64,000 bases of DNA from assembly GCA_964187785.1 (NCBI GenBank), contig OZ076409.1:30072001-30136000 (forward strand), written 5' to 3'. Below the pieces are notes generated by a model, which did not search any database, had not been told where the DNA came from, and was given only the letters and a program-made list of their open reading frames with translations. This DNA is from Amphiscolops sp. MND2022 (Eukaryota). The first letter of the stretch is position 1. Every line of letters starts with the position of its first letter. The translations under genes and the position numbers were made by a program. Shown here in pieces: positions 1-64,000 of the stretch.

Positions 1-21
1 AAAATTGTCCTTCGTCGATGC
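1..21 (-). CDS. TK1: Thymidine kinase exon 2 (partial, runs off window)
   Basis: After a 63-nt GT...TTTTAG intron (84..22) it reads G-I-D-E-G-Q-F, the TK1 IDEGQF motif. Confidence 0.85.
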
Positions 22-84
22 CTAAAACGATTTTTGAGCAATGGTTCAGATAAAAAAATGGAAAAGCAAGGTACCACAACTTAC

Positions 85-330
85 CTACAACGTCATATTG
101 CGACATTTTTTCGTAAAGTGCATCCAGTGTCAATGTCCCTCCCAATTGCTTCAAGTGATTGCCCGTCGTGAGACAACATGCGTGGAGCTGTATCTCAAGT
201 CACCTGCGTATTTGACCACGACGCAGGAGTTTTGACGATGACTATAACGTTTGACCCGTCTGAGAAGCTCAGTCGTTTTCCCGCTTAACATAGGGCCAAT
301 AATTGCTTCAATCGATCCGGATTTGTTCAT
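85..330 (-). CDS. TK1: Thymidine kinase (TK1-like) exon 1; contains two small indels (sequencing errors or pseudogene)
   Basis: ATG at 330 gives [29 protein letters not shown]...[12 protein letters not shown] (TK1 P-loop GPMxSGKxTEL). After a 2-nt deletion it continues HDGQSLEA, and after a 1-nt insertion [16 protein letters not shown], followed by a GTAAG donor at 84. Confidence 0.85.
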
Positions 331-599
331 TGCCTGTTTGCTGCAGAACTCCGCCCAACAGCGTTTATCGTCAAAAAGTGGTATGATAAAAGAAACGGTT
401 CGGTTTCTATTTGAGTCAGGTTTGGTTTTATCAATTCCCAGATCCCTTTGTTTCACTTCCAATAGACAACGTAGAAATGTTAAGTGATTCTTTGCTGATA
501 TTGATTACTAGGATGAATGGAAACTTGAAAGTTCAACTTGAATGGGAAGTTAGTTTGAGTTGTCAAGATAGTTTCAGTTTGTTTATATCACCAGACCAT

Positions 600-1545
600 T
601 CAATCTATCTTTCAATATACAGTACCATATTATAGGTCTAAAATAGTTAGGATCCGATGAGAACGGTCGTTTTGACTTACATTTGATCTATCTTCCATTA
701 TACATTACTATACTATATTTCTAATGTAACTAAGATTCAATGAACAAGGTCGTATCGGACTTATTTCCGATCTAATTTTCAATATACAGTTCCATTCTAT
801 AAGTCTAAAGTAAGTATGATTCGATGAACACTTTCGTATAGGACTTATATTCGATTTATCTTTCCGTATACAGCACAATACGATAGGACTAAAGTAGCTA
901 AGATTCAATGAACACAGCCGTATAGGAATTATATTCGATCTATCTTTCAATATGCAGTACCATTATATAGGTCTAAAGTAGCTAAGATTCGATGAACACG
1001 GTAGTATAGGACTTATATTCGATCTAACTTTCAATACGCAATACTATACTATAATTCTAAAGTAGCCAAGATTCGATGAACACGGTAGTATAGGACTTAT
1101 ATTCGATTTATCTTTCAATTGTCATTTATTCAATACAATACTATAGGTCTAAAGTAGCGATGATTTAACTAACACGATCGTATAAGTTTTATTATCGATC
1201 AATCTTTCAATATACAGTACCATACTGTAGGTCCAAAGTAGCTAAGATTTAATGAACAAAGTGGTGTAGGACTTATATTCGATCTATCTTCCAGTATACA
1301 GTACCATACTATAGGACTAAAGTAGCTGAGATTCTTTGAACACAGCCGTATAGGACTTTTTTTCGATGTATCTTTCAATATACAGTACCCTATATTAGGT
1401 CTAAAGTAGCTAAGATTTGATGAACACTTCCGTATAGGGCTTGTTTTCGATCTATCTTTCAATATACAGTACAATACTATACGACTAAAGTTGCTAAGAT
1501 TCAGTAACACAGTCGTATAGGACTTGTTTGATCTATCTTTCAACA
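600..1545. repeat. 84-bp minisatellite, ~11 diverged copies
   Basis: The GATCTATCTTTCAATATACAGTACC...GGTCTAAAGTAGCTAAGATTC motif recurs at 853, 937, 1021, 1105, 1281, 1365 and 1449. Confidence 0.9.
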
Positions 1546-1740
1546 AGTTTCGTTCGAATCGCGTGTGCAGATTTTGAGATGATCAGAAAATCCGAAATTG
1601 GCCGCTTTTTGGTCATTTTTGGTCTTGTTTTGGCTGTTTCTCACATCCCAGGTATACTATTTTGATGCCATTGCTCATGCGGCAACACCTTTGGATGTAG
1701 AATGACTGCCAATATTTATAAAAACCGTGTGGACCCTTAA
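1546..1740 (-). repeat. Diverged fragment of the 172-bp-repeat HINE family 1
   Basis: Reverse complement resembles the unit GGCATCAAAAT...GGGATGTGAGAAACAGCCAAAA...GATTCGAACGAAA. Confidence 0.7.
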
Positions 1741-2094
1741 AAAATTGATTTTTTAAATTCTCGCTCGAATGAAAAATTTTAATTCGGATATAACATCAAA
1801 TATTCAGATATAGCGCATTTGTTCTGTGGTACACGTTTTTTGGGAAACGATCTTATGCTACTGTAGAAAGTTGGTACATGTTTACAGGTCTTTGGCTGAA
1901 ATTATTATACGATTCTCATTCTTATTGAACTTTTATGGGTCCTAAGTAGAGATTATTCTCAGTCAGAAAAGGCATTGTAAACAAAACTTGACATATGTGT
2001 GAAAATGAACTTTAACCTTTCTGATGTAGAATATTTTCGGCGTGGGATCTCTAGGACACCTACGGCCGTTGAGAATTTGCATGTTTTAAGATTA

Positions 2095-2178
2095 GGGATT
2101 CATAATTGGCTCTAACGGATCAAGGATTCATAATTGGCTCTAACGGCCTCTCGAGGATTCATGATTGGCTCTAACCTC
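2095..2178. repeat. Short tandem repeat GGATTCATAATTGGCTCTAAC x3
   Basis: Three near-identical copies read directly. Confidence 0.85.
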
Positions 2179-3681
2179 CCCTTTCCTTACTACTGAGGTC
2201 TGCAATAATTTTGTTAAAAAACTACTGGCAATAAAATATTTCATTTCCATGAAACCTAAAATAATTGCAATCATTGAAAATTGTCGAGACAAAAATTTAT
2301 TCTTTGTCTGTACTTAGACACCTGTATTGTTGATTTTATTGAATTTGATAGGCTCATTAAAAGAAATTTTGTCCACGTGACTATGGCGCGCAGTATTTTC
2401 TGCGTGTAAATTGCTTTCGACGCTTTGAATATTCTACGATTTGAATCGTCCCCGGCCGTACCCTCTGACTGACGCAATGGAAGTAGTCTCACAAGCAGAC
2501 CGTCTAATAAGCAGACTACTCAAAAAGCAGAAAATTTAACCAAAACGTCACTTGTTTGACCAATCAGAAAATAGAATCACAAATCAATGAAATGAGTGCT
2601 GTTACAACCAATAGTTATAACTTGGTTTCGCTCCCATCGCCAAGTAGCAACATTGAGGCATGTCCATATGGCACGTCGCTTCGCTCCTGCATTTAGGGCA
2701 CTAGGGGTATGTGAATATAGCTGACGTTATAATGATAACTCTATTGACTGCTAATCTGACGAATTATTTAGTTCTAATCTGAAATTTCAACCGATAGGAA
2801 TCGAGTCTGCTCATTAGCACCAGTGTTGTTCATTTCTATTTTTTAAATAGATTTTTCAAAGGAAAAAGTTTTTTTATTCATAAAAGATCATATAAATTAT
2901 TGCATACTTTCAACACAAATCAAAACAGTATTTCAGACTAAAATTGCTATTCGCATTATGATCTAAGCTTAATGTTAACCATTGACAATCATGGAGTATT
3001 CATGTTATTCATGGAGTAAAATATTGAGCCCTTGGAAATGCCCTGTTTTCTTATAAATGAATACTTTAACTTGACTATTCTGAATAATAGTTATTAAAAC
3101 TTCCCAAAAATAGATCGACTTGACTCCCATCATTATCGCCGGGGTTCGATTCACATTGAGAGCACAGTTTCTCTTTATTTAAACTATTAAAATTCATATA
3201 AATGATTATTGCCTGAAATGAATCGCTTTTAAAGGTTGGAAAATTTATATGATCATTTAAATGATCCTTTATATTATCCTTTAATTGTACAATACTGATT
3301 AGCACGAATATTACTTTTTTGCTAGTTGACTGGTCTGCTTGTTAGACGCACTTCTGACGCATTATCGTATGAAATGCACGCTGCAAGCGACGTGTTTGCG
3401 TCTGGTTTAGTGAAGAGTCAGAAAATTTAGTATTGTGTTTTCTAGAAACTATTTATATACTTTGCAGAACAATAAATTATTTAAAGTATCAAAGCGTTGA
3501 AAGTAAATTAGTTCTTAATATTTTTGCAATTAATTAAAAATAAAGTATTTTTTAACATCCCTGGTCCAAATGGTGTCATTGAATGCAATATGGATATATG
3601 GGTAAAAAAATGTTTTTTAATCACATATATACATGAGCATACGGGAAGCTGCTCGTTTTCCATCATTCAGCATAGTTTTTT

Positions 3682-4720
3682 TAGGAGTCGGAAAAAATTT
3701 TCGACTACTTATGCAATCGTGCTGTTTTTTTTTGTTTTTTTTCTCCCGACCTTTTCATGAAAATTTCAAATTTCTCAAAAACTGTCCATACGATTTTCAC
3801 GAAATTTTGCACAGTCATTCTACACCCAAAGGGGCCCCTGCGTGTGCAAAGGCATCAAAATCGTATGGCTGGGATGTGAGAAACATAGCCAAAATTAGCC
3901 CAAAAATGGCCAAAAAACAGACATTTTTCGACTTTTTTCGATTTTCTCAAAAACTGTCCATACGATTCGAACGAAATTTTCTACAGTTATTCTACACCAT
4001 ATTAGAGTCCTATATGTGCAATGGCATCAAAATCGTATGGCTGGGATGTGGGAAACATAGCCAAAATTAGCCCAAAAATGGCCAAAAAACAGCCATTTTT
4101 CGACTTTTTTCGATTTTCTCAAAAACTGTCCATACGATTCGAACGACATTTTCTACAGTTATTCTACACCATATTAGAGTCCTATATGTGCAATGGCATC
4201 AAAATCGTATGGCTGGGATGTGGGAAACATAGCCAAAATTAACCCAAAAATGGCCAAAAAACAGCCATTTTTCGACTTTTTTCGGTTTTCTCAAAAACTG
4301 TCCATACGATTCGAACGAAATTTTCTACAGTTATTCTACACCATATTAGAGTCCTATATGTGCAATGGCATCAAAATCGTATGGCTGGGATGTGAGAAAC
4401 ATAGCCAAAATTAGCCCAAAAATGGCCAAAAAACAGCCATTTTTCGACTTTTTTCGCTTTTCTCAAAAACTGTCCATACGATTCGAACGAAATTTTCTAC
4501 AGTTATTCTACACCATATTAGAGTCCTATATGTGCAATTTCATTAAATTCGTATGGCTGGGATGTGAGAAACATAGCCAAATTTAGCCCCAAAATGGCCA
4601 AAAAAACAGCCATTTTTAGATTTTTTCGATTTTCTCACAAACTGTTCATACGATTCGAACGAAAGCGAGTCAGAAGGAAAAAGACTTACGCCGACTCCTT
4701 TACCGCATATGCGGCTCTGG
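3682..4720 (+). mobile_element. Non-autonomous Helentron/DINE-1-like element (HINE family 1) with an internal 172-bp tandem array
   Basis: 5' subTIR AGGAGTCGG with a short hairpin; 3' subTIR CCGACTCCT (4691) followed by hairpin CCGCATATGCGG and CTCTGG; T-runs on both flanks and no TSD; 172-bp period (ORF starts 4021, 4193, 4365). Confidence 0.75.
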
Positions 4721-6472
4721 TTTTAGTTTGAAATGGGATCTTTCTGGAGCTTGCACTCATTTAATAATTGAAGATTGTTCGGATACTGTTTTTGAGCAAG
4801 TATATCCCCAGTCTAATGCTGAACCAGTACATTGGAGAAATGGATGTTTTTAAATATTCTTAAAAGATCTCAAGTTTTGCTTTTATTGCCAGTAGTAAAT
4901 ATGAGAGCCGATCTGGGTGGGTGCATGGGGACCTCCAACGGAATTCATGGCGCAGTCAAAAAAGAAACGAAGAAATTCACGAGTCAACGACGCTCCGGGT
5001 CTTTTCTACAAGTAGGGAAAATTTGTTCTATTCGGAATAATCAAATACGATCTTAACCTTCAACTTGGAAATGTGGTGACTCGAAAAGGTTTGTTTCCGG
5101 TCTTGCGCGAGAGCAATTTTCACGGATATTTGTCAGCCAGGCTTTTGCCAAAGTTTTGCTGCTATGCTATTATCTTACAGGAACAGTGGCGCCGACTCCA
5201 AATCAAGATTGTAGAAGAACATTCTTTTCCTGCTGAAAGATCCTCATCAATGCTTAATACAGCTGCTCTGATTTCTGAAATTTTTTATCCTGCTAGAGAC
5301 AGTGTGAGAGAACAGCTTTCAGTCTCATCATTGGTTTTCAATCTCAGCTATGACTGCGACGAAAGAATGTTTTTGCCGGGTTCATAGCTCAGAGACCCAG
5401 TTTCACGAAACTTTGTATGCAGTCACCGGAATCAGCTTTCAGGGAAACTTGTTGCCGGCTAGAATTTTTTCGGTTCTATTGACCTTACTGTTTTTTGACA
5501 GTCTAATTTTCATACTAAGGCGATGGAAAATATATATTTACTATGTTTTCAGCATACTATTTTCAACGTGTACATCAGCTACAATAAAACTTGTTTACCG
5601 TAGCACTGATTTCCTTTTCGCTTCAAAATTCTTGACATGTTTTTGTTCAGGAGTTTTCCTACGTTGAAACTTTATCCTCTTCTCCGTTCATTAGACTGAA
5701 AAATTGTTTTACGTATGACTGGAAGACTCTTCGTTCATAAAAAACTCATAATATGAATCTGAACTCATATGAACAGCTGTTGGGTGTCTTTTACATTTGG
5801 ACAAATGAAACTTTATATATACAAAATACACTTGCTCAAGTAATTAGAGGTTGTTTTCTCAAAAAGAGTGTATTAGTTTCAATATTCACAAGCAAAAAGA
5901 TAACACAGAACAAAAATGGTAACAATTGAGTAATGAGATTTTTTCTCAAAAGGAGTGTATTAATTTCAATAATCACAAGCAAAATGATAACACAGAACAA
6001 ATATTGTAAAATGATTGTTGTATTCGTGTTATTCAACACATGAACATATTAGGATGAATATAAATGAATAACAAGGTCAAACTGGTAAATCTTAATCCAT
6101 AAGAAAGAGTTAATGACTTTTTTGTTTTTGTTTCATTTCTAGCTCAGCATTTCACAAACAATTTTATTGCATGTATGGATAAACAAATGGTGAAGTGAGA
6201 CGCAACATAGACTAAACATCACAAGAAAGACATTGAGCACACAAGAAAAATACATAAGCACACAACATCTGAAATTACGCTGCTATTGTTTTGCACATGT
6301 GAGAAGGTATTCACACAAAATGAAAAACTAACATCGAATTCACTTGAAAACGTTGTAGAAAATAGGAATAGAGTATTACATTGAACTGGTTACGCATTAT
6401 GTTGAATTTCAGTCCATGAAAGTAAATAATTTTCAACAGTGAAGTTTGGATGAAAAGGGACACTTCAATTTC

Positions 6473-9400
6473 TCAAATATCCAAGGGATCCGTGTGAATC
6501 ACGTCCGGTAACAACTTTCGCTTGGGACAAAAGAACGATAAGCCTTTCTTCGAATGTTCATAAGTATAAACAGCTTGATTTCTTGCTCTGAATCCTCTGT
6601 TGGTTGAACCAATATTCGTCGCGTTGTCCAAAACTTTTCTGTATTTGTGAAGAGGACCAACGGATGAGTCGTTCAAAAAATGTTTGTTCAATCCTCTACT
6701 GCTGAATTTAATCTTCTTGGTATCTGAATTGTAGCAACAGTATGTTTTGGTACACAAACAAATCATTTCTGTAGCTCGAAACTCTTCTTTGAAGAAACCT
6801 GGCTCCCGTTTATCAAGCTTGCCGTGTAGTACAACATGTCCTGGGGAAACAATTTCCGCTGCTGTCAGCCTCAAATTCATCAATGCAGTCGTCTTTTCTG
6901 ATGCCTGGCCATTCTTCGGCCTTCTTTTGTGTAATGCAATCAGAAATGTTGTTTTCTGCTAGTGCTAAATAGAGTGAGTCTGTGTCCATTTCTATTTCTT
7001 CGAACTTGCTTTGGTCGCAGTGTTTTTGGAAGAAGTTGTAGTAAAGCTCCAACATTCTTAGATTTGCATATTGAAGTATGAAGAAACCAACAACGATTGG
7101 TTCCCGGTGTTCTATTTGTGCTTTAACTAGCTCGACTTCATAGAGAGAATCGTCAATGTAACGGAGTTGCTTGAAAAAAGTACTGACAGCACGGTTTGTC
7201 TTTACTTCATCCAAGTATTTCGTTTCTGTATGTTTGCTACGGTCCATAATTTGGTACCCATAAGAGCTATTACTCAACAGCTTCATAGTCTCAGCAATCA
7301 CTGTAGACTTTTTGTTTTGATCACCGAGTCGTCGGGCCTCAACAACTGATTTAACAAACCCTTTGAAACAATTTCGTGGAAGATATTCAACAAATCTGTG
7401 AATGTTTGTACACTCAAGTCCGAGGCTCATATAGAAATTGAAAAACGGAGTGATCACGCATCCATTTTCCAAATGATAGCTGGAAATCAGCATTTTGCTA
7501 GGTTGTAGCAAGCCATGTTTCTCAGCATATGTCTTCATGTACTCGCCAATATCGTCTCTACTAACGAAAGAATTCTTGAAAATTGGAGGGAAATGCTTGA
7601 AGGCATTTCGCAGACGTTTGGGAACTGACAAGTCACATTGAACATAACCAAAGAGAGTATTATTTTTGATCTCTTGCGTGATTTGGTGTTCCGACAGAGG
7701 TTTGCGATATGGAAAGTTTCTCTTCATCCTTTCTCTGATATCCTTTTCTTCTTTAACTCGTTTCCACCAAAGACATTCCCAAACTTCCACCACTTTGAAT
7801 CCTTTTCCGAGGATATACTTGTTTCGCTCCGCATCATAGGTTTTACGCTCTTTCCAACCTTTCCGAATTTCGATACTTATTTCCTTCTCTTTCTGACAAT
7901 CACAACCATGATAAAAGCACCCCATAGCTTCAAAGACCGTTTGACAATGTCCACAGAATCGGTCGACGCTGAAGTTTTCGATTTTGTGTTGTTTTCCGGT
8001 AGTATAGATACTTTCAGTTGTACATTAAGGCCGAGCATTTTGGAAATGATCCATCACCATGTTCTCAAATCGTCGTCTACGATTTTGGAGAGGTTTGAAT
8101 TTGCCCAACTTAGCATCAGTTTCCCATCTAGTGTACAACCTAGTGGGCATTTCCTGTCACAGGGAGAACGGATAGAGTTGACTAGCGTCTATTCCTACGA
8201 TGGTTCTACACAAATTATCTGTGAATCGAATTTTAGTTTTGCCCACTATTGCTTCACGTGTGAGAACAATAGAAGGTCCTCCCACCATATCAAACCTGAT
8301 TTTCTCCAAAAGATTTTCATCGTTTCTAGTGAATGGGTAAAACTTTGCTGTTGTTGAAGAGTGTAGATAAATAATTGCTAGATTTGGGAGAGTGTAGCCA
8401 AGTTTCAACATTTCTATTTTGCGCTCATGATAGAATTTCATCAATTTTTTTTACAAGGCTCCGAGCGTCGGAACAACATCCTTGTTGTTGTACCACTTGA
8501 GGAAATCTTTGAATGTTCTCATGTTTTCTGACCTCCAGATCTCCAGCTGTAGTTTTCTGTTTATGTGAGGAGCAGTATACATTTTCAATTCTATCAAGGC
8601 TTCTTGTTTAGTATGGCCACTGAAAAGTAGTTTTTCAAAACGAATATAGTCCGCTTCAAGCGGATTGTGATTTCGAAGTTTGTTGAAGAAAGCATTGTAT
8701 GGTGGCAGTGTTTCATGATCAAGTTTTGATGGACAGTCGAACCAATCATAGGGGAAAAAACCTTTCGTCTCGGAAGTATCATATGCCAAAAAGAATCCAG
8801 GTTGGTGGGGCCTCCGATGAAGTTCAGTATATCCATAATTTGAACGTTTCCAAACTTGAAAGATATGAATTGATTTGTTTTTTTGATTACGCGGGGCTCC
8901 GACTTTTTTCGTTGATAAGAATAGGAATAAGATAAGATTTGATGAGATTGAGATCATATCTAGAACTGTTGAAACCAAAAACAGGCAATGTTGATATATA
9001 CTCTTCCAAACTTTTCTGCAGATCAAGTAAGTTTTTCTTCTTTTTGTTCGAAAACTTCATGCTAAATTCCGAAGGAGAAAGAGAAAAGTTTTTAGTTCCT
9101 TCTGTTTGATCAGAAGGCAACATTGCATCAGATAAACTTGCTATTTTATCACATAAAGCAGTTGATACATCTTTGAAAAGCATTCGCATATCTTTTTCAC
9201 TTTTAGCGGCCAATGTCTGTAGAGCATCCACAAAGTGTTCTACTAGTTTTCTTGGTTCAGACTTGCATATGAAAATAGGTTTGTAGAGCAAATTGGATGA
9301 AATTGACACTGAAATGGGTTCATGCCTACCTACCCATGTGGTCAGATTGTTTTCGACAGAGTTGTTTTCAGCAACGCAGATAGATTCAAAATCGAAAACT

Positions 9401-11082
9401 GCCAGATTGTCAAAAAGACGAATGTTTTCAGGCACTAATATATCAAACTGGGAAAGTTTTTCGAATACTGTCTCTTTCAAACTATATGCGGAGCAAGGGT
9501 ATTTGTTTTTCACCAACTTATCACAAACTGGAGAATGTCGACGCAAGTTTGAATGCTTTGAGAAAAACTTGTTGCAATTATCACATCGGAAGGAATTGGA
9601 AACACCGTTGATATCCTTCGTGTAACAAATGTGATTATTATACCTCAGGAGTTTGATGCTCTTAGAGTATTTGTTTATACTCCGATGTGATAACACACCA
9701 ATTAGTTTTTCGTTATCGAGTTCGATATCGTATATGCTGATATTCAACTCCGTTAGATCTTCAATATCTTTGACAGATTCCAAATTTATACCTTGGATTT
9801 CCGCAACATCTATTTTACTATGTTCAACAAATCGATGGAAAAGATTTGCAGTCTGCTCCTCCAAGTTGTTGTTGCTTCTTAGGTGGAAAGATACAGCTCT
9901 CAGTAAACAAAAGCAATCTTCATACAATTGTTTCGAAGAATTGCTCATCAGAGAATTCATCTTTTTTCTAATGATGCATCTTGGTATCTCCAGGCTGCAG
10001 CAACCCATAGGAACTTCCTCGAGAGTTGAAGCAAAAACTGTCATGTTTGTTGCAAAGGCGAATTTCCATTTTGTATTTGGCCGTTCTCGAGTTGCACTTT
10101 CAACAAAATCAGTCAGAGACAGTTCCGTAATGATATTGTTCAGGTCTTCTCCATTGCTCAAAATGCGAGCTGTGTTGAAAACTAGTGAATTTTCATGAGC
10201 ATAATAGTAACGATAATCACCAGTCTCTATTTTGCGGAGGACAAAACCCAAGCTGATATTCAAATTGGCTTCATTGTCAAGTTTGGAAAAGACTGTTCGG
10301 AGCTTATCAACTATCAGTTACGGATTCAATTCAGCTACAGCAAAGTTGAAGACCTTATGTTTCCCTCGAAACGATTCTGAGTCAATAAGAAAGTGCTTCA
10401 CACTGTTGAGTTCGTCCCGAAGTTCTTGATTTGCTTGATCGCCCATGATTGTGTCAAAGTCAATTTCGATGGGAACGGATTCGGAGGTCTGTTCCTTGAT
10501 CTTGTGAAGAGTCTCTTTTACATGCGAAGTGTGTTGAAGCTGTGAAAGTTGAGCTTACACTCACTGCATGTGTTTATTTGAGGAAACTGCAAGAAATTAT
10601 TGAGAGGTTTTTTCACGTTTTTGCACATGACGGAGTCAATGTGCATTGCAGTCCAGCTAAGTAAGTTTTTTTTCCACTATAGTCAACTTCATAATGAGCG
10701 CTTTTTAGAAAAACGCCAAAACCCCAGAGAGATTCGAACCTGCAGCCTCCCGATTGCACGGCATAAGTGTTGACCACTGTGCCATAGGGACGTTATTGAA
10801 CAAAGTTGAACTGTTGAATATATACGCATGCGATTAAAATAATATATATACACATATTGAAATAATCGGAGTCTTCGTCATGTGTTGCGAAGCACCGCTT
10901 CGCCTCTGTGTTGACTTTGTGATAATTCAGTTTCTTCTCAGTTTTCGCAGCAAATTTAGGACATTCTGGACAAAAAAGAATGCCATTTTTACATGATTTT
11001 TCTGGCGTGAAATGTGTTTTCTAATCAGTTTTTTCCCACAGTTATCGCTTTCAATTGATTTGTTTCTATCAAGCGACGGCAT
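6473..11082 (-). pseudogene. Protein-primed family B DNA polymerase (Polinton pPolB), left copy; frameshifted and interrupted by a HINE
   Basis: Split over ORFs 8887-10263, 8451-9026, 8157-8444, 6813-7925 and 6473-6883. Exonuclease motifs VFDFES, GFNSSRYD, WYNNKDV. Polymerase motifs GGP...IDASQLYP, KLLSNSSYG, EMDTDSLY. N-terminal C2H2 fingers. Confidence 0.9.
10622..10910 (+). mobile_element. HINE family 2 (~290 bp, tRNA-like core) inserted into the left pPolB
   Basis: subTIR CACATGACG/CGTCATGTG, 5' hairpin TGCACAT..ATGTGCA, 3' hairpin GCGAAGC-ACC-GCTTCGC then CTCTGTG. Absent from the right arm (empty T-run site near 14285). Other copies at 31753 and 33308. Confidence 0.8.
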
Positions 11083-12365
11083 TTCCAGACAAGAATGTTA
11101 GTCTTCTTCACCAAACTACAAGCATACGGTAATTCTCGTTTCATTCACTGGCTTGAGGGAAATACTGCCGAACTGTTGTTAGAGTGGGTCGTGGTACAGA
11201 GTGACAGCTGATTGAGCGTCCTGTTTATCGCTCTTCTCAAACAATTTTGAGGTTTTTCATAATTTCCCATCTCGAAAAACCCATCACAGGAAAAAAATGA
11301 ATTTCAAAGGACTCTTAAATAGTTTTTGGTTTTTCAGTGCCATAATACGCGATCGCTAGTTTTTCAACCTTTCAAATACCTTACATCAATTATACTGCTT
11401 TTAAAACGATCTTCATAGCTTTTCAGTAGCATGGAGAAATATCAACAACAGGATATTGCTGATAAGCGTGGTGTCAATGAGATTTAATCCGCAATTGAGC
11501 TCTAAAATCAGAGTGATTAGATCGTAATGTGAATTTGAAATGTGAAATCCACTATTAAACGGTAGTTAGCAATATTTATCACATCGACAAAACTGATGCC
11601 AATGATTGAGTAGGTGTGAATATTCGCAGTTATTTGACAAATCCACTATAATTCTTGTTGAAAATTATGTAATTGTAGTAAACAGACTAACAACAACGTC
11701 TAGTTTTGAGGTCTTGAAAGAGACGCCGACAGGAATGTTTCTCATTGTTCATTACACCGCAGTAGTCTCACAGTCTCACTTGCGTGGAGCGTGTCTGCTA
11801 AGGACTTTCCTATGAGTCAGTTCAATAAAACAAGATGCACGTTTGCTTTTGGTGAAAATGTGCCAGCGTGGTACTTGAAAGTGTCGCCGACGGTTTGTAA
11901 TCAGTTGCGTTCTTGGTTAATCTCGATCAGATTGCGTGCGCGTGGGGCACAGTACTTAAAATTCTTTGAAGTTATGGTTTTCTTTTATCGTGTCTTTGTA
12001 ATTGACATAACGTAAACAAGAATTTCACGCAGAGTAGACATAAAAGGGACACCGACGTTTTGCAAATGAGTTTGAATTGTCGATTGCAACATGTTTCTCA
12101 GTTGAATGTGCAAAATCGTACCAATAACACTTGAGGTTGCTTCGTACAGGAGTGTCGAACTGATTTTGTACTGTTTCCATGCTTGTGGACATGTTTACTT
12201 TAGTCTTCCCTAATACTTTTTCAACCTAAATTTATCTTTCCACATAAAATTTTTATGGTTTTCTACAGTAATGTGCAACAAGTTTCATGAAGTATTTTGA
12301 TGACATTGAGTTGCAGTGACTGTTTGACGTGAAATATACATCTCAATGATGAATACCCCCACAAT

Positions 12366-12645
12366 ATGCAGTAATTCATCAGTGAGAGACTAGCTGAGCA
12401 TGATAAGATATAAATCCTCAATTTTTGAAGTAACATTTAGTTTGACGTTATCAAACCATTCTTGTAACAACGAAATGCAGTGAATCATCAGTGAGGGAGT
12501 AGCTGAGCAGGATTATATATATACTTTTGAATATATATATATATTTTTGAAGAAAGATTTCGGTTGACGCTATCAAACATTGTTATTTTCCGAGTCAAAC
12601 GATGAAACAAGACTAGAATTGGTTCCAGAAACCTAAAACACGGCA
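12366..12645. other. Central non-palindromic spacer of the foldback Polinton, with two diverged ~110-bp direct repeats
   Basis: Arm symmetry stops at CCCCCACAAT (12365) and ATTGTGGGGG (12646). ATGCAGT..TCATCAGTGAG..TAGCTGAGCA...TTGACG.TATCAAAC occurs twice (12366, 12475). Confidence 0.8.
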
Positions 12646-14116
12646 ATTGTGGGGGTTTTCATCATTGAGATGTTTATTTCACGTCAAACAGTCACTGCAA
12701 CTCAATGTCATCAAACTACTTCATGAAACTTAATGCACATTACTGTAGAAAACCATGAAAATTTTATGTGAAAAGATAAATTTAGGTTGAAAAAGTATTA
12801 GGGAAGACTAAAGTAAACATGTCCACAAGCATGGAAACAGTACAAAATCAGTTCGACACTCCTGTACACAGGTAATCCCTTTTAATTCAGGTGATAAATG
12901 ACTAGCCTCATTAACAATGGATCGCATCATACCATTGTTGGAAACTCTCAAACGACGAAATCGGGCCCTAAAATGAGTGGAACAAATCGTGTAGTGTCGC
13001 CGAAAAGTTCTCAAAAGTATATTCTATTTCACAATTGGAAGAGCCCCTCGAGATCAGAATTTCAATGCATGCTCACAAAAACAATCTAGACTGACGTGAC
13101 TAGCTAAAATGTAGTTCTTATGTTCCAGAGGCTGTTTCATGTTTGTACAGCGCTGCTTCGCCCTTACCTAGGTGCGGGTTGCCACAGATGAATACTAAGC
13201 TAGCAAGCACACCCACGCACTTTTACTGCAAGGAATGTTTTAGTGTGTGAATTACATGTAATATTGAAAAGAAAGTCTGGCTCTCATGTTCTTCCAGCTC
13301 GATAACTTGTTAATCTTTCTGATCTAAAAAATATATCTTGTAAAGTTGTAACTCAGTATGAAGCAACCTCAAGTGTTATTGTGTACGATTTTGCACATTC
13401 AACTGAGAAACATGTTGCAATCGACAATTCAAACTCATTTGCAAAACTTCGGTGTCCCTTTTATGTCTACTCTGCGTGAAATTCTTGTTTACGTTGTGTC
13501 AATTACAAAGACACGATAAAAGAAAAACATAACTTCGAAGAATTTCAATTACTGTGCCCCACGCGCACGCAAATCTAATCGAGATTAATCAAGAACGCAA
13601 CTGATAACAAACCGTCGGCGACACTTCCAAGTACCACGCACCGTTTAATAGTGGATTTCACATTTCAGATTCACATTACGATCTAATCACTCTGATTTTA
13701 GAGCTCAATTTCGGATTAAATCTCATTGACACCACACTTATCAGCATTATCCTGTTGTTGATATTTCTTCCTGCTACTGAAAAGCTATGAAGATCGTTTT
13801 AAAAGCAGTATAATTGATGTAAGGTATTTGAAAGGTTGAAAAACTAGCGATCGAGTATTATGGCACTGAAAAACCAAAAACTATTTAGGAGTCCTTTGAA
13901 ATTCATTTTTTTCCTGTGATGGGTTTTTCGAGATGGGAAAATATCAAAAACCTCAAAATTGTTTGAGAAGAGCGATAAACAGGACGCTCAATCAGCTGTC
14001 ACTCTGTACCACGACCCACTCTAACAACAGTTCGGCAGTATTTCCCTCAAGCCATTGAATGAAACGAGAATTACCGTATGCTTGTAGTTTGGTGAAGAAG
14101 ACTAACATTCTTGGAA

Positions 14117-17100
14117 ATGCCGTCTCTTGATAGAAACAAATCAATTGAGTGCGATAACTGTGGGCAAAAGTGGTTAGAAAACCAAACGTCACAAAAAAAT
14201 CATGTAAAAATGGCATTCTTTTTTTGTCCAGAATGTCCTAAATTTGCTGCGAAAACTGACGAGAAACTGAATTATCACAAAGTCAAAAAACACGAGAAAA
14301 ATTCTCTCAATAATTGTTTCACATGCAGTGAGTGTAGGCTCAACTTTCACAGCTTCTACACACTTCGCATGCATGAAGAGACTTTTCACAAGATCAAGGA
14401 ACAGACCTCCGAATCCGTTCCCATCGAAATTGACTTTGGCACAATCATGGGCGATCACGCAAATCAAGAACTTCGGGACGAACTCGACAGTGTGAAGCAC
14501 TTTCTTATTGACTCAGAATCGTTTCGAGGGAAACATAAGGTCTTCAACTTTGCTATAGCTGAATTGAATCCGCAACTGATAGTTGATAAGCTCCGAACAG
14601 TCTTTTCCAAACTTGACAATGCAGCCAAGGTAAATTTTAGCTTGGGTTTTGTCCTCCGCAATATAGAAACTGGTGATTATCGTTACTATTATGCTCATGA
14701 AAATTCGCTAGTTTTCAACACAGCTCGAATTTTGAGCAATGGAGAAGACCTGAACAATTACGGAACTGTCTCTGACTGATTTTGTTGAAAGTGCAACTCT
14801 AGAACGGCCAAATACAAAATGGAAATTCGCCTTTGCAACAAACATGACAGTTTTTGCTTCAACTCTCGAGGAAGTTCCTATGGGTTGCTGCAGCCTGGAG
14901 ATACCAAGATGCATCACTAGAAACACAAAGATTAATTGTCTGATGAGCAATTCTTCGAAACAATTGTATGAAGATTGTTTGTGTTTACTGGGAGCTGTAT
15001 CTTCCACCTAACAGGCAACAACAAATTGGAGGAGCAGACTGCAAATCCTTTCCATCGATTTGTTGAACATAGTAAAATAGATGTTGCGGAATTCCAAGGT
15101 ATAAATTTGGAGTCTGTCAAAGATATTGAAGATCTCACGGAGTTGAAGATCAGCGTATACAATATCGAACTCGATAACGAAAAACTAATTGGTGTGTTAT
15201 CACATCGGTGTATAAACAAATACTCTAAGGGCATCCAACTCCTGAGGTATAATAATCACATTTGTTACACGAAGGATATCAACGGAGTTTCCAATTCCTT
15301 CCGATGTGATAATTGCAACAAGTTTTTCTCAAAGCATTCAAACTTGCGTCGACATTCTCCAGTTTGTGATAAGTTGGTGAAAAACAAATACCCTTGCTCC
15401 GCATATAGTTTGAAAGAGACAGTATTCGAAAAACTTTCCCAGTTTGATATATTAGTGCCTGAAAACATTCGTCTTTTTGACAATCTGGCAGTTTTCGATT
15501 TTGAATCTATCTGCGTTGCTGAAAACAACTCTGCCGAAAACAATCTGACCACATGGGTAGGTAGGCATGAACCCATTTCAGTGTCAATTTCATCCAATTT
15601 GCTCTACAAACATATTTTCATATGCAAGTCTGAACCAAGAAAACTAGTAGAACACTTTGTGGATGCTCTACAGACATTGGCCGCTAAAAGTGAAAAATGC
15701 TAAAAGTGATATGCTAAAAGTGATAAACATTGGCCGCTAAAAGTGATATGCGAATGCTTTTCAAAGATGTATCAACTGCTTTATGTGATAAAATAGCAAG
15801 TTTATCTGATGCAATGTTGCCTTCTGATCAAACAGAAGGAACTTAAAACTTTTCTCTTTCTCCTTCGGAATAAGCATGAAGTTTTCGAACAAAAAGAAGA
15901 AAAACTTACTTGATCTGCAGAAAAGTTTGGAAGAGTATATATCAACATTGCCTGTTTTTGGTTTCAACAGTTCTAGATATGATCTCAATCTCATCAAATC
16001 TTATCTTATTCCTATTCTTATCAACGAAAAAAAGTTGGAGCCCCGCGTAATCAAAAAGACAAATCAATTCTTTTTCAAGTTTGGCAACGTTTAAATGACG
16101 GATATACTGAACTTCATCGGAGGCGCCACCACCCTGGATTCTTTTTTAAAGGCATATGATACTTCCGAGACGAAAGCTTTTTTTCCCTATGATTGGTTCG
16201 ACTGTCCATCAAAACTTGATCATGAAACACTGCCACCATACAATGCCTTCTTCAACAAACTTCGAAATCACAATCCGCTTGAAGCGGACTTCATTCGTTT
16301 TGAAAAACTACTTTTCAGTGGCCATACTAAACAAGAAGCCTTGATAGAAATGAAAATTTCTACTGCTCTTCTCACAGGAACAGAAAACTACAATTATCTG
16401 CTGGAGATCTGGAGGTCAGAAAACATGAGAACAATCAAAGAATTCCTCAAGTGGTAGAACAATGATGTTTCGACAGGATTTTGTTCCGACGCTCGAAGCC
16501 TCGCAAAAAATGATGAAGTGCTATCATGAGCGCAAAATAGACATGTTGAAACTTGGCTACACTCTCCCAAATCTAGCAAATATTTATCTACACTCTTCAA
16601 CAACAGCAAAGTTTTACCCATTCACTAGAAACGATGAAGATCTTTTGGAGAAAATCAGGTCTGATATGGTGGGAGGACCTTCTGTTATTTTCAAACGTGA
16701 AGCAATAGTGGGCAAAACTAAAATTCGATTCACAGATAATTTGTGTCGAACCATCATAGGAATAGACGCTAGTCAACTCTATCCGTTCTCCATGTGTCAG
16801 GAAATGCCCACTGGGTTGTACACTAGATGGGAAATTGATGCTAAGTTGGGAAAATTCAAAGCTCTCCAAAATCGTAGACGACGATTTGTGAACATGGTGA
16901 TGGATTATTTCCAAAATGCTTGGCCTGAATGTACAATTGAAAGTCTCTACACTACCGGAAAACAACACAAAATCGAAAACTTCAGCGTCGACGGATTCTT
17001 CAGAGAAAGGATGAAGACAAACTTTCCATATCGCAAACCTCTGTCGGAACACCAAATCATGCAACAGATCAAAAATAATACTCTCTTTGGTTATGTTCAA

Positions 17101-18272
17101 TGTGCCTTGTCAGTTCCCAAATGTCTGCGAAATGCCTTCAAGCATTTCCCTCCAATTTTCAAGAATTCTTTCGTTAGTAGAGACGATATTGGCGAGTACA
17201 TGAAGACATATGCTGAGAAACATGGCTTGCTACAACAACCTAGCAAAATGCTGATTTCCAGCTATCATTTGGAAAATGGATGCGTGATCACTCCGCTTTT
17301 CAATTTCCATATGAGCCTCGGACTTGAGTGTACAAACATTCACAGATTTGTTCAATATCTTCCACGAAATTGTTTCAAAGGGTTTGTTAAATCAGTTGTT
17401 GAGGCCCGACGACTCGGTGATCAAAACAAAAAGTCTACAGTGATTGCTGAGACTATGAAGCTGTTGAGTAATAGCTCTTATGGGTACCAAATTATGGACC
17501 GTAGCAAACATACAGAAACGAAATCCTTGGATGAAGTAAAGACAAACCGTGCTATCAAATGTACTTTTTTCAAGCAACTCCGTTACATTGACGATTCTCT
17601 CTATGAAGTCGAGCTTGTTAAAGCACAAATAGAACACCGGGAACCAATCGTTGTTGGTTTCTTCATACTTCAATATGCAAAGCTAAGAATGTTGGAGCTT
17701 TACTACAACTTCTTCCAAAAATACTGCGACCAAAGCAAGTTCGAAGAAATAGAAATGGACACAAACTCACTCTATTTAGCACTAGCAGAAAACAACATTT
17801 CTGATTGCATTACACAAGAGAAGGCCGAAGAGTGGTCATGCATCAGAAAAGATGACTGCATTGATGAATTTGAGGCTGACAGCAGCAGAAATTGTTTCCC
17901 AGGACATGTTGTACTACTCACGCCAAGCTTGATAAACGGGAGCCAGGTTTGTTCAAAGAAGAGTTTCGAGCTACAGAAATGATTCGTTTGTGTAGCAAAA
18001 CATACTGTTGCTACAATTCAGATACCAAGAAGATTAAATTCAGCAGTAAAGGATTGAACAAACATTTTTTGAACGACTCATCCGTTGGTCCTCTTCACAA
18101 ATACAGAAAAGTTTTGGACAACGCGACGAATATTGGTTCAACCAACAGAGGATTCAGAGCAAGAAATCAAGCTGTTTATACTTATGAACATTCGAAGAAA
18201 GGCTTATCGTTCTTTTGTCCCAAGCGAAAGTTGTTACCGGACGTGATTCACACGTATCCCTTGGATATTTGA
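14117..18272 (+). pseudogene. Protein-primed family B DNA polymerase (Polinton pPolB), right copy; frameshifted
   Basis: ORFs 14111-14779 (C2H2 fingers), 14975-15703, 15876-16094, 16095-16457, 16462-17982 and 17892-18272. Same motifs as the left copy, but catalytic DTDS has become DTNS and there is a 216-bp in-frame deletion. Confidence 0.9.
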
Positions 18273-20261
18273 GAAATTGAAGTGTCCCTTTTCATCCACA
18301 CTTCACTGTTGAAAATTATTTACTTTCATGGACTGAAATTCAACATAATGCGTAACCAGTTCAATGTTATACTCTGTTCCTATTTTCTACAACGTTTTCA
18401 AATGAATTCGATGTTAGTTTTTCATCTTGTTTGAATACCTTCTCACATGTGCAAAACAATAGCAGCGTAATTTCAGATGTTGTGTGCTTATGTATTTTTC
18501 TCGTGTGCTCAATGTCTTTCTTGTGATGTTTAGTCTATGTTGCGTCTCACTTCACCATTTGTTTATCCATACATGCAATAAAATTGTTTGTGAAAGTCTG
18601 AGCTAGAAATGAAACAAAAACAAAAAAGTCATTAACTCTTTCTTATGGATTAAGATTTACCAGTTTGACCTTGTTATTCATTAATATTCATCCTAAAATG
18701 TTCATGTGTTGAATAACACGAATACAACAATCATTATACTATTTTTGTTCTGTGTTATCATTTTGCTTGTGATTATTGAAATTAATACACTCCTTTTGAG
18801 AAAAAATCTCATTACTCAATTGTTACCATTTTTGTTCTGTGTTATCTTTTTGCTTGTGAATATTGAAACTAATACACTCTTTTTGAGAAAACAACCTCTA
18901 ATTACTTGAGCAAGTGTATTTCGGATATATGAAGTTTCATTTGTCCAAATGTAAAAGATACCCAACAACTGTGCATATGAGTTCAGATTCATATTATGAG
19001 TTTTTTATGAACGAAGAGTCTTCCAGTCATTCGTAAAACAATTTTTCCGTCTAGTGAACGGAGAAGAGGATAAAGTTTCAATATAGGAAAAACTCCTGAA
19101 CAAAAACATGTCAAGAATTTTGAAGCGGAAAGGAAATCAGTGCTACGGTAAACAAGTTTTATTGTAGCTGATGTACACGTTGAAAATGGTAAGCTGAAAA
19201 CATAGTAAATATATATATTCCATCGCCTTAGTATGAAAATTAGACTGTCAAAAAACAGTTAGGTCACAGAACCAAAAAAATTCTAGCCGGCAACGTGTTT
19301 CCCTGAAAGCTGATTCCGCTGACTGCATACAAAGTTTCGTGAAACTGAGTCTCTGAGCTATAAACCCGGCAAAAACATTCTTCCGTCGCAGTCATAGCTG
19401 AGATTGAAAACCAATGATGAGACTGAAAGCTGTTCTCTCACACTGTATCTAGTAGGATAAAAAATTTCAGAAATCAGAGCAGCGGTATTAAGCATTGATG
19501 AGGATCTTTCAGCAGGAAAAGAATGTTCTTCTACAATCTTGATTTGGAGTCGGCGCCACTGTTCCAGTAAGATAAAAATAGCATAGCAGCAATACTTTGG
19601 CAAAAGTCTGGCTGACAAATATCCGTGAAAATTGCTCTCGCGCAAGACCGGAAACAAACCTTTCGAGTCACCACATTTCCAAGTTGAAGGTTGAGATCGT
19701 ATTTGATTATTCCGAATAGAACAAATTTTCCCCACTTTTAGAAAAACCCGGAGCGTCGTTGACTCGTGAATTTCTTCGTTTCTTTTTTGACTGTGCCATG
19801 AATTCCGTACGTTAAAAATCCGTTAATCTCCCAGTTCACTGTTCACTCTCAGGACTCCGAAAAAAATTCAATTTTCAAACATGTGAAGATAGAGGGGGCG
19901 GGGGGGGGTGTGCTGACTGTTTTTTTTTATCAGAGGTTTTTTTCTGATTCGACGATTAGGAATGTGATTCATTCATTTCCACGCAACTTGTATTGAGTTG
20001 AAAAATTTTTTTGGACACCCCCCTTGGCTTGGGGACCCAACACTATATGTCCAAACTACTTGGGGACCTCAATTGATTTATTGATCTATACGTAATCTTT
20101 ATACATGGATGTCCCCATGCACCCACCCAGATCGGCTCTCATATTTACTACTATTGCCTCTTACTGCTCAATGTTTTAGCAGTACAGTGCTATTCGGACA
20201 TAAGATTGCCTGCCTAGTTCGGGTTTAAATGATGGCTTTTTAACCGAAGGACTTCATCCAC

Positions 20262-21789
20262 CAGTGTTTTAGGCGCTTGCAATTTAAGCGCAAAATTTAG
20301 TGTATGTGACGTCATTTCCAGGTGAGCGTAGCAAGCATCAGCGACCTGCAAATGCAGGCGCGCTTAATACTGCAAAATGATTTTCTGAATTAGGCGGACC
20401 GGAACGAAGACCTCAAAGCATTTTTGTTGAACTCATTTCGGTGCCTATTCATAGAGCCGAATTTGAAAATTCGGTCCCATACAGAAGAATTGAAATTGCT
20501 AGCTTTTAGTGCTGTTACAGCCAATATGTTCAAACTTGATTTATTAGAAAAAGTTTGCATATTGTATGACTCGGTTGCTTCGCTCCCTTCGCCAAGTAGC
20601 AACATTGAGGCATGGCGATATGTCACGTCGCTCCGCTTCGCTCCTGCATTTACGGCACATTAATGGTATGTGAACATAGCTGACTACATTATGATAATAA
20701 TTCCGACAAAATCTGACACGCGTTTTCAGCTTAGTGAATTCAATTCGATTTCAAATTTCAGCCATTCAGATTCCAGCAATAAAGAAATTTTCTGCTGTTT
20801 TGAATTTCGGGTGTTTGGGAATTCCCCCTCATTTCTTGTGACATTTTTGCTCACAAAATTGTCGTTCGATTATACAAAAAAAATTATGTTTTCCTAACAC
20901 CAGAGAATGCTCTGACAGTCACATGTAATTTATGCTCTGCTTCCATAAAGTTCACGTGAAGATCAAAATACAATTTGACTCAATATTATAAATTTTCACA
21001 CAAAACTCCTGATGCTTTCCTTGGACGCAACAAACGAGTTACAACGAGAAAGATTGGTGACTTTAAATAGTCATACCAACAATAATTGTACTCGAACGTG
21101 GTTTTCTTTGTTTGGACCAATCGGTACTCTCATTGAATGCAGTGACAGAAACTTTCTAAAATAAATTGAGAGACAGTTTCCCATTTTTACTTTCTTCTGA
21201 TATGCACATTTTTGCCTTTATGCGTGATCCGGCATCATAGTTGAGCTTCACAGCGAAGGAGGATAGTCACTTTTCCAATGAAAATGATTGCAACGAGCTT
21301 GTTCTGAAGAAATTATCTGATGGTGAAACGATTGTGAATCAAACTGAACATGATCTACGACCATCGAAAAGATAAAGACTACACGATTTCTAGGATGGAG
21401 CCTTCGGATCCAAAATGCCTTCTATAAAAAGCAACATTTCCGCCTACTTGGCATTGCCAACTGTGCCCAATTGTAACATGATTGAATTCTGGATAAGTTA
21501 TCCCGAAGCTTTCCAACAACTTGTGGGTAAGGTTTTGGCAGTTGCACCCGACACAAATACTGTTGTGCTCTACCTTTTCTACCTCCGGTGTGCTGCTCAA
21601 CAAAAGACGCAATCGATTGAGTGCCTGAAATTTGGGAAGCTTCTTTTAAAAAAACTTTAGTTCTTGATTCAGAAATTGAACTATTCCAAAAATCTAATTT
21701 TTGATAAGCTACAACGCTTAAGCGATAAGCTGAATTTATATAAGCGTTAAAAGCGATAAGTAGCAAAGTCGCAAGTTATTGAATCACTG
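20262..21789 (+). mobile_element. Degenerate hAT transposon remnant with a C-terminal dimerisation-domain fragment
   Basis: CAGTG...CACTG ends, AGCG-rich subterminal repeats, flanks TCATCCAC/CTATCCAC (6/8 match, eroded 8-bp TSD). ORF 21415-21660 ISAYLALP...IEFWISYP..FQQLVGKVLAV resembles the hATC pattern. Confidence 0.55.
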
Positions 21790-21956
21790 CTATCCACTCT
21801 TCGTGGAGTGTAGTGGACTAATTATTGATGTTATAAGCGGTTTGACTTTGTAACAGGTTTACACTGTATTACCGAATTCAATCTACCGAGAAAATCTTCA
21901 TATAGATCTTGGTAGTTTAAGCTTTAGAATAACTCTAGTTGCCAATGTTTGTACAG

Positions 21957-22167
21957 GAAGGGCAAACTATAGACACGTGCCAGATAAGTGACGTCAGACG
22001 AGGATCCAGAGGTCAATTTGGGGAGATTCTTAGGGAGAAGTTGGGTCATCCACCCCCTGTGATCAACTACTCACCCCCTAATTTTGGCATTGTGCCACCT
22101 TGTGCTACCAACGACTTCAATACCAGCAATGTTATGGCTCCTACCAACACTGCTCCCTCTTCAGCAG
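21957..22167 (+). CDS. PLCB4: Phospholipase C beta exon (PH domain); 3' boundary uncertain (GC donor inferred)
   Basis: TTGTACAG acceptor, then EGQTIDTCQISDVRRG, similar to the PLCbeta4 PH-domain segment EGQVLECSLINSIRSG. Confidence 0.65.
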
Positions 22168-22538
22168 GCACGGCCATTTTGCAATCAATAATTTTACTCA
22201 GACTTCACAATCTATTGCATCTGTGACTTCGCATATTGTCAAAAACATTTTCTGGATTGTCAAGAGAGAATGTTTCAACAGTCATTCAACCCTGGAGAAA
22301 ATTGTGGTCCAAAAGCAAAAATGTTCGCTTTTTGAATACAAGTATGCTTGCACAGTTTCTCAAGATCGGTCGAAAGCACCCACTTTCAACTATTGACAAG
22401 AGTGTTGTTCGTTCCATGATCTGTCAACATTTAATTAAATGCTACAGAAAATGAGCTAATTCTGCGGTTTCCCTAGTTCACACATATTAGCGCTTGCAGG
22501 GTAGTTTCAATACATTTCTTTCAAAGTGTTTTTTGCAG

Positions 22539-22728
22539 TGAATATGAACACGGCCAATTCAACTGCTTCCATGAGCTCCACTTGTTCGGTCCAGGGGGGA
22601 GTGCTCGCCAGCAACTCCAACTCTGCGGCGGCCGTCGTCATGGGCATCACTGGTACCGGGGTTTCCTCACAGGGAGTGAGCCCAAACACCAATCTCAATT
22701 CTGCCGCTTTTGCGCAGTCCTACACAGG
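22539..22728 (+). CDS. PLCB4: PLC beta exon, Ser/Gly/Ala-rich insertion in the PH domain
   Basis: TTTTTGCAG acceptor and GG|GTTAGT donor; open, GC-richer frame; phase 2 end matches the exon at 29137. Confidence 0.6.
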
Positions 22729-23354
22729 GTTAGTTAAGCCTAAATATTTGAAGGAAAAATACTCTTGGGAAAGGTTTCAATTGGTTGAATGTTCATGCTC
22801 ATAGTGGTTCTTTGAAAAAGAAACGTTTATTCGGGAATGTTTAATGAAAAATCGTTTTGTTATTTGTTTAATAGTTATCGTTTTGTTTAATAGTTTTCAA
22901 AAATTTGAGAAATTGTTTTGCTTGAGGGTTTGGTTATCTGTTGAAAATTGAGTTCTAAGTTGCAGTTGGTAAATTTGAATTGGTATCATTGAGGAAATCA
23001 GTCGCGTTGTTCCTTGCCAAACGCTTGTCTCATTGTTGTTCTCAATTTGTTGAATCACAGTTCGGATGTGTTTTGGTCATTTTTATTCGGCGTGTTATGA
23101 AATAGCAAGACGGGACCGTCTTAACTCGGCGCGCCCCGCTTAAGACTCAAAAAGCGCAGTCTCTTAGTTATGCTTAGGGATATCTTTCAAAAAAGGTTCT
23201 GGAGACATCTCAGTGCGAACATTATGAAAAGGAAGCCATTCGAGCGCTTAAAACGCTTTTCTAAAACTTGAAACATCACAAAAATCTGAAAGGAAAAAAT
23301 TCAAAGTTTCACAATGCCAAAAAATACAAAGCTGAAAACCCTTCTTTAGACTTA

Positions 23355-23950
23355 AACAAGCCGGGAACGGCCCAAGTCGGCGTCATATCTAAGGGTCAAA
23401 AACAGCAAAAGGACTTCAAAGTGTCAAAGTATTCTCTTCTACGGTACCGGAAAAACCCAAAAGTTGAAACGAATTGGCGCACCAGAGGGGACACTTTGAG
23501 ATTTTTCATCCATTCTGTCGCAAATCATTTAAAAAATTGAAGGAGGGGCACTTTTGGTGGAAAAAATTTTTTCACCAAAAGTGCCCCTCCAATTTTTTTG
23601 AGAAAAAAAATCTCACAATGCCAAAAAAACTGAAAGGGGGACCCTTTGGGATTTTTCAACATCCGTTCTGTCGGAAAACTCCAAAAAATTGAAGGGGGCC
23701 CTTTGGGGAATTTTTTTTCGAAAAAAAGTCTCACAGAGCCGAAAAGTACTCAAAAGAAGTACCCTTAGGTACCGTGGAGTTTTTCAGATGATGTAAAAAG
23801 ACGTTGCAAACTTTTGCGCCATTATCGATAGATTTTCAAAAATTTATGAAAATTGTAAGAAAAGTGGACCACTCAGAGTGAGATTGTCAACTGAAAAAAA
23901 CTCACTGTAAGAGTCGGGCTTTTTTCCTTAAGGGAAAAGGCGCCGACTAA
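23355..23950 (-). mobile_element. HINE family 3 (GGGACCCTTT-type internal repeats)
   Basis: Reverse complement starts TTAGTCGGCGC with a hairpin and ends ...GCCGACTT.GGCCGTTCCCGGCTTGTT. Homologous to 42322-43027 and 49520-50207. Confidence 0.65.
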
Positions 23951-24084
23951 AAACATGTTTTCCAAATTGAAAACATTAAAAGACTCAAAGGGGGAACATT
24001 TTGGTCTCGTAAATGTGAACAATACGGGAACGTCTCAAGTCGTGGCCCCCACTTAACGTCGTTAGTGATTTCGTCCCAAAATTA

Positions 24085-25017
24085 GGACAGAAATTTTTTC
24101 ACACTGAATAAAAAACTATAATCAGCAAAAAGCATTGAAATCATCAGAAAACAGACGGAAATATTGAAAACCAAAATTGACTCACTACAGATGACATTTG
24201 AAACGAATCAATAATATTCCATGGCTCTGGCATCTGAAAAAGGTGCCTTCACTTGGCTCACAGCTCTACCATTGAAACGCTATGGTTTTGATCTGACAAA
24301 AACCGAATTTCGTGACGACCTATCTCTCAGGTACGGCCTTCAGCCAAAAAATCTTTCCTCAAAAGGCCCCTGTGGCGAAGCCTTCACAAACTCACACGCA
24401 CTCCACTGTGGCAAAGGAGGTTATACTCACATGCGTCACAATGAGATCCGCGACACTTTCGCCAAAATAATGAGAGACGTTTGTTCTGTCGAAATGAGAT
24501 GTCGAAATCGAGCCGAAACTTCAGTCATTGGAAGGCGAGTCCTTCGATTACAGAACCACCTGCACTGAAGATGAAGCCCGCCTCGATATCAAGGCCAGCG
24601 GACTCTGGGATTCCCGCTTTTGCCGTACTTTTTTTGACATTAAGATCTTCAATCCTCACGCCGCATACTGTCCCCGAAACATCAAAGATGCTGACATACA
24701 ACACGAAAATGAGAAGAAATGAAATATGAACAGAGAATCATAGACGTGGAACACAGCACCTTCAACCAGCTAGTTTTTGCCTGCACTGGTGGAGCAGGGC
24801 CGTCGGCTTCCAATAGTTATCTCAAGACTTGCGTTGAAAATATCTGAGAAGGGACGACAGCTATTCTGACGCAATTAGCTTCATTCGTACAAAAATCCGT
24901 GTTGCACTTCTACAGAGCTCGGTACTATGCCTGGGAGGATGTCGCGCCCTTAAGCGTCAAATAGACCATGTTGAGTCTTCCATTGCGGCAACAGTGCAGG
25001 AGGGAAGGCTCTCGTGA
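24085..25017 (+). mobile_element. 3' fragment of a CRE-like non-LTR retrotransposon (CCHC knuckle plus restriction-like endonuclease), frameshifted
   Basis: WLTALPL...FRD.L.LRYG, PCG...HALHC.KGG..H.RHN..RD, EARLDI...GLW.....FFDIKIFNP, HENEKK.KY..R...VEH..F..LVF..TGG. Confidence 0.8.
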
Positions 25018-25599
25018 ATTATGACAATCCCAAGTGGGTGCATATCCTGAACGTCAGTTTTTTACCTTTTCAGTGTTTCGCTTTGTAAATCGGTCGTCCA
25101 CTTAATGAGGTCTTCACTATTTATATATACGGGGACCGTTACTGACCCTGCAAGGAGGCTCTGCAGCTTGCAGCGATTCGGCACTATCTCGTCTTGCAGT
25201 TATAAAATTTCCCCTCTGAACTTTGGGCCATCATTTCCGTTGCAGACCAACATAGTTTCGCCTCGCACGGTCCCAATTTTATGAATAAAAAATTAAGAAA
25301 CGCAAAAGGCATATAGGAAAACAAAAGTTTGTCTTCCTTATAAACAAGCTATTGGACTAATTGGGGCGAGTTTTCATTTGTGTCAGTATAGTTTGTTTTT
25401 CGGATCACCGCAGTTACTTTTCTTTTTTTAAGAACAACGAACTGACAGATTTTATAAGCTTTTTAAGCTGATTTGCACTAACACCAAACTTTGCCACACT
25501 ACTTCTACTGGCACTTGGCATAGATGTTAATCAGGCTTTTTTGAGGCCTGCCAAGCAGAAGGACGTGGGTTCGAGTCCCGCCCTTTACCATTGTTTTGT

Positions 25600-25897
25600 G
25601 CAGGTTATTTCGGCTATGAGACTTTTTTCTCAATTTTTTTCAAATGTCTCCTCCAAAGGGTCTCCCCTTCAATTTTTTCTATTTTGCAAAAGAATGGATG
25701 TTCAAAAACTCCCAAAGAGCCCCTTTTTACATTTTTCGGCACTATGCGACTTACCGGAGACCAAGAAAAATTCGGAAACTTCTTTCAATTTTGTCCTAAT
25801 GCGGGTACTGTAGAAGAGGATACTTGACACTCTGCAGTCCTTTTGCTAATTTTGAGCCTTAGATATGGCGCCGACTTGGGCTGTTCCCGGCTTGTTC
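25600..25897 (+). mobile_element. HINE family 3, 3' part
   Basis: Ends TTTTGAGCCTTAGATATGGCGCCGACTTGGGCTGTTCCCGGCTTGTT. Confidence 0.65.
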
Positions 25898-27224
25898 TCA
25901 GTAACACAGCAACTGTTTGCTAAGTTACCGTCACACTCTGGTAACAGTTTGCCACCATTGAAAACGTATATAGAAGGTTTTTCAATGAAGCTTCAGCTAA
26001 GAGTTCAAGCGGCATTTGAAAGGCCCAACTCCCAGTGGCGCCAACTCCCAGCTTAACTAGTGTGCTTTTGAAAGCTTAGGGACAGGTCTTCAAGGAGTAG
26101 AAAACCTATTTGAGAGTTGGCTATTATGCGTTGAGAAATTAGGCAATAAAATGTTGTCAGTTTTTTGTCAACAGTTCGACTTCTCGGTGTGCTGACGAGG
26201 TTAAGGCTCAGAAAGCGCAAAGTTTTTTAAACATGGTCACACATTTTTCATGAAAGACTCTCAGAAAAGCGTCGAAACACCCAAAGGTTTCATGCTGGGA
26301 CGAATAGGTTAGCCTATTTTCGAACCCCCGCCTCCTACTTCTCCGCTTTAGTAAAACGCAAAATAGTTCCGATAAAACGTCAAAAATTCCAACAGTGTTG
26401 AGAAAACATTAATTGAGAAAACCTACTTCCGCACGAATTATGAGAATTTTGAAACTGTCTCACTGTGCCGTTTTTAAACATCCATTTTGTTTCAAAATAT
26501 CGAAAACATTGAAGGGAGAACCCTTTGGAGACATTTAAAAATTTGACTTGGAAAAAAAGTGAGACCCTTTAGTCTCGTCCGGTTTTATAGGAGTCTGAAT
26601 AAATTTTCGACAACTTGAGCAATCGTGTCGTTTTTTATTCTCCCGACCTTTCAATGAAAATTTAAAATTATTGGTAATAATGTTTGGAACACCTAATTCT
26701 TCTGTTTATATCTCTGAAACTGTTAATTTTCAAGAGAAACGTCTTTGAAGAATTTTCTCTGTTTAATCTAATTTACATTCGTGTTTGTTTGAAATTTCTG
26801 TGACAAATATTGGAGAAAATATCTCTCAATACCTATCTAATATTTGATTTGCAAACCAAATTTTCAGTTTTTGAGTATCTTTTTACATGTACACTCTAGA
26901 GTACCCAAAATTTTCGAGTGTAATTAGTGAATGATTGGCACTTTGAACAATATGAAAAAGTAAATAATGACCAGATTCCGCTCCTAATTCGGACTCTGCA
27001 ATTCAATTTCCTAAGTTCTTTATGTAAAAATTTTATTTGCAAGATTGTCTCATATTAGTTTTAAGACTTCCAGAACTAGACGAATGTAAACTAGACAAAA
27101 ATCCTAGAAACTTTTGTTTATCAATTTTTGGAAAATTTGACAATTTTTGAGAAATTCGCAAACTCATTAGGCGTTCCAAACCTAATTACCAAACAGTGGT
27201 TTCATTCCCAAATGTCACAGGACT

Positions 27225-27610
27225 GTACACCCAAAGGGGCTTGCGCAAAGGCATCAAAATTGTATGACTGGGATGTGAGAAACTGGGATGTGAGCCAAAA
27301 TTAGCCCAAAAACGGCCAAAAAACAGCCATTTTTCGACTTTTTTCGATTTTCTCAAACTGTCCATACGATTCAAACGAAATTTTCTAGTCATTGGTCCGC
27401 TTCCCGTTTGCCGCCCTTCCTGATTCGCTGATTTTTAGGAGTCGGAAGAATTTTTCGAGTACATATGCAATCGTGTCGTGTTTTTTCTCCCGACCTTTCA
27501 ATGCAAATTTCAAATTTCTCAAAAACTGTCGATACGATTTTCATAAAATACGATTCGAACGAAATTTCGTACAGTCATTCTACACTACAATATGGTCCTA
27601 TGTGTGCACT
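27225..27610 (+). repeat. HINE family 1 fragments
   Basis: 172-bp unit sequence, plus the 5' end TTTAGGAGTCGG at ~27435. Confidence 0.7.
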
Positions 27611-27739
27611 TTTATCTTATTCATATGACTTGCGTTTTATTAAGGAGGAGATGGAGGTTCGAAAACAAGAGTTTATCCTGAAAACGTCCTGCGCATATTT
27701 CAAAAACTGATTTAAAAAAGGCGCTATCTGAGCCTTAGA

Positions 27740-28625
27740 TGTAGCAATTTACTTCGGATATGACGTTGAAGTTCGGCTTTTTCAGCGCACTTTTTCTAAC
27801 CTCCTCCTCCCCCTTGGTGAAACGCAATTTACTTCGGATATAGCGCAATATTTTCGATTCCCTGTCTCCTCCTTAGTAAAACGTAATTTACTTCAGATAT
27901 AACGTCAAATATTGGGGTTTTTCAAACTTTTTTCTCTTGCAATTTATCACAAAATTCAAGGGGACTTTGCGTTCAAAATGAAGTCCTTATGGTAGAAGTG
28001 CATGATGCACAAAAAGTGGACCGACATCGTTGAACTGACGAAAAAAAACTGGCCACTGTAATAGCCGTGCTTTTTCTTCGACTAAAAATGAAAGGGGGAC
28101 CTTTTGGAATAACTTTGATGCGTTTCCCAGATATTCGTTCAGTTGAACAAACTGAACAACAATTTTGTCGCATCCGAGACTGTCTTAAATAAAAAAAACT
28201 AGTGACTAATAATCGGGCTTTTATTTTATAAAAGCGCGACTATTATAGTGGCTTTTGGACGTTTTTATTGCAATCCACACAAACTGACCAAAATAGCTCT
28301 TCAAATGCTCTACAAAATCTTTAACTGTACCACTTGACCTAGCGAACTGAATTATATTAGTTGTCGTATCTGATATGGACAAAATATTGCGCTATATCCG
28401 AATTTGTGACGATATATCCGAAGTGAATTGCGTTTTACTAAGGAGAAAGTGGAGATTCATAAATATTGCGATATATCCGAATTTCGATGTTAGATCCGAA
28501 GTAAATTATACATGAGCAAGGAGAACAAGGAGGATACGGGTTTGAAAATATTGCGCTATATTCGATTTTTGACCTCATATCCGAAGTAAACTGTGTTTTA
28601 CTAAGGAGGAGGCGGATGTTCGAAA
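27740..28625. repeat. Short tandem repeats (AAACGCAATTTACTTCGGATATAGCGCAATA) in opposite orientations at 27740-27915 and 28380-28625
   Basis: Motif read directly; related copies near 1780-1815 and 26330-26390. Confidence 0.6.
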
Positions 28626-29136
28626 ACCTTTAGGTCCAAAAGTGTCCTCTTTGGGTTTTTTGGTTACTGTGAAAGAATACTTGACGCTTTGAACTACTTT
28701 TGCTATTTTTGAGCCTCAAGCGGGTTGCCGATTTAGGCCGTTCCCCGTTTGTTATCAGTCTTTTCTGGAAGAAGGAAATTGCTTTCCAGACCCTTTCGAG
28801 AGCTGATAGATATTCAGTATTTTATGGTATTGGTTTTGTGCGAAATTGTTCAAGAGTAGTATTCCGCGATATTCAGGGTAGAGAGAAGCGGAATGGATTG
28901 GGTTCGAATCTCGCTAAAGTCAATTTTTTGTTAGTTGAAAACAGATTTTTAAAGCATACAATTCGTATTCTACTTATAAAATTGCCAATATGAGCTCCAA
29001 GATTATCAGACATCTTTTCAGTTTATATGAAAAGTTTTTTTTAAGCCTAAATTGGAATGCCGAATTGGTTGACTTCAAAAACTAGCTTTCCATGATGACC
29101 TTTTTGAGTCAATTCCAATTGTATCGGTTGTTCTAG

Positions 29137-29302
29137 TTCTAGTTCTGCGCTGCCAGCGTCAGTGATGCCTGGAAGCAGTTTGATGCACGGAGCCTCCTCT
29201 TCCATCTACTTCGAGGACAGGATTTTAGTCGTCGTCTGTGGCCTGGACTTCGTTAACCTCACCTACTGGTACTTCATCATGGACTCTCCGCATGCTGTCT
29301 CC
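29137..29302 (+). CDS. PLCB4: PLC beta exon (end of PH domain)
   Basis: ...FEDRILVVVCGLDFVNLTYWYFIMDSPHAVS then GTAAG; acceptor at 29136 or 29142 (same phase). Confidence 0.85.
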
Positions 29303-29644
29303 GTAAGCACTTTTTATGAACCATGTTAAACATGCCCTGCTGTACTTCGTTTTTTCTAGTTTTGGCCATCGAAGCCCCCTCTCCGTGTCGTTAACAATTA
29401 GTAACGGTTAATCATGCAGATCCGTATGATTTTATTTCTCATTGTGAAACCATCTCCTCCAATCTCCATACGTAATAATCGTGAAGCGTCTCATTATGAA
29501 TGACTCGCCTTCCGTTCAGTGTGATTTGTGTGTTCTTAGCACCGTCTCAAAGTTCTTCAATTTTCTCACAATACTGTACATGCACTACGGGCAATTTCGT
29601 CTATAACAATGTTAGTGTTAACCTTTTTTTTCTCAATCTTCAAG

Positions 29645-29724
29645 GTCTGGATCGAAGGTTTGAGAAAGTGCATTCACAATATCAAAGCGAATAACGTGGG
29701 TCCGATGACGCAACTTGTCAAACA
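29645..29724 (+). CDS. PLCB4: PLC beta exon
   Basis: [29 protein letters not shown]/GTAAG boundaries; phases consistent. Confidence 0.9.
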
Positions 29725-29798
29725 GTAAGATCATTTTTAATTATCAATCTTTCAATGGTGGCTTTTGTATCAAGTGTAACAAGATCATCGTTTTTCAG

Positions 29799-29852
29799 TT
29801 GGATGAAACTGCGGTTGACTGTCAACATTGCCAACAAAATACCCGTCCGAAA
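29799..29852 (+). CDS. PLCB4: PLC beta exon (EF-hand region)
   Basis: WMKLRLTVNIANKIPVR; TTTTTCAG/GTAAG boundaries. Confidence 0.9.
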
Positions 29853-30130
29853 GTAAGTTTTTTGGAAGCTGTCATTTTTTCGTTTTCATCCACTGTACTT
29901 GATCAATCCTCGTACTTCTGCTGTTCGGCCGATTCTGTTTATGCCGGAAATCACTTTTGTGAACAAATACCATCCAAATCGCTATATTAATACGTCATTC
30001 ATAATATGTCCTGCTGATGATAGCTTCGAGATGTTGTAACTTTAGTTCAAACTAAAAAGCGGAGACTGATTTTTTCCGACAATGGGAATGACTTCACTTG
30101 AATGTTGTCTATTGTCTTTTGATTTTTCAG

Positions 30131-30212
30131 TATAATCAAGACGTTTGCCTCGGGTAAAAACGAGAAGAATGTGGTTGAAATATTGGGTGAGCTGGCATTG
30201 CCCAATGGAAAA
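30131..30212 (+). CDS. PLCB4: PLC beta exon (EF-hand region)
   Basis: IIKTFASGKNEKNVVEILGELALPNGK; the TFASGK motif is characteristic of PLCbeta4/NorpA. Confidence 0.92.
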
Positions 30213-30295
30213 GTGAGTACTTATTCAGACACCTGTGTATTATTTTGCATATCTTATTCAAGTGCGAATGCGTCACGATTGTCTTCCATTTGTAG

Positions 30296-30396
30296 AATGA
30301 CGACATAGATGTTTCAATCTTGACCTGGGACAAGTTCTATCGGCTCTATCACCTCTTGTGTCCTCGAAACGACATCAGAGATTTGTATCAAACTTT
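30296..30396 (+). CDS. PLCB4: PLC beta exon (EF-hand region)
   Basis: NDDIDVSILTWDKFYRLYHLLCPRNDIRDLYQTL; AG/GT boundaries. Confidence 0.92.
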
Positions 30397-30487
30397 GTTA
30401 GTTTTTTTCTGCATAGCAGTGTTTTGATGGCTATTGAATCTCAACTATACCTCTTAACTGATTACTGAGATGCATGGATTTTTGCAG

Positions 30488-30666
30488 AGCTAGAGAACAG
30501 AATCTGCCGCCATCGCATGGGCTAAGGGTGCCTAAGCTGATTGAGTTTTTCAACACTACCCAGAGGGACCCCAGATTGAACGAGATCTTGTTTCCATTCT
30601 ACACTGCTGAGAAGGTCAAGTCTCTTATCCAAAGATACGAGCCCCACGAACAGTATCAAGAAGCTA
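30488..30666 (+). CDS. PLCB4: PLC beta exon (EF-hand region)
   Basis: LIEFFNTTQRDPRLNEILFPFY...LIQRYEP; TTTGCAG/GTGAGT boundaries. Confidence 0.95.
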
Positions 30667-31139
30667 GTGAGTAAAGTGAACTATTCATTCCTCCTTTGAT
30701 AATATTGTTGTTTCATGATTGATTTTGCACATTGCTTTAAGAAAGTTGAGTTCCTACTTTCACAGGTGAAAAGATGCCAAAAATTATTTGAATTGCATAC
30801 TTGAAATTAGATTCAATCTGCATTCGCTGTAGTCAGTTAAGTTTTAACTTGGAGGGATTTTTTAAATTCTATTGTCTCAACCAAAAATTTGTCCTTCAAA
30901 TATCAAAGTGATAAACGCCACTTCCAATGGAAGTAGGCTGTCATGATAAACGCCGATAATCTGAATCACTGAAATGAGTTCGGAACTTCTTACGTGATTG
31001 CATAACGTTCCCGAAAAGAAAAACCATTATTCCTTTGCCAATACCATATAGCCTATACGATCATTGGTTCGCTTCCCGTTTGCCGCCTTTCCTGATTCAC
31101 TGATTTTTCCTGATTTCGCCGCCTTTTCCTGATTCACTG

Positions 31140-31450
31140 AGTCGGAAAAAATTTTCGACTACTTATGCAATCGTGTCGTTTTTTTTCTCCCGACCTTTCA
31201 ATGAAAATTTCACATTTCTCAAAAACTGGCAATACGATTTTCATAAATATTTTGCACAGTCATTCTACACCCAAAGGGGCCCCTACATGCGGAAAGGCAT
31301 CAAAATAGTATGACTGGGATGTGAGAAACAGCCAAAATCAGCCCAAAAACGGCCAAAAACCAACCATTTTTCTACTTTTTTCGATTTTCTCAAAAACTCC
31401 ATACAATTCGAACGAAATTTTCTACAGTCATTAACGCCGTAATTAGGTCC
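31140..31450 (+). repeat. HINE family 1 fragment
   Basis: AGTCGGAAAAAATTTTCGACTACTTATGCAATCG 5' end plus one 172-bp unit. Confidence 0.75.
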
Positions 31451-31752
31451 TAAGAGCGCTACAGATGATAGGAGCAAACCAATCAACAAATGGCGGAACA
31501 TGTGGAGTGATTCTAGCTTCAATTTATTGAGTTGCCGGTTGTTGATCTCCCCATTGGAGCCCACCTGTCCAGACGAGCTTGGTGCCACCTGAACAGGCTA
31601 CGCACGGTCTATGGCCGCTTTAGAACCTGCCTGGAGAAATGGGGCCGCATTGATGACCCTACTTGCATCTGCGGTGAAGCCCCAGATTTCTAGTTCAATC
31701 AACTTGAAAAAAGTTAAGCTGTCATCGAGGCTTCTGGTTTGAATGTTCTTTT

Positions 31753-32047
31753 TGCACATGACGAAGTCAATGTGCATTGCAGTCCAGCTAAGTAAGTTTT
31801 TTTCCACTATAGTCAACTTCATAATGAGCGCCTTTTAGACAAAAGCCAAAACTCCTGAGAGATTCGAACCTGCAGCCTCCCGATTGCACGGCATAAGTGT
31901 TGACCACTGTGCCATAGGGACGTTATTGAACAAAGTTGAACTGTTTTGAATATATACGCATGCGATTGAATATATACGATTTTTCGGCATTCGTCTAGCC
32001 ATGATTCGTCTTCGTCATGTGTTGCGAAGCACCGCTTCGCCTCTGTG
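31753..32047 (+). mobile_element. HINE family 2 copy; empty sites visible in paralogous sequence
   Basis: The flanks rejoin as GAATGTTCTTTTAGACAGTTGAAC, which is seen uninterrupted at ~32816 and ~36517; no TSD. Confidence 0.85.
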
Positions 32048-32319
32048 TAGACAGTTGAACGTGTGTGTTCGATATCAAAAATTATCGGCATCATGATTAT
32101 TTTCCGGCCATTTTTCCATATGAGAAACAAGCCCCCCCCAAACAGCCGAGCACATACTGTCACAATGTAAAATTCTCAAACCCCCCTCTGGACAAGAAGG
32201 AGTAGTGAGGCCCGACCTATCAGTTCAATGGTTGGAAAACGAGTTGCTGGACCTTTGAGATGACGACACACGAAAGAGAGAGAATGAGTGCAATTTCAGT
32301 ACATTCTATGACTGGGATT

Positions 32320-32855
32320 CGAGCGAGTCAGAAGGCAAAAGACTTAAGCCGACTCCTTTACCGCATATGCGGCTCTGGTTCATCTCGCTCTCACTTTTTC
32401 TTTAATGATCCTTCAATGAAAGAAAAGTACTCAAATTGCCATTTTGAAGTTTTTCGAAGGACTGATTTTTGACTTGATTTTAATGCCTTCTTCCAAGATC
32501 ACAAATGCCGGTTTTGTTTCTTTCCGAAGAAGCATTTTTGCAGGAAGTCACTCAGCGTTTAGCAATGTCTTCTCAATGATGAACTGAAGTAAAGTGTATC
32601 TTAAAGCTTGCAAGTATTAGATGCTCCGTAACGTGAAAATCGATTTGAGCTCTGAAATCGTAGGCTAAGAAAATGATTTCATTTTTAATTACACCTGCTT
32701 GCCCATTTTTTACTTCGCTTTCATTCAGAGCTTACTGAGCATGCAAAAATGCGATCGGCATTTCTAGTTCAATCAACTTGAAAAAATTTAAGCTGTCATC
32801 GAGGCTTCTGGTTTGAATGTTCTTTTAGACAGTTGAACGTGTGTGTTCGATATCA
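32320..32855 (+). repeat. ~530-bp dispersed duplication (HINE-1 3' end plus flank); second copy at ~36025-36558
   Basis: Near-identical sequence GAGCGAGTCAGAAGG...GTGTGTTCGATATCAA at both places. Confidence 0.85.
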
Positions 32856-33307
32856 AAAATTATCGGCATCATGATTATTTTCCAGCCATGTTTCCATATG
32901 AGAAACAAGCCGGGAACGGCCAAAGTCGGCGCTTTATCGAAGGCTCAAAAAGCGCAATGTTTTTAGTCGGCTCATTTTAGTAGAAAATGTGCCCGACTCT
33001 TACAGTGGGTAGTTTTTTAGACGCGTAAGGTCCACTTTTTTGTTCATTTGTTCAACAACGTCAAACCTCAACAACTTCAACCCTAAACAATTCGAACCTC
33101 AGAAGCGCGTCCAAAACGAAAAGAAAAAACAAAACAGACGTCCAGAACCTCGAAAACACACTAAGGATCCCCCATAGCCCCACTTTTTTTTCGGCACTAT
33201 GACACTTTTTGAAACTTTTTGGATTGCACTAAAGGGTCCCCCCTTCATTTGTTTCGATATTTTGTAACACAATGGATGTCAAAAAATCGCAAAGGTTCCC
33301 CCCTTTT

Positions 33308-33595
33308 TGCACATGACGAAGTCAATGTGCATTGCAGTCCAGCTAAGTAAGTTTTTTTTCCACTATAGTCAGCTTCATAATTAGCGCTTTTTAGGAAAAA
33401 GCCAAAACCCCAGAGAGATTCGAACCTGCAGCCTCCCGATTGCACGGCATAAGTGTTGACCACTGTGCCATAGGGACGTTATTGAACAAAGTTGAACTGT
33501 TGAATTTATACGCATGCGATTAAAATAATATATATACGCATATTAAAATAATCGATGTCTTCGTCATGTGTTGCGAAGCACCGCTTCGCCTCTGT
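33308..33595 (+). mobile_element. HINE family 2 copy nested in a HINE family 3 element (~32963-33795)
   Basis: Same termini and tRNA-like core as 10622-10910; inserted in a T-run. Confidence 0.8.
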
Positions 33596-34299
33596 ACATT
33601 TTTCGGCACTGTGACACTGTTCAACATTCTCATTTTAAAAAAATTTTGTGAGATTTTTTCATGTCCCCAAAGGGTCCCCCCTTCAATTTTTTTCTTTTTC
33701 TGCAACCAGCTGTAGTTTCACAAAGCCCGAAGGGTCCCCCTCTTCAATTTTGAGCCTTAGATATGGCGCCGACTTTGGCCGTTCTCGGCTTGTTTACACT
33801 TGCGATAAGCAAGTGTTATCGGAAAGTGCGCGCGCGTTTTTTTCCGGACAATTCTCTCGTTTCACGCGGCAAGTCGCACAGTTCACGCGCTAGTGGTCTA
33901 GTGGTAAGATGTTTGCTTTTCAAGTATTCCGAAGAAGAAGGTTCTCACTTTTTTCGGCACTATGAGACTCCGCCCTTTTTTCGAAAATTTTTTAATGTCC
34001 CCAAAATGTTCCTTCAATTTATTCGTTATTTTTTAGATTTTTCGGTCATGAGACTGTTAAAATTTCTCATTTTCTTGGATTTTTCCAAAATTTTTTAAAG
34101 ACTCCAAAGGTTCGTTCAATTTTTTGAAATTTTGCTACACAATGGATGTTAAAAAATCTGACAGGGCCCCCCTTTTACACTTTTCGGCACTGTGAGATTT
34201 TTCAAAAGGAACATTTCTTGGCCAAGGTTTTCTCAGGCCCAAAACGCTAAATCTGATTTTTGCTCTTTTTTTGAAGACCGGTGTTTTTCGTATGCGACT

Positions 34300-34797
34300 T
34301 AATAAATTTTCGACTACTTATCCAATCGTGTCGTTTTTTTTCTCCCGACCTTTTCATGAGAATTTCAAATTTCTCAAAAACTGTCCATACGATTTTCATA
34401 AAATTTCGCAGTCATTCTACACCCAAAGGGGCCCCTGCGTGCTCAAAGGCATCAAAATCGTACGACTGGAATGTGAGAAACGGTCAAAATTAGCCCAAAA
34501 ACAGTCATTTTTCGACTTTTTCCGATTTTCTCAAAAACTGTCCATACGATTCGAACGTAATTTTCTACAGTCATTCTACACCTTATTAGAGTCCTATATG
34601 CGCAATGGCATCAAAATCGTATGGCTGAAATGTGAAAAACAGCCAAAATTAGCCCAAAAATGGCCAAAAAACAGTCATTTTTCGACTTTTGCGATTTTTT
34701 CAAAAACTGTTCATACGATTCGAACGAAATTTTCTACAGTCATTTTACACCATATTAGAGTCCTATATGTGCAATGGCATCAAAATCGTATGGCTGG
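34300..34797 (+). repeat. HINE family 1 (172-bp units), truncated
   Basis: Unit sequence read directly. Confidence 0.75.
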
Positions 34798-37704
34798 GTG
34801 AGTGGGGGAATCCCCAAAAATTGTTCTAAGGGATGGGTAGGGCCGGCCCCTATCCCGAGATCGAGGGCGGAGCTAAATAACCACCATATCCAGAACGTAA
34901 ACTTTTGAGTACGATCTCGAAAACTGTCCGCAGGATTGGGCTGAACCTTTGCACAACTCGATATTCTCAGCACTTTTTCCTTCTGACGTTTCGCCGAAAA
35001 CATCTTTGGTCATGCCGATCAACCCTATTTTTTCAAGAAAAAAACGATTTTTTTCAGTTTTTTCTCAATCATGACCTAATAACTTGTCTCAGAGTGCTCG
35101 GAGCGATTCGGACATGGACCACAATATTGTTCAACGGTTCGTGGGGAGTGTGCAGGGCATTTTTGGCGCCAATCGGATGGAAACGCAGTGAGAAAGAGAC
35201 AAATTTCCAAGAAATTTTTCCGAAAAACGTTTTTTCTACCATTTTTGCCCAAATTTTCAAAGATACAGTCACAGTGGGTAGTTTCTGCCCAAATTAGTGC
35301 TCAACAAGACCATTTGGCCTATTTGCGGCAGTTTTAGCGGTCCAGCATTGTCTGGTGAAGAAATATGTGACTTCGAACATTCAAAAAAATTTTCGACTCG
35401 ACTTTTCTTTGTTCAACATCAGGCCGCCCAAAGGTAAGAAACTTCCACACAACTTAGATTGCAAGTGGATGCATGTGGAAAGTACTCTGATAGACGAGAA
35501 AAATGGGCTATAGAACAACTCTCTATCTTAACCTGACTTTGACTTATGATGTTTTGGATGTGCGATTGAGAAGTGTTAAAATTGTCAAAAAATGAAAATG
35601 GAAGACAAGTCTCATTGAAACATTATCGATAGACGTTCAAGAAACCGCAGAGCTGTTCAATTGACGTAGTATAGCCATAATAAGCTACCTTCTCAACTTC
35701 TTCAACCTCGTCAACTGACACGCAGAAGACACAAAACTGTTTTCAGTAACTCCATGACTTTTAGCTGTAGGTTCCCTAAAAAATCGCAGTGGTGATACTA
35801 AGTGATCCAAAATTGAATACATATAGTAAACCATGGAAATACTTTAAGAACATCTGTCATCGTGATAAACTTTTCGCACCCATCCACTAGCCAATCCTGT
35901 GAGGACGTGGCATTCGTCCTGGATGTGAGAAACATAGCCAAAATTAGCCCATAAATGGCCAGTTTCTACACCATAGTATGGTCTATGTGTGCAATATCAA
36001 TAAATTCGTATAACTGGGATTGGAGCGAGTCAGAAGGAAAAATACCTAAGCCGACTCTTTTACCGCATATGCGGCTCTGGTTCATCTCGCTCTCACTTTT
36101 TCTTTAATGATCCTTCAATGAAAGAAAACTACTCAAATTGCCATTTTGAAGTTTTTCGAAGGACTGATTTTTGATTTGATTTTAATGCCTTCTTCCAAGA
36201 TCACAAATGCCGGTTTTGTTTCTTTCCGAAGAAGCATTTTTGCAGGAAGTCACTCAGCGTTTAGCAATGTCTTCTCAATGATGAACTGAAGTAAAGTGTA
36301 TCTTAAAGCTTGCAAGTATTAGGTGCTCCGTAACGTGAAAATCGATTTGAGCTCTGGAATCTTAGGCTAAGAAAATGATTTCATTTTTAATTACACCTGC
36401 TTGCCCATTTTTTACTTCGCTTTCATTCAGAGCTTACTGAGCATGCAAAAATGCGATCGGCATTTCTAGTTCAATCAACTTGAAAAAATTTAAGCTGTCA
36501 TCGAGGCTTCTGGTTTGAATGTTCTTTTAGACAGTTGAACGTGTGTGTTCGATATCAATTTTTTGGCGCTTTAAAATCGATGAAGTTTCAATGTCCTTTC
36601 ACCCTTGGTTCTCCATATGATATTGCTTATTTGGTTTTCTTCAAAAGTTCGCAAGTGTTTGCAAAGCACGGCTTCGCCTCTGTGTAAAACTGTTGGAGGG
36701 GGACCTTTCGGACTTTTTGAAATTCCAGTTTGTGGCAAAATGTGGAAAAAAATGAAGGGGTGACCCTTTGGTGCATTCCAAAAATTTTCGAAAAAAGCCT
36801 CATAGTGCCGAAAAAAATCCAAATGAAAAACAAGGTAGCCAAAGGAGAGATGATCTTTAGTATGTTCTCGAGGTTCTGGACGTCGGTTTTTAGTGGGCCC
36901 TTTTTCCTTTTAAGGAAAAGTGCCTGACTCTTACAGTGACCTTTTTTTCTTCAGACTCACACTGATCGGCAGTCCACTTTTTAGAGAAACTCCTGAAACC
37001 ACTAAGGTGATGTCCGGCCAATGCAAACTTAGTGCAAAGGGTCCCTTTCATTTTTAATTTTTAAGGCAGTCTACATTGATGTCTCAAAAGGGTCTCCCTT
37101 CCAGTTTTTTGATATTTTGCCACTGAATGAATGTATGCTAATAAATCACAAAGGGTCCCCCTTTTACATTTTTCGACACTATGCGACATTTTCCGAAAGA
37201 CAACTCCAAGTTTTTTCAAAAATGTTTTGCGCTTTTTGAGCCTTAATTATAGCGTCGACTTTAGACCTTCTCGTCTTGTTTTCTTTTGGATGAGGTTCTG
37301 ACGTTTCGAGTAAGTTTTGAACGTACCTAGTTCAAGTTGTTGTTGTTGAACAAATTAACAAAAAAGTGGACTTTACATGTCTATAAAAACTACCCACTTC
37401 TCTTCAAAAGCGCCGACTAAAAATACTGACAGCCGCATTTTACCTAAATTTGCCACGTTCCAATTTCATACCCAAAAGATAGAGGTTCTTCCTCTGAATT
37501 CAACTGATATGAAATAAGTTCGTAGCATATGAATTTCGTAGCATAACTTTGTAGCATAGGGTATTCAAAGTTTTTGGAAAACGTGGCTCAAATTAACCGA
37601 AAATGCAGAAATTTTCCAAATTTTGACCATTTTCATACAATTTTTAGTCGGCGCTTTTCTAGTGAAAAGTGCCCGACTGTTACAGTGGCTAGTTTTTTTC
37701 TTTC

Positions 37705-40700
37705 ATGCAATCGTGCTGTTTTTTTTCTCCCGACCTTTTCATGAAAATTTCAAATTTCTCAAAAACTGTCCATACGATTTTCACGAAATTTTGCACAGTC
37801 ATTCTACACCCAAAGGGGCCCCTGCGTGTGCAAAGGCATCAAAATCGTATGGCTGGGATGTGAGAAACATAGCCAAAATTAGCCCAAAAGTGGCCAAAAA
37901 ACAGCCATTTTTCGACTTTTTTCGATTTTCTCAAAAACTGTCCATACGATTCGAACGAAATTTTCTACAGTTATTCTACACCATTTTAGAGTCCTATATG
38001 TGCAATGGCATCAAAATCGTATTGCTGGGATGTGAGAAACATAGCCAAAATTAGCCCAAAAATGGCCAAAAAACAGCCATTTTTCGACTTTTTTTCGATT
38101 TTCTCAAAAACTGTCCATACGATTCGAACGACATTTTCTACAGTCATTCTACACCATATTATGGTCCTTTATGTGCAATTTCATTAAATTCGTATGGCTG
38201 GGATGTGAGAAACATAGCCAAATTTAGCCCAAAAATGGCCAAAAAACGTCATTTTTCGATTTTTTCGATGTTCTCACAAACTGTTCATACGATTCGAACG
38301 AAAGCGAGTCAGAAGGAAAAGGACTTAAGCCGACTCCTTTACCGCATATGCGGCTCTGGTTTTTTCCGTCAGACCAAATAGCTCATACTGTGTGTACGCT
38401 AAAGGGGGCCTTTGGGGTTTTTGTGCATTATGCACTTTTACCAAAAGCACTCAGTACTTGATTTTGAACGCATCCAAAGCCTCTAACATGAAGTGCAAAA
38501 CTCAGAAGGGTCCCCCTTTCCAATTTTTTTCCAGAACTGTGATACTTTCTCCGCCTTTTTCAGCTTTCCGAAATTTTTTTAATGTCTCCAAAGGGCCCCC
38601 CTTCAATTTTTTTGATATTTTGCATAAAACTCGATTTTCAAAAAGCCCAAAGGGTCCCCCTTTTACAATTTTAAAATTGTTGCGCTTTTTGACGGAGCGC
38701 ATATCACGGAGCTTCTCGGTTTTCAGAATAAACTGGACAGGTAACGTTTATTTTTCTTCTTGACGGACTTCTCAAAATTCACTGTTTCACGATCAACAAA
38801 GGCATAAACAACGAATACGCTTGAGTTGGTGGGAGCAGATCTCATTGTTTATTTGTGGCTAATTCCGTAGCCTCATCCACCGGGACCATAGTGAAAAGGC
38901 TGATAACGTCGAAAAAATCTAACGCTTCAAGCAACTGGATCTGACTCAGCGGCTGTGTAACTAAGTTCGGCTTGTCTCAATGAAGCCAGCAGGATTTTTA
39001 GAGAGAATGTCGCACGGCTTATTTGCAAGGTTTTGATAGCTAGTGCCGGACATCGAGACAATTGGCCTTAAGGGAATTCCGTTATGTGCTAATGGCAACC
39101 CCTACGGTTTGGCACCACAGGAGCTGTTATCTTCATACCATTGTTCCGAAATCTCTCGTTTCTTCGCCAGTCTCCACAAACTTTGTTGAATCTATCCTGC
39201 TCGTATATGTATGCATTAATTTTTTTAGGAGTCGGAAAAATTTTTCGACTACTTATGCAATCGTGCTGTTTTTTTTGTTTTTTTTTCTCCCGACCTTTTC
39301 ATGAAAATTTCAAATTTCTCAAAAACTTTCCATACCATTTTCACGAAATTTTGCACAGTCATTCTACACCCAAAGGGGCCCCTGCGTGTGCAAAGGCATC
39401 AAAATCGTATGGCTGGGATGTGAGAAACATAGCCAAAATTAGCCCAAAAGTGGCCAAAAAACAGCCATTTTTCGACTTTTTTCGATTTTCTCAAAAACTG
39501 TCCATACGATTCGAACGAAATTTTCTACAGTTATTCTACACCATTTTAGAGTCCTATATGTGCAATGGCATCAAAATCGTATTGCTGGGATGTGAGAAAC
39601 ATAGCCAAAATTAGCCCAAAAATGGCCAAAAAACAGCCATTTTTCGACTTTTTTCGATTTTCTCAAAAACTGTCCATACGATTCGAACGAAATTTTTTAC
39701 AGTAATTCTACACCATATGAGCGTCCTATATGTGCAATGGCATCAAAATCGTATGGCTGGGATGTGAGAACCATAGCCAAAATTAGCCCAAAAATGGCCA
39801 AAAAACAGCCATTTTTCGACTTTTTTCGATTTTCTCAAAAACTGTCCATACGATTCGAACGACATTTTCTACAGTCATTCTACACCATATTATGGTCCTT
39901 TATGTGCAATTTCATTAAATTCGTATGGCTGGGATGTGAGAAACATAGCCAAATTTAGCCCAAAAATGGCCAAAAAACGTCATTTTTCGATTTTTTCGAT
40001 GTTCTCACAAACTGTTCATACGATTCGAACGAAAGCGAGTCAGAAGGAAAAGGACTTAAGCCGACTCCTTTACCGCATATGCGGCTCTGGTTTTTTCCGT
40101 CAGACCAAATAGCTCATACTGTGTGTACGCTAAAGGGGGCCTTTGGGGTTTTTGTGCATTATGCACTTTTACCAAAAGCACTCAGTACTTGATTTTGAAC
40201 GCATCCAAAGCCTCTAACATGAAGTGCAAAACTCAGAAGGGTCCCCCTTTCCAATTTTTTTCCAGAACTGTGATACTTTCTCCGCCTTTTTCAGCTTTCC
40301 GAAATTTTTTTAATGTCTCCAAAGGGCCCCCCTTCAATTTTTTTGATATTTTGCATAAAACTCGATTTTCAAAAAGCCCAAAGGGTCCCCCTTTTACAAT
40401 TTTAAAATTGTTGCGCTTTTTGACGGAGCGCATATCACGGAGCTTCTCGGTTTTCAGAATAAACTGGACAGGTAACGTTTATTTTTCTTCTTGACGGACT
40501 TCTCAAAATTCACTGTTTCACGATCAACAAAGGCATAAACAACGAATACGCTTGAGTTGGTGGGAGCAGATCTCATTGTTTATTTGTGGCTAATTCCGTA
40601 GCCTCATCCACCGGGACCATAGTGAAAAGGCTGATAACGTCGAAAAAATCTAACGCTTCAAGCAACTGGATCTGACTCAGCGGCTGTGTAACTAAGTTCG

Positions 40701-41825
40701 GCTTGTCTCAATGAAGCCAGCAGGATTTTTAGAGAGAATGTCGCACGGCTTATTTGCAAGGTTTTGATAGCTAGTGCCGGACATCGAGACAATTGGCCTT
40801 AAGGGAATTCCGTTATGTGCTAATGGCAACCCCTACGGTTTGGCACCACAGGAGCTGTTATCTTCATACCATTGTTCCGAAATCTCTCGTTTCTTCGCCA
40901 GTCTCCACAAACTTTGTTGAATCTATCCTGCTCGTATATGTATGCATTAATTTTTTTAGGAGTCGGAAAAATTTTTCGACTACTTATGCAATCGTGCTGT
41001 TTTTTTTTTGTTTTTTTTTCTCCCGACCTTTTCATGAAAATTTCAAATTTCTCAAAAACTTTCCATACGATTTTCACGAAATTTTGCACAGTCATTCTAC
41101 ACCCAAAGGGGCCCCTGCGTGTGCAAAGGCATCAAAATCGTATGGCCTGGATGTGAGAAACATAGCCAAAATTAGCCCAAAAGTGGCCAAAAAACAGCCA
41201 TTTTTCGACTTTTTTCGATTTTCTCAAAAACTGTCCATACGATTCGAACGAAATTTTCTACAGTTATTTTACACCATATTAGAGTCCTATATGTGCAATG
41301 GCATCAAAATCGTATGGCTGGGATGTGAGAAACATAGCCAAAACTAGCCCAAAATTGGCCAAAAAACAGCCATTTTTCGACTTTTTTCGATTTTCTCAAA
41401 AACTGTCGTTACGATTCGAATGAAATTTTCTACAGTTATTCTACACCATATTAGAGTCCTATATGTGCAGTGGCATCAAAATCGTATGGCTGGGATGTGA
41501 GAAACATAGCCAAAATTAGCCCAAAAATGGCCAAAAAACAGCCATTTTTCGATTTTTTTCGATTTTCTCAAAAACTGTCCATACGATTCGAACGAAATTT
41601 TCTACAGTCATTCTACACCATATTATGGTCCTTTATGTGCAATTTCATTAAATTCGTATGGCTGAGATGTGAGAAACATAGCCAAATTTAGCCCAAAAAT
41701 GGCCAAAAAACAGTCATTTTTTGATTTTTTCGATTTTTTCACAAACTATTCATACGATTCGAACGAAAGCGAGTCAGAAGGAAAAAGACTTAAGCCGACT
41801 CCTTTACCGCATATGCGGCTCTGGT
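37705..41825 (+). repeat. Tandem duplication with 1731-bp period: HINE1 - X - HINE1 - X - HINE1
   Basis: Identical ORFs at 38392/40123, 38502/40233 and 39062/40793. HINE-1 copies at ~37705-38359, 39226-40090 and 40957-41825. Confidence 0.92.
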
Positions 41826-42321
41826 TTCCTTACCAACCTTACTGGAATTGAGTAAGGTCACGAAGATCATCCATTTTTGCACTGAAGATTGTCATTTTCA
41901 TCAAACAAAGGCCAAGAGCTTCGTCGAATGGAACAACTCTGCCTCCAATTAGCATTTGTAGAGATTGTTTTTCCCAGAAAAGGGATAAAGAACCATTTTT
42001 TCGAGCATCAAGAATTTCATCGCTAAGAGTTCAGGCTGAAAAAAATCCCGTTGCTCAGTGGAGTTTTTGTTTCAGGTCGAATCTGACCTCTTGTTTTTGA
42101 CCGGCATATATTTCGTTTCAAAAAATGTGCTCGAGTTTTACAATGACAACGTTCATTACGTCGGATCACATTCTATGTGAAAGGTCTACTTTTTACAGAC
42201 TTTCCACCCGCCAATTGGCCTAGTGATTGAGGTGCGTGATTTGAAAACAGTAGTTCCTGGGTTCGAACTCCGCACTGCTATGATATTTGCTAATAAGACA
42301 AGACCATGTGTTCCCCTTTTT

Positions 42322-43027
42322 TAGTCGGCGCTTCATGAAGTGAAACGCGACTATTATAGTGACTTTTTTTCTATCCACACTAACTGAAAATAGTTCTTAA
42401 AAGTTCTACAAAATATTATTGCACCAAACTGCACCATTTGGCTTAGCGAACTGAACCAAAAAAGTTTTTCCTGTTTTTCCGCGTAACATACCATACCGGA
42501 CGAGACCAAAGGGTCCACCTTTCAATTTTTTTTCGGCACTGAGATTTTTTTCCCGAAAATATATATTCTCCCTTCAATTTTTTGATGTTTTGCGACAGAA
42601 TGGATGTTGAAAAACCCCAAGGGGTCTCCCTTTTCAGTTTTTCGGCATTGAGACTTTTTTTCTAATTTTTTAAAATTTTTTTCTCTTCAAAGGGTCCCCC
42701 CTTCAATTTCTTTGATATTTCACAACACATTGGGTGTTTAAAAATCCCAAAGGGTCCCTCCTTTCAGTTTTTCGGCATTGTGAGACTTTTTTTCGAAAAT
42801 TTGTTTTTCCTCCAAAGGGTCCCCTTTCAACTGCGACAAAAATGTTGACAATTTCGGAAGTGTCCCCCTTTTAGCGCGCCACGGGCCCGCGCTAGCGGGC
42901 CCTGGCTCGCCACTCGGTCCATTTTTTTGCTTTTTCGATTTTCGAGTACTACAAATTAACACTTGGAAGTCATTTTGCTATTTTTGAGCCTTGGATATGG
43001 CGCCGACTTGGACCGGCCCAGGCTTGT
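42322..43027 (+). mobile_element. HINE family 3, full-length-like copy
   Basis: 5' TAGTCGGCGC...CGCGACTA hairpin, internal AAAGGGTCCCC repeats, 3' GCGCCGACTT plus GC-rich tail and CTTGTT; T-run flanks. Confidence 0.7.
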
Positions 43028-43356
43028 TTTTCAAATCATCAAACTGTCCCGTCCTATTGTTTTTTTCAGTTGGCAAAAAACGTTCAAAATTTTGATCAAA
43101 GATTTCAATTTCTTTTAAATTAGAAAGAGCGTTTTTTGAGTCTGAAGGTTTCTAAAACAGCCTCTGAGCTGACTGCATTGTAAGACTCAATTTTTTTCAG
43201 TTTCTTCAAAACGTTAGATAATTTTCAGTTTTGTTAGATTTTTGAGAACTTCGTCGATTTTTCCGTCTTGTTAGGACTAATTCAGTCGTTATTGTGCCAT
43301 GTGTCTGAAATCGCAATAACTTTTGATAGATGAAAGCTCAACATGCAGCTGTTTAG

Positions 43357-43658
43357 ACGAGCTGAGTCAAGACGGATTCGTGCGGTATCTGATGTCAGAC
43401 GAGAACGCACCTATCCACCACGACAAGCTGGAAGTGTACCAAGACATGGATCAACCCCTTTCTCACTACTATATCAACTCGAGCCACAACACGTACCTCA
43501 CAGGGCGCCAGTTCGGGGGACGGTCCTCGGTGGAGATGTACAGACAGGTGCTGCTGGGTGGCTGCCGCTGCATTGAGCTCGACTGCTGGGACAACAAGCT
43601 AGCCAACGAGATCATCGTCACTCACGGAAAGGCCATGTGCTCAGATATCAACTTCAAG
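43357..43658 (+). CDS. PLCB4: PLC beta exon: start of catalytic X domain
   Basis: [18 protein letters not shown]...[51 protein letters not shown]...[16 protein letters not shown]. Confidence 0.97.
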
Positions 43659-44018
43659 GTATCAAAAACAGATACCGTTATTTCATTCACCTCTATAAAA
43701 AGATAAAGACTTGATTGTAACATTTCCAAAGATTTGATCATTGATAACGTCTTTCATAGAAGGTGACAGCATTTAACCCAATAGTATTTTGGTGCTGAGT
43801 GGTATGGTTGTAACTGATGTCAGTCTTAGCATTTGGTTGACATTACTAAATGAGCAACAGCTATTTATAATTCGTTACAATTTACTATGCCCAATGTTTT
43901 CTGACTAAATTATAATTTCGTCCAAGTCTTTGTTTAGAGAATCAATCCTTTCCTATGAGTTCTATGATAACTTGGGCGTTTCCTGTGAAAACGCACCGTT
44001 TGGTGCTGGCCATTTCAG

Positions 44019-44098
44019 GACGTAATCCAAGCCATCGCAGAAACAGCATTTGTGACAACCCCGTATCCGCTACTTTTGTCCTTTGAAAATCACTGCAG
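44019..44098 (+). CDS. PLCB4: PLC beta exon (X domain)
   Basis: [35 protein letters not shown] boundaries. Confidence 0.95.
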
Positions 44099-44183
44099 GT
44101 AAGCACTGAGACTATCCTGCGCTTTTTTGCTTTTATGTGTGCTTCAACTTCATGTCTACCTAGAAACTGCTTTTCAATTTCAG

Positions 44184-44268
44184 TAAGAAAAATCAATTGA
44201 AAATGGCCGAATATTGCGAACAGTACTTCGGTGATCATCTTCTAAAGCAACCTCTCAGTGATCACCCG
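44184..44268 (+). CDS. PLCB4: PLC beta exon (X domain)
   Basis: KKNQLKMAEYCEQYFGDHLLKQPLSDHP; CAG/GTAAG boundaries. Confidence 0.95.
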
Positions 44269-44379
44269 GTAAGTCGTTTTATACATCTAAGTACAAATAA
44301 GCTTCAAACTAATTTAATGCTACCTGATAGGACCAACCGTGACCAAACTTAGTTTCAAATTGCTGTCTTCTCATTTTAG

Positions 44380-44470
44380 CTGGAGCCCGGAGTACCGCTG
44401 CCGTCTCCAAATAGTCTTAAATATAAAATTCTAATCAAGAACAAACGCTTGAAGAAAGAAGCTGAAGAAA
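44380..44470 (+). CDS. PLCB4: PLC beta exon (end of X domain)
   Basis: LEPGVPLPSPNSLKYKILIKNKRLKKEAEE; TAG/GTATGT boundaries. Confidence 0.95.
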
Positions 44471-44549
44471 GTATGTACTTATTCTGCTGTTTAACCTCTT
44501 ATCGCTCAATAACTCCTTAATTTTGGTAATGCAAATTGTGTTGTTTAAG

Positions 44550-44618
44550 AGCAATTGGAAGAACTGCAGATCGGAGCTGAAATTGAGATGGATGACGCAG
44601 AGCCCGATGCTGATGACG
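44550..44618 (+). CDS. PLCB4: PLC beta exon (acidic X-Y linker)
   Basis: QLEELQIGAEIEMDDAEPDADD; phases consistent with neighbouring exons. Confidence 0.85.
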
Positions 44619-44723
44619 GTAATTTTTTTTTCAATTCTTTTTATATTGAAAATCTTTCATTTCATTTCCAAAAGCAAGCATTCACAAACTTTTCTAAACT
44701 CGCGAATATGTATTAATTTAAAG

Positions 44724-45758
44724 AGAGCAGCTCTGGAGGCGAGGATTTGGACGAAGACAGTGAGTACGCGGGCTTGCTAGACTGTGGCGACAGCAGCACC
44801 TCTGCCACGTCATCAGCTGCCGGCCTCTTGGCCTCACCCTCCTCCTCCACTTGTACAGGGGTGCTGACAGGAGGGGTAGGGTGTACAGCAGCTCCCACTG
44901 ATAAGATTGGTAGTATTAGTAGTTGTGTCATTCGCCCCACCAATCCCCACCTCTCGTCTGATGAACGGTTGATGGCCACCGCATTGGGTGTCGCAGGGGT
45001 GGAGGGTTACGGACTTCCACCAGGTGCTCGTGACAATACCCTCTCGTCCCCGGTTGTATCTTCCCACAGCAACATCTGTTCTTCTTCAATAACCCCAATC
45101 AGCAGCAGCAAAATGACAGACTATTCCTTCTCATTCACATGCTCCTCACAAGCTAACGTTAATAGTTGTAACCAAATGAACATTCCAAGTCCCACAAAAG
45201 TTATCTCCACTAAGTCAGCTCCTTTGGCAACCACTGGAAAACAGTCGTCCTCCAATCAACCTGCGACCACATTGGGAGCCAATGGTAGCCCTGATAAGTC
45301 ATCCGAATGCAAAGGTTTATCGTGGGGTCAATTCAAAAGCAAATCAGTGACCTCTAACTATGCTGGAGATCCTTCCAACCAACTGAGTTATGTTTCTGAA
45401 GCTGATGGAAAAATTACATCATTTGGAGAAGACAACCCCGGAAACGAGGTACCTGGATGGGTAGCACCGGCATCAACTCCTTCGACGTCAACATACGCTC
45501 GAGGACTGAACCGAAAAGGCAAAAACTCGACTGGCAACACGAGTAAAGGAACTTCAGTAACTACGTCAATGAGTGGTGGTGGTAGTAGCAGTAGTAGTAA
45601 AACGACCAAAGCCACTATTGTGTCTCAAACTTCAAAGGACCTGCAGGACTCCAAAAACACCAACAACTCTTCATCTGGTAGTACTTCAACTACCGCAGCC
45701 GGAGGCACAACATCTTCGAGCTGCAAAATGGCTACAATTTTCAAGCCGTCTCCGAAGC
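44724..45758 (+). CDS. PLCB4: PLC beta X-Y linker exon: short form ends at 44759 (GTGAGT); long Ser/Thr-rich form is open to ~45758 (stop at 45856)
   Basis: In frame with the preceding exon; 369-aa ORF 44747-45856; two phase-1 candidate donors. Confidence 0.65.
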
Positions 45759-46890
45759 GTAATAGTTTTTTTGTACATGGCATTCGTGTTTCGTTGTTTG
45801 TAATGGTTATGTCGATAGTGCTCGTTGAATACCAACTGTTTGCTTGTAGCTTTTAATTTTGATTGAATTTGGATGTTAAATTTTGTTTTAGATGACCAAC
45901 TTGTCCCTTGTGATTGATACACTACCTTTGCAACGCCTGATTTGTCCTCGTGCTGAAATTTTGTTTCCGAAGTTTCAGTTATTGTTGTAGATTTCAAATC
46001 AATGTGATGGTTTCTTTAGAAACGATTCAGGTGCATAATTCCTCAATTCTTAACTCTTGACTCAATTCTTTCAAATGTACCACATCTTTCTTTGAGTTTC
46101 ATTGGTGTTCGCTCAAAATATACTCAGCCCATTGCATGCAAGTTTGTAGGACTTCAAACCAAATTCCACTCTTTATCAAGTGCAATTTCCATCACTTCGT
46201 ATGCCACATTGAAAAGGCTCCAAAATAAAGCTTGAATGAGCAGCCACATTTCCAATTTTCTTCATTTCTCCTGTCTTCATTTCTGCTCATTTTTCATTTC
46301 CATTTTTTTTGCAAGGAGATGAACCTTGTTCGGCTGATAGGGCTCAGTTTTGAGGGGTATTTTATAGCAATAAAAATGTATACCTTAAATCAAAATAATT
46401 GTATTTCTATAATTGACCTTTAGTTCCCGCATGTAGTTGCATGCTCTGGAGACAGGTTGAAACTTGTATCATCTATTAAAATGGTAAATTTGTAGTTTGC
46501 GACTATATATAGTCTTTGTACCCTAATTCTAGCGAATAATCGAATGCATCGGACTTCTCACAGAATATCTGAATTACCTTGACAAAATTTTCTTTCTACA
46601 AGTCGTCATTTCATAAGAAGCCGATGGTGATGTTTTTATGCTGGTTGAAAAATGGCCTTGGAACGTGACAATTATCATACAATTCAGCAATTTGTATTGA
46701 AGATTGGGAGTCAGTGGATGACCTCACGTATCGTAATGTATGGCAGACTTATATTTTCTGTGTGGTGTAATCCGAGTTTGATTCGAGACGTGTTTTGGAG
46801 TTCTGGAAAAGCATCTCGAGAAAACCAACGCGATGAAAGTTAAACGACTCGTTAACGAACATCGTGAACGAAGTTAAACGAACATCGCGA

Positions 46891-47035
46891 ATAAATTAAG
46901 GCAATAAATTAAACAGTCACTTCAATGATAAGGTCTCGGGGAAGGTCATCGGTATAAAATTCGGAATTTTATACCGATGACCTTCCCCGAGACCTTATCA
47001 TTGAAGTGACTGAATAATTTTTTGCCTTAATTTAT
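46891..47035. repeat. Near-perfect palindrome (perfect 49-bp arms 46914-46962 and 46964-47012)
   Basis: Direct base pairing; 23-bp imperfect extensions on both sides. Confidence 0.95.
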
Positions 47036-48567
47036 TATCGGTTAAATTCAAGTTTCACGGTATTTCTACAGAATTTTCATGACGAATTCGTTAAAAACGA
47101 TGCCCTGCAGCTGATTTCGTACATTTCGTAGCCAAATTAATATTGAAAAATTAATATAAATTTCTCAAATGACTTGTGCCTCGAAGTTCGTAGGCGAGCC
47201 AAAGAATTATGAGTTTAAACTCATCCTATTCTGGAATTAAAAAGCATTTTCCGTTTTTCTATCAGTACGTTTTCTCTTCACTTCCCTCAAAATTGAGACA
47301 CTATATTACTGACTAAAAAAATTTAGTGTTTTCACGCTTGTCTGTGATATCATGCAGAGGTTGCAAGCATCAGTGCATTAGACCTTTTTCCGATGTCTCT
47401 TGCGCCTAGGGAGCCTATTTTAAAAATAATGTGCAGTCCCAGTTTCGACAGTGTGATGTTGGTGAAGTTTCCCTAAAAGTGTTCTTCGATTATTTTCACA
47501 GCCATAAGATAGCCCTCTAACTTTTTTGAAATTGCGCGTTTGTGGAGCATTTGAGGCTTAGTTCCTATGCTTATTGCCTTCGTGCTTGGAAGCCTCAAAA
47601 GGGGATTGACATAGGCCCTTTCAGACTTGTTTTTGATGAGTCCAATTTTTATCCATAATGCCTTGCTTTATTTCTACCTAGTTTTATCCTCTTGTTTTAA
47701 TCCTTGTTTTGACTGGTTGAACGAACCGTATCCCCACTTAACACCAGCCCGCACTCAGTTTTGGGCATTTTTTGTTTTTACCTTGATGTTATTTAAGTTT
47801 CGGTAGTTTATTATGCGGCTAATTTTGTGCATCAACTAAACGTTCCAATCCAAGGCTTCAACATGATAGTTGTTAATAGCAACACTTTAATTTTTTTCAT
47901 TTGTTTGATTAAGTCTAACCTTAATCAAACTATAATCAGTGTGTTCAGTGAATGTCCCCTCTAGGATAATGGTTTGATCAGTGTTCTGTTTGTAATGTTG
48001 AAATACCAGACCCTCACAAGCTATAGTATTCTATGATTTTATCTGGCTCCACGACTGTTGACCGGTTGATCACAGGTCAAAATGTTTCTAGGTCAAAATT
48101 GTCTTTAAGATGATGAACTGATACGATTCATCTTTCACCAGAAAAAAGTCATTTTTAGAAAAAGTTATTCGTTTCTCGATAATTTTTTTCCGAGTACTCA
48201 ACCGTTTCTGGTTAATTCTAGCATTTCGTTTATCGTGAATTGCGACTACTTTCTACTGCCAAAAGTCTTGCTTCCTCCAAGTCAATGCCGCCTTAGAACA
48301 TACATGGTAATTTGACCTGACACCGATTGACCTGTTAACGGCTACCAATGACTGATTGTTTGTTGATCCTCCCTGAAGAGTTTTGTCCTTGAACATATCC
48401 CTAGTAGTGGTCGAATAGCGAGTTTGTTTAGATATACTTGATTATTTGTTAAGGCATACAATATCAATTACTTGGTTTTCAGTGTTCTATATCTCTATAA
48501 TAATTGCATTGTTTGTTTGTTTGAATAGAATCGGAATCGGTCCACTGGCACATGATTTTTGTTACAG

Positions 48568-48632
48568 CCCAAGAACCGCACCCAGAAAGGAAGTCAATTT
48601 CCAATCTGTCCAAAGAGTTTCTGGAGAAGAAA
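48568..48632 (+). CDS. PLCB4: PLC beta X-Y linker exon (probable)
   Basis: TTTTTGTTACAG acceptor, phase 1, QEPHPERKSISNLSKEFLEKK, GTGAGT donor; E.HPE recalls the PLCbeta4 linker. Confidence 0.65.
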
Positions 48633-48811
48633 GTGAGTTGCTTTTCAGATACATTCAGATATATTCCCATGTCAGTAATTACTCTTCCTATATAATAAAG
48701 AGGAGTCCGAGTCTATTTGAAATCCTGAAATGCAATTGGATGATGTTTTCCGTGCAATGTACAAATGCTAATAAGTTTTGAGTACTGAAAATTTCAAATT
48801 TCCCTGTGCAC

Positions 48812-49247
48812 CAGTGAATTAGCTCGCTTGTTGCGAAAGCGCAAAAAAAACGAAAGCGACGTAATGTCCGGATAAGCGCCGACAGCGAAAGCGACGACTG
48901 AAATTTGCGCTTATCTAATTGGTCAGAAATTATAGCTATTTTGGTTACAAAAAATGCCCAACTCTAACAGTGGCAAGTTTTTTTGTACTGAGAATTTCAC
49001 CCGACACTGGTACAATAGAAAAATTTGTCTCTGGTGGTGGTAGTTTGTTGAGATAAGGAAGTAACCGATCGAAATTTTCAAAAGTTCGTAATGTTTTTTC
49101 AAAAAATTGCAGCTTTTGAGAACCAAAATTCGCTGAGCCAGCGTTTTCTTCCAAAAAGCGCCGCTTAAGCGTAAGCGTGCCAGTCATAACTTATTTTTGA
49201 AGCGCAACAAGCGATAAGCGCGTTTTTTGGGAAAACCTAATTCACTG
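48812..49247. mobile_element. hAT MITE (436 bp)
   Basis: TIR CAGTGAATTAG/CTAATTCACTG; perfect 8-bp TSD CTGTGCAC; AGCG-rich subterminal repeats. Confidence 0.9.
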
Positions 49248-49519
49248 CTGTGCACATGTAGATGAAACAAGTGTGAGAATTTTATGGAGGGCACGTCAAA
49301 TAGCAAGAATTCCAACTTCTAACTTGTCAGTAAAGCTTTAGAAGCGTGGCATGTTGCTGCAAGTGTCAGCCTGTTGAAACGAATGCAGCACATTGTGTGA
49401 AAATGGTTTCAATTTCTTCAAAACTCGGAAAGCAATCTCGTGACGAATGCAATGCATGTTTTAGTTTGGTTTCGAATGCAAGGCTTAATAATGTGGCAAA
49501 ATATTCTTGAGTTATCTTC

Positions 49520-50207
49520 AACAAGCCGGGAACGGCATAAGTCGGCGCCGTATCTAAGGCTCAAAAATAGCAAAAGGACTTCAAAGTGTCGAGTCTTTTT
49601 TTTTACAGTACCCGAAAAACCAAAAAGTTGGACCGAATTGGCGCGCTCAAAGGGGACCCTTTGGGATTTTTCAACATTTCTGTCGCAAAACATCAACAGA
49701 ATTGAAGGGAGGACCCTTTGAAGTCATTAAAATTTTTTCGAGAAGTCTCACAATGCCGAAAAAAACTGAAAGGGGGACCCTTTGGGATTCTTCAACATTT
49801 CCGTCGCCAAACATCAAAATAATTGAATGGGGGAACCTTTGAAGTCATTTAAAATTTTAAAATTTATCGAAAAAACCTCTCAATGCCGAAAAAACTGGAA
49901 GGGTGGGCCCTTCGGGATTTTTCAATTCTGTCGCAAAACAGCAAGAAAATTGAAGGGGGAACCTTCGGTAAAAAAGATCAAAAGTCCCACTATGTCGAAA
50001 AAACTGGAAGGGTGGACTCTTTAGTCTCGCCCGGTATTGTATGTCACGCGAAAAAAAGGAAAACTTTTTTGGTTCAGTTCGCTAGGCCAAATGGTTCAAT
50101 TTGACCATGAAATTTCGTAGAACTTTTAAGAGCTGTTTTGGTCAGTTCATGTGGGTTGAAAAAAAACACTAGTATAGTCGCGTTTCAATTCCTGAATCGC
50201 CGATTAA
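49520..50207 (-). mobile_element. HINE family 3 copy
   Basis: AACAAGCCGGGAACGGCATAAGTCGGCGCC at the left end, CGCCGATTAAAAA at the right end, GGGGACCCTTT repeats inside. Confidence 0.7.
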
Positions 50208-50499
50208 AAATGACATTTTCGTTAGTGACAACAAGTAAAGTTATATCTAGGAGGAAGTTTCCATGAGTTTTGAGAGGTCTGCTGCAACCCTTCTCATTTA
50301 ATTATTATTTCTGCGATAGCAATAATATTGAATTTGTTTGGTTCTAAAACGCTGTTTTATGTTTGAGAGTTAAGAATCATCTCGATCTCAATCTCTATGT
50401 TAACATCAAAAGCGTTCTAAAATGGGTACAAATCTAAGCAACACAAATAGACAGCAATTAGAGTTTTTTTGGTCAATAGCACCAAGTGTCTGTCTGTTC

Positions 50500-53400
50500 T
50501 CCGTATTTTTGAGTACGGTTGAAGGTCAGGTCTGTGTACGTCACATCCGGATTGGTCCGGGAAAGTTTCGTTGAATGTTTCTATGGGACCGTATTATACG
50601 GATTTCTCTATCTTCTTGCCGTACTGTGCGGTGGTTCTCGTCTTCAAACTTCTCCGTTGTTATTGGCGTCTTTTCCTGTAATAGATTACCGTTATTAGTT
50701 AATTTCGTTTTGTTGTTATTGGTGTGATATGGTACTCCGCCGAATTTTACTGTTCGTTTTGCAAAAGGTATTCTATTACATCTTCTAACCGATATTAGCG
50801 GTTCTCTTATTTTATTTTTTCTTTTATGTATACCTTGATCGGGGGTTAATTTTTCTTTCTGGAGCAGTTGTAATTCGTCGTCAATGTTGGTGTGGACCGG
50901 CTTGCCTTCGAATTTATTGTAGCATTCGAATTCTTCGTCTGGTACAATCCCAGGTTCAGGTCGACTTCCCTTTCTGCGTTTTTGTTCGGTGACGTGAACT
51001 GTCCCTTGTTGTTTCTCAGCTGTTCTTTTCTTTTAAGCCAATCTTCGCTTCTTTCATGGTTGATTGCTTTTGGTGTCTCTTTTCTGGCATATATACATGG
51101 GATGCCGCCGCTGTTTTCCATGTCCAGAGTTTTTGAGCAGGTTGGTTGGTCGGTGTAGTTTTGGCGGGTGTTTATCCGCTTTGTTGGGGCAGTGATTGTT
51201 TGCTAAAAAGTTAGTGGGTTGGAGATCAATTTTCAATGTATTACTTTTTTTATTTGCGGTTACGGTATGTTCCGTACCCGATACTGCGGCTTGTATTTTG
51301 TTTTTGAATTAGCTATCTAGCGATCCTTTCTTATAGTTTTTTTTCGAAAAATTTGGAAGGATATTCAAATTTGTCCATACTAATTGAACTGGTCAGCTTT
51401 TTAATCTGTGAGAAGGTCTTTCCCCGTCTGAGTTTCGGTTCAACCGTTTCTTCTTGGACATGACCAGATGGTCGGTTATCTCTCTAGCCGAATTTCGAGT
51501 GATACAAATTTGAGTTATCTGGAACGGCATTTGTTCGGTTCGATAGTTTAGTTCTGGGTTCCCGTCCGAAATGAATTTCGAACAGTGTTTTCATGGTTTC
51601 GAAATGTACCGTAAATCTTAGTACATAAGTGCTCTGTTTACGTATTCGCGGAAGTTGGTACCTCTTCTAAATTTGTCAATATCAGATTCTTCATTGATTG
51701 GATCGTTCGTTCGACCAATCCGGTGCCAGTGTGTAGATTCGCTGTACCGTATTCGCAGTTTTTATTTTGTGATTTGCCAAATTCTTTATACCCTTTGAGA
51801 TAAAGGCACCTTCTCTATCCGATTTTATTCGTTTCGGTACTCCGTAAACGTTTATAAATTCATTGAGAATTGCGATTACAGTTTCGTGGTTAGTATTTTT
51901 GCATATTTTGGCCACAGGCTATTTTTATCTACTTCCATTAATATGTACTGGCTGGATTTCGGTTTTTTGCTATGCAGGTTCCCGGTTCAATCGCTTTCGA
52001 TTTTCGATCGGTGGTTCGATTCTCGGTGTTTCGATTTTGGTTTTTTCGGTTAGGGGTAGTTGGAATTTTAAATTCTTACCGCATTCAGCATTGAGGCAAG
52101 CTGAGCAGGTGTTTGCCTTCTTTTTTATGTCTGCCCGCATATTCGGTCACCAGAATGAAGCTGCGTCGTTGCCTATTTTATCCATCCCAGGGTGGCTGAA
52201 GCGTAAGGCATTGAGTGCGCCGTAGCTTAGTGTTTTGGGCACTCTTATCCGGTCATCCACCATAGTTATGCCCCAGCGGTAGGTGAGCTTTGTGGCCACT
52301 GTTTTGTATTCGTTAGGGATTTGGTTGAATATGTTGTCTTCAATGCAGCATTTTAATTCTATCAGGTCGGGATCAGCGGCCGTTTCTTTGATTAGTGTTT
52401 CTAGATCAAGCATGAAGTCCAATTCAGCTGCTCTTATGTTGTCCTCCTGCTGTTTGTTTCTGGTAGCCTTTTGTTCCACCACCCGGTCTATTCGGACGTA
52501 GTGGACAACTCTATCTTCGTAGCGTCTAGTGGCCTTGGACGGGTATGGCGGGGTATACTCCCTGTTCGTGTTTTTTGCCACGGCTTCGTCCGCGTTTGAT
52601 GATGCGGTAGATTCGGTGCCCCTGTTTGCTTCATTTTTTCTATCCGTTTCTTCCTGTCTCTGTGGCCTTGGCGGTATCTTGTCGCCAAATTTTTTAAGTA
52701 GCCCCCGCCAATTTTTTCAAGTAGCCCCCGCCGATGCGTGACTCCTCTTCCTTTTTAGTTGCATGTCGATTCTTTTTATCTCTCTTCTATCGTCTTCTGG
52801 TCTTCTGGGGACATGAATTTCTCTACCTAGGCCCTTTTTCCATTGTGGTCTCATTGCTCCTGGTCTTGCCATATCAAATCGTATTTCTACTAATTCCGGA
52901 GTTTCAGGGAATTTTTCTCGTCTATTGATAATTGCCATAACGTCGTCGTCTGCGCCCCAATTTAACGCAGTTGTCCTTCTGTTCGAAAGATTCTTGCATT
53001 TTGATTATCATTGTTATTCTTCTTATTGTTGAATAATTCGCGGTGATTTTATATGTGAGCGGCTGTAATGTGTGGTAATTTGAATCAATATGGCCTTTGT
53101 TTGATTGGTAGTGTCGCGTATCAATTAGCGTGCGCGTATGATGCATGTTCGTTTCACTGTACGTGTTCGCGCTTTCTGATTGGTTTAAAATCCGTCCTGT
53201 ACGGGCGTTTACCGTTGCTAGTTGCGCGATGGCGTTGATTACAATTTCTCCGCAATTTTTCTCCGGTTCCGGATTTTCGGTGGGATTTCGGCTAACAAAA
53301 TCCGTGACTTTTATTTCTTTGCCGGCAGTATGTTTTAGACTGATGTCGAAGTGGTTTAGTCTATCTAGCCATCTCGTTAGCCGTGCGCTAAACTGTTTGT

Positions 53401-54190
53401 TAGTTTTGTTCCTTTTTAACAGTGGTTCTAGTGCTTGATGTTCTGAAAATAATTGGACTTGTTTCCCGTATAAGTAAAATCGAATCTCTCTAATCCCCAA
53501 ACTACGGCCAGTAGCTCTAATTCGCCGATGGAATATTTCTTTTCCGCATCGTTTAGGTAGCGGATGGCGAATGCAATGAGCTTTAATTTTCTGCTGCCTT
53601 GTTTTTGCCATAGAGCTACTCCAAGGCCGGATTTGCAAGCGTCAGTTGTGACGATATTTTCTTTGTTTCCGTTGTAATGGGCGAGACACGGTAGTGATGT
53701 TAGTTTTTATCTGTTGAAGTCTATGTTGCGTTCTTCTGTCCAGTCCCATTTTGTTCCTCTCTTTAGTAGTTGTCTCATGTCTGTTTTTTCGGAGAAGTTT
53801 GGTATAAATTTTGCAACATATTGAATTGCACCCAGAAAGTTTTTTAGGGTTTTGGTGTTGGTTGGGTGTTGTTGCGTCTGGTGAGATTCTGTGTCCGAGC
53901 CATGTTTTCTTTTTGGTAGAATTTTGATTTCTTTTGGCTTGCTGTGTATCCTTCGTTTTCTAGTTCGGTGAGTACCGAATATAAATTCCGGGTGTGTTCT
54001 TCCTTCGTACCGCGAGTGACGATGATGATATCGTCGAGCCATACGGGTGTTTGATATCCCAATGTTCTATCTTTTTTCTCTTGGGAAATAGTTGAAATGT
54101 CGACAGGGCCGTAAAATCCCTTTAGGAATTGAAAGTATCCGTTCATATTCTCACCGGTTACTGCAAATTTGCCGTGTCTCCTGGTTTCCT
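50500..54190 (-). mobile_element. Degenerate Ty3/Gypsy LTR retrotransposon pol fragment (RT-RNase H-integrase)
   Basis: RT WLDDIII and FLGAIQYVAKFIPNFS; RNase H TDACKSGLG and RLTRWLDRL..FD...H..GK....DFVSR; integrase zinc finger HPG....W...C..C and core YGVPKRIKSD; many frameshifts. Confidence 0.9.
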
Positions 54191-54199
54191 ACAAATCGA

Positions 54200-55620
54200 C
54201 CTACAAATCTCGTCCAATTTGTTGACTGACAACTTGTGCTATATTTTTTGAATGTCATTTTACTATCCATATCTAGTCCTGAACACTTACATTTGTTTTT
54301 TGTTATCAACGGTTACGTTCCGCAACACCAAATGTTTTTGACAATCCAGACCCGAAATTTAGAGATTCACATTTGGTTAGTTTTTTGACAGTTTAACAAT
54401 CAGGGTTACCGGAAAAATTATTTCAACGAAAATAATTGCAATAAATAAATAAAAATAATTTATTTTTGAGATGATGGAATAAAAATTATTTATTTTTGAA
54501 TCTTGAAATACTAATTCTTTATTTAACCGCAAAAATAATTCTGCAATAACAAATTGCGTCGTCAGCCAATAGAACTGCGTCGCATCGGTTGGCACAAACT
54601 CATTTGTGACATGCATTGTCACCACTGCATGTGGAGGCCATTCAATTTCTCCTTTATAACAGGGAACTTTGGTCGGCAGAAACTGTTTCAAAAGTCATAT
54701 AATTGTTATATATAATCATATAAAAGTAAAATATATTGTGAAATTATTGCAATTATTGCAATAATTTTTTTTTGAAACAAATGTTTTCCAATTATTTATT
54801 TTTGAGAATAGAAATAAAATAACTGTATTTTTGGCTAAAATATCAAAATAATATTTTCGGTAACCCTGTTAACAATTGAAAACCAGCTTGTTTTCGAAGC
54901 CTGTATGAATTTCAATATGATATGACTGCAATAAGGCTTACTGGATTTCAATACAGAAGTGTCATCGAGAGAAATAGCTACGTCAGTGCTGTTGTCGTGT
55001 GCACATTTAGCGGGATCAATTAAATGAATCAACAAAACTAATGGAACTGATATTGAACCTTGAGGAACCGCAGTTGCGATTTTCTTCAACCATACTTCAC
55101 GTCCAACACAATTTGATATCGTCTTTCCACATAGTTTTCATGATATTGCAAACTTTTGAAAATATAATTGAACAATTTTGATTGAAACTTGAATGGCCTA
55201 AAGAATCAAATGCTTTTTTATATCGATGAAACAAGGTTGTCCTCAACACTTTTTGTCAATTTCATTTCGCATGTAACCTCTTACAGTGGCTATTGCATGT
55301 ACACTGGAGCGTTTTGATCGAAATACATTAGTGTGAACAGTTTTCTGCTATAAAACAATTGACAGTTCTTTAGTTTCATGTAGCTTAAGGAAGCTCAGCA
55401 AGGTTATTGGTTCTCAACTTTCAGGATCGTTGATGCCACTTTTTATCTGTGAGGCAAAAACTTCAGCTATTTCAAGCGTATCAGGAAACAATTTTGTTTT
55501 AAGGCATCATGGCCATAGTAGGTCTCATAATGAAGGGGCGATTGCTTCATTGAACTTGGTAATTTTGGTCCCTGTCGTGAGCACTTCCATTAGTAGTCAG
55601 ATTGACTGTTTATGCGATTT
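54200..55620 (-). mobile_element. Degenerate CR1/L2-like LINE reverse transcriptase fragment, interrupted by a hAT MITE
   Basis: CFIDIKKAFDS (~55205-55235); AVPQGSISVPLVLLIHLID...LDDT (ORF 54835-55089). Confidence 0.75.
54401..54868. mobile_element. hAT MITE (468 bp)
   Basis: TIR CAGGGTTACCG/CGGTAACCCTG; perfect 8-bp TSD TTAACAAT. Confidence 0.9.
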
Positions 55621-55959
55621 GATACTTTGTATGCGAATCAAGCAGTGTAGTTATGAGTCGGCGTGTGTAGCTCACCGGTAACAACCCGTAATTACCAGAA
55701 CTATGTGTAAATATGAGATGCACAGTGTAGTTAGTCAAATTGCTTAAACTAGTCAATTGAAGTGAACTAGTCGATTACTGTACTATCCAATGGTGTAAAC
55801 TAGTCAACGTACGAAGCTGTGTCAACTAGTGTAACGTCCTATCAATGCGCGTAATGTGTGACAAGTGTAAAACTTCCAAAAAAGATATTCGTGCTCTGAT
55901 TGGACAAAAATCGAACTGGGAGTATCCTGCTAGTTCGTTACCGGGATGTGTACCGTAAT

Positions 55960-58900
55960 GATGGCCAGAAAGGGCATTCAGTTGCGGTTCTGTTTTTTAA
56001 TTTTTGATTTGTTTCGTAGAAATAGGCTTGGAGAAAAGTAGCCGAAACTTTTACAAATGCGGAGGGATGTCACGTTTTGGCCAAAAAAAACAGGCGCAAC
56101 TGCCATTGCGCGACAGCTCCGAGCAGACGATCTCTTCGAGGCTTGAAATTATTCAGCAAGGAAAATTAGATTCTAGCTCGTGTCCAGGGATCATTTGATC
56201 TTTCATTGTATTATGCTCAAGCATATACAAATAGGAATGTCGAAATACGCGTAGAAGTTTTTTCGCAAAAACACCCAAAAAAATCCGATTTTGATCGCCA
56301 TTTTTCATCGCTCAGTAATAAAACCTTCAGCCACTGAAAGAGGGGTCCTGATACGTCAGCTGACGCCTATTTTTGGCCGGTTTGATGTGGTTTATCAGCC
56401 GAAAAGAGGCAAAAACTTTTAAATTTATCTGAAATTTCACGTTTCCGAAGCTTAAAAAATCGCGCCAGCCTAAAAACCTTGGAAAACCTCCAAGAGGGCC
56501 CAGGAGTAATGGGTTCTACGGAAGTACGCCCAAGCACCCCCAATTGCATGGGGTACCTCAAACTACACTTTTTTCGCAAAAAAAAAACATTTTTACTTGC
56601 AAAAAACCCAAAATTTTTCCGATTTTTTTCGCCATTATCTCAACGACCAATGATCGCAGGATAATAAAATTTTCACGACCTTAAAGAAGACATCCTCTTG
56701 CGTCAGTTGATACCTATTTTGAGACAGTTCGATATGTTTCAAGTGGTGAAATCACGCAAAATCGGAAAAAACCCTAAAAATTTTCGCAAAAATCGTGTTT
56801 TCGAAGCTAGTAAAATCGCCCTGGCGAAACCTTCTTACATGGCCAGAAAGGGCATTTAGTTGCAGTTCTGTTTTTAAATTTTTGAGTTGTTTCGGAGAAA
56901 TAGACTTGGAGAAAAATAGCCGAAACTTTTAGAAATGCAGAGGGATGTGTCGTTTTGGCCAAAAAAACAGGCGCAACTACCATTGCGCTACGGCTCCGAG
57001 CAGACGATCTCTTCGAGGCTTGAAATTATTCAGCAAGGAAAATTAGATTCTAGCTCGTGTCCAGGGATCATATGATCTTTCATTGTATTATGCTCAAGCA
57101 TATACGAATAGGAATGTCGAAATACGCGTAAAAGTTTTTTCGCAAAAACACCCAAAAAAAATCCGATTTTGATCGCCATTTTTCATCGCTCAGTAATAAA
57201 ACCTTCAGCTACTGAAAGAGGGGTCCTATAACGTCAGCTGACACCTATGTTTGGCCGGCTTCATGTGGTTTATCAACCGAAAATAGGCAGAATCGGGAAA
57301 AACTTAAATTTATCTGGAATTTCACGTTTCCGAAGCTTAAAAAATTGCGCCAGCCCAAAATCCTTGGAAAACCTCCAAGAGGGCCCAGGAGTAATGGGTT
57401 CTACGGAAGTACGCCCAAGCACCCCCAATTGCATGGGGTACCTCAAACTACACCTTTTTCGCAAAAAAACCCAAAAATTTGCCGATTTTTATTCGCCATT
57501 TTCTCAACGATCATTGATCGTAGGATAATGAAACTTTCATATGCTTAGAGGAGACATTCTCTTGCGTCGGTCGGTACTAATTATGGGCCGTTTCGATGTC
57601 GTTCGAGTAGTAAAATTGAGCAAAATCTACATTTTGAGAATTTTTCCCAAAAAACCCTAAAAAATTTCCGTTTTTTAATCGCCATTTTCTCAACGCCCAC
57701 TAATTGTAAGGTAATAAAACTTTCACGACCTTGGAGAAGACATCCTCTTGCGTCAGTTGGCACCTATTTTGAGACAGTTCGATATGGTTCAAGTGGTGAA
57801 ATCACGCAAAATCGGAAAAAACCCTAAACATTTTCGCAAAAATCGTGTTTTCGAAGCTAATAAAATCGCCCAGGCGAAACCTTCTTACATGGCCGGAAAG
57901 GGCATTTGTTGCGGTTCTGTTTTTAAATTTTTGAGTTGTTTCGGAGAAATAGGCTTGGAGAAAAATAGCCGAAACTTTTAGAAATGCAGAGGGATGTGAC
58001 GTTTTGGCCAAAAAACAGGCGCAACTGCCATTGCGCGACGGCTCCGAGCAGACGATCTCTTCGAGGCTTGAAATTATTCAGCAAGGAAAATAAGATTCTA
58101 GCTCGTGTCCAGGGATCATATGATCTTTCATTGTATTATGCTCAAGCATATACAAATAGGAATGTCGAGATACGCGTAAAAGTTTTTTCGCAAAAACACC
58201 CAAAAAAAATCCGATTTTGATCGCCATTTTTCATCGCTCAGTAATAAAACCTTCAGCCACTGAAAGAGGGGTCCTATAACGTCAGCTGACACCTATGTTT
58301 GACCGGCTTCATGTGGTTTATCAACCGAAAATAGGCAAAATCGGGAAAAACTTTTAAATTTATCTGGAATTTCACGTTTCCGAAGCTTAAAAAATCGCGC
58401 CAGCCTAAAAACCTTGGAAAACCTCCAAGAGGGCCCAGGAGTAATGGGTTCTACGGAAGTACGCCCAAGCACCCCCAATTGCAGGGGGTACCTCAAACAA
58501 CACTTTTTTCGCAAAAAAACCCAAAAATTTTCCGATTTTTATTCGCCATTTTCTCAACGATCATCGATCGTAGGATAATGAAACTTTCATATGCTTAGAG
58601 GAGACATTCTCTTGCGTCGGTCGGTACTAATTATGGGCCGATTCGATGTCGTTCGAGTAGTAAAATTGAGCAAAATCTACATATAGAGAATTTTTTCCCA
58701 AAAAACCCTAAAAAATTTCCGTTTTTTAATCGCCATTTTCTCAACGCCCAATAATTGTAAGGTAATAAAACTTTCACGACCTTGGAGAAGACATCCTCTT
58801 GCGTCAGTTGGTACCTATTTTGAGACAGTTCGTTATGGTTCAAGTGGTGAAATCACGCAAAATCGGAAAAAAACCCTTAAAATTTTCGCAAAAATCGTGT

Positions 58901-61900
58901 TTTCGAAGCTAGTAAAATCGCCCTGGCGAAACCTTCTTACATGGCCAGAAAGGGCATTTAGTTGCGGTTCTGTTTTTAAATTTTTGAGTTGTTTCGGAGA
59001 AATAGACTTGGAGAAAAATAGCCGAAACTTTTAGAAATGCAGAGGGATGTGACGTTTTGGCCAAAAAAACAGGCGCAACTACCATTGCGCTACGGCTCCG
59101 AGCAGACGATCTCTTCGAGGCTTGAAATTATTCAGCAAGGAAAATTAGATTCTAGCTCGTGTCCAGGGATCATATGATCTTTCATTGTATTATGCTCAAG
59201 CATATACAAATAGGAATGTCGAAATACGCGTAAAAGTTTTTTCGCAAAAACACCCAAAAAAATCCGATTTTGATCGCCATTTTTCATCGCTCAGTAATAA
59301 AACCTTCAGCCACTGAAAGAGGGGTCCTATAACGTCAGCTGACACCTATGTTTGGCCGGCTTCATGTGGTTTATCAACCGAAAATAGGCAGAATCGGGAA
59401 AAACTTAAATTTATCTGGAATTTCACGTTTCCGAAGCTTAAAAAATTGCGCCAGCCTAAAATCCTTGGAAAACCTCCAAGAGGGCCCAGGAGTAATGGGT
59501 TCTACGGAAGTACGCCCAAGCACCCCCAATTGCATGGGGTACCTCAAACTACACTTCTTTCGCAAAAAACCCAAAAATTTTCCGATTTTTGTTCGCCATT
59601 TTTTCAACGATCATCGATCGTAGGATAATGAAACTTTCATATGCTTAGAGGAGACATTATCTTGCGTCGGTCGGTACTAATTATGGGGCGGTTCGATGTC
59701 GTTCGAGTAGTAAAATTGAGCAAAATCTACATATAGAGAATTTTTCCCCAAAAAACCCTAAAAAATTTCCGTTTTTTAATCGCCATTTTCTCAACGCCCA
59801 ATAATTGTAAGGTAATAAAACTTTCACGACCTTGGAGAAGACATCCTCTTGCGTCAGTTGGTACCTATTTTGAGACAGTTCGTTATGGTTCAAAAGGTGA
59901 AATCACGCAAAATCGGAAAAAAACCCTTAAAATTTTAGCAAAAATCGTGTTTTCGAAGCTAGTAAAATCGCCCTGGCGAAACCTTCTTACATGGCCAGAA
60001 AGGGCATTTAGTTGCGGTTCTGTTTTTAAATTTTTGAGTTGTTTCGAAGAAATAGACTTGGAGAAAAATAGCCGAAACTTTTAGAAATGCAGAGGGATGT
60101 GACGTTTTGGCCAAAAAAACAGGCGCAACTACCATTGCGCTACGGCTCCGAGCAGACGATCTCTTCGAGGCTTGAAATTTTTCAGCAAGGAAAATTAGAT
60201 TCTAGCTCGTGTCCAGGGATCATATGATCTTTCATTGTATTATGCTCAAGCATATACAAATAGGAATGTCGAAATACGCGTAAAAGTTTTTTCGCAAAAA
60301 AACCCGAAAAAAATCCGATTTTGATCGTCATTTCTCATCGCTCAGTAATAAAACCTTCAGCCACTGAAAGAGGGGTCCTATAACGTCAGCTGACACCTAT
60401 GTTTGGCCGGCTTCATGTGGTTTATCAACCGAAAATAGGCAAAATCGGGAAAAACTTAAATTTATCCGGAATTTCACGTTTCCGAAGCTTAAAAAATTGC
60501 GCCAGCCTAAAATCCTTGGAAAACCTCCAAGAGGGCCCAGGAGTAATGGGTTCTACGGAAGTACGCCCAAGCACCCCCAATTGCATGGGGTACCTCAAAC
60601 TACACTTTTTTCGCAAAAAATCCCAAAAATTTTCCGATTTTTATTCGCCATTTTTTCAACGATCATTGATCGTAGGATAATGAAACTTTCATATGCTTAG
60701 AGGAGACATTCTCTTGCGTCGGTCGGTACTAATTATGGGCCGGTTCGATGTCGTTCGAGTAGTAAAATTGAGCAAAATCTACATATAGAGAATTTGTCCC
60801 CAAAAAACCCTAAAAAATTTCCGTTTTTTAATCGCCATTTTCTCAAAGCCCAATAATTGTAAGGTAATAAAACTTTCACGACCTTGGAGAAGACATCCTC
60901 TTGCGTCAGTTGGCACCTATTTTGAGACAGTTCGTTATGGTTCAAGTGGTCAAATCACGCAAAATCGGAAAAAACCCTTAAAATTTTCGCAAAAATCGTG
61001 TTTTCGAATCTAATAAAATCGCCCAGGCGAAATCTTACATGGCCAGAAAGGGCATTTAGTTGTGGTTCTGTTTTTAAATTTGTGAGTTGTTTCGGAGAAA
61101 TAGGCTTGGAGAAAAATAGCCGAAACTTTTAGAAATGCAGAGGGATGTGACGTTTTGGCCAAAAACAGGCGCAACTGCCATTGCGCGACGGCTCCGAGCA
61201 GACGATCTCTTCGAGGCTTGAAATTATTCAGCAAGGAAAATTAGATTCTAGCTCGTGTCCAGGGATCATATGATCTTTCATTGTATTATGCTCAAGCATA
61301 TACAAATAGGAATGTCGAAATACGCGTAAAAGTTTTTTCGCAAAAAAACCCGAAAAAAATCCGATTTTGATCGTCATTTCTCATCGCTCAGTAATAAAAC
61401 CTTCAGCCACTGAAAGAGGGGTCCTATAACGTCAGCTGACACCTATGTTTGGCCGGCTTCATGTGGTTTATCAACCGAAAAGAGGCAAAATCGGGAAAAA
61501 CTTAAATTTATATGGAATTTCACGTTTCCGAAGCTTAAAAAATCGCGCCAGCCTAAAAACCTTGGAAAACCTCCAAGAGGGCCCAGGAGTAATGGGTTCT
61601 ACGGAAGTACGCCCAAGCACCCCCAATTGCATGGGGTACCTCAAACTACACTTTTTTCGCAAAAAAACCCAAAAATTTTCCAATTTTTATTCGCCATTTT
61701 CTCAACGATCATCGATCGTAGGATAATGAAACTTTCATATGCTTAGAGGAGACATTCTCTTGCGTCGGTCGGTACTAATTATGGGCCGGTTCGATGTCGT
61801 TCGAGTGGTAAAATTGAGCAAAATCTACATATAGAGAATTTTTTCCCAAAAAACCCTAAAAAAATTCCGTTTTTTAATCGCCATTTTCTCAACGCCCAAT

Positions 61901-64000
61901 AATTGTAAGGTAATAAAACTTTCACGACCTTGGAGAAGACATCCTCTTGCGTCAGTTGGTACCTATTTTGAGACAGTTCGATTTGGTTCAAGTGGTGAAA
62001 TCACGCAAAATCGGCAAAAACCCTTAAAATTTTCGCAAAAATCGTGTTTTCGAAGCTAATAAAATCGCCCAGGCGAAATCTTCTTACATGGCCAGAAAGG
62101 GCATTTAGTTGCGGTTCTGTTTTTAATTTTGTGAGTTGTTTCGGAGAAATAGGCTTGGAGAAAATTAGCCGAAACTTTTAGAAATGCAGAGGGATGTGAC
62201 GTTTTGGCCAAAAAAAACAGGCGCAACTGCCATTGCGCGACGGCTCCGAGCAGACGATCTCTTCGAGGCTTGAATTTATTCAGCAACGAAAATTAGATTC
62301 TAGCTCGTGTCCAGGGATCATATGATCTTTCATTGTATTATGCTCAAGCATATACAAATAGGAATGTCGAAATACGCGTAAAAGTTTTTTCGCAAAAACA
62401 CCAAAAAAAATCCGATTTTGATCGCCATTTTTCATCGCTCAGTAATAAAACCTTCAGCCACTGAAAGAGGGGTCCTATAACGTCAGCTGACACCTATGTT
62501 TGGCCGGCTTCATGTGGTTTATCAACCGAAAATAGGCAAAATCGGGAAAAACTTTTGAATTTATCTGGAATTTCACGTTTCCGAAGCTTAAAAAATCGCG
62601 CCAGCCTAAAAACCTTGGAAAACCTCCGAGGGCCCAGGAGTAATGGGTTCTACGGAAGTACGCCCAAGCACCCCCAATTGCATGGGGTACCTCAAACTAC
62701 ACTTCTTTCGCAAAAAACCCAAAAATTTTCCGATTTTTGTTCGCCATTTTTTCAACGATCATCGATCGTAGGATAATGAAACTTTCATATGCTTAGAGGA
62801 GACATTATCTTGCGTCGGTCGGTACTAATTATGGGCCGGTTCGATGTCGTTCGAGTAGTAAAATTGAGCAAAATCTACATTTAGAGAATTTTTCCCAAAA
62901 AACCCTAAAAAATTTCCGATTTTTAATCGCCATTTTCTCAAAGCCCTATAATTGTAAGGTAATGAATCTTTCACGACCTTAAAGAAGACATCCTCTTGCG
63001 TCAGTTGATACCTATTTTGAGACGGCTTGATATGGTTCAAGTGGTAAAATCACGCAAAATCGGAAAAAAAACCCTAAAAAATTTTCGCAAAAATCGTGTT
63101 TCCAAAGCTAATAGAAAATTTTCCTTCGGAACCTTCTTACATGGTCAGAAAGGGCTTTCAGTTGCGGTTCTGTTTTTAAACTTTTGAATTGCTTCGGAGA
63201 AATAGGCTTGGAGAAAAATAGCCGAAACTTTCACAAATGCAGAGGGGTGTGACGTTTTGGCCAAAAAAACAGGCGCAACTGCCATTGCGCGACGGCTCCG
63301 AGCAGACGATCTCTTCGAGGCTTGAAATTATTCAGCAAGGACATTAGATTCTAGCTCGTGTCCAGGGATCATATGATCTTTCATTGTCTTATGCTCAAGC
63401 ATATACAAATAGGAATGTCGAAATACGCGTAAAAGTTTTTTCGCAAAAACACCAAAAAAAATCCGATTTTGATCGCCATTTTTCATCGCTCAGTAATAAA
63501 ACCTTCAGCCACTGAAAGAGGGGTCCTATAACGTCAGCTGACACCTATGTTTGGCCGGCTTCATGTTTTTTATCAACCGAAAATAGGCAAAATCGGGAAA
63601 AACTTTTGAATTTATCTGGAATTTCACGTTTCCGAAGCTTAAAAAATCGCGCCAGCCTAAAAACCTTGGAAAACCTCCGAGGGCCCAGGAGTAATGGGTT
63701 CTACGGAAGTACGCCCAAGCACCCCCAATTGCATGGGGTACCTCAAACTACACTTCTTTCGCAAAAAACCCAAAAATTTTCCGATTTTTGTTCGCCATTT
63801 TTTCAACGATCATCGATCGTAGGATAATGAAACTTTCATATGCTTAGAGGAGACATTATCTTGCGTCGGTCGGTACTAATTATGGGCCGGTTCGATGTCG
63901 TTCGAGTAGTAAAATTGAGCAAAATCTACATTTAGAGAATTTTTTCCCAAAAAACCCTAAAAAATTTCCGATTTTTAATCGCCATTTTCTCAAAGCCCTA
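55960..64000. repeat. ~1050-bp tandem satellite, more than 7.5 units, continues past the window end
   Basis: Equivalent ORF starts at 57247, 59348, 60399 and 61445, and at 62555/63606; units are highly similar. Confidence 0.95.

Follow-up and report, generated by a model that had tools for sequence, protein, structure and literature searches.

The window, meaning the whole stretch of 64,000 nucleotides that was analysed (Amphiscolops sp. MND2022, contig OZ076409.1), contains no N and carries a gapless palindromic Polinton derivative of 15,262 bp at positions 4891-20152. The element begins with AGTAGT at 4891, finishes with ACTACT at 20152 and is flanked by a perfect ATTGCC TSD (4885-4890 and 20153-20158). 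Its features are as follows, with the strand in brackets where one applies.

4885..4890 (+): left copy of the TSD, ATTGCC, from the sequence
4891..12365 (+): left palindrome arm, starting with AGTAGT; about 298 bp of terminal sequence are missing after 4937
6476..11082 (-): left pPolB pseudogene, outward-pointing, with stops, frameshifts and a TE inside (tblastn); domain order zinc finger (ZnF), TP, vOTU, ZnF, exonuclease and polymerase, with a Vsr-like insert
7739..7954 (-): 216-bp piece of pPolB present in the left arm only (deleted from the right arm)
10618..10912: unrelated repeat of about 295 bp in the left pPolB, acquired after integration; further copies at 31749-32048 and 33304-33595
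11083..12365: non-coding inner section of the left arm, lying upstream of pPolB; the young subfamily has 67-83% identity to it in the corresponding region
12366..12645: central spacer (loop) of 280 bp with a degenerate direct repeat, homologous to other group I centres
12646..20152 (+): right palindrome arm, finishing with ACTACT
14117..18272 (+): right pPolB pseudogene, outward-pointing, with its own independent lesions (tblastn alignment 14117-18269)
19809..20106: subterminal family sequence surviving in the right arm only, not a TE
20083..20152 (-): terminal stretch of about 70 bp common to the intact families A and B, which may serve as an origin and as the end that integrase recognises
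20153..20158 (+): right copy of the TSD, ATTGCC

Self-BLAST of the element returned six reverse-complement blocks, which run from the termini to positions 12365 and 12646 and leave the 280-bp spacer between them. The termini, the exact duplication and the arm symmetry described in the original prediction were confirmed, and tblastn on both arms found the outward-pointing pPolB that had been proposed for each. The arms differ by 215 substitutions in 6,598 paired bases (3.26%), and each has private deletions close to the centre. The substitutions, the independent indels and the one-sided TE that had been listed earlier stand, the TE lying at 10618-10912. The 298-bp stretch found in the right arm only (19809-20106) was rejected as an insertion: it is present in both arms of a sister copy on contig C3 and is therefore normal terminal family sequence that the left window arm has deleted. 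An inner TIR/TSD pair, named beforehand as a sign of two head-to-head insertions, was absent from the centre, since the terminal 100 bp match the two ends only. In pPolB, eight stops occur in one arm and none in both, and the frameshifts are also independent. The window copy is a dead member of its family, in neutral decay since its insertion.

The element is not a one-off. Terminus, polymerase and centre sequences served as queries for searching the 1.07-Gb assembly, whose contigs are labelled C1-C12 here, and in one search the best 122 of 2,727 candidates were scored; all copy counts are lower bounds. Sixteen two-armed copies with inverted pPolB arms were aligned, at separate loci on at least six contigs:

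Copies 1-6: the window; C3:57993564; C12:57642871; C2:43354930; C9:18616725; C5:67990977
Copies 7-11: C3:80510090; C2:91632872; C9:33095092; C4:35564563; C4:35545891
Copies 12-16: C4:~35849760; C6:61604541; C4:~37235k; C2:~77568k; C4:40474232

Thirteen of them have no internal assembly gap; in the other three (C2, C9 and C5a), a run of 200 N interrupts the centre. Eleven of the 16 are bounded by a perfect 6-bp TSD, different in every case (ATTGCC, GACTAC, GACGAT, GACGAA, AATACC, CATGAT, ACTATT, GTTAAT, AATGCC, GACCTG and ACGGTT), one has a TSD matching at five of six positions, and in four it is uncallable, with the ends decayed or outside the sequence taken. The flanks differ as well. This bears out the expectation that a mobilised family should include further palindromic copies with different TSDs. 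In addition, a 4.7-kb deletion derivative on C8 shows the perfect TSD GATACC, and about nine more loci are partial, gap-broken or rearranged (C11, a split copy on C4, C10, C12:54.4M, C2:54.1M, C2:41.8M, C3:56.6M, C5:36.2M and C9:56.7M).

Across the palindromic copies, the arms measure about 7-8 kb and the unique centre 0.3-0.5 kb. The gapless, little-rearranged palindromes span 13.2-16.7 kb, compared with 17.4 kb for an intact Polinton of family A. Arm-to-arm identity of pPolB within elements ranges from 99.8% down to about 89.5%, indicating that insertion has gone on for a long time and continued until very recently; the arms of young copies are only 0.07-0.22% apart.

Several intact Polinton families reside in the same genome. 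For example, a member of family A at C7:23857505-23874923 (17.4 kb, TIR of 427 bp, TSD GATGCT) encodes an A32-like ATPase and an rve integrase in addition to pPolB. It also has a capsid-like ORF, which scores 0.98 in the atlas to a cluster where DJR proteins make up 30% of the members and narrowly misses the recognition threshold of the tool, and a weak adenain match (E=0.007). At least 141 matches to the family A integrase were listed, many of them 99-100% identical and open. With family B as the root, a DNA tree built from 36 pPolB stretches united the palindromes in one clade (FastTree support 1.00), which is sister to family A and splits into group I, including the window, and group II; seven additional matches to group II centres lie outside the count of 16 copies. 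A tree of 35 proteins agrees in placing the palindromic clade as sister to family A. The family A pPolB is about 56% identical to the palindromic one, and a family A integrase lies within 25 kb of 67/81 family-A-like pPolB matches compared with 0/27 matches of the palindromic clade. Among the 81 best database relatives, one is closest to the palindromic clade, a 99.7% match to the young subfamily. No direct intact parent was found among the clade members checked, the best 122 of 2,727 candidates having been scored.

The palindromes contain a polymerase gene and no other recognisable gene. An open pPolB frame of about 1,445 aa is present in six of eight young arms, and the one copy that was translated keeps C2H2 zinc fingers, a Vsr-like insert and the exonuclease and polymerase motifs. 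Pfam gave a DNA_pol_B_2 match under the curated cut-off (E=2e-5) on a window pPolB fragment and did not recognise the full-length polymerase, and among the best 60 matches of a sequence search against solved structures only zinc fingers and Vsr endonuclease appeared. A structure predicted for residues 105-400 (mean pLDDT 88) is closest, among viral proteins, to the pPolB N-termini of adintovirus, MELD virus and mavirus, with E-values between 5e-11 and 1e-4; in the PDB it matches OTU domains first, though weakly (E ~0.01). The strand and helix order of its first domain fits the D1/terminal-protein description given in bioRxiv 2024.03.18.585575. Judged from sequence and model, the gene is predicted to encode a protein-primed PolB whose N-terminal part comprises TP and vOTU domains.

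Besides that, queries with four resident integrases found nothing at E<0.05 in the window element or in 34 further stretches, and the whole set of 18 proteins other than polymerases, taken from four Polinton families of this genome, was equally without a match in that search, as the original prediction had anticipated for integrase, ATPase, capsid and protease. Inside the palindromic elements there were no matches to ATPase, protease or the major and minor capsid proteins, and young copies contained no other long ORFs. One ATPase match lies 4 kb outside an element on C6. A second conserved gene was considered and rejected: seven small ORFs of a young arm were compared with group II and with family A, and none matched. 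Within group I, tblastn gave some short matches, which were put down to DNA similarity.

The 6-bp TSDs of elements that encode no integrase, together with ends common to intact families, support the proposal that insertion occurs in trans. In a comparison with the termini of families A, B and D, the outermost 70 bp at four palindrome ends agreed with families A and B at 44-52 of 70 positions, a level reached by none of 200 shuffles. Family D was rejected as a helper, as its two termini have no such 70-bp match. From these shared terminal 70 bp or so, the integrase donor is most likely family A or B.

As a general pattern, the two arms of an element are each other's closest relatives. In all 12 older elements for which the tree includes both arms, these were sisters, and in the window subfamily 34 sites group the arms by element and 2 conflict; arm divergence can consequently be read as a 7-kb relative clock for each insertion. 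Within each group, centre and loop retain homology between subfamilies whose pPolB DNA differs by about 17%, and the copies on C12, C2 and C9 all inherit a one-sided central deletion as well as 4/4 innermost arm-type differences. Homologous centres and inherited arm-type differences indicate that the palindrome was inherited whole, with its outer arms repeatedly homogenised. The centres of groups I and II share a single 47-bp match, so that two origins are possible. Regions upstream of the family A and B pPolB gave no match to the palindrome centres.

Between distant subfamilies, the palindromic pPolB evolved under purifying selection. Five such pairs gave dN/dS values of 0.10, 0.14, 0.17, 0.21 and 0.28, the lowest at a dS of 1.6 between the groups; close pairs including decayed copies gave 0.44, 0.60 and 0.77, and comparison of the arms within seven elements gave 0.78-1.06. 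In these estimates, frameshifted rows raise dN somewhat. Changes found in both arms comprised 243 synonymous and 334 non-synonymous ones compared with 182 and 651 for arm-private changes (p=6e-16). Among closely related insertions, changes in both arms were 61-75% non-synonymous and thus near neutral (five comparisons). A stop is common to both arms in 6/12 elements, and arm differences are clustered in 8/12 (dispersion p<0.01). All four arms of the copies C5a and C3c carry the same frameshift towards the end of pPolB; in other elements, single arms are also broken at that site. These shared lesions and the near-neutral shared changes suggest that polymerase-dead copies may move in trans or that arms convert after insertion. 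The dependence of the palindromes on their own polymerase is therefore not absolute.

Recent foldbacks were also found in family A. The element at C3:15126077-15138651 (12.6 kb, TSD AAGGTA) consists of the polymerase end of family A and a 4.15-kb inverted copy that is 99.5% identical. At C1:57044650-57059283, an element of 14.6 kb (TSD GTTAAT, arms 97.9% identical) forms a palindrome of the opposite, capsid/integrase end, holding two inverted ATPase-integrase-capsid-protease modules and lacking pPolB; its identity to family A is 94-98%, and parts of it are broken. Its 60-bp loop has a junction at a 6-bp inverted repeat of the parent, and this microhomology fits intramolecular template switching. 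The two foldbacks are independent, and each looks like a single event. In this genome, only the polymerase-end geometry founded a lasting lineage, which would be expected if keeping TP-pPolB makes a palindrome self-replicating.

Altogether, we consider it probable, at roughly three chances in four, that the palindromes descend from a snap-back genome that turned into a stable satellite, which replicates itself and relies on a helper to integrate. At its origin, the polymerase of an ancestral Polinton would have switched template at a short internal inverted repeat during protein-primed strand-displacement replication, so that the polymerase end was copied twice and the half with integrase, packaging and capsid genes was lost. 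With both origins and a full TP-vOTU-pPolB polyprotein, the product could replicate as a self-priming linear DNA, as its gene content and selection suggest. The displaced strand may fold into a snap-back hairpin of about 8 kb with a duplex origin end, a step that would also keep the arms alike. A retroviral-like integrase would then act in trans, presumably supplied by co-resident intact Polintons sharing the terminal 70 bp or so. Packaging into helper capsids is possible and speculative. A size constraint of roughly 10% is discussed for Mavericks in PMC8097293, and the palindrome sizes of 13.2-16.7 kb fit it, yet shorter products with TSDs were also integrated (the 4.7-kb derivative and the 12.6-kb copy-back).

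In this light, the earlier idea of a copy-back defective genome holds for the foldback origin, a process visible in the two recent family A elements, and fails for the window copy, which is not a fresh copy-back. Nor is the latter a single endogenised defective genome, as had been supposed: it belongs to an old palindromic lineage with many subfamilies and a polymerase under purifying selection, and is better described as a persistent replicase-coding satellite. We more tentatively propose, at somewhat less than even odds, a polintovirus satellite in the full sense: a self-replicating, polymerase-only palindrome that owes a snap-back replication origin and nearly the size of a helper genome to its doubling, is packaged and integrated by co-resident Polintons, and has lasted so long that its synonymous sites have come near saturation.

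Several other explanations have to be weighed against the satellite reading. The palindromes could be recurrent dead-end foldbacks, with every subfamily, or groups I and II separately, derived from a lost or unsampled intact Polinton of the same clade and the selection belonging to these parents. Foldback recurrence is evident in family A, the centres of the two groups are barely homologous and the changes shared by near neighbours are almost neutral, all of which suits this account. It is nevertheless unlikely, because homology of centre and loop within groups, across subfamilies diverged by about 17%, needs an inherited palindrome, because the C12, C2 and C9 copies inherit both a one-sided deletion and the arm-type differences, and because none of the clade members checked contains a structural gene. 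Less likely still is a chromosomal, non-autonomous giant foldback or MITE-like transposon that is moved by a helper, has its arms gene-converted and carries the polymerase as a slowly decaying passenger or a common good. Such an element would accommodate the stops in both arms, the clustered arm differences and the frameshifted version at two loci, but the dN/dS of 0.10 at a dS of 1.6 and the open 1,445-aa frames of young copies need long-term selection on the polymerase.

The mirror palindrome on C1, with its capsid and integrase modules and no pPolB, might also be seen as the partner of the polymerase-only palindrome in a bipartite Polinton. We regard this as very improbable: by eye, it is the sole close opposite-strand pair among the 141 integrase matches listed, its close identity to family A and partly broken state speak against it, and family A normally has its own pPolB (67/81). 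Finally, the data can hardly be explained by an artefact of assembly or read foldback, or by a pair of insertions placed head to head. The 200-N gaps at or near the centre of the youngest copies (C2, C9 and C5a, and the half copies on C11, C4 and C10) would be in keeping with an artefact, but the window and 12 further aligned copies are gapless, arms diverge by up to 10% and carry indels and TEs of their own, the flanking sequences are different, the TSDs are perfect and no terminus lies inside. The original argument against an artefact, built on arm divergence, is upheld by the window element itself, with its private indels, perfect TSD and lack of gaps.

The polymerase-coding palindromic Polinton lineage is new here. 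In the literature searched, which took in little of subscription journals and Repbase Reports, palindromic pPolB-only Polintons are undescribed. As far as their published descriptions go, vertebrate and nematode Polinton surveys select pPolB plus integrase, and such palindromes may therefore be widespread and overlooked. A metagenome scan found two inverted pPolB arms in 0/74 loci, a weak result given that most contigs were short and assemblers collapse palindromes, and two scans of viral contigs gave no locus. In most hosts, Polintons are not known to have been seen replicating or as virions; according to PMC8097293, particles had not been observed. Foldbacks with template-switch junctions and integrase-type TSDs are fossil traces of a phase of strand displacement outside the chromosome. 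A polymerase-only lineage under selection further implies that Polintons carry parasites of their own and that the integrase acts in trans on shared ends, and the mirror palindrome on C1 shows the raw material for a segmented Polinton. If the polintovirus satellite is real, it would represent a class of sub-viral agents in animal genomes that is invisible to screens for pPolB plus integrase.

Compared with known systems, the palindromes resemble Polintons/Mavericks (adintoviruses) in their AGTAGT ends, 6-bp TSD, size of 15-17 kb and TP-vOTU-pPolB as described in PMC8097293, bioRxiv 2024.03.18.585575 and PMC8502044 (see also PMC6431247 and bioRxiv 2024.01.15.575659). They differ in having two pPolB copies, no integrase, ATPase, protease or capsid, and a TIR of about 7.5 kb that takes up nearly the whole element, whereas bioRxiv 2023.08.22.554363 gives 100-1,500 bp for Polinton TIRs. 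The pPolB with TP/vOTU and the (AGT)2//(ACT)2 ends with 6-bp TSD are thus those of a Polinton, but an encoded integrase, packaging ATPase, protease and capsid genes and a unique core of several genes between TIRs of 100-1,500 bp are absent; the palindromes are not Polintons in this sense and behave like a Polinton-derived satellite. The nearest printed cases include C. elegans remnants with pPolB and TIRs and no integrase, and butterfly polintons, whose gene-containing TIRs of about 2 kb likewise duplicate genes (bioRxiv 2025.02.07.637071, which also mentions polB-less variants). In the butterfly elements described there, hexon and adenain are duplicated within full-length elements, whereas the palindromes keep the polymerase only. 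Linear invertron plasmids such as pAL2-1 and kalilo share TIRs, panhandle intermediates and few non-replication genes (PMC1864894), but are mitochondrial, have a single polymerase and no integrase-type 6-bp TSD, and are not palindromic throughout.

Like non-autonomous DNA transposons, the palindromes are mobilised in trans and bear the ends of a presumed autonomous partner, but they do not lack coding capacity, given the open young pPolB and the dN/dS of 0.10-0.28 between distant subfamilies. As candidate partners, families A and B are intact and share these ends. Hairpin and palindrome plasmids are formed from pGKL1 in protein-primed replication. Similarly, phi29 is reported to make short palindromic TP-DNAs when its SSB is lacking (PMC2175359), so that a palindrome arises in protein-primed replication there too. 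These products are laboratory or short-lived ones, whereas the palindromes described here integrate, diversify and keep their polymerase under selection. In genome geometry and helper dependence, there is a likeness to snap-back or copy-back defective viral genomes and satellite viruses, as the palindromes are self-complementary and contain one parental end twice. Classical defective genomes drop the replicase and borrow that of the helper. In contrast, the palindrome keeps its replicase and would borrow integration, and perhaps the virion, from its helper.

In Polinton family A, the abundant intact family that is sister to the palindromic clade, foldback copies of either end were found in the genome containing the window (C-numbers denote its contigs, L-numbers the loci examined). 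At C1:57044650-57059283 (L191, L192), a mirror palindrome carries the ATPase-integrase-capsid-protease module twice in mutually inverted orientation and lacks the polymerase; it is flanked by the target-site duplication GTTAAT, and its 60-bp loop lies at a 6-bp inverted microhomology. The polymerase end is represented by a recent copy-back at C3:15126077-15138651 (L095, L096), with a 4.15-kb arm at 99.5% identity and the duplication AAGGTA. Moreover, family A elements are mosaics: between L094/L096 and L091/L100, the inner and integrase regions share 92-97% identity, whereas the pPolB and terminal inverted repeat types are alike at only ~71%, which suggests that the polymerase end has been exchanged.

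Split or clustered copies were observed on C4. The hexamer ATACTG follows a right end and also precedes a left end (C4:21603273 and C4:21721991; L043, L044). These two ends are 118 kb apart, stand in reverse order and both lie next to a scaffold gap; they are probably a single young insertion in a mis-ordered or duplicated segment. Group II palindromes cluster locally at 35.54-35.59 Mb and 35.85 Mb (L059-L062, L089, L103, L104); ~600 bp separate two of them, and one is partly duplicated internally and also carries an inserted hAT transposase.

At C2:54123001-54151356 (L067, L068, L081), a palindromic element of which a truncated left arm is present is adjoined by a complete-looking Polinton of family C, another resident family, and also by a piece with a retrotransposon-type DUF1759 domain. 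Clade pPolB or termini also occur in decayed, tandemly rearranged arrays (C9:56726001-56746000, C5:738001-787500 and C1710:1-10000).

The window itself contains the following further features, with ~230 bp between the 172-bp-unit array and the left end of the palindromic element:
151-504, minus strand: an exon resembling thymidine kinase (Pfam TK, E=4e-15) that probably belongs to a host gene
598-1543, 3843-4664, 37755-41768 and 56600-63998: tandem arrays (units of 84 bp, 172 bp and 1,051 bp)

Distant pPolB relatives were found on six metagenome contigs of 9-11 kb (L126, L167, L169, L180, L186, L190). These contigs showed no match to the resident structural genes; they may represent Polintons that have diverged, or else half-palindromes produced by collapse.
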